Made by a program: the position numbers and the translations under genes
Part shown: positions 1-32,000 of the stretch, in pieces
Layout of the letters: every line of letters starts with the position of its first letter
Position numbering within the stretch: position 1 is the stretch's first letter
Notes under the pieces: generated by a model
Database searches by the model: none
Seen by the model: the letters and a program-made list of their open reading frames with translations, nothing else
Told to the model about the DNA's origin: nothing
DNA from: Xylanibacter ruminicola 23
Lineage (GTDB): Bacteria > Bacteroidota > Bacteroidia > Bacteroidales > Bacteroidaceae
Direction of reading: 5' to 3'
NCBI RefSeq assembly: GCF_000025925.1
Contig: NC_014033.1
Location: 3,540,001-3,572,000, forward strand
Length of the DNA stretch: 32,000 bases

Positions 1-1
1 T

Positions 2-3000
2 ATCGGTTTCCAGACATCGCGTTTTACCGATATCCAGTTGGCCCTGGGTCAGAATGCTGTGGTTGATGCCACGCTGAGCGAGGGCTCAGAGATGATTCAG
101 GAGATTGTGGTAACAGCTAAGGCCAACAACACTATGCGTAGCGACCGTAGTGGCGCTGTAACCAGCCTGAACGCTAACCAGATGGCTGCTGTGCCTAATA
201 TCGGTCGTTCTATGCTGGATATCATGAAGATGACGCCACAGTCGAGCTCGGCCAGCGGTATGGCTATTGGTGGTGGAAACTACCGCCAGTCGTATGTCAC
301 CATCGATGGTGCCTCGTTCAACGATTCGTTCGGAATGGAACCCAGTCCGCTGCCTGGTGGCGGCACTCCCATCTCGCTCGAGGCACTCGATCAGATGACC
401 GTTTCGGTTACGCCTTACGATGTGCGTCAGAGTGGTTTTACTGGCGGTGGTGTGAATGCGGTTACCAAGAGTGGTACCAACACCTTTAAGGGTATGGCCT
501 ATACCTTCCTGACCAGTTCCGACCTGAAGGGTAAGAAGATTCGTAACGACCGGTTGCCCGTATCCAAGGGGCATAACAGCACCTTTGGCTTGAGCTTTGG
601 CGGACCGATTATCCAGGATAAGCTCTTCTTCTTCCTTAACGGCGAGTACGAGGATAATGTGACGGCTGGCCCAGCCGTGATGGCTTATAACCGCAGCGAC
701 CAGCCCTATTCGGCCACGAATCGTCGCCCCAAGTTGGCCGAGCTCGAGAGTCTGTCCACCTACATGCAGAACGCTTATGGTATTACCACAGGTCCTTGGC
801 AGAATTATAACCTGAAAACGCCCGCCTACCGTATTCTGGCCCGTATCGACTGGAACATCAACGACGATCATAAGTTTAATGTGCGCTTCACCAAGTCGAA
901 CCGTAAGGAGGCCAACCCCGCTTCGGCATCGCGTAGTATCGGTAGCAATCGCACCTCTATTATCTATGGTGGCAACCAGAACTCGTATGGCGGCAATACC
1001 GATTATGGTATGTCGTCGCTCTCAAGCCGTTATATGACCGAGTTCCGCTTCACTTCGGTGGCTGCCGAGCTCAATAGCAAGTTCGGTAAGCTGCATAACA
1101 CCCTGCGTGGCACCTACTCGTATCAGGACCAGCCCCGTAGCAACGAGTATGGTGTTGATGTACCTGTGGTTGAGATTGTGATGAGCGATGGTCAGGGCCA
1201 TTATCCTTACTGGGCGCTTACCGGCGATTTGTTTACTTATGGCAATGTGGCCAAAACCAAGACTACCGTGATTACCGACGAAATCAATATCCAGTTGGGT
1301 AAGCACAACCTGTTTGGCGGTTTGCAGTACGAGCACAACTGGGCTGCCAACGGCTATGCTCAGGCAGGTGCCGGCTATTATGCCTTCCAGGCCAGTCAGG
1401 ACGAGATAGATAAGGCCATCGTAAACAACGACTGGGGGCCGATTTTCGCAGTAGATCACACCCGCTTGTTTGGTATCACCTATGGCAATGGCGACAATCA
1501 CGATCATTTTTTGGCTAAGATGAGCACCAACCAGTGGTCGCTCTATCTGCAGGACAACATGAGCCTCTCCGATCGTTTCCGCATGTCGCTTGGTCTGCGT
1601 TTCGAGCTGCCGTCTTATCCCAGTCTGAAGGATAATTTCAACGAGGAGTATTATAAGATTAGCTTTGGTGGCGAGCATTTCCGCACCGATAACGTGCCAA
1701 ATGCCAGCATCTCGGTATCGCCGCGTGTGGGCTTCAACTGGGATATCACCGGCAATCGTAACCTGATACTGCGTGGTGGTTCGGGCCTCTTCATCGGTCG
1801 CCTGCCGTTTGTTTGGCTCATCTCGGCTGTAGGCAACTCAGGTATGGGACAAACCTCGTATATTGCCTCGCAAACCAAGGGTATTATTCCTACCTTTACC
1901 ACCAGTCAGCAGAATATGCTGCAGCAGATAGGTGCTCAGAGCAAGATTTCGGTGCCCAGCAGCGCCACTATCCTGAGCGATAACCTGCGTATGCCCAAAA
2001 CGTGGAAAACCTCGTTGGCACTCGATGCCAAGCTGCCTGGCGATATCGACTTTACCATCGAGGGTATCTATAACCGCGATATCAACCCCGTAGTAGTGGC
2101 CAATCGCGACATCTACTGGGATGGCACTTCTACTATCGACTTAGGTCACGGCGATGTGCGCCATAAGATGTCGTATTACGATGCCAACTCTTCCGCTTAT
2201 GTGCTCGAGAATGCAGGTCATAAGGCCTACTATATGTCGCTCAGCGCCCAGTTGCGTAAGAAGTTCGACTTTGGTCTCGATCTCTCGGCCAGCTACACCA
2301 TCTCAAGGGCCAAGACCTATACCGATGGTATCGGCAACCAGGTGGCATCGGCCTATAACAACTACCGCAACTCGGTTAATGCCGTTAATGATAACGAGCT
2401 GGGTTACGCCACCTACGTGGCTCCTAACCGCTTGCTGCTCTCGGCCAGCTACACACTCAACGAGGGAAAGAACAACACCTCGCACTTCTCGTTGGTTTAC
2501 GATGGCTACCAGTATGGTTTCCTTACCGAGTATGCCTTCAGCCGTTACAGCTATATCTTCTCGGCCAATGTTAACAGCGACGCCTTGGCGCCTGCCAACC
2601 TGATTTATGTGCCCGCCTCGCGCCAGGAACTCGACAGCTGGGACTTTGCCGAGAGTACCTACGGCGCTAACCATCAGGTATATACCGCCCAGATGCAGCG
2701 CGACGATTTCTGGGCCTATATCCAGCAGGACGATTATCTGAAGCATCGCACCGGTAAGTATGCCGAGCGTGGTGGCGCTAAGATGCCTTGGCACCATCAG
2801 ATCGACTTTAAGTTCGAGCATGATATGAGTCTCCTCTGCGGTAAAACCAAGCACACCCTGCAGTTAGGTGTCGATATCCTCAACCTGCCCAATTTCCTTA
2901 ACAAGAAGTGGGGACTTTACAAGCAGGTTACCGAAACGTCGCTGCTCTCTTATAGCAAGGGTCAATACACCTATAACACCGTTAATGGCGAGCGCCACCT

Positions 3001-3076
3001 GCACACCTATTCCGATTTCCTCGGTCTGCAGTCAACGTATCAGATTATGTTTACTATTCGTTATCTGTTTAATTAA
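2..3076 (+). CDS. TonB-dependent outer-membrane receptor (N-terminus lies upstream of the window)
   Basis: The frame stays open from base 2; the track ORF 38..3076 begins at an internal TTG. Plug-like segment (EIVVTAK, GGVNAVTKSGTN), then about 1000 aa of beta-barrel-type sequence ending in aromatic ...TIRYLFN. A hairpin terminator follows. Confidence 0.85.
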   Translation: MGFQTSRFTDIQLALGQNAVVDATLSEGSEMIQEIVVTAKANNTMRSDRSGAVTSLNANQMAAVPNIGRSMLDIMKMTPQSSSASGMAIGGGNYRQSYVTIDGASFNDSFGMEPSPLPGGGTPISLEALDQMTVSVTPYDVRQSGFTGGGVNAVTKSGTNTFKGMAYTFLTSSDLKGKKIRNDRLPVSKGHNSTFGLSFGGPIIQDKLFFFLNGEYEDNVTAGPAVMAYNRSDQPYSATNRRPKLAELESLSTYMQNAYGITTGPWQNYNLKTPAYRILARIDWNINDDHKFNVRFTKSNRKEANPASASRSIGSNRTSIIYGGNQNSYGGNTDYGMSSLSSRYMTEFRFTSVAAELNSKFGKLHNTLRGTYSYQDQPRSNEYGVDVPVVEIVMSDGQGHYPYWALTGDLFTYGNVAKTKTTVITDEINIQLGKHNLFGGLQYEHNWAANGYAQAGAGYYAFQASQDEIDKAIVNNDWGPIFAVDHTRLFGITYGNGDNHDHFLAKMSTNQWSLYLQDNMSLSDRFRMSLGLRFELPSYPSLKDNFNEEYYKISFGGEHFRTDNVPNASISVSPRVGFNWDITGNRNLILRGGSGLFIGRLPFVWLISAVGNSGMGQTSYIASQTKGIIPTFTTSQQNMLQQIGAQSKISVPSSATILSDNLRMPKTWKTSLALDAKLPGDIDFTIEGIYNRDINPVVVANRDIYWDGTSTIDLGHGDVRHKMSYYDANSSAYVLENAGHKAYYMSLSAQLRKKFDFGLDLSASYTISRAKTYTDGIGNQVASAYNNYRNSVNAVNDNELGYATYVAPNRLLLSASYTLNEGKNNTSHFSLVYDGYQYGFLTEYAFSRYSYIFSANVNSDALAPANLIYVPASRQELDSWDFAESTYGANHQVYTAQMQRDDFWAYIQQDDYLKHRTGKYAERGGAKMPWHHQIDFKFEHDMSLLCGKTKHTLQLGVDILNLPNFLNKKWGLYKQVTETSLLSYSKGQYTYNTVNGERHLHTYSDFLGLQSTYQIMFTIRYLFN

Positions 3077-3084
3077 TAGAGATT

Positions 3085-3110
3085 AATCCTCGCCAAAAGG
3101 CGGGGATTTT
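3085..3110 (+). terminator. Rho-independent terminator after the receptor gene
   Basis: aatcctcgcc-aaaa-ggcggggatt: 10-bp stem including one G.U, tetraloop, followed by a T-rich tail. Confidence 0.7.
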
Positions 3111-3130
3111 CTATGATTTTATGTTAATTA

Positions 3131-3158
3131 TCAACTTTCAATTCTCAATTATCAATTT
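3131..3158 (+). repeat. Heptamer array TCAAYTN x4 (tcaactt tcaattc tcaatta tcaattt)
   Basis: Direct reading. It lies between the terminator and the glyQS promoter. The same unit family occurs inside dxs at 11497-11530. Confidence 0.8.
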
Positions 3159-3165
3159 ATTTGTG

Positions 3166-3173
3166 TAACTTTG
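3166..3173 (+). promoter_or_regulatory. Bacteroidetes -7 promoter motif TAnnTTTG (taactttg) for glyQS
   Basis: Exact motif match 44 nt upstream of the glyQS ATG. Confidence 0.55.
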
Positions 3174-3216
3174 CAGCCAAATTATATTATAGTAAATTGT
3201 CAAATTGTAAATAGAG

Positions 3217-4758
3217 ATGGCACAAGAAGATGTATTTAAGAAGATCGTGAGCCACTGTAAGGAGTATGGCTTTGTATTCCCCTCAAGTGAGATTTACGAT
3301 GGTTTAGGAGCCGTTTACGATTACGGTCAGAACGGTGTAGAGTTGAAGAATAACATTAAGCAGTATTGGTGGAAGGCTATGACGATGCTTCACGAGAACA
3401 TCGTTGGTATCGATAGTGCCATCTTTATGCACCCCACCATTTGGAAGGCATCAGGTCACGTTGATGCTTTCAACGATCCCTTGATTGACAACCGCGACTC
3501 AAAGAAGCGTTACCGCGCCGATGTACTCATCGAGGATCAGATTGCCAAGTACGACGAGAAGATCCAGAAGGAGGTTGAGAAGGCCCGCAAGCGTTTTGGC
3601 GACAGCTTCGACGAGGCAAAGTATATGGAAACCAGCGAGCGCGTAAAGGAGACTAAGGAGAAGCGCGACAATCTGCACGCCCGTTATGCCGAGGCTATGC
3701 AGGGTCCCGATCTCGAGGCTCTGAAGCAGATTATCCTCGACGAGGAGATTGTTGATCCTATCAGCGGTACCAAGAACTGGACCGACGTTCGTCAGTTCAA
3801 CCTGATGTTCGCTACCGAGATGGGTGCCAGCGCCGATGCTTCGATGAAGGTTTACCTGCGTCCTGAGACTGCTCAGGGTATCTTCGTAAACTACCTGAAC
3901 GTGCAGAAGACCGGTCGTATGAAGATTCCTTTCGGTATCGCTCAGATTGGTAAGGCTTTCCGTAACGAGATTGTAGCCCGTCAGTTCATCTTCCGTATGC
4001 GTGAGTTCGAGCAGATGGAGATGCAGTTTTTTGTAGCTCCTGGTACCGAGCTCGAGTGGTTCCCCAAGTGGAAGGAAACCCGTATGAAGTGGCACCAGGC
4101 TCTGGGCTTCGGCGCCGAGAACTATCGTTTCCACGACCACGAAAAGTTGGCTCACTATGCTAATGCAGCTACCGATATCGAGTTCAAGATGCCATTCGGC
4201 TTCAAGGAGGTTGAGGGTATCCACTCTCGTACCAATTTCGACCTGAGCCAGCACGAGAAGTTCTCTGGTAAGAGCATCAAGTACTTCGATCCTCAGACCA
4301 ACGAGAGTTATACTCCATACGTTATCGAGACTTCTATCGGTGTCGATCGTATGTTCCTCAGCATCATGTGCCACGCTTTCGAGGAGGAGAAGCTCGAGAA
4401 TGGCGAGACTCGTACCGTACTCAAGTTGCCCGCAGCCCTCGCACCAGTTAAGTGCGCTGTTATGCCTCTGGTTAAGAAGGACGGTCTGCCCGAGAAGGCA
4501 CGCGAGATTATCGACCAGCTCAAGTTCCACTTCAACTGTCAGTACGACGAGAAGGATTCTATCGGTAAGCGTTATCGTCGTCAGGATGCCATTGGTACTC
4601 CTTACTGCGTAACTGTCGATCACGACACCCTCACCGATGGTAAGGTAACTCTGCGTTTCCGCGACACTATGGAGCAGGAGCGTGTAAACATCAGCGATCT
4701 TAACTCAATCATCGAGGATAAGGTAAGCATCGCCAGTCTGCTTAAGAAGCTTCAGTAA
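3217..4758 (+). CDS. glyQS: Glycine--tRNA ligase (dimeric class II type)
   Basis: 513 aa. N-terminus MAQEDVFKKIVSHCKEYGFVFPSSEIYDGLGAVYDYGQNG and class II block FRNEIVARQFIFRMREFEQMEMQFF are characteristic of this enzyme. Confidence 0.95.
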   Translation: MAQEDVFKKIVSHCKEYGFVFPSSEIYDGLGAVYDYGQNGVELKNNIKQYWWKAMTMLHENIVGIDSAIFMHPTIWKASGHVDAFNDPLIDNRDSKKRYRADVLIEDQIAKYDEKIQKEVEKARKRFGDSFDEAKYMETSERVKETKEKRDNLHARYAEAMQGPDLEALKQIILDEEIVDPISGTKNWTDVRQFNLMFATEMGASADASMKVYLRPETAQGIFVNYLNVQKTGRMKIPFGIAQIGKAFRNEIVARQFIFRMREFEQMEMQFFVAPGTELEWFPKWKETRMKWHQALGFGAENYRFHDHEKLAHYANAATDIEFKMPFGFKEVEGIHSRTNFDLSQHEKFSGKSIKYFDPQTNESYTPYVIETSIGVDRMFLSIMCHAFEEEKLENGETRTVLKLPAALAPVKCAVMPLVKKDGLPEKAREIIDQLKFHFNCQYDEKDSIGKRYRRQDAIGTPYCVTVDHDTLTDGKVTLRFRDTMEQERVNISDLNSIIEDKVSIASLLKKLQ

Positions 4759-4761
4759 ACA

Positions 4762-5403
4762 ATGAAGAATTTAAAATACATATGGCTCGCTTTGATACTG
4801 TTCCCACTTGTGGGAATGGTATCATCGTGCACCGAAGATGAGACCGAAGAGGGAGAGTTCGACAACTGGAAACAGAAGAACGAGTCCTACTTTAATCAGG
4901 TAGTTTCTAATCCAAACTACAAGAAAATCCTGACCTACACAAAGGATACCACAAATCCCAGTATTACCGATGCCGACTACATCTACGTAGATGTGCTGGA
5001 GGAGGGAAGTGGCACCGAAACAGCACTTTTCACCGACTCTGTGTTCTATACCTATCGCGGTAGATTGATTCCATCAAAGACGTACGAGAAGGGTTATGTG
5101 TTCGATCAGTCGTTCTTGGGCGATTTCGATTGGTCAAAATCTGCTATGCGAAAGGCATGCGCTAGTTGGAATCCAGTTGTCACAGCGTCGGGTACAATAA
5201 ACACTTTGTGGAGCGAGGGATTCTGCACAGCCCTGCAGCATATGAAGAAAGGCGACCATTGGATGGTTTATATCCCCTATCAGCTTGCTTATGGAGAATC
5301 TGGCAATCGAGATGGAAGCGTTCCTGGATATAGCAATCTTGTTTTTGAACTTGCCGTTTCCGATATATGGCACCCAGGCGAATCGCGCCCTGCTTTTAAG
5401 TAA
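4762..5403 (+). CDS. FKBP-type peptidyl-prolyl isomerase-like lipoprotein
   Basis: Lipoprotein signal ...LVGMVSSC. C-terminal FKBP-like block ALQHMKKGDHWMVYIPYQLAYG...NLVFELAVSDI. Starts 3 nt after the glyQS stop. Confidence 0.7.
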   Translation: MKNLKYIWLALILFPLVGMVSSCTEDETEEGEFDNWKQKNESYFNQVVSNPNYKKILTYTKDTTNPSITDADYIYVDVLEEGSGTETALFTDSVFYTYRGRLIPSKTYEKGYVFDQSFLGDFDWSKSAMRKACASWNPVVTASGTINTLWSEGFCTALQHMKKGDHWMVYIPYQLAYGESGNRDGSVPGYSNLVFELAVSDIWHPGESRPAFK

Positions 5404-5446
5404 GTAGCACTAAGAATAACAAAACTTTTTATAAAATCCATTGCCT

Positions 5447-6283
5447 ATGCCTAAATACGCCGATTACATTAAACGCATCGAGATCGACTCGCTTTGGAGC
5501 GGGAAGAAACATATTGTGTGGGAGCTTAACCGTCAGGTTAACATCCTCAGTGGTACTAACGGTCAGGGCAAAAGTACCATCCTGAATAAGGTGGTAAAGG
5601 GTTTGATTGCAGGTGGCGAGTTCCCCTCGCACATGCTCAAGGGTGTTCACTTGGATGTGGTGCCCGAGGATGCCAAGTGGATTCGTTACGACATGATTCG
5701 TTCGCTCGATACCAACCTGCAGCAGGCATTGGCCGAGGGCGAGGGATTCCTCCGTCAGGCCTTTTCGGCATTGGCTGGTGTTGGTGGCGGTTCGCTGCTC
5801 GATATCCAGCTCTACAACCTGCAGCGCAAGTACCTTGATTATCAGGTAAACATAGGCAATCGCATTATCGAAAAACTGCAGAGCGGCGATACCGATGCCG
5901 CTCAGCAGCTTTCACAAAAAAAGTCACGTTTCCAGGACATTGTAGATGACCTGTTCCGCGAAACGGGCAAAAAGATTATCCGTACCGAGAACGAACTGCG
6001 CTTCACCCAGATAGGCGAGGTGCTGCTGCCCTATCAGTTGTCGAGCGGCGAGAAGCAGATGCTCATCATCCTGCTCACCGTGCTGGTCGAGGACAACCAG
6101 CCTTACGTGCTGTTTATGGACGAACCCGAGGTGTCGCTCCATCTCGAATGGCAGAAGCGTCTGGTCGATCTCTGTGTCGAACTTAACCCTAACGTACAGA
6201 TTATCCTCACCACCCATTCGCCCGCCATCGTCATGAATGGTTGGGTTGATGCCGTTACCGAAGTAAGCGATATAACAGTATAA
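5447..6283 (+). CDS. Compact ABC/SMC-type ATPase (AriA-like partner of DUF4435)
   Basis: 278 aa from the ATG at 5447 (track start 5441 is TTG). Walker A GTNGQGKST, signature-like LSSGEKQ, Walker B VLFMDEPEVSLH, H-loop TTHSP. Confidence 0.8.
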   Translation: MPKYADYIKRIEIDSLWSGKKHIVWELNRQVNILSGTNGQGKSTILNKVVKGLIAGGEFPSHMLKGVHLDVVPEDAKWIRYDMIRSLDTNLQQALAEGEGFLRQAFSALAGVGGGSLLDIQLYNLQRKYLDYQVNIGNRIIEKLQSGDTDAAQQLSQKKSRFQDIVDDLFRETGKKIIRTENELRFTQIGEVLLPYQLSSGEKQMLIILLTVLVEDNQPYVLFMDEPEVSLHLEWQKRLVDLCVELNPNVQIILTTHSPAIVMNGWVDAVTEVSDITV

Positions 6284-6287
6284 TTTA

Positions 6288-6345
6288 GCAGCGGACTACA
6301 CGACTTTAGGAATAAGGAAAATCGTAAAGTCCTGTTGTCCGTTGC
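6288..6345. repeat. Palindromic element copy 1 (21-nt arms, 16-nt loop) in the ATPase-DUF4435 spacer
   Basis: Left arm gcagcggactacacgacttta (6288-6308) against right arm taaagtcctgttgtccgttgc (6325-6345): 18 Watson-Crick pairs, 1 G.U and 2 mismatches. The right arm plus flank is about 90 percent identical to 28044-28078. Confidence 0.8.
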
Positions 6346-6358
6346 AAATAAATGAAGA

Positions 6359-7357
6359 ATGGGAAGTAGATTAAAAGATAATCTGAATAGCAAGTATTTC
6401 GAGGCGGCCAATGCGCTCACCTCTAAAAAGGCGCGACGTAGGATAGTGGCCTATGTCGAGAGCTACGATGATATCTACTTCTGGCGCACCGTTCTCAGCG
6501 AGTTCGAGAACGATAAGCGCTACTTCGAGGTGATGCTGCCCTCAAAAATCAATCTCACACGCGGCAAGAAATCCGTACTGATGAACTTCCTCGAGGGCGA
6601 GCCATTGGGACGCGATATGATTGCCTGCGTAGATGCCGATTACGACTACCTGATGCAGGGTCGCACCCATCAGTCGCAGCGCATCCTGAACAGTCCGTAC
6701 GTGTTCCACACCTACGTGTATGCCATCGAGAATTTTCAGTGTTACGCCCCTTCGCTGCATAATGTATGCGTGTCGGTAACGCTCAACGATCATCGCATCT
6801 TCGATTTCCGCGATTACTTCCAGCAGTTCTCCGAGGCCATCTTCCCACTTTTTGTGTGGAGTGTCATGGTGTATCGCAATGGCAATTACTCACGGTTCTC
6901 TATCACCGACTTCTGTCGTATTGCCGATCCGGGCGGTTTCAGTGTGCAGAATCCCGCAGCCTCTATCAACAACGTGAAGCGTAAGGTGCGCACCAAGATC
7001 AACGATCTGCAGCGCCAGTTCCCCGATGCCAAAGATGAGTATCTGCGTACCAAGGACGATATCCGTGCTTTAGGCGTAACGCCGCAAACCACCTATCTTT
7101 ATATACAGGGTCATCATTTGTTCGACACCGTTGTGTCGCCCATCCTGTCAAAGGTGTGCAATCTGTTACGCCAGGAGCGCCAGAACGAAATCTATCACGC
7201 CTCTGCCCATCGTACGCAGAAGCGAAACGAAATGTCCTGCTACGAAAACTCGCTGCAGGACATTAAAACGATGCTTAAGAAAAACACGGGCTACATGAGT
7301 TGCGAGCAATTCCAACGCCTGCAGTCCGACATCCATAATTATTTAGGCACGGATTAA
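6359..7357 (+). CDS. DUF4435/TOPRIM-like protein (AriB/OLD-nuclease-like)
   Basis: 332 aa. Acidic motif RIVAYVESYDDIYFW, DxD in CVDADYDY, and YAIENFQCY, as I recall for DUF4435. Directly downstream of the ATPase. Confidence 0.72.
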   Translation: MGSRLKDNLNSKYFEAANALTSKKARRRIVAYVESYDDIYFWRTVLSEFENDKRYFEVMLPSKINLTRGKKSVLMNFLEGEPLGRDMIACVDADYDYLMQGRTHQSQRILNSPYVFHTYVYAIENFQCYAPSLHNVCVSVTLNDHRIFDFRDYFQQFSEAIFPLFVWSVMVYRNGNYSRFSITDFCRIADPGGFSVQNPAASINNVKRKVRTKINDLQRQFPDAKDEYLRTKDDIRALGVTPQTTYLYIQGHHLFDTVVSPILSKVCNLLRQERQNEIYHASAHRTQKRNEMSCYENSLQDIKTMLKKNTGYMSCEQFQRLQSDIHNYLGTD

Positions 7358-7438
7358 CACGGCTTTATAAATAAAGACACGGCTGTTGTTAACGAAAAAG
7401 CAGCGTCTCTCTAAAAGAGAGCCGTGTTAATCCGTGCC
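7346..7438. terminator. Bidirectional terminator region between convergent DUF4435 and manA genes
   Basis: Perfect 18-bp inverted repeat: ggcacggattaacacggc (7346-7363, overlapping the DUF4435 stop) and gccgtgttaatccgtgcc (7421-7438). Inner hairpin tctctc-taaaa-gagaga. Confidence 0.6.
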
Positions 7439-7446
7439 AAAAATAA

Positions 7447-8400
7447 TTAAACGAACGTCTCTAAGAATTTTACTTCGCCAGATACTTTTACTTCGGCGGT
7501 AGTGGCGGGCTGCAGGATGGTGTCACCCATGCGGAAGGTTGTCTCCTGGCCGTTGGCTTTGATGGTGCCCTCGCCCTTTACGGCAATCAGGATTACAAAC
7601 GAGTCAAGCTCTGTGTAATCGAGTGTCATAGGCTCAGTCAAGTCGTAAATGGCTGTGGTAAAGTAGGGGCATGTAGCCACCTGTACGCCCTCGTTCTTGG
7701 TGCGCTCGTACTCGGCACGATAGTTGGGCAGCACGGTGTAGTCGATGCTCTCGGCCGCCAGCTCGGTGTGCAGCTCGCGGTAGTTGCCGTTCTTGTCCTT
7801 ACGCTTAAAGTCGTAAATGCGGTAGGTTACGTCGCTTGTCTGCTGTATCTCAGCCACAAAGCAACCGGCACCAATGGCGTGTATGCGGCCGGCTGGAATA
7901 AAGAATACGTCGCCCTCGTTCACCTCGTAGCGTGCCAGCGCATCCGTAATCGTATCGTTCTCAACCATCTGCTTGTACTGCTCAGGCGTAATCTGCTGTT
8001 TCAGTCCGTTGTACAGCTGTGCACCTGGGGCACTCTCAAGGGCATACCACATCTCGGTTTTGCCGCGTGTTTTACCCTGTCGGTGGGCAATCTCATCGGT
8101 AGGGTGTACCTGTATGCTCAGGTCCTGACGGGCATCTATAAACTTAATCAGCAGGGGAAACTCGTCGCCAAAGCGCTCGTAGTTCTCCTGGCCCACCAGC
8201 TTATCTTTCAGCTCGCGTACCAGTTGGTTCAGGCTCTTGCCTTTGTACTCACCCTCGCTTACGATGGTCTCGTTGTCCTTTACACCCGAAATCTCCCAGC
8301 TCTCGCCTACATTCTCCAGGGTGTCGTTTAAATGCTTAAAGGGGATAATCTTGTCGCCTCCCCACAGTGTCTGCTTCAGCAGCGGTTCAAATTTAATCAT
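7447..8400 (-). CDS. manA: Mannose-6-phosphate isomerase, class I
   Basis: 317 aa. MIKFEPLLKQTLWGGDKI start and cupin metal-site blocks QVHPTD, TEMWY, GRIHAIGAG. Confidence 0.9.
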   Translation of the reverse strand: MIKFEPLLKQTLWGGDKIIPFKHLNDTLENVGESWEISGVKDNETIVSEGEYKGKSLNQLVRELKDKLVGQENYERFGDEFPLLIKFIDARQDLSIQVHPTDEIAHRQGKTRGKTEMWYALESAPGAQLYNGLKQQITPEQYKQMVENDTITDALARYEVNEGDVFFIPAGRIHAIGAGCFVAEIQQTSDVTYRIYDFKRKDKNGNYRELHTELAAESIDYTVLPNYRAEYERTKNEGVQVATCPYFTTAIYDLTEPMTLDYTELDSFVILIAVKGEGTIKANGQETTFRMGDTILQPATTAEVKVSGEVKFLETFV

Positions 8401-8418
8401 AGCTATATTAGTGTTAGT

Positions 8419-9876
8419 TTAATTTTCTTTCCAGAAGGTACGTGTAAACAGTACCAGCACCGTCATAATCTCCAGACGTCCCATCAGCATCAACGGACAC
8501 AGAATCCACTTTATGTATTCGGGCAGTATCGACCACGACATCACCGGTCCTATCTGCGTGCCCAGTGTTGGGCCTACGTTGCTCACACAGCTCAGGGCTA
8601 TGGTAATGGCGTTGGTGTTATCAATGCCAGCCACAATCATAATGGTGGCCGTTACTAATGTCATCAGCATGGTGAGCGTGAAAAAGGCAAACAGTGCCAC
8701 CAGTTTTGATTGTGGAATACTCATGCCGTTAATCTTTACAGGCAGCACAGCATTGGGGTGCAGTATCTGGCGGAAGTTATTACGTACCACTTTTAGCAGC
8801 ATCACGCCTCTGATACACTTAAAGCCACCGCTGGTACTACCTGCACAGGCACCTAAGTACATTACCACACCCAATATCACCCAGGTGATATGTGGCCAGG
8901 TACCCGCATCCTCGTTAAACATACCCGTGGTGGTGATAAACGATACCACCTGGAACAATGCAGCACGGAAGGCATGCTCTAAGTCGTAGCCCATACGTGT
9001 CAGCAGCAGGTACATAATCCACAGTGTTGCACCTATCACCACGCTTACGTACAGCTTGAATTCCGAGTTGGTCAGCAGCGCCTTCAGTCGCATTTTTACA
9101 ATGCTTAAATATAATAAGGTGAAGTTGATGCCCGACAGGAATTGGAATGTAATCGAGATATAGTCGATGGTAGGCGAGTGGAAGTACTCCGTGCTCTCGT
9201 TGTGTATCGCAAAGCCGCCCGTTGCTGTAGTGGTCATGGCGTAGTTCAGTGCCTCAAACCAGTTCATGCCTGCAGCACAGTACGATAATACGCAGGCCAG
9301 CGTTAGTATCAGGTAAATACTCCAGATCCATTTGGCAGTTGTGGTTAGTCGTGGGTGCATCTTGGCCTTGATGGGGCCTGTAGCCTCGGCGGCAAACACC
9401 TTTACACTACCACCCACCAACGATGGCAGGATGGCGATGGTAAAGAATACGATTCCCAATCCGCCAATCCACTGGGTGAGTGATCGCCAGAATAATATGC
9501 CGTGTGGCAGTATCTCCACATCGTCGATAATCGAGGCGCCCGTAGTGGTAAAGCCCGATGTTGATTCAAAAAAAGCGTCGGTAATGTTGGTAATACAGCC
9601 GTGGGTCAGAAACGGAAACATGCCGAATACCGAGAACACCAGCCAGGCGGCCGTTACCAGCAGGTAAGCGTCTCTACGGCTCAGACTGTTGTCTGCGTTA
9701 CGTCCCATATACATAAACGTAAAACCGCTGCCAAAGGTTATCAGCAGCGATATCAGGAATGCCATCAGGTCGTCCTCGTGATACGAGAAAGCCACCAGTG
9801 CGCATAGCGACATAAACAATGCCTCTATGAGCAGCAGCGAGCCTATGATTTTACTGATGATACGGAAGTTTACCAT
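8419..9876 (-). CDS. trkH: TrkH-family potassium uptake membrane protein
   Basis: 485 aa polytopic protein with four pore-loop-like repeats (TTTGAS, TATGGF, TTTGMF, STSGGF). Confidence 0.9.
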   Translation of the reverse strand: MVNFRIISKIIGSLLLIEALFMSLCALVAFSYHEDDLMAFLISLLITFGSGFTFMYMGRNADNSLSRRDAYLLVTAAWLVFSVFGMFPFLTHGCITNITDAFFESTSGFTTTGASIIDDVEILPHGILFWRSLTQWIGGLGIVFFTIAILPSLVGGSVKVFAAEATGPIKAKMHPRLTTTAKWIWSIYLILTLACVLSYCAAGMNWFEALNYAMTTTATGGFAIHNESTEYFHSPTIDYISITFQFLSGINFTLLYLSIVKMRLKALLTNSEFKLYVSVVIGATLWIMYLLLTRMGYDLEHAFRAALFQVVSFITTTGMFNEDAGTWPHITWVILGVVMYLGACAGSTSGGFKCIRGVMLLKVVRNNFRQILHPNAVLPVKINGMSIPQSKLVALFAFFTLTMLMTLVTATIMIVAGIDNTNAITIALSCVSNVGPTLGTQIGPVMSWSILPEYIKWILCPLMLMGRLEIMTVLVLFTRTFWKEN

Positions 9877-11225
9877 ATCGCATTCTTCTTGAAGTACTTT
9901 TCTATGTTGTTCAGTTTCTGTTCATGACAGAACACCATCACCGAGTCGCCCGCCTCAATCTGCGAGTTACCATTTACCAGCATACCGCGCCCGTCGCGCA
10001 CCAGTCCGCCAATGGTCACACCAAATGGCAGTCCTAAGTCCTTAACCGGTTTCTTGGTTACCTTCGAATCCTCGGCAGCCGTAAACTCAGCCACCTCGCT
10101 GTCCACCATCATCAGCGATCGCAGGTTGTTCACGTCGGCATCCAACAGCATCTGGTAGATATGGCTGGCGGCGATGGTCTTTTTATTGATAATCGTACCG
10201 ATATCCAGACTTTCGGCCATGCTCACGTAGTCCAGATTCTCCACCATCGCTACTGTTTTGCGCACGCCCATCTTCTTGGCAGTCAAACAAGCCAGAATGT
10301 TGGTCTCGGCATTCTCGGTCAGCGCCACAAAGGCCTGTGTATTTCTGATGCCCTCCTCTTCCAGCAGTCCCAAGTCGCGTCCGTCGCCGTGTATCACCAT
10401 CGTGTCCTGGTTCTCCAGCAGCTCGTTCAGCTTCTCGCAGCGCTTGGCATCCTTCTCAATAATCTTCACGTGCATGTAGTCGGGTGTGGTCAGCGCCGCA
10501 CGTACGGTGGTTTTGCCGCCGCCCATCATAATCACGTTCTTCACGTCGGTATAGTGCTCCTTACCTACTATCTTGCGTATGTAAGGTATATACTCCTTGG
10601 TAGTCATAAAGTAGGCCAGGTCGCCCACTCTCAGTTCGTCCATACCGCTTGGTATAATCGTGTCGCCTCCGCGCTTAATAGCCACAATGTGGTACGGGTC
10701 GTCGGGGCCGCACAGGTCCTTCAGCGGCTGGTTCAGTATCTCGGCCTGCTCTCTCAGCTTGATGCCCAGCATGGTCAGTGCACCGTCGTGTACATCCCAG
10801 CGCTGGCGCACCCACGATAGCTTTAAGCCGTTGTTGATATCAATGGCCGCCAGTACCTCGGGGTAAATTAGCGAGTCAAGTCCTAAGTTCTTAAAAAAGG
10901 GTTGTAAGCTGGGTGCCAGGTACTCGTAGTTATCAATACGTGCTACGGTTTTCTTGGCGCCCAAGGCGTGTGCCAGTATGCAGGCGTTAATGTTCGTGCT
11001 CTCTTCGGGTGTTACGCCCACAAACAGGTCGGCATTAGGCACACCGGCCTCTTTCAGAGCTCTAATGCTGGTTGGCGATGCGCAATACGTCATCACGTCG
11101 TACTCGCTCATTTTAGCCAGTCGCTCCTCGTCGTCATCAATCAGAATACAGTCCTGATGTTCTCTCGACAGCAATTTCGACAGGTGAGTACCTACGGCGC
11201 CTGCACCTACTATCACAATTTTCAT
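9870..11225 (-). CDS. trkA: Trk system NAD-binding component
   Basis: 451 aa. Two Rossmann repeats ([15 protein letters not shown] and [10 protein letters not shown]). Its stop overlaps the trkH start by 7 nt. Confidence 0.9.
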
Positions 11226-13120
11226 GCCTCCAAAATAGCTTTCTTAATGCCTTCTTCGTCAATGCCCACAATGTGCTGCAGCTCCTTTACGGTGCCGTGC
11301 TCCACAAAGTTGTCGGGCAGTCCCAGTCGTGTCACCTTTGGTGCGTAACCGTGATCGTTCATCCACTCCAGCACAGCGCTACCCAGTCCGCCTTGGCGTA
11401 CACCGTTCTCAACGGTAATCACCTTCTTAAACTTCTTGCCTACCTCTTCCAGAATCGATTCATCAATCGGTTTGAGGAATCGCATGTCGTAGTGTGCAAT
11501 TGATAATTGACAATTGATAATTGACAATTGTTCTATCGCTCTGGTGACATTATTGCCAATCGGGCCAATGCTCAGTACAGCTATGTCGTCGCCGTCGTGC
11601 AGTTTACGTCCGGTACCCACCTTTATCTCCTCCAGTGGGCATCGCCAGTCCTGCAGCTCGCCGCCACCACGTGGATAGCGTATCACGAACGGACCCTTGT
11701 TAGGCAGCTGGGCGGTGTACATCAGTCGTCGCAGCTCGTGCTCATCCAGTGGCGAGCTAATCGTCAGGTTTGGTATGGGGCGCAGGGCAGCCAGGTCAAA
11801 GGCACCATGGTGTGTGGCACCATCCTCGCCCACCAGTCCCGAGCGGTCAAAGCAGAACACCACGTTCAGGTTCAGCAGTGCCACGTCGTGTATAATATTG
11901 TCGAATGCACGCTGCGCAAAGGCGCTGTAGATATTGCAGAAGGGCAGCAGTCCATCTTTGGCCATACCGCCGCTGAATGTCACGGCGTGTCCCTCGGCTA
12001 TACCCACGTCAAACGTGCGTTCGGGCATCTCTTTCATCATGATGTTCATCGAGCAGCCGCTGGGCATCGCAGGAGTCACACCCACAATCTTTGGGTTCTG
12101 CTTAGCCAGTTCCAGCAGCGTGTGTCCGAATACATCCTGGTATTTCTGTGGCTTGGTGGGGTCGTTGTCCACCAGGCGCTCACCAGTGTCGGGGTTAAAC
12201 TTGCCCGGTGCGTGCCATACCGTCACATCCTTCTCGGCAGGTGCATAGCCATGTCCCTTCTTGGTGTGCAGGTGCAGCAGTTTGGGTCCGGTCATATTCT
12301 TCAGCTGACTCAGTATGCGCACCAGTTCCTTCACGTTGTGTCCGTCAAACGGTCCGAAGTACTGTATGTTCATACCGTCAAAAATGTTCTGCTGGTGACT
12401 GATGGCGCTCTTCATGGCGTTTGTCAGTCGTATCAGGCCTTTCTTGCGGTCGTCGTTCAGCATACCGTGACGGTTAAACCAGCGTGCCGTCTTAAACTTA
12501 ATGGCGTTATACGTCTCGTTGGTGCTCAGGTTCAGCAGATACTGCTTCATGCCGCCCACACTGCGGTCGATACTCATGTTGTTATCGTTCAGTATGATCA
12601 GCAGGTTGTTAGGGCTGCTCGAAACATTGTTCAGTCCCTCAAAAGCCAGTCCGCCGCTCAGTGCACCGTCGCCAATCACAGCCACCACATGGCGGTTGTG
12701 CTTGCCCTCCAGTTCAGCTGCTACGGCCATACCCAAGGCTGCCGATACCGAGTTGCTGGCGTGTCCGCAGGCAAAGGTGTCGTACTCGCTCTCTTCGGGC
12801 GATGGGAAAGGCTTAATTCCGCCCAACTTACGGTTGGTGCAGAATCGGTCTTTACGGCCAGTCAGAATCTTATGTCCGTAAGCCTGGTGTCCCACGTCCC
12901 AAACTATTCTGTCTTCGGGGGTGTTATATACGTAATGTAGTGCAACCGTAATTTCGGCCACACCCAAACTCGAGGCTAAGTGTCCAGGGTTCACTGCCAC
13001 TTCTTCAATGATGTCGCGTCGCAGTTCGTCGCAAACCTGTGGCAATTCATCCACCTTTAGTTTTCTCAAATCATCAGGTGTCTGGATCTTATTTAAAAGA
13101 GTAAACTCAGTTTTTTCCAC
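11222..13120 (-). CDS. dxs: 1-deoxy-D-xylulose-5-phosphate synthase
   Basis: 632 aa. TPP motif [18 protein letters not shown] and transketolase-like domains. 4-nt ATGA overlap with trkA, so dxs-trkA-trkH(-manA) looks like one operon. Confidence 0.95.
11497..11530. repeat. 14-nt unit (two heptamers) x2.4 inside dxs coding sequence
   Basis: Plus strand reads caattga taattga caattga taattga caattg. The sense strand reads TCAATTR heptamers and encodes [11 protein letters not shown]. Confidence 0.85.
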
Positions 13121-13144
13121 ACAAAAATTCTTTTATTTCGAGTG

Positions 13145-13152
13145 CAAAGATA
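13145..13152 (-). promoter_or_regulatory. TAnnTTTG motif (tatctttg on minus strand) upstream of dxs
   Basis: Exact motif 25 nt upstream of the dxs ATG. Confidence 0.5.
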
Positions 13153-13197
13153 TACATTTATTATTAAACTGCAAAATATATTAGCAATTTTCTTAGT

Positions 13198-13830
13198 TTA
13201 AATCTGCCCACTCTCCACCATCAGCACCACGCGTTCGGTCAGTCGGTCCACGCCCTTTGCGTCGTACTCCTTTTTCAGGCTGGCACCAAAGCCCCAGGCA
13301 AACACCTGCCAGAATCCCGCTCTCAGGGGTCCCATAAAGGCTTTAATCATATCGTAGCTGCTCGAGTGGCATTCTCGGTCAATCAGTTTTATCAGCAGCT
13401 TACCTTGGCTGTAGGTCAGTTTTTTCATTTTGGGTTTGTAGGTTTTAAATATGTCGGCTTCTACGCGCTTCATGTGTTCCGCCTTTTCCTGGTCTGTTTG
13501 CAGCGTTTCCAGGTATTCGGTGGTTTCAATCAGCATCATGCGTGCCTCTTTGGCTATAGGCAGCACTTTCTTCACGTTGTTCACCAGTCGCATGTACTGC
13601 TGGGCCTGTTTTTTGTTTTTAAATGTCAGTTGCGGGTACACATACACATTGTTCATCTCCATGTATTGTATGCTGTCGCCCTCGTGCAGCACTTTTCCCA
13701 CCTTTACGGTTGGTACAAATGTAGGCGAGTCCATCTCCGCCAGCACCTGCTCGGCGGTTATCCGTTGTTCCTCCTGCGCCTGGGCGCAAGCAGCACAACA
13801 CAGCAATGCTATGATAAACCCTTTTCTCAT
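13198..13830 (-). CDS. Secreted DUF4294-like protein
   Basis: Start moved to the ATG at 13830 (MRKGFIIALLCCAACAQAQ signal peptide), because track start 13842 is TTG and overlaps the promoter motif. The family call is from memory of conserved blocks (LTYSQGKLLIKLIDRE). Confidence 0.7.
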   Translation of the reverse strand: MRKGFIIALLCCAACAQAQEEQRITAEQVLAEMDSPTFVPTVKVGKVLHEGDSIQYMEMNNVYVYPQLTFKNKKQAQQYMRLVNNVKKVLPIAKEARMMLIETTEYLETLQTDQEKAEHMKRVEADIFKTYKPKMKKLTYSQGKLLIKLIDRECHSSSYDMIKAFMGPLRAGFWQVFAWGFGASLKKEYDAKGVDRLTERVVLMVESGQI

Positions 13831-13839
13831 TTTCGGGTG

Positions 13840-13847
13840 CAAAGGTA
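13840..13847 (-). promoter_or_regulatory. TAnnTTTG motif (tacctttg on minus strand) for the DUF4294-like gene
   Basis: Exact motif about 10 nt upstream of the ATG at 13830, giving a very short leader. Confidence 0.45.
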
Positions 13848-13880
13848 CAAAAAAAATCGCAACGGCATCACTCCGTTACG
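13848..13880 (-). terminator. Rho-independent terminator ending the HU-smalltalk transcript
   Basis: Minus strand reads cgtaacgg-agtgatg-ccgttgcg (8-bp stem with one G.U) followed by a-tttttttt. Confidence 0.7.
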
Positions 13881-13893
13881 ACTTTTTAATTCA

Positions 13894-13928
13894 TTTAATG
13901 TTTAATGTTTCATGTTTAATGTTTCATG
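13894..13928 (-). repeat. Heptamer array A (5 units), sense-strand AAA(C/G)AT(T/G) family
   Basis: Plus strand reads tttaatg tttaatg tttcatg tttaatg tttcatg, immediately 3' of the smalltalk-like stop codon. Confidence 0.9.
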
Positions 13929-14033
13929 TTACAACGTGCCAACGCACGATGTGGCTCCCAGCGCCGTCACTATCGCCGTAGCGATACTAGCAATCATCTG
14001 CACGATGAACTTTAATGTCTCCTTCTTGCTCAT
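13929..14033 (-). CDS. Smalltalk-like 34-aa membrane peptide (not in ORF track)
   Basis: Hand translation gives MSKKETLKFIVQMIASIATAIVTALGATSCVGTL: a basic N-terminus plus one hydrophobic helix. Its position just downstream of an HU-like gene matches my memory of the Bacteroidales smalltalk family. Confidence 0.55.
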   Translation of the reverse strand: MSKKETLKFIVQMIASIATAIVTALGATSCVGTL

Positions 14034-14061
14034 AATCTTTAATCTTTAATGTTTCATGTTT
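14034..14061 (-). repeat. Heptamer array B (4 units) abutting the smalltalk-like ATG
   Basis: Plus strand reads aatcttt aatcttt aatgttt catgttt. In sense orientation this is aaacatg aaacatt aaagatt aaagatt-ATG. Confidence 0.9.
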
Positions 14062-14107
14062 CGCTCGACATCCCGTAGGGTGGCGCTTGCTACCGAAGGG
14101 ACGCAAG

Positions 14108-14135
14108 AATGTTTAATCTTTAATGTTTAATGTTA
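14108..14135 (-). repeat. Heptamer array C (4 units) after the HU hairpin
   Basis: Plus strand reads aatgttt aatcttt aatgttt aatgtta. Confidence 0.9.
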
Positions 14136-14158
14136 GGGTGGGGCTTTCGCCCCAACCC
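14136..14158 (-). terminator. GC-rich hairpin right after the HU-like stop (attenuator or processing site?)
   Basis: Sense strand reads gggttggggc-gaaa-gccccaccc (one bulged base). No U-tract follows; the A-rich heptamers come next. Confidence 0.5.
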
Positions 14159-14159
14159 T

Positions 14160-14702
14160 TTAGTCTCCAATCGGCTCGTTATGATTTCCGCCGCCACCGG
14201 TATTGCCACCAGTGTTTCCACCGGTATTGCCACCGCCATTGCTTGGCTCGTCGGGATCCTCAACCGTACCTGGGTCTGTCGAGGTCACACGCTTAATCTC
14301 CTTACCATCGCGGTCGTAGCAGGTAATCTGGATGGCTGTGCCTGCCAGCTCCTCCTTCAGATCCACCGCAGGGGTGAAGATAATGCGGCGACTGGTTACC
14401 AGTCCGGCTTTCACCTCATCTACCTTGGCTACACTCTTGGCGCGGATACCGAATCGCATGGTTCCCAAACCTGGCAGCGCAACCGAGTGACCCTCAGTGG
14501 CCCACGCCTTAATCACCTCGCCAGCAGCATCCCAGCAGGCCTGCATAATGCCTTTGCTAACGCCGCTGCGCAGAGCAGCCTCCTTAATCACCTTGTCCTG
14601 AGAGAGTGAGGTGTACAACTCAGGCATCATGATGTAGCGATAAGTGCCCTCATACTTGCCAATCTTCTGCAACTTTTCCTGTGCTTTAACTTTCAATGCC
14701 AT
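14160..14702 (-). CDS. Bacteroidales-type HU/IHF-like DNA-binding protein with low-complexity tail
   Basis: 180 aa. HU-like core (...HSVALPGLGTMRFGIRAKS...). The C-terminal tail GGNTGGNTGGNTGGGGN is encoded by 4 x 12-nt repeats at 14194-14241. Confidence 0.8.
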   Translation of the reverse strand: MALKVKAQEKLQKIGKYEGTYRYIMMPELYTSLSQDKVIKEAALRSGVSKGIMQACWDAAGEVIKAWATEGHSVALPGLGTMRFGIRAKSVAKVDEVKAGLVTSRRIIFTPAVDLKEELAGTAIQITCYDRDGKEIKRVTSTDPGTVEDPDEPSNGGGNTGGNTGGNTGGGGNHNEPIGD

Positions 14703-14742
14703 AATTCTAGTTTAATTTTTGTGTTGTTGTAAAATAATTTTT

Positions 14743-14770
14743 AATGTTTAATCTTTAATGTTTAATGTCT
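14743..14770 (-). repeat. Heptamer array D (4 units) in the HU leader
   Basis: Plus strand reads aatgttt aatcttt aatgttt aatgtct, 41 nt upstream of the HU ATG. Confidence 0.9.
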
Positions 14771-14796
14771 CAACTCCGATGTTGGTTTTGCGGCCT

Positions 14797-14850
14797 CACG
14801 TGGCAGATTTTCTTAATGCACGTGGGAGAATCTTTTTCCTCGTGTGGGAG
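14797..14850. promoter_or_regulatory. Three direct repeats CACGTGG(C/G)AGA / CGTGTGGGAG spaced 22 bp
   Basis: cacgtggcaga (14797), cacgtgggaga (14819) and cgtgtgggag (14841). They lie between the minus-strand promoter motif and the HU gene. Confidence 0.5.
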
Positions 14851-14878
14851 CGTCATCTCCATCTTTATCTTGACAATG

Positions 14879-14886
14879 CAAAGGTA
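14879..14886 (-). promoter_or_regulatory. TAnnTTTG motif (tacctttg on minus strand) for the HU-smalltalk operon
   Basis: Exact motif about 175 nt upstream of the HU ATG. Confidence 0.45.
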
Positions 14887-14955
14887 CGAAATTTTCGTCA
14901 TACTATGAAATATCAACTGTTAATGAATTGTTAAAATCTCCAAGGTGCTGTAAGT

Positions 14956-15119
14956 GTTACAGTAGTGACAGTTACAGTTTCTTTAATGAGCCCTAAAAAC
15001 TAACAACTAAAATTTTACTATATATAATATATATTATATATAGTAATTTGTTTTTGTAAATATTTCTTTCTTTTTGCATATTTGCTCGCCTAAAAAACTG
15101 TAACTGTAACAATTGTCAC
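14956..15119. repeat. Inverted GTGACA/GTTACAG blocks flanking an AT palindrome
   Basis: Left arm is gtgaca-gttacagttt (14965-14980, with an additional gttacag at 14956). The reverse complement of the right arm is gtgaca-attgttaca-gttacagttt (15095-15119). Confidence 0.6.
15015..15046. repeat. Perfect 32-bp AT-only-core palindrome
   Basis: t-tactatatataatatatattatatatagta-a is its own reverse complement, centred at 15030/15031. Confidence 0.9.
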
Positions 15120-15161
15120 ACAGAAATCTCTACAAAATTTGGTCGAATCAAAGATTTGTGC

Positions 15162-15169
15162 TATCTTTG
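15162..15169 (+). promoter_or_regulatory. TAnnTTTG motif (tatctttg)
   Basis: Exact motif 25 nt upstream of the ATG at 15194. This argues against the longer track ORF start at 15113. Confidence 0.5.
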
Positions 15170-15193
15170 CAAGCAAATCAACAATTAGTGGAT

Positions 15194-15496
15194 ATGCCCG
15201 TAGATAAGCAAGTATTATTAAGATATAGAGTTCTGAATAGATGTTTCAGAAACCCCTTTACTGAATATACTCTCGACGATTTGGTTGAAGAGTGCAACAA
15301 ATCACTGGTTGCTGAGTTCAACAAGCAGGTTGGCAGCCGGGCTTGGACTTCACTTCGCGGGCTGCATGATAGTGTGCTTATCGATACCTTGATTGCCAAA
15401 GGTGTTGATGTTTCGGCTGTTTATGATGGTGTAACTATCTCATTTAAGCGAAAAATCGCTTTAAATGCGGATAAAACTAAGGTTGTGTTTGCGTAG
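15194..15496 (+). CDS. 100-aa protein with the N-terminal HTH signature of Bacteroidales WYL-domain (BrxR/CapW-like) regulators; probably a truncated stub
   Basis: MPVDKQVLLRYRVLNRCFRNPFTEYTLDDLVEECNKSL fits the recalled pattern xxRYxxLxxCFxNxxxxYxxxDLxxxCN. The remaining roughly 60 aa show no WYL-domain-like sequence. Confidence 0.4.
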   Translation: MPVDKQVLLRYRVLNRCFRNPFTEYTLDDLVEECNKSLVAEFNKQVGSRAWTSLRGLHDSVLIDTLIAKGVDVSAVYDGVTISFKRKIALNADKTKVVFA

Positions 15497-15511
15497 TTCG
15501 TTTTTTTGTGT

Positions 15512-15519
15512 TATTTTTG
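15512..15519 (+). promoter_or_regulatory. TAnnTTTG motif (tatttttg) for hsdM
   Basis: Exact motif 25 nt upstream of the hsdM ATG. Confidence 0.55.
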
Positions 15520-15543
15520 CAGTGATAATTAAAAATAGATAAG

Positions 15544-17073
15544 ATGGCAAGTAACCAGAACCAGAATTCTTCGACTATAACCGGCGACGCAAAAAGCCGT
15601 ATAGATAAAATTTGGGATACGCTATGGGCAGGTGGAATCACCGTGCCCGTTACAATCCTTGAACAACTTACATATCTGTTTTTCATCAAGTTGCTGGATG
15701 ACAAGCAGCGACGCGAGGAGAGTAACGCTATCGAGTTTGGTTACGAACTCGAAGACCCTTTGTTTAAGAAAGGGCAGAAGTGGACCAACCCTGAAACCAA
15801 CCAAGAGGTACCTTACGAGGAATTGCGCTGGTCGGTATTCAAGAGCTTCTCGGCTCAGAATATGTTGCACCACGTGCGTAATAATGTGTTTGTGTTTATC
15901 AAGGGCATTGGAAAAGAGAGTGGTTCGGCTTATAGTCGCTATATGCAGGATGCTGTGTTCAGCATTCCTAAGGCAGATGTACTGCAGTCCGTGGTAGATG
16001 ATATCGACCTGCTGGATATGGAAGATGCCGACACAATGGGCGATGTGTATGAGTATATGCTGGCGCGCATGTCGGAGAAAGGCCAGAATGGACAGTTCCG
16101 TACCCCTCGCCACATCATCCGAATGATCATTACGATGGCCGAGCCTAAGATCGATGATGTGATTTGCGACCCTGCGATGGGTAGCGCAGGATTCATCATG
16201 GAGGCTGCCAAGCAGATATACGACCAGAATCGTGCTGTAATCCAGTCGAACGAGGATGTGCGTAAACGCTATTATTCTACCATGTTCAACGGTTTTGATA
16301 CCGACCAGACTATGTTGCGTATCGGTGCGATGAACATGCTGCTGCATGGTATCCCTTCGCCCAATATCAAGTATCAGGACTCGCTGTCGGAGGATAATAC
16401 CGATCAGAGCCGCTATACACTCTGTGTGGCCAATCCGCCATTCTCGGGTAAAGTGCTTAAAGGCACTATCAGCAAGAGTCTGCTCTCTATAGCCAATACC
16501 AACGCTACCGAACTGCTGTTTGTGGCGCTGTTTGTACGCTCGCTTAAGGTGGGTGGCCGATGTTTCTCGGTAGTACCCGATGGCGTGCTGTTTGGTAACG
16601 ATAAGGCCCACATGGCCATCCGTAAGGAGCTGGTTGATAAGCAATGCTTACGTGCCGTTATCTCTATGCCTGCTGGTGTGTTCCAGCCATATAGCGGCGT
16701 TTCTACCGCCATCCTGGTGTTTACCAAAACCGATGCTGGTGGTACGGATAAGGTGTGGTTCTACGAGATGCGTGGCGATGGCTTTACGCTCAATGCCAAG
16801 CGCACACCTTGCAGCGACGATGATATCCCCGATCTGCTGCAGCGTTGGCAGCATTTGGATGCCGAGACCGATCGCACACGAAAGGACCAGAGTTTCTTGG
16901 TGCCTGTGGATGAAATCCGTCAGAACGACTACGACCTGACCTTTAATAAGTACAAGGAAGTGGTTCGCGAAAAAGTGGTTTACGACGATCCCAAGGATGT
17001 GTTTGCCCGTATCGAGGCCCTTGAGACGCAGTTTGCTGCTAAGCAGCAGGAGTTTAAAACCAAGTATTTGTAA
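15544..17073 (+). CDS. hsdM: Type I restriction-modification N6-adenine DNA methyltransferase subunit
   Basis: 509 aa. HsdM N-terminal helical domain, AdoMet motif DPAMGSAGF, catalytic CVANPPFSG. Confidence 0.92.
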   Translation: MASNQNQNSSTITGDAKSRIDKIWDTLWAGGITVPVTILEQLTYLFFIKLLDDKQRREESNAIEFGYELEDPLFKKGQKWTNPETNQEVPYEELRWSVFKSFSAQNMLHHVRNNVFVFIKGIGKESGSAYSRYMQDAVFSIPKADVLQSVVDDIDLLDMEDADTMGDVYEYMLARMSEKGQNGQFRTPRHIIRMIITMAEPKIDDVICDPAMGSAGFIMEAAKQIYDQNRAVIQSNEDVRKRYYSTMFNGFDTDQTMLRIGAMNMLLHGIPSPNIKYQDSLSEDNTDQSRYTLCVANPPFSGKVLKGTISKSLLSIANTNATELLFVALFVRSLKVGGRCFSVVPDGVLFGNDKAHMAIRKELVDKQCLRAVISMPAGVFQPYSGVSTAILVFTKTDAGGTDKVWFYEMRGDGFTLNAKRTPCSDDDIPDLLQRWQHLDAETDRTRKDQSFLVPVDEIRQNDYDLTFNKYKEVVREKVVYDDPKDVFARIEALETQFAAKQQEFKTKYL

Positions 17074-17110
17074 TTTTCCACGCACTGCGTACACAATTTG
17101 AAACAAGACT

Positions 17111-18325
17111 ATGAATAAGGAAATACAGTTATCTGGCGAAAAACTGCTACGAGCTGTAGCTGATATTAAAGAAGCCATTTTGCAAGGCCAGTATGAGGCC
17201 AGCAAGGGCGTGAATCGCATACAGTTGGCAGTGTATTTTGGTATCGGAAAATATATCTCCCAGCATACACGAAAGGGTGTATGGGGTACTGGCGCATTAG
17301 ATGCAATCAGCAATCAGTTACGTAGAGAATTGCCTGGACTGCGTGGATTCTCGGCTACCAGTCTGAAGAAAATGCGATTGTTTTATGAACATTGGGCATT
17401 TTTGGACGCAAAATCGTCCGTCACAACGGACAATTTCAATTCGTCCGTCGCAACGGACGATATTTCAGGAAGTGAGCTTGCTGATAATTCGGCAACTTCA
17501 ATTGTAAAATTGGAAGAAATTGATATTTATAATACGATTCAAGTTCCTCTTACACAAGATTTTCCTATAGAGGACTTCTTTAGAGTTCCATTTACGCACC
17601 ATGTCGAAATATTCAAGATTACCAATCTTGATGCACGCTATTACTACATACATAGGACTGCTGAGGAACATCTTCAAGTAGAGAGGCTAAAGAAGTTGAT
17701 CAAGGAGGATGCCTACGGCCATCGTGAGCAGATGCCCAGCAACTTTACTAAAACCATTTCTAATGCTGAGATGATGCGTAAGGCCGTCATGATGTTTAAA
17801 GACTCCTACATGCTGGATTTTATTAATGTGGAGGAGATTGGTGTGCGTGACAGTATTGATGTGGATGAGCGTGTAGTTGAAAGGGAAATAGTGAATAAGG
17901 TGAAGAATTTCATCATGACTATAGGGCGCGACTTTACGTTTATGGGAAACCAACAGCTGTTGGAGGTATATGGCGTAGAGCAGTTCCCCGACTTGTTGTT
18001 CTTCAATCGCGAGCTGAATGCTATGGTGGTGATAGAACTGAAGACAGGTGAATTCAAAACCAGCTATCTTGGTCAGCTGATGGGCTATCTTACTATTCTG
18101 GACGAGAAAGTCAGAAAACCACATGAGAACCCTAGTATTGGTATGGTATTGTGCAAGTCGGCCAATCGTGAGTACGTGGAGTTCATGATTCGCGACTATT
18201 CAAAGCCAATGGGTGTGGCTACTTATAAAACGGCTGATGATATGCCAGAGAAATTCCGTAAAGCATTGCCTGATATTGATGCTTTGAAGAAATTGATGAG
18301 CGAAGGGCAAGATAAGGATGAATAG
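17111..18325 (+). CDS. DUF1016/YhcG-family PD-(D/E)xK nuclease embedded in the R-M operon
   Basis: 404 aa. YhcG-like N-terminal domain (...GFSATSLKKMRLFYEHW). C-terminal FPDLLFFNRELNAMVVIELKTGEFK...NPSIGMVLCKS matches the PD-ExK core. Confidence 0.8.
   Translation: MNKEIQLSGEKLLRAVADIKEAILQGQYEASKGVNRIQLAVYFGIGKYISQHTRKGVWGTGALDAISNQLRRELPGLRGFSATSLKKMRLFYEHWAFLDAKSSVTTDNFNSSVATDDISGSELADNSATSIVKLEEIDIYNTIQVPLTQDFPIEDFFRVPFTHHVEIFKITNLDARYYYIHRTAEEHLQVERLKKLIKEDAYGHREQMPSNFTKTISNAEMMRKAVMMFKDSYMLDFINVEEIGVRDSIDVDERVVEREIVNKVKNFIMTIGRDFTFMGNQQLLEVYGVEQFPDLLFFNRELNAMVVIELKTGEFKTSYLGQLMGYLTILDEKVRKPHENPSIGMVLCKSANREYVEFMIRDYSKPMGVATYKTADDMPEKFRKALPDIDALKKLMSEGQDKDE
17414..17461. repeat. Tandem 27-nt duplication, each copy a hairpin with core (G/A)CAACGGAC
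   Basis: tcgtccgtcacaacggacaat (6-bp stem) and tcgtccgtcgcaacggacgat (8-bp stem, loop cgca). They encode SSVTTDNFN and SSVATDDIS. Confidence 0.8.
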
Positions 18326-18365
18326 ATTCTAATTGTACTGAAATCGGTGCATTTAACTAAGATAT

Positions 18366-19544
18366 ATGGATAGAAGTAAGTGGGAATATAAGAAACTTGG
18401 AGAGGTAGCTAAGTTTGTCGGAGGAGGAACGCCTTCAAAAGCAAATGAGGATTATTACACTGGTAATATCCCCTGGGCAACCGTGCGTGATATGGTGAAT
18501 TTTAATCTATCGAAAACTGAATTGTGCATCACAGACCAGGCAGTCAAAGAAAGTGCAACAAATATTATTCCTAAAGATACTATTATAATTTCAACTCATG
18601 TAGGGTTAGGTAAGATATGTCTGTTAATGCAAGACACAGCGATCAATCAGGATTTGAAAGGTGTAATCCTCCCTCAATCAGTCGATAAAATGTTCTTTGC
18701 TGCATGGTATAAAAGTATTGCAGATTATGTCATATCTAATGGAAAAGGCGCAACCGTCAAGGGGGTGACTATGAAATTTGTAAATGACTTGAAGATTCCT
18801 ATACCACCTATTAATGACCAGCAGCGGATTGTGGCGGAGTTGGATTGCTTGAACGAAATGATTGCTTTAAAGCAAGAGCAGTTAAAGGAGTTCGATAAAC
18901 TCGCTCAGTCTATCTTCTATAATATGTTTGGGGATCCTGTTACTAATGAAAAGGAATGGGATGTTATTGAATTAGGGGATAAATGTGAGGTGACATCGTT
19001 TAAAAGAGTACTAATCGAGGATGTCGTTGATTCTGGAGTTCCTTTTATAAGAGGTACTGAATTAATGGCACTAAGCAAGGCTACTAAAGGTGAAAAAATA
19101 GAATTTACTTTATTCATAACACCAGAACATTATGAGCAAGTAAAAGCAATATCTGGCGTTCCCGCTGTTGGCGATTTGCTTATTCCATCAATTAATTCTG
19201 AAGGAAATATATGGATTCTTGACACTGACGAACCTCGATATTATAAAGACGGACGAGTCTTATGGGTGCATGTAAATCACGATGCTTACACAAGTGAAGC
19301 GTTGAAATTTATTATGCATATTTTGCTTAAGAAGACTTATTCTGTAATGGCCACAGGTGCCACATTTGCAGAACTTAAGTTATTTGTGTTGCGAGAACTA
19401 AAGACAATTCTTCCCCCTCTCGCTCTGCAGCAGCAATTCGCTGAAAAGATTCAGGCGATTGAGGCACAGAAGGAACTGGTAAAAAAGAGCATTGCTGAAA
19501 CTCAGCAGTTGCTTGATAGTAGAATGGATTATTATTTTGATTAA
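18366..19544 (+). CDS. hsdS: Type I R-M specificity subunit (two target-recognition domains)
   Basis: 392 aa. Repeated conserved regions (IPIPPINDQQRIVAELD...LKQEQL and LPPLALQQQFAEKIQAIEAQKEL) separate two variable TRDs. Visibly more AT-rich than the core genes. Confidence 0.9.
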   Translation: MDRSKWEYKKLGEVAKFVGGGTPSKANEDYYTGNIPWATVRDMVNFNLSKTELCITDQAVKESATNIIPKDTIIISTHVGLGKICLLMQDTAINQDLKGVILPQSVDKMFFAAWYKSIADYVISNGKGATVKGVTMKFVNDLKIPIPPINDQQRIVAELDCLNEMIALKQEQLKEFDKLAQSIFYNMFGDPVTNEKEWDVIELGDKCEVTSFKRVLIEDVVDSGVPFIRGTELMALSKATKGEKIEFTLFITPEHYEQVKAISGVPAVGDLLIPSINSEGNIWILDTDEPRYYKDGRVLWVHVNHDAYTSEALKFIMHILLKKTYSVMATGATFAELKLFVLRELKTILPPLALQQQFAEKIQAIEAQKELVKKSIAETQQLLDSRMDYYFD

Positions 19545-19559
19545 GATATTTTGAATATT

Positions 19560-19832
19560 ATGAATAAGGAACAAAAAATACATGAAGAAATGATGCGTAT
19601 GAAGGTCAATAATGCTACGATGGACATTATACGCGCAGTAAAGGTACAAGGTCTTGATCCGCAAGCAACTATTGTCTCTATCGTGAAAGCTTCGGCAGTT
19701 CTTATAGAGGGCTACGCTTCTATAGGCGGAGATGCTGATTCGTTAGAAATGATGATGAAGGAAATGATAAGGCCTGCGAGGAAGGAAGCGAAAAAGATGT
19801 ATAAAGACGCGAAGGATTTATTTAAAAACTAA
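19560..19832 (+). CDS. Hypothetical 90-aa protein between hsdS and hsdR
   Basis: First ATG at 19560 (track start 19551 is TTG). Predicted helical, Met/Lys-rich, with no recognisable motif. It fills an otherwise roughly 350-nt gap in the operon. Confidence 0.5.
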   Translation: MNKEQKIHEEMMRMKVNNATMDIIRAVKVQGLDPQATIVSIVKASAVLIEGYASIGGDADSLEMMMKEMIRPARKEAKKMYKDAKDLFKN

Positions 19833-19891
19833 ACGTGCAATGTCCCAGGTATGTCCTAAGTTGTAAATAGATAAATAAAACGATAACGACT

Positions 19892-22800
19892 ATGGCTAAA
19901 GAACCGACTATGTCGCTTGGCTCGTCCAAGAACTTCGACTACCTAAAAGAACTGCCGCTATTTACGACGCTGTATAATCAGTGCGACAAAGCGGAAAGTT
20001 GCTGCAAGACTGACCCAGATAAATCGGCAATGGCTTGCAGACGTTCATTAGAGTGGACTGTCGACCTGATTTATCGGGTACAGCATTGGGAAGTAGCGCC
20101 CCGTGCAACGCTCTTTGAAAAGGTAAAGGACTCGAAGTTTACCGATTTTATCAATTCGCGCGATTTGATGCAGAAACTGCATTTTGTGCGCAGCGTGGGC
20201 AATCGTGCTGCACATGCCGGCGGTGTGTCGAAAAAGGATAGCGAGTACGCCGTGATAGATATCTACTACTTTGTAGGCGACGTGCTGATGCTACTAGGCT
20301 ACATTGAGTGTTATCCTAAGTTTGATAAAGCGCTGATTCCTGATAAGGGTACACCAGTAATGGTGATTAGTGCTACCAGCGAAGAAATAGCCAAACAGCA
20401 GGAAGAGGCTGCTAAAACAGCTAAACCCGTAACTACTCCTGCATCGCAGGTGGTGGTAGCGCATAATCCTGAGAACCTATCCGAAGCCGAAACACGCAAG
20501 TTGTATATCGACGAGATGCTACGCGAGGCAGGGTGGGAGATATCAGAAACCGATAATGCTATCGTGAGCGGAAAGGCTTGCATCGAAATCGAGGTGCATG
20601 GTATGCCAAACGCATCGGGCATAGGTTATGCCGACTATGTGCTGTTTGATACCAACGGTATGCCTTTGGCTGTAGTTGAGGCTAAGAAAACAACGGTGGA
20701 TCCCATAGTGGGCAAAGCCCAAGCCGAACTCTATGCCAAGTGCCTGGAGGCAAAATATGGTGTAAAACCAGTAGTTTACTATACCAACGGATTCGAAACC
20801 AATATCATCGACGGATTGGGTTATCCAGCTCGCACTATCTACGGTTTCCATAGTCGACAGGATCTTCAGAAACTGATACAGAAGCGTGGCCGTCAGGATA
20901 TCATCGATATGCAGGCCAAGGACGAGATTGTGAACCGTCCATATCAAACCAGAGCCGTAAAACGTGTCTGCGAGCACTTTAATCTGAAGCATCGCCGCGC
21001 ATTGCTGGTAATGGCTACGGGTACAGGTAAAACGCGCGTATCTATAGCAATGGTAGAGGTGCTGCTGCGTAACAATTGGGTAAAGAATGTGCTGTTCTTA
21101 GCTGATCGTACAGCACTGGTAGAGCAGGCTTTTGGTAAGTTTAATACCTATCTGCCTGATGAGACCAAGTGTAATCTGTGCGACCCGCTGCAAGGCCGCA
21201 ACCTTGATGCACGTATATTGTTCTCTACCTACCAGACGATGATCAACTTCATCGATATCGAGGAGAAGACATTCAGTGTAGGTCGTTTCGATTTGATTAT
21301 CATCGATGAGGCTCACCGCTCGGTATTTGGTAAGTATGGTGCTATATTCGACTATTTCGACTCGTTGCTGGTAGGACTTACCGCCACGCCACGCGAGGAA
21401 ATCGACCGCAGCACCTACCGCCTGTTGGAGCTGGAGGATGGTGTGCCTAACGATTATTATGAGTATAGCGAGGCCGTAAGAGATGGGCATCTGGTAGATT
21501 TCGAGGCTCTTAGATACGATTCAGATATCCTGAAGCATGGTATCAGATACAACGACCGTACGGAAGAAGAAAAGGAACAATTAGATACCATCTTTGAGGA
21601 AGAGGGTACTGGCGAACGCGATATCGACAACAACGAGATATTCCGTTATATCTATAATACAGATACCATCGACAAGGTGCTGCAGGAACTGATGGAAAAG
21701 GGACTGCGTGTGGATAGCGGCGAGAATATAGGTAAGACCATTATATTTGCTTACAACCATAAGCATGCAGCAAAGATAGCCGAGCGGTTTGCTGTACTGT
21801 ATCCGCAACTGGGCGCTGACTATTGCGAGGTAATCGACTATCAGGAAACTCAGAAAAAGTATTTGCTTGGTGAGTTTGAGAAGGTAGATCACGAACCACG
21901 TATAGCCGTAAGTGTGGACATGCTTGATACAGGCATCGATGTGCCCGAAATACTGAATCTGGTATTCTTTAAACCGGTACACTCGAAGATTAAGTTCGAA
22001 CAGATGAAGGGACGTGGAACCCGACTGTGCGAGAACCTGTTAGGACCAGGCAAACATAAGGAGAAATTCCTGATTTTCGACTTCTGTAACAACTTTGATT
22101 ACTTCGACGAGAATCCGAATGGTGCCACTACTTCAAGGCCAGTATCGCTTACAGAGCGTATTTTCGGTATGAAGTCGGATATGACTTTGCTGTTGCAGCG
22201 CGAGGGTAATAAAGACTTTGAGCGCCAGCTGCATAGTGAGATGAAACACGAGTTATGGCAGCAGGTAGATGGGCTTGGATTTGAGCGAATACTGGTGCGT
22301 AAGAATGGGGCAGAGATCGACCCGTTCCGAGCCGAAAAATATTGGGATGACCTGAAGGAAGCCGATATCGCTGTACTAAAGCATACCATCGGCCCATTGC
22401 TGGTAGCTTCGGGTGACGAAATGGCTATGATGCTGGATGTGATGATGTATGCCTGCGAACTGGCATATCTCAGAAAGGTAGCTATGCCATCAGCTGTTGT
22501 CGAGAAACTTAAGCAACTGTGTTACTTCTTGAAAGCTAAGAAGAGTAACATCCCACAAGTAAGAGAGCAAATGGCAACCTTAGATGAGGTGATGACCGAC
22601 GAGTTCTGGCAGAAGGCTACGCTTGAGGATATGGAACGTGTGCGCAAGGTGCTGAGGGAACTGATGCGCTTTGCCATCGATAAGAACGATAACAAAACGT
22701 TTGATGTTGACATCAAGGATATCATAGATGCCCCACGCGTAGATACGCCTAAACCACAGAATGTAACTTATAGTCAGAAAGTGTTCGACTATCTGGCTGA

Positions 22801-23284
22801 GCATCGCAACGACGAGGTGTTCCAGAAGATATATAATATGGAGCAGTTGACTATTGCTGATGTACACGAGCTGGAGCGTATCATGTGGGAAGAGTTAGGT
22901 AGCAAGGAACAGTATGAAGAATACTGCAAACGAGAGCGCAAGATATATGGTGGCAATGTAGCTGCATTGATTCGTTCGCTGTGCGGTATCGACAGGGCAA
23001 AGGCTCATCAGAAGTTCTACGAGTTTATCCGTTCTGAGCAGCTAACAGCCATACAAGAGGAATATCTGGATAGCATACTGAACTATGTATGTGCCAATGG
23101 CGATATGGAACGCCGCACCTTAGGTCAGGATCCGTATCGTGAGTTTAACTGGCAACTGGCTTTTGGCGACAATCGCGCCAAAGTGGCCAACTACGTAGAT
23201 TTTATGCACCATCTGATAGAGGGCGTCATACCATACCCCAAACTCGACGAAGAAACCTCTCTCCCCATGGCCGCCGAAGAGTAA
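19892..23284 (+). CDS. hsdR: Type I restriction endonuclease subunit R with N-terminal DUF4145-like domain
   Basis: 1130 aa. PD-(D/E)xK motif (YADYVLFD...VVEAKK), Walker A MATGTGKT, DEAH box IIIDEAHRS, motif VI QMKGRGTR, and a long helical C-terminal region of the EcoEI-R type. The first roughly 140 aa resemble DUF4145. Confidence 0.9.
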   Translation: MAKEPTMSLGSSKNFDYLKELPLFTTLYNQCDKAESCCKTDPDKSAMACRRSLEWTVDLIYRVQHWEVAPRATLFEKVKDSKFTDFINSRDLMQKLHFVRSVGNRAAHAGGVSKKDSEYAVIDIYYFVGDVLMLLGYIECYPKFDKALIPDKGTPVMVISATSEEIAKQQEEAAKTAKPVTTPASQVVVAHNPENLSEAETRKLYIDEMLREAGWEISETDNAIVSGKACIEIEVHGMPNASGIGYADYVLFDTNGMPLAVVEAKKTTVDPIVGKAQAELYAKCLEAKYGVKPVVYYTNGFETNIIDGLGYPARTIYGFHSRQDLQKLIQKRGRQDIIDMQAKDEIVNRPYQTRAVKRVCEHFNLKHRRALLVMATGTGKTRVSIAMVEVLLRNNWVKNVLFLADRTALVEQAFGKFNTYLPDETKCNLCDPLQGRNLDARILFSTYQTMINFIDIEEKTFSVGRFDLIIIDEAHRSVFGKYGAIFDYFDSLLVGLTATPREEIDRSTYRLLELEDGVPNDYYEYSEAVRDGHLVDFEALRYDSDILKHGIRYNDRTEEEKEQLDTIFEEEGTGERDIDNNEIFRYIYNTDTIDKVLQELMEKGLRVDSGENIGKTIIFAYNHKHAAKIAERFAVLYPQLGADYCEVIDYQETQKKYLLGEFEKVDHEPRIAVSVDMLDTGIDVPEILNLVFFKPVHSKIKFEQMKGRGTRLCENLLGPGKHKEKFLIFDFCNNFDYFDENPNGATTSRPVSLTERIFGMKSDMTLLLQREGNKDFERQLHSEMKHELWQQVDGLGFERILVRKNGAEIDPFRAEKYWDDLKEADIAVLKHTIGPLLVASGDEMAMMLDVMMYACELAYLRKVAMPSAVVEKLKQLCYFLKAKKSNIPQVREQMATLDEVMTDEFWQKATLEDMERVRKVLRELMRFAIDKNDNKTFDVDIKDIIDAPRVDTPKPQNVTYSQKVFDYLAEHRNDEVFQKIYNMEQLTIADVHELERIMWEELGSKEQYEEYCKRERKIYGGNVAALIRSLCGIDRAKAHQKFYEFIRSEQLTAIQEEYLDSILNYVCANGDMERRTLGQDPYREFNWQLAFGDNRAKVANYVDFMHHLIEGVIPYPKLDEETSLPMAAEE

Positions 23285-23287
23285 GAA

Positions 23288-23418
23288 TAAAAAAGCGAGG
23301 AGCGAACATCACTGTTGGCTCCTCGTATTACTTAAACTATAAAATTGAATTAATCAACCATAAATCTTAACTAATGCTCAGCGCATCGCTGCGAATAATG
23401 GGCATTAAAACAAATTCC
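23288..23418 (-). ncRNA. Candidate small RNA (orphan promoter to terminator, about 130 nt)
   Basis: A minus-strand TAnnTTTG motif at 23425-23432 and a minus-oriented terminator at 23296-23325 bracket a region with no plausible ORF (longest is 12 aa). Confidence 0.25.
23296..23325. terminator. Hairpin terminator, stronger in the minus direction
   Basis: cgaggagc-N14-gctcctcg. On the minus strand it is followed by cttttttatt; on the plus strand only by tattactt. Confidence 0.6.
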
Positions 23419-23424
23419 TAGGTG

Positions 23425-23432
23425 CAAATATA
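23425..23432 (-). promoter_or_regulatory. Orphan TAnnTTTG motif (tatatttg on minus strand)
   Basis: Exact motif pointing toward the hsdR 3' end, with no minus-strand CDS downstream. Confidence 0.35.
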
Positions 23433-23495
23433 ATACTATTTTTTGAACCATCAATAATTAATCGGGAAAAATTTTGTTAATTCTATTAAATTTAT

Positions 23496-23503
23496 TACCT
23501 TTG
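23496..23503 (+). promoter_or_regulatory. TAnnTTTG motif (tacctttg)
   Basis: Exact motif about 215 nt upstream of the next sizeable ORF (23720), implying a long leader. Confidence 0.45.
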
Positions 23504-23719
23504 CATTCGTATTAGTAAACCTAACTTAAGTTATTTATTGAGAGTTGTTAACATGTTGAATTACTTAAAATCAGAAAGGAGGGCAAAGAGATGATGATAA
23601 CATAAGATTTTCCGTTTAATATTTGGGCGGAAAGTCTTTATTACGAAAGATGCACCGCCTGTGATAAATGTATGAAGACTAATATCAAACCTATTCTATA
23701 AAAGCTAAGACTGAATAAA

Positions 23720-24589
23720 ATGAAATTCAAGGTCTTTTTCGTCAGGTATGTACAAAGCATGCCTGATCTCTTCGGGAATGTCGTGGCCGTAGATGGTACC
23801 GATGCTCTCAAACCCGTGATTGTCAACGACTTCTTGAAACGCAAGGAGCTAACTTTTATCAACCCCAGAAATGGAAAAACCTATCACCGACATTATGCCA
23901 TTATGCCTCAGGGTGGAGTGGCTGTGATTGATGTGGGAAAATATGTGGATGGCAACTTTGTGTATGCTACCGTAGGCATTAATCTGAGCGGTAACCAGTA
24001 CCAACCATATATAGTGATAGGATGCCACCATAAAGAGTTTAGCGATACAAACCTGATAGCTAATATGGTAACACAATCGCTTAACTGGGCGCTGGCTGGT
24101 ACCAATACAACCGTAAAGCTTGAGGCCTGCCATAAGCCAATAGCCTGGGAAAAGGATATCTTGCATTCGTATATGAAGGGTATGGATAACCGTATGTTTA
24201 ACCCCATGAATGTTTTTGGATATGAGATGCTTGAAGAGCGGTTTGAAGAAATCGGTAAAAGTAAGGGGCGACCAAGAAAATCGATTAATATAGACGATTA
24301 TCTGCCCAAGGCTATGCGACAGAAAATTAAAGACTGGCTACATGAGGAGACTGATCAATATCAGTATCCGATTGATATGATGAGGGCTATAAGAGTTCTG
24401 TTTGAACTGGAGATTATTAAGAGGCCTACTTACGAGGCATTTGTGAGAGCGTTTGATAAAGAACAACTGATAGCGCCATCGACCTATAATAGTTATATGA
24501 ACCTGAATAATAATCCCTATGAACACGATGCTACTTACGTAAGTATGAAAGCTGATGCAAGGAGAAAGTTCTTTCTTGATAGCGTTTGA
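23720..24589 (+). CDS. Hypothetical 289-aa protein with AT-hook-like motif
   Basis: No family recognised. GKSKGRPRKSIN has a GRP core flanked by basic residues. The C-terminal block (...RPTYEAFVRAF...APSTYNSYMN) resembles a block in the next ORF. Confidence 0.65.
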   Translation: MKFKVFFVRYVQSMPDLFGNVVAVDGTDALKPVIVNDFLKRKELTFINPRNGKTYHRHYAIMPQGGVAVIDVGKYVDGNFVYATVGINLSGNQYQPYIVIGCHHKEFSDTNLIANMVTQSLNWALAGTNTTVKLEACHKPIAWEKDILHSYMKGMDNRMFNPMNVFGYEMLEERFEEIGKSKGRPRKSINIDDYLPKAMRQKIKDWLHEETDQYQYPIDMMRAIRVLFELEIIKRPTYEAFVRAFDKEQLIAPSTYNSYMNLNNNPYEHDATYVSMKADARRKFFLDSV

Positions 24590-24647
24590 TAGCGTTTGAT
24601 AGCATTTAATAGCATTAGATAGCGTTTAATAGCGCTTGATAGCATTA
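24578..24647 (+). repeat. Seven tandem 10-bp iteron-like repeats (R)ATAGCRYTW
   Basis: gatagcgttt gatagcgttt gatagcattt aatagcatta gatagcgttt aatagcgctt gatagcatta. The first unit overlaps the last codons of the AT-hook ORF. Confidence 0.9.
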
Positions 24648-24648
24648 T

Positions 24649-24700
24649 CCATTATTTCATATTTCGCTATGAAATGATGGATATTTTTTGTTTTATTTTT
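24649..24700 (+). terminator. 13-bp-stem AT-rich hairpin plus T-tract
   Basis: ccattatttcata-tttcgc-tatgaaatgatgg (1 mismatch) followed by atattttttgttttattttt. Confidence 0.55.
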
Positions 24701-24712
24701 AGCTGGATACTT

Positions 24713-24720
24713 TACTTTTG
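24713..24720 (+). promoter_or_regulatory. TAnnTTTG motif (tacttttg)
   Basis: Exact motif upstream of ORF 24803. Confidence 0.5.
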
Positions 24721-24802
24721 CAAGCGGATTTCCAACCATTAGTAATAATGTCTAAGCAGAAACATGTGTGGGCCTATTCTGTTTCGCAAACGTGAAGCAA
24801 GA

Positions 24803-25285
24803 ATGAAACAAATTGTGATAGAAATTGAGGATGAGGCTTACGAGCCTTTTATGGGAATGTTGCGCCTTTGTCCTGCTGCAAAGGTGGTGGGCACGAACAG
24901 CTTTGCTGAAACACGCGATGTGATTGATCGGTGTTTTGCTGAAGCTATTAGGGAGTTGCAAGCCGATAAAAAGGTGTATAAGCGTCCCAGCGACCTGGCT
25001 TACATCATGATAGGTGTAAACGATGGTGCTATTAATGGTGTGGATTATTATCTAACGCCTGATGACTTTACTGGCTATCTGTTACAGGTTGGTATTAATC
25101 AACTGCCTAAACGCTCAACAATCTACAATAAGGTGAATGACACCGTTGGCAAATTTCCTGATTGGAGCTTTGTACATGATGTGAAACCTAAAGAAAAGAT
25201 AAGGAGAAAAAATCTGTTTTTGCGTTTTTCGAGTGCTTTCGGAAGGGCTAAACGCCAAAAGTTGGACGGATTTTTGGACAAGTAA
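24803..25285 (+). CDS. Hypothetical 160-aa protein
   Basis: Start chosen at MKQIVIEIEDEAYEPF (the track start 24764 adds 13 unlikely residues). Unknown family. Shares a ...P.D....I...F......ST.YN... pattern with the C-terminus of the preceding ORF. Confidence 0.6.
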   Translation: MKQIVIEIEDEAYEPFMGMLRLCPAAKVVGTNSFAETRDVIDRCFAEAIRELQADKKVYKRPSDLAYIMIGVNDGAINGVDYYLTPDDFTGYLLQVGINQLPKRSTIYNKVNDTVGKFPDWSFVHDVKPKEKIRRKNLFLRFSSAFGRAKRQKLDGFLDK

Positions 25286-25312
25286 CCGAAAGCTGGACAG
25301 GTTTCTGGACAA
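25262..25312 (+). promoter_or_regulatory. Duplicated 20-nt unit, each with two TGGAC half-sites
   Basis: ttggacggatttttggacaa (25262-25281, the last codons of ORF 24803) and ctggacaggtttctggacaa (25293-25312), about 40 nt upstream of the next promoter motif. Confidence 0.5.
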
Positions 25313-25349
25313 TCGAAAAAACGGCCATTGTCGGCTCGAAAACTTGCTA

Positions 25350-25357
25350 TACTTTTG
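25350..25357 (+). promoter_or_regulatory. TAnnTTTG motif (tacttttg) for the 25412-30209 operon
   Basis: Exact motif 55 nt upstream of the ATG at 25412. Confidence 0.5.
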
Positions 25358-25411
25358 CCGACGGAAATCAGATGATAGTCGTCTGATATGGTTTAAATTA
25401 AAGAATAAAAA

Positions 25412-25765
25412 ATGAGAAAGAAGATGAACATTATCGGTTACTTTACTGTACCGATAAAAGTGATTGAGGGTGAAATGAGTTGCGATCAGGACATCGACAG
25501 CTACGCACTCAACGTTAAGGATCTGTTGGACCAACAGGTGAGTCAAGAACTGAGTGAAAAACTTACTGAGATGCTACTTGGTTTTAATGAAGATGTGCAA
25601 CTGGAAATGGTTGAGAACATGCTTAGTTTTATCTGTGCTAAGGTGCTGCACACTACGGGGTGTTATTCGGTTGATACAGCATTGGAATTGTGCTATAAGT
25701 GGATTGGCGAGGAGCTAGGAATAGCTACCAGCGGGTTCGGTAAACTGATGAATAAGCTGATTTAA
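25412..25765 (+). CDS. Hypothetical 117-aa protein (possible C-terminal HTH)
   Basis: Unknown family. The C-terminal segment YSVDTALELCYKWIGEELGIATSGFGKLMNKL has a helix-turn-helix-like character. Confidence 0.55.
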   Translation: MRKKMNIIGYFTVPIKVIEGEMSCDQDIDSYALNVKDLLDQQVSQELSEKLTEMLLGFNEDVQLEMVENMLSFICAKVLHTTGCYSVDTALELCYKWIGEELGIATSGFGKLMNKLI

Positions 25766-25767
25766 CG

Positions 25768-25959
25768 ATGGCGGAGAAGAAAATTAGAATAGAAGGCCGG
25801 GTGAAACGGATAGAGTATCTGAGATACCTGGCTAATGTGAGAGCTGAAGAACACCAGGCGGTGGATATGGGATACCGCATCACGCGCAAAAGTATCGAAG
25901 AGATTAGGGAGGAATTCGTTAGAGTTTCAAATTTTGATTCAATCTATTTGGAAATTTAA
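25768..25959 (+). CDS. Hypothetical 63-aa protein
   Basis: Starts 2 nt after the previous stop (coupled). Charged and helical, with no motif recognised. Confidence 0.45.
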   Translation: MAEKKIRIEGRVKRIEYLRYLANVRAEEHQAVDMGYRITRKSIEEIREEFVRVSNFDSIYLEI

Positions 25960-25960
25960 A

Positions 25961-25987
25961 AATGTAACAATGAAATAATGTAACAAT
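25961..25987 (+). repeat. Direct repeat AATGTAACAAT x2 (16-bp spacing)
   Basis: Copies at 25961-25971 and 25977-25987. The 9-mer TGTAACAAT also occurs at 15105-15113, in the control region upstream of the R-M locus. Confidence 0.8.
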
Positions 25988-26006
25988 TTTAAAAAGTAAA
26001 AGAATT

Positions 26007-26288
26007 ATGAACACAATGATTTTAAGAGTGAAAAAGTGCGGGGTAATGACTACCGTACAGAGTGAGAAAAGTGAGAATGGCGTACTTGACAAGCGTACAC
26101 TGGTACTGCAGATGTTGGGTGGCAAGTATGAGGACAGCTTTGTGGTAACAGCCCTGGGCAGTTTGGCCACCATCGAGTGGACCGAGGGCGAGTTGGTTGC
26201 CTGTAGCATGAGCTTCAGAACCCGAGAGCACAACGGACAGGTGTACATGGACGTGATTGCGAACGAAATCCAAAAGATTAAACGTTGA
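26007..26288 (+). CDS. DUF3127-like small OB-fold protein (possible ssDNA binder)
   Basis: 93 aa. The pattern (...VQSEKSENGVLDKRTLVLQ...YEDSFVVTALGS...EGELVACSMSFRTREHNGQVYMDVIANEI) matches my memory of DUF3127 topology. Confidence 0.5.
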   Translation: MNTMILRVKKCGVMTTVQSEKSENGVLDKRTLVLQMLGGKYEDSFVVTALGSLATIEWTEGELVACSMSFRTREHNGQVYMDVIANEIQKIKR

Positions 26289-26321
26289 ACATTAAACATT
26301 AAAGATTAAACATTAAAGATT
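26287..26321 (+). repeat. Heptamer array E (5 units)
   Basis: gaacatt aaacatt aaagatt aaacatt aaagatt, from the stop of the DUF3127-like ORF to 9 nt before the next ATG. Confidence 0.9.
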
Positions 26322-26330
26322 AAAAAAGTT

Positions 26331-26888
26331 ATGTATTTAAGTGAAGCAATTAAAGCAATGGAGATGAACCTCCGCAGCACATGTATGATGCTGGAGGCTG
26401 TAAGAAACAATCAAGTGGACAAGGCAATAGATTATGACTGGCTGCCGATGCAGGACCATCTGGCCTTGTGTATTCCAACGATTACTATTAGCGAGGAATC
26501 AAGTGTGGAGGACTGCTTAAAGTACCTAGGTCAGCTGTACAAAGGGCTTACCAAAGCTATGGCCCACTATAAGAAGGGCAATCGTATAGTAGGAGATGTG
26601 GATCGCAATGTAGTGTATATGGTTGACATGCTGTATGGGTTAATAGGGCACCAGTTTAACGAGGACTATGTGAACTGTGCCAGAGAGTGTGTTAAGGCAT
26701 ATAACCAGACACCTATCGATCCTAACGAAGAAAAGAACGATGAGAACGCTCGTATCTGGCGACGCAAGGTGCTTGATAAGTTCGGTGTTATCCTGAAGAA
26801 GTACGATATCGACATTACCGAAAAAGGTGAGTGGAGTATCAGAGAGGGGTATCTGGTGGAATGGTTAGATAGAAAGTACTGGAAATAA
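26331..26888 (+). CDS. Hypothetical 185-aa protein
   Basis: Intact ORF in the operon context, preceded by a heptamer array. No motif recognised. Confidence 0.6.
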   Translation: MYLSEAIKAMEMNLRSTCMMLEAVRNNQVDKAIDYDWLPMQDHLALCIPTITISEESSVEDCLKYLGQLYKGLTKAMAHYKKGNRIVGDVDRNVVYMVDMLYGLIGHQFNEDYVNCARECVKAYNQTPIDPNEEKNDENARIWRRKVLDKFGVILKKYDIDITEKGEWSIREGYLVEWLDRKYWK

Positions 26889-26976
26889 ACAATTTTGAGT
26901 TGAGGTGAGGAGGATATTCTCGAGTAAATGGCCAAAGAATCCGAAACTTCTTCTCGCTTTAAAACTCAAAAACAAA

Positions 26977-27348
26977 ATGAAAACAAATAACAAATTAAAC
27001 AAGACCGTAACTGTTAACGGCATGATGGCCGTTACAAAGAGTGATTTAGAAATGGATTATGTGCAGTTTTTGCCTGATAATCCGAGTATAGGACAAGTGG
27101 AGGCTTTTCGTGGTCGTGGATTAGGTCAATTGTTGACCAACGGATCATTTGAGTTTGTGAGAACCAAACGATTGCGCCATAAACCTGAATTCAAAGGTGG
27201 TTACGCCAGTTTGTCGTTTGGCGCAGATGGCAATGATCGCGTAACTTTTGTGGTGCCTAACGAACTGCGCGCCCAGTTGCCAACCATCCTGCGAAAGGGT
27301 ATTTGTCCAATCATTAAACACCTGCAAAAGAAAGGATTTAGTAAATGA
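26977..27348 (+). CDS. Hypothetical 123-aa protein
   Basis: ATG at 26977 preceded by an A-rich leader (the track start 26905 is GTG). Its stop overlaps the next start (ATGA). Confidence 0.55.
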   Translation: MKTNNKLNKTVTVNGMMAVTKSDLEMDYVQFLPDNPSIGQVEAFRGRGLGQLLTNGSFEFVRTKRLRHKPEFKGGYASLSFGADGNDRVTFVVPNELRAQLPTILRKGICPIIKHLQKKGFSK

Positions 27349-29690
27349 TTTACCGTATCATAAATAAGGGTAAGAAGTTTGCTTATCTGGTAAAGAATCG
27401 TGAAGATTTCTTGGCGCTTAGAAACACCAAGGAGAATCTGGAGAACTTAGCCAAAGCGCGCAAAGGCGATGAGAAAGCTAAGGCCCAATTGGTGCAGTTT
27501 GCCTACAATATCGGTGTGCTAAAAAGTTCGGCTTTGGCTGGTTGCAAGAGCATTGGTAGCTACTTTTTTCATGATGTGGATTGCTACGATGCTGAACAGA
27601 GTGCAGCGATTGCAAAGCAGATATTGGCCAAGAAGGATGAGATTGGCTTGATGATGCTGGAGAAAAGTGCGAGTGGAGGATATCATTTGGTTTGTAAGCG
27701 CCAGCCTGGTACTACTCTTCTCGAGAATCAAGTGCGCATTGCGACCATTCTGCAGATTGAGATGGATACTAACGTGCATGATTTGCAAAGGGTGGTCTAT
27801 TCGACTAGTGGTGATGAAAAAGATTTACTTTATCTTGACGACGAGCTGTTTGGTGAACCGATGACGGTTGAGGAGTGCGAGGCGGAATATGCTAGATTGA
27901 AAGAGCGTGAACGTAAAGGTGAAGAGCAGGTGCCGGCTGGGGCTAAGAAGGCGAGGAAGCACTATAAGCCTTGGACTGAATTATTAGCAACGGACAACAG
28001 GACTAACAGGTCTGATTCTGCTGCTGAAAATACTACTGAAGAAAAAATCCTAAAGTCCTGTAGTCCGTTGCAAAATAAACCAATCGATGAAAGGGTAAGG
28101 TTTGTGATGGAGGCGGTTTTGAAGGCGAAGGGGCTGGAGAAGTCGGACTTTACGGATATTGGCGGTAGGCATAATGCGGTGAAGATATTCCTGAGTGGCT
28201 GTAACCAGTTATTAAGTAAGGAGGAGGCAAACGGAGCTTTGGCGGAACTGATGCCCGAACATTGGGCCGATGCGAATGTACAGAAATGCCTGAGTGATTT
28301 TTATGCCAAGTATTACAATCCTGAACGAAAACTGAATAAGGATGAAGAGGCAATATTTACGAAGAGTAGGAGACTGGGGGATGATAAAGAATCAGAAGTG
28401 AGTGATCGTTCTGCTCCTATTCCTCCTGAGATGCCGGCAAAACTGCCGAAACTGATTAAACTACTTACCAAGAATACCCCCAACCAATACAAAGCTGCGG
28501 TGGCGCATGCGGTGTTTCCATCGCTTGGAACACACTTGAAAGAAGTGGAGTTTGAGTACACCGATTACGTGAAGCATGAGGCCACGCTGATGAACTGTCT
28601 GATGGCGCATACGGGCGCAGGTAAAGGCTGTATAGATGAGCCCATCCGCCACATTATGGCCGATATTAAAGCCCGCGATGCCGAGAACACCCGACGTGAA
28701 GCCGAATGGAAAAAGGATTGCCAAAAGAAGGGCGCCAATAAGGACAAGCAGGTTCGCCCCGAAGGACTGGTGATACAAGAGATTGATCCCGATATGACCA
28801 AGCCTGCATTGGTTACCCGTATGGACGAAGCTGAAGGCCACTTTGTATATGTAAAGCTGAACGAGATTGACCTGTTTGAGCAGCTGAAAGGTCAGACTGG
28901 CAAGCAGCATTTCCAGCTGATGTGCTTGGCTTTCGATCCAGGTGCTGAGTTCGGTCAAACACGTATCGGTACACAGAGTGTAACTGCCAGACCTAAGTGT
29001 AGGTTCAACTGGAACGCCTGTACTACCATCCAAAAAGGTCGTCGCTTCTTCAGTCGTGTACTCACCGATGGTCCTATCAGCCGAATTAACTTCTGTACCA
29101 TCCCTGAGATGGAAATTGGAGCTGAACAACCTATCTATGGCAAGTACGACGAGGCGTTTGATGCTGAGCTGAAAACGTATATCGACAACCTTGTGTCGGC
29201 TCATGGTGTGGTGGATTGTCCGCAGGCATTCAAACTGGCTAAAAAGCTACAAGAGGAGTGCGCTGAATTTGCCCGATTGTCGCAGGATGAAACCTACTGG
29301 AACCTGTCGCATCGTGCCATTGTGATAGCCTGGTTAAAGGCCTGTGTGCTGTATGTGGCCAATGGCTGCCAATGGGAAAAGACGATTGAAGATTTTGTCC
29401 GTTGGAGCCTGCAGTACGATCTGTGGTGCAAAATGCAGTTCTTTGGTGAGGACATTGAAAAAGCCAACCAAGAAGGCGAGCGCATAGGAACTCGAGGCCC
29501 TCGTAATCTGCTGGAGCTGTTGCCTGATGAGTTTAGATTAGAAGATATTCAGCGTGTGCGCATCAAGCAGGGTATGTCTGGTGATAAACATAAATGCGGT
29601 CAGATGATTCGTCAGTGGGTTCATCGCAAATATGTGTTACAGGTGACAGATGACAGTTTTGTTAAGAGCGAAAAGTTTAGGAAACGTTAA
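27345..29690 (+). CDS. Primase-like protein: AEP/BT4734-type N-terminal domain plus DUF3987-like C-terminal region
   Basis: 781 aa. AEP motif I FFHDVDCYD and motif II KSASGGYHLV in the first roughly 130 aa. The C-terminal half has a P-loop-like HTGAGKGC. A low-complexity linker (aa about 215-243) carries the palindromic element. Confidence 0.7.
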   Translation: MIYRIINKGKKFAYLVKNREDFLALRNTKENLENLAKARKGDEKAKAQLVQFAYNIGVLKSSALAGCKSIGSYFFHDVDCYDAEQSAAIAKQILAKKDEIGLMMLEKSASGGYHLVCKRQPGTTLLENQVRIATILQIEMDTNVHDLQRVVYSTSGDEKDLLYLDDELFGEPMTVEECEAEYARLKERERKGEEQVPAGAKKARKHYKPWTELLATDNRTNRSDSAAENTTEEKILKSCSPLQNKPIDERVRFVMEAVLKAKGLEKSDFTDIGGRHNAVKIFLSGCNQLLSKEEANGALAELMPEHWADANVQKCLSDFYAKYYNPERKLNKDEEAIFTKSRRLGDDKESEVSDRSAPIPPEMPAKLPKLIKLLTKNTPNQYKAAVAHAVFPSLGTHLKEVEFEYTDYVKHEATLMNCLMAHTGAGKGCIDEPIRHIMADIKARDAENTRREAEWKKDCQKKGANKDKQVRPEGLVIQEIDPDMTKPALVTRMDEAEGHFVYVKLNEIDLFEQLKGQTGKQHFQLMCLAFDPGAEFGQTRIGTQSVTARPKCRFNWNACTTIQKGRRFFSRVLTDGPISRINFCTIPEMEIGAEQPIYGKYDEAFDAELKTYIDNLVSAHGVVDCPQAFKLAKKLQEECAEFARLSQDETYWNLSHRAIVIAWLKACVLYVANGCQWEKTIEDFVRWSLQYDLWCKMQFFGEDIEKANQEGERIGTRGPRNLLELLPDEFRLEDIQRVRIKQGMSGDKHKCGQMIRQWVHRKYVLQVTDDSFVKSEKFRKR
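27987..28071. repeat. Palindromic element copy 2, in-frame inside the primase-like ORF
   Basis: gcaacggacaacaggact (27987-28004) against agtcctgtagtccgttgc (28054-28071): 17/18 complementary, 49-nt spacer. 28044-28078 is nearly identical to 6318-6352. Confidence 0.85.
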
Positions 29691-29723
29691 ACATTAAACA
29701 TTAAACATTAAAGATTAAACATT
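29689..29723 (+). repeat. Heptamer array F (5 units)
   Basis: aaacatt aaacatt aaacatt aaagatt aaacatt, spanning from the primase-like stop codon to 3 nt before the M15 ATG. Confidence 0.9.
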
Positions 29724-29726
29724 AAA

Positions 29727-30209
29727 ATGGAACAGATAGTACAATTGAATAGTAAAGCAAACCTCTCCGAGCACTTCTTGCTCGGGGAGTTCACCAGGAG
29801 TAAGTATCCTGAAGTGTATAACATCCCTAGTCATGAGGTTATAGCCCATTTGAAGAACCTCTGCACTTGGCTGGAGGTTTTGCGAGAGAAAGCCTCGCAA
29901 CCTATCATCATTAACTCGGGTTATCGATCGCCGCAGTTGAATCGGAAGGTTGGTGGAGCACCCACTAGTAATCACTTAACGGGATGCGCTGTAGATATTC
30001 GTACTTCGGGGTATGAACAGGCGATAGTGTATGCGGCCATCCTCATCAATTATGCTAAAGAATCGCAGCAGGAGTTTGATGAACTGCTGATAGAGAAGCG
30101 CTCGGCTTTGCCGCTTGGCTCGTCCAAGAATCGCTATGGTGCCGTGTGGCTGCACTTTGCGGTTAGACCGAAAGATAATCGGCATAAAGTGAATTTTTTG
30201 ACTACATGA
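29727..30209 (+). CDS. Peptidase M15 (D-Ala-D-Ala carboxypeptidase/endolysin-like) zinc hydrolase
   Basis: 160 aa. SGYRSPQLNRKVGGAPTSNHLTGCAVDI (H-x6-D zinc site) and a distal His in VWLHFAV. Confidence 0.8.
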   Translation: MEQIVQLNSKANLSEHFLLGEFTRSKYPEVYNIPSHEVIAHLKNLCTWLEVLREKASQPIIINSGYRSPQLNRKVGGAPTSNHLTGCAVDIRTSGYEQAIVYAAILINYAKESQQEFDELLIEKRSALPLGSSKNRYGAVWLHFAVRPKDNRHKVNFLTT

Positions 30210-30232
30210 TGTAGTAATTCCGAAGAAAGTAG

Positions 30233-30240
30233 TAATTTTG
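30233..30240 (+). promoter_or_regulatory. TAnnTTTG motif (taattttg)
   Basis: Exact motif 28 nt upstream of the ATG at 30268. Confidence 0.55.
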
Positions 30241-30267
30241 CAATCGAAAAATTATTTATCTAAATTA

Positions 30268-32000
30268 ATGAGACGAAGAATATTATTACTATTCATCATA
30301 CCTGCATTCCTGCGCGTTTTTGCGCAGGAATCGCATGGATGGGAGACGTACTTGAATCAGGTGATGACGGCTGAGGATGCGGCATCGGAGGGGTGGCAGC
30401 AGACGTACGATCTGCTGAGCGACCTGGTGCAGCACCCCATCAACATTAATACCGCCACACGTGAACAGCTGGAGGCCATCCCCTTTTTGTCGGCACAACA
30501 GGTAGAGGAGCTGATGGCCTACCTGTACCGCTATGCACCGATGCAATCGACTGCCGAACTGCGTATGATGACACTGTTGACACCTGCCCAGCGCGAACTG
30601 CTGAGCTACTGCGTTTATACAGGTGATAGCAAACCCAAACGCTACTTACACCACGAACTGACAGCCACCGCCAAGCTGCCACTAAGCAACGGGCACTGGT
30701 TTCGCTACCAGCTGCAATATGGCGACCGGCTGAAGGCGGGGCTGGTGGGTGATTTGGATGCTGACGAACCCTTTATGAAGGGCCCCAACCGATGGGGATA
30801 CGACTACTATGCACCGTATGTGCAGCTGAACCACTGGGGACGTATAGAGACACTGGTGCTGGGTAGCTACAGAGTGAGCATGGGTATGGGCTTGGTGATG
30901 AACAACAGCTTTAGTTTAGGCAAGATAGCCATGCTACAGAACTTGGGGCGCAGCACAAACACCTTGCGGGCACACGCCTCGAGAACGGAGAACGCACTTC
31001 AAGGTGCAGGTATAACCCTGAAGTTAGGGCGCGGTTGGCAGACTACTGCGTTTGTGGGGTATGTGCCGATGGATGCCACGCTGAATAAGGACGGTAGCGC
31101 ACGTACGATACTAACCACTGGCTACCACCGTACGGAAGCCGAAATAGCTAAGAAATATAATTTGCACGCCCTGAAAACGGGTGGTAGTGTGCGTTATACG
31201 GGACATGGACTGCACATAGGGCTGAACGGGCTTTACGTGCATCTGGACCGGCCGCTGCAACCTAACACCAAACAGCTATACAACCTGTATAAACCGCAGG
31301 GCAGTAGTTTTGTGAACATGAGCACGGACTACGGCTATGCCAATAGCAAATGGTCACTGAACGGTGAAACGGCTGTGGATGGGCACGGGCATATAGCCAC
31401 TATCAACAGTGTGAGCGTGGCGATGGGTAGTAACCTGACGCTGATGGCACTGCAGCGCTATTACCAGTACCGTTATACCTCGCTGGATGCACAGAGCTAT
31501 AGCGATGGGGGCAGCGTGCAGAACGAAAGCGGCGTGTATGTGGGAGCTACCTGGCAGCCATCCTCTAAATGGCAGGTGGCGGCTTATGCCGACTGGGCTT
31601 ACTTTCCGTGGGTAAGGTACCGACAGCAGGCGGGTACTTACACAATGGACTATCTGCTACAGACAACCTATACCAGCAGCCGCTGGAAACTGAGCGGCAG
31701 GTACCGACTGAAAGCCAAGCAACAGGAACACCGCACCAGACTGGCAGCTGAATACAACTGGGACTGCGGCTTGGGTATGCGCACCCAGCTGGATGGCAAC
31801 TATGGTGCGGATGGAGGAACGGAGATAGGTGCTATGCTGAGTGAGAGCATGGCCTACACTTATAAGTGGTTGCGACTGAACGCTGGAGCGGGCTATTACC
31901 ATACGGATGGTTATAATAGCCGACTGTATGTGTATGAGAACGGACCGCTATATACCTATGCCATGCAGCAGCTGTATGGCGAGGGCGTACGTTATTGGCT
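30268..32000 (+). CDS. Helix-hairpin-helix domain protein with beta-barrel-like C-terminal region (3' end beyond window)
   Basis: Not in the ORF track because no stop occurs. I translated frame 1 from the ATG at 30268 to 32000 and found no stop codon. Signal-like MRRRILLLFIIPAFLRVFAQE, HhH-like NINTATREQLEAIPFLSAQQVEEL, then Tyr/Gly-rich alternating sequence. Confidence 0.7.
   Translation, partial: MRRRILLLFIIPAFLRVFAQESHGWETYLNQVMTAEDAASEGWQQTYDLLSDLVQHPININTATREQLEAIPFLSAQQVEELMAYLYRYAPMQSTAELRMMTLLTPAQRELLSYCVYTGDSKPKRYLHHELTATAKLPLSNGHWFRYQLQYGDRLKAGLVGDLDADEPFMKGPNRWGYDYYAPYVQLNHWGRIETLVLGSYRVSMGMGLVMNNSFSLGKIAMLQNLGRSTNTLRAHASRTENALQGAGITLKLGRGWQTTAFVGYVPMDATLNKDGSARTILTTGYHRTEAEIAKKYNLHALKTGGSVRYTGHGLHIGLNGLYVHLDRPLQPNTKQLYNLYKPQGSSFVNMSTDYGYANSKWSLNGETAVDGHGHIATINSVSVAMGSNLTLMALQRYYQYRYTSLDAQSYSDGGSVQNESGVYVGATWQPSSKWQVAAYADWAYFPWVRYRQQAGTYTMDYLLQTTYTSSRWKLSGRYRLKAKQQEHRTRLAAEYNWDCGLGMRTQLDGNYGADGGTEIGAMLSESMAYTYKWLRLNAGAGYYHTDGYNSRLYVYENGPLYTYAMQQLYGEGVRYW

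Follow-up and report, generated by a model that had tools for sequence, protein, structure and literature searches.

What is the seven-gene operon at positions 25350-30209, which ends in primase-like and peptidase genes beside a restriction-modification (R-M) system, and where does the system that it belongs to begin? The window, the whole 32,000-nucleotide stretch of Xylanibacter ruminicola 23 DNA analyzed here, had been given a sequence-only reading with three possibilities: a satellite-like or domesticated replicative element, a conserved Bacteroidales module that couples DNA priming to cell-wall remodelling, and an abortive-infection-type device. The first of these fits best, because of purifying selection, stable sites, scarcity in phage collections and a link to a predicted origin. 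On balance, we favor the view that a resident replicon island of phage origin spans approximately 13929-30209 of the window and has the operon as its right arm. Such islands, apparently undescribed, are phage-like and satellite-like, and common in rumen Prevotella. The system reaches 11 to 16 kb upstream of the operon and takes in orf289, orf173, the R-M cargo, an origin-like element, HU-HIG and smalltalk.

The ORF listing placed seven ORFs on the plus strand at 25412-30209, as claimed: orf117 (25412-25765), orf63 (25768-25959), orf93 (26007-26288), orf185 (26331-26888), orf123 (26977-27348), orf781 (27345-29690) and, as the last gene, that of an endolysin-like M15 zinc peptidase (29727-30209). 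The intergenic gaps of 2, 47, 42, 88, −4 and 36 nt bear out the tight packing that had been noticed, the −4 being the ATGA overlap that couples orf123 to orf781. In Bacteroidetes, the −7 promoter consensus is TAnnTTTG. The promoter motif reported at 25350 was confirmed as a −7 promoter-like motif, TACTTTTG (25350-25357, plus strand), that agrees with this consensus, and further TAnnTTTG motifs were found 5′ of orf173/160 (24713), orf289 (23498) and the downstream 616-aa gene (30231). Since the operon has a motif at 25350 and the flanking genes have their own, 25350-30209 could plausibly be transcribed as one unit. Scans for sigma-70 promoters and for terminators returned sites no commoner than in shuffled sequence.

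The 781-aa product of orf781 had no direct match in Pfam, NCBIfam, PHROGs, PADLOC or PDB sequences. Its assignment as an AEP-primase/DUF3987-like protein was nevertheless upheld by invariant motifs and by its homologues: among 30 full-length homologues, BT4734-like_N was matched by 9 and DUF3987 by 8, and the AEP motifs FFHDVD (residues 74-79), GYH (112-114) and EMD (139-141) are invariant, as is the Walker A motif GAGK (424-427). Its AEP (BT4734-like) domain covers residues ∼1-200 and is followed by a variable linker and helical domain, by a P-loop helicase core of the DUF3987-like type (∼360-720) and by the tail (720-781), which is winged-helix-like; the family shows domain mosaicism. The AlphaFold model of the whole protein was poor (pLDDT 45), and Foldseek found nothing significant; the tail was modelled as strand-helix-helix-strand-strand with a pLDDT of 82 to 88. 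We propose that the tail recognizes the iterons described below; in AEP-helicases of mobile elements, C-terminal winged-helix domains have been proposed as origin recognizers (PMC5862659).

The M15 call also held, with matches to Pfam Peptidase_M15_3 (E 6e-18, 65 bits, cut-off 23), to the endolysin family phrog_894 (E 3e-29) and to PDB entry 1lbu (E 2e-4), and the motifs H-x6-D (SNHLTGCAVD) and WLHF can be read in the sequence. Across loci, our in silico comparison showed that the hydrolase undergoes non-orthologous displacement. Any one of four unrelated families can supply it, namely M15_3 (∼22 loci), a phi6-P5-like 'RNNNPLNIR' family (∼25 loci; E 8e-36 to the endolysin family phrog_873), DUF5675 (5 loci) and GH24 (7 loci, upstream-placed). 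The supposed module that joins priming to a cell-wall enzyme thus stands as a pattern, shown for Prevotellaceae only, in that a hydrolase of one of four families follows the primase. The M15 peptidase has no signal peptide and no holin lies beside it, and therefore lysis is not assured.

To separate core from accessory genes, we used a paralogue alignment and a clustering of neighbor genes. The breadth of the orf781 family is considerable (6746 homologues, 1243 clusters at 50% identity), and 378 genomic matches were found, often 2 or 3 in one genome. The core in 85+ Prevotellaceae loci is an orf123-like gene, the primase-helicase gene and a small peptidoglycan hydrolase gene, often accompanied by orf63- and orf93-like genes. 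The seven genes as a whole are thus not what is conserved; orf117 (only 4 loci) and orf185 (4 to 5 loci only) are accessory, and both are missing from the paralogous locus L001. Members of the orf123 family lie directly before the primase gene (position −1) in 43 loci; in a further 17, this position belongs to a 109-aa family. Homologues of 121 to 123 aa back the ATG start of orf123, and its AlphaFold model (pLDDT 75.6) has six strands and a C-terminal helix, for which a structure search found no neighbor. The orf93 product matched Pfam DUF3127 below the cut-off (E 5e-5, 23.9 bits against 27), but four of its relatives match DUF3127 as well, which supports the guess of a DUF3127-like OB fold and makes it a putative ssDNA-binding protein; a phage SSB contains this domain (PMC8004638). 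It is present in at least 33 loci. The orf63 family, found in 30 loci without a match in Pfam, encodes a small conserved protein that elsewhere is fused, as the C-terminal half, to a CCxxC...C zinc-ribbon-like N terminus. As had been suspected from the lack of recognizable motifs, the products of orf117, orf63, orf185 and orf123 matched no family in profile searches. All four genes tested are under purifying selection, with dN/dS values of 0.03 to 0.05 for orf123, 0.09 for orf93, 0.09 to 0.11 for the M15 gene and 0.07 to 0.17 for orf781.

Upstream of the operon, Pfam matches verified the neighboring type I R-M system, which fills a slot at 15113-23284 (plus strand) with hsdM (15544-17073), a DUF1016/YhcG nuclease gene (17111-18325), hsdS (18366-19544), hsdR (19892-23284) and orf127. 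In 10 of the 11 loci with Pfam-annotated flanks, R-M or other defense genes occupy the slot that separates the predicted origin from the operon; the R-M system is swappable cargo in a recurrent slot and no chance neighbor. The right arm then opens with orf289 (23720-24589, plus strand), which has no family match and is not homologous to S24 proteins. Relatives carry an S24 repressor or a Bro-N/ANT antirepressor, and neither S24 nor Ant is present in the window; orf289 is the positional analogue of the S24 (CI/LexA-like) gene and, by its position, a candidate regulator. A direct-repeat array detected by TRF (TTGATAGCGT, 10 bp × 6.8, 24576-24643, plus strand) overlaps its stop codon, and a hairpin with a T-run from the terminator scan (24646-24683, plus strand) follows directly. 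We regard these as a candidate operator array and terminator. In ∼20 loci, an array with a period of 10 to 12 bp lies immediately 3′ of the first right-arm gene, and its sequence co-varies with the family of that gene; orf289 and its array are conserved together in the locus L003. Between the hairpin and the operon lies the accessory gene orf173/160 (24803-25285, plus strand; a 160-aa gene call), which has its own TAnnTTTG motif, occurs in 7 loci and matches no family.

The left arm contains an origin-like element (14954-15121, no strand assigned), detected as the inverted repeat I22. Its two arms (14954-14983 and 15092-15121), each of 2 or 3 tandem GTTACAG/GTGACAG iterons, are inverted around a TA-rich perfect palindrome at ∼15015-15050. 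Within the window, the iteron pair occurs nowhere else (2 matches observed, 0.04 expected), and the element folds as single-stranded DNA at −30 kcal/mol (z −6.7). Reading away from it on the minus strand are the gene for HU-HIG, an HU-like DNA-binding protein (14160-14702; Pfam E 3e-13, 50 bits, cut-off 26), and, outermost, that for the 34-aa smalltalk peptide (13929-14033; Pfam DUF6486, E 5.4e-11; NCBIfam NF033879, E 4.4e-13). Of the 20 primase loci with an HU-HIG gene, 13 have a smalltalk gene beside it. Across 95 loci, these 20 carry the HU-HIG gene 3 to 9 kb upstream of the primase gene, in each case on the other strand, and none carries one downstream. The element architecture is shared by 16 of 17 loci with HU-HIG, and also by 63 of the 95 metagenome contigs that were retrieved by the palindrome alone.

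The predicted origin is ∼12 kb from the operon, and covariation connects the two. In 15 to 16 partly related loci, with the iteron unit of each picked by eye, iteron sequence co-varied with the C-terminal ∼60 residues of the primase-helicase alone (Spearman −0.39, p 2e-4; −0.29, p 0.009 without a duplicate locus). No iteron correlation was found for the AEP domain, the mid region, the helicase core, HU-HIG or the −1 gene (p 0.27 to 0.95). In out-of-sample loci found via the palindrome alone, which represent about two independent lineages, the tail-iteron link behaved as predicted. We note that 19 of 40 well-flanked contigs have the TA palindrome and iterons without an HMM-detectable HU-HIG, and that several HU-HIG contigs have no primase within 7 to 10 kb. 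Hence other partners may use the element, or it may be a divergent-promoter operator instead of an origin.

Taken together, the data outline an island with smalltalk, HU-HIG and inverted iterons around a TA palindrome on the left, a cargo slot in the middle, and a regulator gene with its own repeat array (orf289 here) followed by the operon on the right. As to its trigger and purpose, we infer the following course. The tail of orf781 would bind the iterons, HU-HIG would act as an architectural factor while the helicase is loaded at the palindrome, and priming of synthesis would fall to the AEP domain. Firing might follow inactivation of the regulator, for example by an SOS or phage cue acting via S24/Ant in relatives. 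Replication of island and cargo would follow, either in situ or once a function provided in trans had excised them, and the hydrolase, made last, could add to lysis, which would mean release in the case of a satellite or altruistic death in that of a defense island.

The alternative of a truly mobile phage satellite or integrative element would have the island excise and replicate, with a helper phage packaging it; integrase, excision and packaging functions would act in trans or be encoded outside the examined regions, and the defense genes would be cargo of the satellite, like those of P4-like elements and PICIs. In its favor are the pairing of a primase-helicase with its cognate origin-like site, the S24 and Bro-N/ANT regulators among relatives, the slot with defense cargo and an identical 8.7-kb segment with differing left flanks in two metagenome contigs. 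We nonetheless consider it unlikely. In the window ORFs that were scanned, family searches found no capsid, terminase, integrase or holin genes, as had been reported; in 11 annotated loci we found no att-like repeats or packaging genes and no integrase within 10 kb, apart from one three-recombinase insertion inside hsdR (L086). The primase family gave one partial match among 50,697 phage records and none in IMG/VR or plasmid collections, and the TA palindrome is absent from IMG/VR as well. HU-HIG was never seen downstream of the hydrolase gene, and there is therefore no sign of circular permutation. In silico, the island sits at fixed chromosomal sites: a same-site orthologue, with a common right flank, is 98% identical, versus 93% between paralogues of one genome, so the copies are old and stationary, which counts against current mobility of the island that we propose.

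A self-contained abortive-infection system, in which the primase-helicase or its partners would sense phage replication intermediates and the hydrolase would kill the cell, with vestigial replication features, is decidedly unlikely. It would account for the constant siting among defense genes, the retention of a hydrolase through four non-homologous replacements and the strong purifying selection. However, PADLOC matched none of the nine proteins tested, the hydrolase lacks an evident export route, and the invariant AEP residues and Walker A motif, together with a tail that co-varies with a distant DNA element, are difficult to account for unless real DNA transactions occur at the origin-like site. 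Improbable, too, is a chromosomal Prevotellaceae housekeeping or regulatory module without autonomous replication, in which HU-HIG and the palindrome form a divergent promoter/operator that controls variable neighboring loci and the hydrolase remodels the cell wall, as a counterpart of uncharacterized Bacteroides clusters with HU, DUF3987 and amidase. The palindrome does lie between two divergent TAnnTTTG motifs and also occurs without a detectable primase nearby, sites are fixed and inheritance vertical, a polysaccharide locus lies downstream of the operon in the window, and B. thetaiotaomicron gene lists place DUF3987 close to an amidase (BT0706-BT0710; PMC10434189). Yet the downstream flank varies at every site, with the polysaccharide locus at the window's only; relatives carry phage-type regulators (S24, Ant), the hydrolases are of phage endolysin families without signal peptides, and no regulatory role is obvious for a primase-helicase whose catalytic motifs are intact. 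An ordinary prophage remnant in decay, with genes that simply persist, would explain why all the recognizable parts are phage-type (Ant, S24, SSB-like protein, primase-helicase, endolysin) and the structural genes all gone, but it is highly improbable and largely refuted, as structural genes are retained at no locus, the family is scarce in phage collections (one partial match aside), dN/dS is 0.03 to 0.17 in four genes, and the same minimal gene set recurs in more than 85 loci, with several copies per genome.

Seven open reading frames (ORFs) occupy the + strand where the sequence-only reading had placed them: orf117 (25412-25765), orf63 (25768-25959), orf93 (26007-26288), orf185 (26331-26888), orf123 (26977-27348), orf781 (27345-29690), and an M15 peptidase gene (29727-30209), separated in that order by 2, 47, 42, 88, −4 (an ATGA overlap), and 36 nt (a window position is that of L002, the window's own locus, plus 17344). 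Family searches matched nothing in orf117, orf63, orf185, and orf123, and that reading had likewise recognized no motif in four of the seven proteins; orf93 gave a sub-threshold DUF3127 match, orf781 contained archaeo-eukaryotic primase (AEP) and Walker A motifs, and the last ORF matched Peptidase_M15_3. The −7 promoter consensus of Bacteroidetes is TAnnTTTG, with which TACTTTTG at 25350 agrees, and similar motifs lie 5′ of orf173/160 (24713), orf289 (23498), and the downstream 616-aa gene (30231). Given these four positions, it is therefore reasonable to treat 25350-30209 as one predicted transcription unit. Generic sigma-70 and terminator scans of the window gave no excess over shuffled sequence, the sole exception being a hairpin with a T-run at 24646-24683. 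The finding is thus real and goes beyond what was first seen: the + strand ORFs proposed as a seven-gene unit are tightly packed, but the system is larger, an island with an origin-like element and defense cargo. In our reading, the operon forms one arm, for replication and the hydrolase, of a satellite-like replicon island that is resident and encloses defense genes open to exchange.

The product of orf781 had no direct match in Pfam (none at E ≤ 0.1), NCBIfam, PHROGs, PADLOC, PDB sequences, or a PDB profile search, the last giving weak matches to P-loop and Cdc6 chains (E, 0.07-0.6). Its family is large: 6746 homologues were found, and clustering at 50% identity gave 1243 clusters. Of 30 homologues that were full-length and 27-57% identical, 9 matched BT4734-like_N (PF08800; best E, 2.7e-11) and 8 matched DUF3987 (PF13148; best E, 2.9e-8), and many relatives carry precomputed PF13148 matches and the NCBI name "DUF3987 domain-containing protein". 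As orf781 itself fails PF08800 at the curated threshold, its BT4734-like membership is transitive only; nor does it directly match the PF13148 family model. With AEP motifs defined as hhhDhD/E (I), sxH (II), and hD/E (III) (PMC5862659), we read FFHDVD (residues 74-79), GYH (112-114), and EMD (139-141) in orf781, together with the Walker A sequence HTGAGKGC (422-429). In 30 diverse homologues, residues D77, D79, D141, G426, and K427 never vary, and H114 is invariant among close ones. All four motifs are intact, and we regard orf781 as a putative primase-helicase. Its AlphaFold model is poor (pLDDT, 45), and Foldseek found nothing significant with it, only sub-threshold winged-helix and Prim-Pol matches. 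The best-modeled part is the tail, the last ~60 residues (720-781), which form a winged-helix-like strand-helix-helix-strand-strand arrangement at pLDDT 82-88.

The protein is also a mosaic. In the loci compared that carry an HU-HIG gene, the helicase core (residues 360-720) is 64-99% identical and the AEP domain 12-88%, the AEP domain and mid region are swapped independently, and the last ~60 residues vary. An alignment of 16 loci contained relatives with 80-96% identical helicase cores and AEP domains (residues 1-200) only 12-25% identical, and mid regions (residues 245-345) exchanged independently of the AEP domain. Such low AEP identity beside similar cores implies that the primase domain and linker have been exchanged as cassettes. 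With the AEP primase-helicase fusions (BT4734-like; DUF3987/VirE/DUF927) of Kazlauskas et al. (2018, PMC5862659), orf781 shares the catalytic motifs and the domain order of AEP, helical, P-loop helicase, and C-terminal winged-helix-like domains. Unlike those fusions, it lies below every Pfam and NCBIfam threshold, its close relatives swap AEP domain and mid region while keeping the helicase core, and its predicted origin lies up to 12 kb away from the gene.

By sequence, the M15 product is a clear Peptidase_M15_3 endolysin-type enzyme (65.4 bits; cut-off, 23.2) that also matched the endolysin family phrog_894 (E, 3e-29). Its zinc ligands H-x6-D ... H are intact, reading SNHLTGCAVD and WLHF, and it has no signal peptide. 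Directly 3′ of the primase gene we found M15_3 in ~22 loci, a "RNNNPLNIR" family in ~25 (matching the phrog_873 endolysin; E, 8e-36), and DUF5675 in 5, while 7 further loci had a GH24 lysozyme gene upstream of the primase. M15_3, "RNNNPLNIR", and DUF5675 are unrelated families, all of small peptidoglycan hydrolases, and this non-orthologous displacement shows selection for a hydrolase as such beside the primase.

Among the small proteins, four relatives of orf93 also matched DUF3127, a domain found alongside an OB-fold SSB in a phage (PMC8004638); the single match of the orf93 profile to the PDB, a repeat protein, was judged spurious. The AlphaFold model of orf123 is fair (pLDDT, 75.6), with six strands and a helix, and had no structural neighbor in the PDB or BFVD; a profile search likewise gave no PDB match. 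In many loci (e.g., L009 and L010), a protein of ~110-130 aa has an orf63-like C-terminal half and, at its N terminus, a zinc ribbon-like CCxSC...C...C motif; orf63 of the window corresponds to the C-terminal half alone.

For a survey of neighboring genes, which were clustered, we took 80 of the 378 matches (often two or three per genome), all in rumen Prevotellaceae genomes that represent their species, and added further loci through exact-protein look-ups. The position directly upstream of the primase (−1; orf123 in the window) was taken by an orf123-like gene in 43 loci and by a 109-aa family in 17. Elsewhere upstream were orf63-like genes (30 loci), orf93-like genes (at least 27-33), Bro-N/ANT antirepressor genes (24), and a gene for a ~300-aa Peptidase_S24 protein (10). 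The paralogous locus of the same genome, L001, lacks orf117 and orf185 and shares DNA with the window only over part of orf63 plus orf93 (76%) and over orf123, orf781, and M15 (91-93%). Operon-type ORFs were intact in >85 loci, and dN/dS between window genes and their paralogues or orthologues was 0.03-0.05 for orf123, 0.07-0.17 for orf781, 0.09-0.11 for M15, and 0.09 for orf93. L001, which lies upstream of UvrD, is 98% identical to the same-site copy in Prevotella sp. khp1 (L083), with homology continuing through the right flank, whereas paralogues are 93% identical within the window genome and 72-87% within another genome. The copies are therefore old and inherited in place. We note that two metagenome contigs, L096 and L097, are 99.86% identical over positions 4934-13641 (cargo, primase, and hydrolase), diverge completely left of the HU-cargo intergenic region, where the HU-like gene and flank differ, and diverge again inside the right-flank gene; the pair has either recombined at the origin region or is a chimera of the assembly.

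The conserved landmark upstream of the operon is an HU-HIG gene with a gene for a 33-34-aa smalltalk (DUF6486) protein. In the window both are on the − strand, HU-HIG (PF18291; 50.3 bits against a cut-off of 26.2) at 14160-14702 and smalltalk at 13929-14033 (NF033879, 48.8 against 24.7 bits; DUF6486, PF20096, 42.4 against 22.7). In a local HMM search, 20 loci had an HU-HIG gene; in each it lay upstream of the primase in divergent orientation and in none downstream, though downstream sequence of equal length was available. In genome annotation, Bacteroides clusters such as that around BT0706-BT0710 hold an HU-like protein, DUF4248, a VirE_N/DUF3987 protein, and an N-acetylmuramoyl-L-alanine amidase. 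Compared by gene lists, both kinds of neighborhood bring together, on a Bacteroidales chromosome, an HU-family protein, a primase-helicase of DUF3987 type, and a cell-wall hydrolase. Unlike those clusters, the present loci showed no Amidase_2 and have other hydrolase families, and a link through the small proteins was dropped since 0 of 40 small neighborhood proteins matched DUF4248. The HU-HIG expansion of Bacteroidetes has been described as multi-copy and fast-evolving, with almost no conserved operonic linkage and a proposed role in biological conflict (Burroughs et al. 2017, PMC5499826). The protein family is the same here, but HU-HIG is recurrently linked, in divergent orientation and with a variable cargo slot in between, to the primase-hydrolase operon and an origin-like element; as the slot is variable, this linkage would have been hidden from the earlier survey.

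The origin-like element (14954-15121) lies between HU-HIG and the cargo in the window. It consists of a perfect TA-rich palindrome flanked by two inverted arms, each of two or three tandem GTTACAG/GTGACAG units (iterons) ending in CAGTTT. The iteron pair is unique within the window, and the predicted fold of the region is far more stable than that of shuffled sequence (z, −6.7). The same architecture was present in 16 of 17 HU-HIG loci examined, with lineage-specific iterons, each repeated in both arms (GATGACAG, GATGGCAG, TTGACAG, AATTCAG, AATACAG, ATCTCAG, and others). With iteron units chosen by eye and loci that are few and related, tail identity tracked iteron similarity (Spearman, −0.39; permutation p, 2e-4), also after removal of a duplicate locus (−0.29; p, 0.009). 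Iterons did not correlate with the AEP domain, mid region, helicase core, HU-HIG, or −1 gene (p, 0.27-0.95), and HU-HIG and the −1 gene were accordingly rejected as determinants of iteron specificity.

As an independent test, metagenomes were searched with the 26-nt palindrome alone, and inverted CAG-iteron arrays were found on both arms in 63 of 95 adequately flanked contigs. In new TTGACAG loci with a full primase, tails were nearest those of the earlier TTGACAG loci (66-74%) and helicase cores were nearest those of loci with other iterons; one GATGGCAG locus behaved likewise. From these data we infer that the tail recognizes the iterons, so that the left and right arms would make up one origin-initiator pair across the cargo. 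The element thus has the architecture of an iteron-type origin and a repeat specificity apparently matched to its initiator. Like iteron/ORB-type origins (archaeal ORB/DUE, SV40, papillomavirus, and P4 ori), it flanks a palindrome that is AT-rich and easily melted with inverted tandem short repeats, the repeats being matched, putatively here, to the DNA-binding domain of the helicase protein. Unlike those origins, it lies between divergent promoters and adjoins an HU-like gene, and as such it may be an operator rather than an origin; the palindrome also occurs with no detectable primase nearby, some HU-HIG contigs having none within 7-10 kb (the distance in the window itself is 12.3 kb), and no HU-HIG was detected in 19 of 40 palindrome contigs. 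In addition, many of the palindrome-bearing metagenome contigs (L100-L219) stop a few hundred bases or less from the palindrome, and three genome contigs break off immediately left of HU-HIG, which suggests that the palindrome element and HU-HIG region are repeated and break assemblies.

All but one of the 11 annotated loci carry defense genes, which lie either beside the hydrolase gene or in the interval from the regulators to the HU-HIG landmark. They comprise type I restriction-modification (R-M; the window, L086, and L088, with GmrSD and Fic also present in L088); type II R-M with AbiH (L093); NotI R-M (L096); NgoPII R-M with HigBA and WYL (L092); MmeI, T5orf172, and PLD (L099); DndB-like genes with Abi_2 (L001); DEAD-MZB, UvrD, and PLD (L083); and Zorya, downstream of the hydrolase gene (L084). 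L085 is minimal and has no cargo. The genes exchanged in the slot are thus of R-M, Abi, Dnd-like, Zorya-adjacent, and toxin-antitoxin kinds. A DUF1016/YhcG PD-(D/E)XK nuclease gene (17111-18325, +) sits between hsdM and hsdS of the window's type I R-M system, and GmrSD and Fic stand at the equivalent place in L088, which makes the R-M operon a cargo site in its own right. Downstream, the flank 3′ of the hydrolase gene differs at every site (a polysaccharide locus in the window; UvrD, cation efflux, OmpA, FolD, and others elsewhere), and the island therefore ends at the hydrolase. The 616-aa ORF directly after it (30268 to the window's end, +; L002 12924-14774) opens the glycosyltransferase-rich polysaccharide locus; it has a signal-peptide-like N terminus, its own TAnnTTTG motif, and only a weak HHH_3 match (E, 8e-5).

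In ~20 loci, a direct-repeat array with a 10-12-bp period and three to eight copies lies directly 3′ of the first right-arm gene, which is orf289, a gene for an S24 protein, or a member of two further families. Array sequence depends on gene family: AAACTCNC-type arrays accompany S24, TTGATAGCGT accompanies orf289 (in L003 as well as in the window), and CCCCTATATAG accompanies a third family. This pairing suggests that gene and array form a candidate repressor-operator pair upstream of the operon, and, for relatives encoding S24 and Ant proteins, it points to induction of a phage-like kind, through SOS or an antirepressor. We rejected orf289 as a diverged S24 repressor because it has no homology to S24 proteins; by its position it is a candidate regulator.

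The island resembles phage satellites (P4-like, PICIs, and PLEs) in its primase-helicase replication module with its own predicted origin, in the phage-type repressor/antirepressor control of its relatives, in being a hotspot for variable anti-phage systems, and in its small size (8-16 kb). The satellite hallmark of an own replication module with a cognate origin is seen in silico only, as the primase-helicase and the iteron/TA-palindrome element that tracks its tail. Unlike satellites, the island lacks an integrase, att sites, and genes for capsids or the redirection of packaging, carries an endolysin, occurs as old paralogues at fixed orthologous sites, and is not found in viral contig collections. 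It does not qualify for the known satellite families with respect to integrase, att sites, packaging genes, or presence in virions; we recognized no family that hijacks helper capsids or packaging, and PADLOC-DB 2.0 matched none of the nine proteins of 23720-30209. A 28-nt repeat at the hsdR start and inside M15 was rejected as a pair of att sites: the only long direct repeat (19905 and 30103), it belongs to a dispersed 44-nt element. No Phage_integrase or other recombinase was found in the window ORFs or within 10 kb in the 11 annotated loci, bar L086 (Prevotella sp. P6B1), where three consecutive tyrosine-recombinase genes (2192-5442) split hsdR upstream of the module and resemble a recombinase-in-trio element. 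A phage or plasmid origin of the primase was also rejected, because 50,697 phage records gave one partial match, on an unannotated 4-kb fecal "Bacteriophage sp." record, and neither PLSDB plasmids nor 2.9 million IMG/VR contigs, searched with eight conserved peptide patterns, gave any; the TA palindrome was likewise found in none of these IMG/VR contigs. The reading as a prophage remnant is largely refuted by dN/dS of 0.03-0.17, which indicates purifying selection, by the intact ORFs in >85 loci, and by the lack of structural, packaging, and integrase genes in the 11 loci with Pfam-annotated flanks (the L086 insertion excepted), and here the initial view that this is not an obvious prophage was borne out.

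A resident island of this kind would respond to a trigger and replicate in place or after excision, and its hydrolase would lyse the cell for release or as altruistic death. A fuller scheme, which we advance as a rather improbable one, is that rumen Prevotellaceae (perhaps Bacteroidales generally) carry several integrase-less resident replicons per genome, in which a phage or SOS signal would cause the primase-helicase to fire at its cognate origin beside HU-HIG, the defense cargo would be amplified in place (onion-skin replication), and endolysin expression would end the cycle. If so, these loci would be a new class of defense-island scaffold, and the lineage-specific HU-HIG and smalltalk expansions, hitherto unexplained, would be tied to a DNA element as origin-associated replicon partners. 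The replication model would also offer a testable mechanism for the organization, and perhaps amplification, of defense islands in a dominant rumen and gut lineage, a role for thousands of "hypothetical" primase-like proteins, and, for Prevotella genetics, matched pairs of origin and initiator from which much-needed replicons could be developed. Searches of the literature for DUF3987, DUF4248, smalltalk, HU-HIG, primase with amidase, and Bacteroidota satellites returned no description of the module. Taken singly, its components (AEP primase-helicase of mobile elements, endolysin, phage regulators, and HU-like protein) are familiar in kind; what would be new is their assembly into an integrase-less, fixed-site, multi-copy island with a predicted origin-initiator pair spanning a cargo slot.

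The dispersed ~44-nt element (...CGCTCGGCTTTGCCGCTTGGCTCGTCCAAGAATCCGTGCC) occurs in the window at 30090-30130, inside M15, where it adds 10 residues absent from the paralogue, and at 19905-19932, at the hsdR 5′ end. It is also present in primase linkers (10693 in L003/L004/L088/L089; 5269 in L009) and in an intergenic region (L008, 19209), and its insertions in unrelated genes keep the reading frame and are read as RSALPLGSSKNPC. Amid housekeeping genes some 7 kb to the left of the island, an AAA_15/AAA_21 ATPase gene (5441-6283, +) adjoins a gene for a DUF4435 protein (6359-7357, +), which we take to be the domain pair of the PARIS (AriA/AriB) anti-phage system.

In many loci, tandem A-rich repeats of 7-9 nt build short intergenic leaders that end at start codons. 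The unit is AAACATT/AAAGATT in the window and AAAAGTAA, AATTGAAG, AGTTAAAGG, or others elsewhere (e.g., L006, 12298-12372; L070, 3036-3113), being lineage-dependent at a conserved position, above all the primase-to-hydrolase spacer. Window copies lie at 25952-26001, 26273-26324, and 29682-29726 and, on the − strand, at 13894-13930, 14031-14063, 14105-14137, and 14726-14786, with 22 matches against 0.03 expected. We rejected AAACATT heptamer arrays as a module-specific signal because they also precede unrelated genes; they therefore seem to be a feature of Prevotella leaders in general, possibly serving translation without a Shine-Dalgarno sequence.

Follow-up and report, generated by a model that had tools for sequence, protein, structure and literature searches.

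Rickettsia palindromic elements (RPEs) are dispersed palindromes that lie between genes and also, in frame, within unrelated genes, where they account for some tens of residues (PMC10969869). REPs (GTAG/CGTC-tagged repeats) also occur within genes, many of which are replication or repair genes (Di Nocera et al., 2013, PMC3733652). MITEs, among them Correia, ERIC and BOX, are small non-autonomous elements with inverted ends that can be co-transcribed within operons and can give rise to in-frame fusions (PMC10969869). PINSR of Prevotella intermedia and Prevotella nigrescens is a 188 bp repeat that has no inverted repeats; reports of it are limited to the intergenic regions of oral species (PMC4755523). 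We analysed a 32,000-nucleotide stretch of the Xylanibacter ruminicola 23 genome (the window) in which a palindrome lies inside an open reading frame (ORF). Our preferred explanation, to which, taken as a whole, we assign a probability of about 0.8, is that this segment represents a single copy from a dispersed family of imperfect palindromes of rumen Prevotella and Xylanibacter that is non-coding by nature. No description of this family, referred to here as GGACT or family 1, was found in the searchable literature.

The window contains four sites for the 20-nt motif AAAGTCCTGTWGTCCGTTGC (two or fewer mismatches) versus 0.00 expected from shuffled sequences. These sites, 6288–6307 (minus), 6326–6345 (plus), 27987–28006 (minus) and 28052–28071 (plus), form two inverted pairs, one of them intergenic (6288–6345) and the other within a 781-aa ORF (27987–28071, 85 nt):

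27984..28074, plus strand: family-1 palindromic element, sense and in frame within the ORF, with the layout TTA/GCAACGGACAACAGGACT-AACAGGTCT ... loop ... AATCCTAA-AGTCCTGTAGTCCGTTGC/AAA (inverted-repeat search, folding and match to the 96-copy consensus)
27987..28006, minus strand: left arm core, GCAACGGACAACAGGACTAA (motif search and alignment of copies)
28052..28071, plus strand: right arm core, AAAGTCCTGTAGTCCGTTGC (motif search)
27345..29690, plus strand: host ORF, 781 aa, primase-like, putatively of the BT4734-like_N (VirE-N) plus DUF3987 family (transitive homology)
6283..6348, plus strand: second family-1 copy, sense, filling the gap between the stop codon of an AAA_15/AAA_21 ATPase gene (6283) and the start of a DUF4435 gene (6359)

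In the ORF copy, the two 21-nt arms (27984–28004 and 28054–28074) are 90% complementary and have 49 nt between them; the left arm core has the frequent A variant, which places an A.A mismatch in the stem. RNA folding gives −34.1 kcal/mol for positions 27981–28079 (z = −7.0) and −29.9 kcal/mol for positions 6281–6353 (z = −7.8). The original prediction had recognized 28044–28078 as a near-copy of 6318–6352, with a partner arm 49 nt upstream and a translation free of stops, and it proved correct in each respect: the direct similarity extends over 31 nt at 94% (6318–6348 and 28044–28074), the arms are spaced as proposed, and conceptual reading of the element in ORF 27345–29690 yields ...LATDNRTNRSDSAAENTTEEKILKSCSPLQNK... 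with zero stop codons. The intergenic copy at 6283..6348 has orthologous filled sites in two other loci (L131 and L092). The DUF4435 gene that follows this copy ends in yet another palindrome:

7342..7442, plus strand: family-2 palindrome, TTTAGGCACGGATTAACACGGCT ... AGCCGTGTTAATCCGTGCCAAAA (inverted-repeat search and folding)

This palindrome folds at −49.5 kcal/mol (z = −11) and overlaps the final codons and the stop codon of the gene (..LGTD-stop). It represents a second family, related to family 1, which fills the linker of the primase-like protein in other strains.

Scanning a genome collection with the arm pattern retrieved at least 120 loci. The sequence covered amounts to about 1.8 Mb, in scattered loci. 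Among the matches listed, about 100 loci come from about 30 rumen Prevotellaceae genomes, with at least 13 loci in the richest genome (per-genome counts are minimum values), and there are at least 96 complete palindromes at no fewer than 62 distinct sites, with a clear consensus. A family-1 copy spans approximately 65–110 bp and has the outer ends 5'-TTTA/GCAACGG...CCGTTGC/AAAA-3'; each arm (∼24–30 nt) consists of three 8-nt units with GGACT and is not self-complementary, GTAG is found inside the right arm (AGTCCT-GTAG-TCCG), and the centre is variable. The listed palindromes are located between tandem genes in 62 cases, in convergent gaps in 4, in divergent gaps in 7 and inside ORFs in 15. 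Flanking stop or start codons are typically found 3–17 nt from the palindrome, and the usual order at a co-directional junction is stop codon, element, A-rich tail and start codon. The orientation relative to transcription is strongly biased, with 42 sense copies versus three antisense copies (30:3 for distinct sites, p = 1.4e-6), and those in-ORF copies that could be classified are all sense. The neighbours at other sites are housekeeping and core-metabolism genes, such as ispD and prmC. In the window, an Rfam 15 scan produced no match at the gathering score; at a permissive threshold there were only chance-level matches to miRNA-like hairpins (E ≥ 0.04). A scan of viral contigs returned six single-arm matches, probably due to chance, and zero palindromes.

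In-frame copies were found in several other genes. The PrmC/HemK gene carries one between IPRPETE and ILDIGTGSG, and the proteins with this copy have ∼28–37 residues more than the solved HemK structures. Another lies between the two domains of a homocysteine-methyltransferase/B12-binding ORF; paralogs of the primase-like protein (25–65% identity) have in-frame copies at the equivalent junction, and in locus L111 stop-less copies join three domain-coding segments into a single 988-codon ORF. Between them, the in-frame copies are read in all three frames of the element, which argues against a selected peptide. The search for additional copies, and for copies in coding context, that had been proposed along with the original prediction was thus successful on both counts.

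The host ORF itself has zero sequence matches in Pfam, NCBIfam, PHROG or PDB, and a PDB profile search was empty too. Its family assignment comes through homologs: PF08800 (BT4734-like_N) is matched by full-length homologs (30–41% identity, E ≤ 1e-77) at 25.7–27.4 bits (cut-off 22.4), PF13148 (DUF3987) is matched by the 25%-identical paralog L135 at 36.2 bits (cut-off 27), and homologs of 89–91% identity bear the UniRef label 'VirE N-terminal domain-containing'. This protein family of Bacteroidales is very large and unannotated, with 6746 word-index homologs and 1243 clusters at 50% identity. Its representatives at 30–58% identity are mostly full length (730–820 aa); short representatives with the N-part only or the C-part only also exist and may be contig-end fragments. 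An iteron-like array of 10-nt repeats is seen near the host ORF, at 24568–24656.

The element occupies the following part of this protein:

27981..28082, plus strand: protein linker, residues 213–246, between KHYKPW and DERVRF (ortholog comparison)

The element had been described as sitting in the linker between the AEP primase domain and the C-terminal domain. The blocks that bracket the element, KHYKPW and DERVRFVMEAVLKAK, are near-invariant among the orthologs. The two domain labels are putative: the ORF has no domain match of its own and they come from transitive homology only. The linker is probably disordered. An AlphaFold2 model built from a shallow alignment of 34 sequences (mean pLDDT 44.7, pTM 0.23) has pLDDT values below 30 at residues 192–245, which are not decisive for disorder, the model being poor over most of its length.

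Comparison of 63 orthologous loci (61–97% identity) revealed 46 distinct linker sequences of 42–174 nt, always a multiple of three in length and always free of stop codons; SDSAAENTTEEK and SCSPLQNKPIDER are examples of the predicted peptides. Depending on the ortholog, the linker holds the GGACT palindrome, palindromes of other families, tandem repeats or nothing structured, and a paralog on the same chromosome that is 91% identical has a different, mosaic filler there. The other palindromes found in this linker also have copies outside the primase-like gene, including the one at 7342–7442 of the window. The ∼30 codons thus behave as an indel, as the RPE-like interpretation had anticipated. 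A hairpin with z < −2 is present in 20 of the 46 distinct linkers and there is no significant hairpin in the remaining 26, while the ortholog from strain P6B1 has kept the left arm alone. As the filler varies and at times contains nothing structured, the hairpin appears to be dispensable for the primase-like gene.

At orthologous sites, the element is present in some genomes and missing from others, in which the stop and start codons abut or overlap (GTAG/ATGG, ATGA). No target-site duplication was seen at five orthologous junctions compared in the filled and empty states. Copies would arise through insertion without target-site duplication, a mode of movement that we infer, and an intragenic copy would persist only under three conditions: a length that preserves the frame, no stop codon in the frame that is read, and a site at which additional residues are tolerated. 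The copy in the primase-like ORF would then add its ∼30 codons to the linker that follows the N-terminal primase-like domain; the insert is presumably translated and presumably neutral for the protein. The linker itself would act like intergenic DNA whose sole constraint is the reading frame, repeatedly gaining and swapping short tandem repeats as well as palindromes that belong to different families. The presence of several families at a single linker, and of the same family at the corresponding junction in a 25%-identical paralog, goes beyond what passive tolerance would predict and implies targeting or gene conversion. Identity at orthologous filled sites is 92% for the arms, 86% for the (mostly coding) flanks and 72% for the centres. 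Because the arms are better conserved than the flanks, and in view of the orientation bias, the data suggest that the GGACT family is more than a selfish or neutral repeat.

The alternative offered with the original prediction, that both loci share a functional structure, has to be considered separately for the primase-like gene and for the family. For the gene, structure appears unneeded, because half of the linkers have no significant hairpin and the P6B1 ortholog retains one arm; at the level of the family such a function is possible, given the orientation bias and the conservation of the arms. The family could serve operon transcripts as a functional RNA module, with a stable intercistronic hairpin followed by an A-rich leader in bacteria without Shine-Dalgarno pairing, selected through mRNA stability, processing or translational coupling or uncoupling. 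The copy in the primase-like ORF would then be non-neutral and could cause ribosomes to pause between the two domains or serve as a mark for RNA processing. The sense bias at co-directional junctions, the position of the copies a few nt past stop codons and ahead of start codons, arms that exceed even coding flanks in conservation, the sense orientation of the classifiable in-ORF copies and the rarity of copies in convergent gaps, the places that should tolerate neutral insertions best, are all in line with this possibility, which overlaps our preferred explanation. However, the stem lacks covariation: in 64 oriented copies, 74.8% of the cells are paired versus 76.7% after shuffling, polymorphic stem positions lead to mismatches and not to compensation, and G.U and A.C are about equally frequent at the single informative pair. 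Furthermore, many orthologous junctions function without the element, the window has no Rfam match and half of the primase linkers are hairpin-free; we consider a dedicated RNA module possible but less likely than not. Reading the hairpin as an intrinsic (Rho-independent) terminator was rejected: such a terminator has a U-run after its hairpin, whereas here, in the sense orientation, the T-rich stretch precedes the hairpin and the A-rich stretch follows it.

Explanations specific to this locus fare worse. The family's normal place is a stop/start junction, the in-ORF copies have the junction orientation, and in L111 stop-less copies do connect three domain segments, so that the N- and C-parts of the primase-like protein might once have been separate coupled genes fused by a stop-less copy. 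Nevertheless, the ORF is continuous in 63 of 63 orthologous loci with whatever filler, orthologs that lack a palindrome are likewise fused, and the mostly full-length state of the distant representatives also speaks against such a relic, making it improbable. A cis site specific to the gene or to its mobile-element-like cluster, be it a single-strand origin, a primase recognition site or an attenuator controlling how much N-terminal product is made relative to the full-length one, would suit the primase-like nature of the host, the proximity of the iteron-like array and the fact that many orthologs have a strong hairpin of one kind or another here. This very improbable reading is largely refuted by the distribution of the element, which is found at more than 60 unrelated sites beside housekeeping genes (ispD and prmC, for example); the hairpin-free majority of the distinct linkers, the half element of P6B1 and the origin of the linker hairpins from unrelated sequence families are further points against it. 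Finally, two 31-nt direct repeats of 94% identity that are 21.7 kb apart could be taken for attL/attR-type boundaries of an island or for attC-like cassette sites, as imperfect strand-specific hairpins between co-directional genes resemble attC and defence genes (type I R-M, ATPase plus DUF4435) lie within or adjoin the interval. Housekeeping genes (Trk, DXS, mannose-6-P isomerase) lie in this interval too, the motif is scattered over more than 60 sites, the flanking genes elsewhere are those of core metabolism and not cassette arrays, and no strain was seen in which precisely the stretch at 6.3–28.0 kb is missing and one hybrid site remains; we regard recombination sites as extremely improbable. 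Island-boundary att sites were rejected on gene context. The attC core consensus is RYYYAAC/GTTRRRY, and attC sites are located in cassette arrays beside intI; an integron attC site was rejected, since the ends of the element, TAGCAAC ... GTTGCAA, do not fit this core and its neighbours are housekeeping genes.

A broader reading, which we offer as speculative and rather unlikely in its full form, is that the palindromes of the GGACT family and of the related GGCACGGAT family are mobile intercistronic modules that seek, in one orientation, the places where stop and start codons of co-directional genes abut. They may supply operon mRNA with a stable hairpin and an A-rich, Shine-Dalgarno-independent leader, and copies free of stops could join or lengthen coding segments, so that interdomain linkers arise or grow, as in the primase-like protein and in the three-domain ORF of L111. 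If true, they would constitute a junction-targeted, orientation-locked class of bacterial repeats with a role in operon expression and protein architecture. The strict orientation and junction placement of the family offer a tractable way into the organisation of operon transcripts where initiation is not Shine-Dalgarno-based. The palindromes also account for a hypervariable segment in a very large unannotated protein family of Bacteroidales, and they are a warning for annotation, as they give rise to spurious ORFs and peptides and are probably also a source of breaks in assemblies; the filled/empty polymorphisms could be used to type rumen Prevotella strains.

Among the known repeats, PINSR resembles the GGACT family in being lineage-restricted, highly amplified, intergenic and found in the genus Prevotella; its identity with the GGACT repeat was rejected, as sequence and architecture are unrelated. 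With MITEs, the GGACT family shares terminal inverted repeats, in the form of arms conserved across copies, but it differs from them in the lack of a target-site duplication at the five filled versus empty junctions, in having no known parent IS and in its extreme orientation bias. REP/BIME elements are likewise imperfect palindromes, mostly extragenic, located near the 3' ends of upstream ORFs between unidirectional genes and devoid of target-site duplications, and their presence in replication and repair genes parallels the primase-like host described here. In structure the element does not fit this class: REPs are palindromes of 20–40 nt with a terminal GTAG or CGTC, whereas the element has 65–110 nt, its arms are not self-complementary and its GTAG is internal. 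In addition, the GGACT arms are built of 8-nt units (∼24–30 nt per arm) and convergent gaps, unlike in REP/BIME, are rare hosts (4/73). The closest likeness proposed, that to RPEs, is well supported by a multi-copy palindrome that occurs in frame in unrelated genes and behaves as a linker indel: both RPEs and the GGACT family lie between genes and, in frame, at permissive positions of genes, as inserts missing from orthologs. RPEs are somewhat longer (∼100–150 bp versus 65–110 bp), and the GGACT family differs from them in having no conserved encoded peptide, with all three frames in use, and in being mostly intergenic and orientation-locked at gene junctions. The relationship proposed with RPEs is one of functional analogy and not of membership in the sequence families RPE-1 to RPE-10, and with its hosts in the Prevotellaceae (Bacteroidota), the GGACT family extends the phenomenon of RPEs and intragenic REPs to the Bacteroidota.

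A 20-nt motif, AAAGTCCTGTWGTCCGTTGC, occurs four times in the window at ≤ 2 mismatches (shuffled sequences contained none), arranged as two inverted pairs:

6288–6307 (minus strand) and 6326–6345 (plus strand), inverted pair 1
27987–28006 (minus strand) and 28052–28071 (plus strand), inverted pair 2, inside ORF 27345–29690

The original prediction that the two loci are similar, and that the whole inverted repeat is present and translated within the ORF, was borne out: 6318–6348 and 28044–28074 are 94% identical over 31 nt, the in-ORF arms are 21 nt long, 90% complementary and 49 nt apart, and the 781-aa ORF reads through them without stops, giving LATDNRTNRSDSAAENTTEEKILKSCSPLQNK. As single strands, 27981–28079 folds at −34.1 kcal/mol (z = −7.0 against dinucleotide shuffles) and 6281–6353 at −29.9 kcal/mol (z = −7.8). 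The first copy occupies the gap that separates the stop codon of an AAA_15/AAA_21 ATPase gene (6283) from the start codon of a DUF4435 gene (6359), a junction that is likewise filled in the comparison loci L131 and L092. This gene pair (5441–7357) has palindromes both between its genes and behind it; the weak resemblance of its ATPase to PtuA and retron effector ATPases suggests a defence-system-like module.

The second copy had been placed in the linker between an AEP primase domain and a C-terminal domain. The linker position stands, but the 'primase-like, two-domain' description holds by transitive homology only, because the domain matches lie in homologues and a paralogue, the ORF itself having no match in Pfam, NCBIfam, PHROGs or PDB sequences. 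A word-indexed search returned 6746 homologues, the closest from Prevotella/Xylanibacter ruminicola and some named 'VirE N-terminal domain-containing'; the family comprises 1243 clusters at 50% identity, with lengths of mostly 730–820 aa. Pfam PF08800 (BT4734-like_N) is matched at threshold by full-length homologues of 30–41% identity, and PF13148 (DUF3987) by a 25% identical paralogue (L135). In the host cluster an M15 peptidase gene comes after small ORFs that have no annotation; the cluster is flanked by a type I R-M system on one side and a polysaccharide-synthesis locus on the other. In GCA_019973335.1 (BPTT01000001.1), two primase-like plus M15 peptidase clusters (L207 and L208), 91% identical and on one chromosome, adjoin different defence islands (DndB/DEAD/MTase/Abi_2 and type I R-M), one being followed by a polysaccharide-synthesis locus. 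Upstream of the window's primase-like cluster, directly behind ORF 23720–24589, 8–9 tandem 10-nt units (GATAGCGTTT; 24568–24656) precede a 16-nt inverted repeat (24646–24683) and look like an iteron array.

A scan of the genome collection for the arm pattern AGTCSTGTWGTCCGYTGC found at least 120 loci. About 100 of the matches listed come from some 30 rumen Prevotellaceae genomes, with at least 13 loci in RUG12181 and at least 12 in Tb.RUG.304 among these matches, and the isolates P6B1 and X. ruminicola D31d among the sources; isolated matches in unrelated phyla are probably due to chance. The 96 complete palindromes in 1.8 Mb of DNA scanned have the consensus TTTA, GCAACGGACTACAGGACT(T/A)A(A/C)GGACT, a centre of 14–87 nt, AGTCCTnnAGTCCTGTAGTCCGTTGC and AAAA, each arm consisting of three 8-nt units with the core GGACT. 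Copies elsewhere, whose coding context the original prediction had left to be counted, lie mostly between co-directional genes: a crude ORF-based gene call assigns 62 to co-directional, 4 to convergent and 7 to divergent gaps and 15 to the inside of long ORFs. Between genes, copies stand just ∼ 3–17 nt away from the stop codon on one side and the start codon on the other. The element has asymmetric ends, with A on both sides of a GC...GC core, and its orientation can therefore be defined relative to transcription. In co-directional gaps it is sense in 42 cases and antisense in 3 (30 vs 3 with orthologous sites collapsed, P = 1.4e-6), and in-ORF copies are sense in all classifiable cases. The hairpin is not a canonical terminator, since the sequence after it in the sense orientation is A-rich rather than U-rich.

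Flank-to-flank comparison of orthologous junctions showed the element to be present in some genomes and absent from others. The junction upstream of ispD is empty in L150 (...GTAG/ATGG...) and L193 (...CTGATATG...) and filled in L108 and L146; an ATGA stop/start overlap in L109 corresponds in L130 to a stop, the element, an A-rich tail and ATG. One orthologous junction was found in three states:

L198, 7271–7288, empty
L109, 1674–1750, and L152, 3970–4048, GGACT palindrome
L189, 4563–4636, 8-nt tandem array (GGATTGAA)n

No target-site duplication was visible at filled vs empty orthologous junctions. At 19 orthologous filled pairs the arms are more alike (92.0%) than the flanks (85.8%), the centres being 72.2% identical, so that the arms must be either constrained or homogenized. 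A covariation test in 64 oriented copies did not support compensatory evolution in the stem (paired cells 74.8% vs 76.7% in shuffles), and two polymorphic stem positions produce mismatches, not compensating changes.

In 120 orthologues of the host protein (77–100% identity), KHYKPW and DERVRFVMEAVLKAK form near-invariant blocks, and the 20–55 residues separating them fall into discrete, mutually unrelated types, so that the suspected indel of about 30 codons proved to lie in an indel hot spot. Linker bounds could be defined in 63 of 80 orthologous loci from rumen metagenomes; in all 63 the linker is stop-free and a multiple of three long, and there are 46 distinct sequences of 42–174 nt. Folding gave z < −2 for 20 of these 46 and z < −3 for 13, about half having no notable structure, and several contain short tandem repeats in place of a hairpin (KMDDGR ×3, EVKSEEMKSEK). 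Other linker hairpins are members of further dispersed families, the L063 type having 21 copies outside the host gene. In BPTT01000001.1 (GCA_019973335.1), which carries the window gene and its 91% identical paralogue on the same chromosome, the paralogue keeps the outer ends and right arm around a different palindrome, and the Prevotella sp. P6B1 orthologue retains the left arm alone, still in frame. As about half of the linkers are unstructured and these genes hold partial elements with the frame kept, the hairpin is dispensable for the primase-like gene, the conserved feature being the reading frame.

The element is also found in frame in other genes. In L105 it separates IPRPETE from ILDIGTGSG in a PrmC/HemK gene, making this loop ∼ 30 residues longer than in solved HemK structures. 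A 988-codon ORF carries two stop-less copies, one joining an upstream domain to a homocysteine-methyltransferase domain, the other joining the latter to a B12-binding domain:

L111, 3954–6897, minus strand, 988-codon ORF of MAG SRR11784285_bin.40

This ORF could be a cistron fusion or an assembly or annotation artefact. Primase paralogues L142 (65%/50% identity) and L135 (25%) have the family at the equivalent N-terminal-domain boundary, L135 with a second copy in the following variable segment. Three host types use three element reading frames (LATDYRT, LQRTTGL and SSGLQD), which suggests that no particular peptide is under selection. Of the 96 copies, 79 have one or more of the six frames open, roughly the chance expectation for such a length by a rough estimate.

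Another linker type, that of L036 (TTAGGCACGGATT...), represents a second palindrome family, related to the first, and recurs in the window:

7342–7442, family-2 palindrome, TTTAGGCACGGATTAACACGGCT...AGCCGTGTTAATCCGTGCCAAAA, −49.5 kcal/mol, z = −11

It occupies the convergent gap behind the DUF4435 gene, providing its final codons and stop (LGTD*), and fills the primase linker of other strains (LGTD...NPCQ types). Sense heptamer repeats (AAACATT/AAAGATT)n, directly 5′ of start codons, look like another kind of junction filler, similar to the array of L189; one separates the primase stop (29690) from the M15 peptidase start (29727):

26252–26339 and 29668–29741, heptamer arrays
13882–13935, 14033–14139 and 14735–14788, minus strand, heptamer arrays

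Within an hsdS-like ORF (17111–18325), two tandem 27-nt units (17410–17464), each with the palindrome TCGTCCGTCRCAACGGACRA, have GCAACGGAC in common with the GGACT family, possibly by chance. Intergenic segments 3126–3157 and 11498–11529, 8.3 kb apart, carry short repeats of the AATTATCAA type and match each other in inverted orientation over 32 nt (88% complementarity).

The dispersed repeat, the orthologous indel and the in-frame copies in other genes support the predicted likeness to Rickettsia palindromic elements (RPEs). We consider it probable (about 0.8) that a dispersed palindromic repeat, devoid of target-site duplications and with the junction of co-directional genes as its normal niche, is represented here by a copy that became fixed in frame, the linker of the primase-like protein being permissive and hypervariable. 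Readings of the segment as a cis-site specific to this gene, a relic of fusion or a recombination site each seem very improbable. Passive tolerance is insufficient for three findings: copies are strictly oriented and placed at junctions, arms are conserved above the level of coding flanks, and several families recur at one primase linker and at its counterpart in distant paralogues. Either insertion is targeted, or gene conversion takes place, or the element would act at the RNA level in operon transcripts. Bacteroidota are not known to rely on Shine–Dalgarno pairing, and the A-rich tail directly 5′ of start codons is suggestive of such a role. That the GGACT family is a functional RNA module of operon transcripts, which overlaps with in-frame insertion, is a tentative proposal that the orientation bias favours and the stem mismatches do not.

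In-frame palindromic insertion has been described for RPEs and also for REPs that lie inside genes; such REPs are reported to be common in genes for replication and repair (PMC10969869, PMC3733652). The GGACT element behaves in the same way as both, a likeness of behaviour that need not mean membership. It is longer than the short self-complementary unit of REPs and has no terminal GTAG/CGTC tag; the absence of target-site duplications separates it from MITEs, and it does not have the attC core. In the literature searched, the arm sequences were not found and the sole Prevotella repeat was PINSR, which is unrelated. The family is an addition to RPE-like and intragenic-REP phenomena, with some unusual family-level properties.
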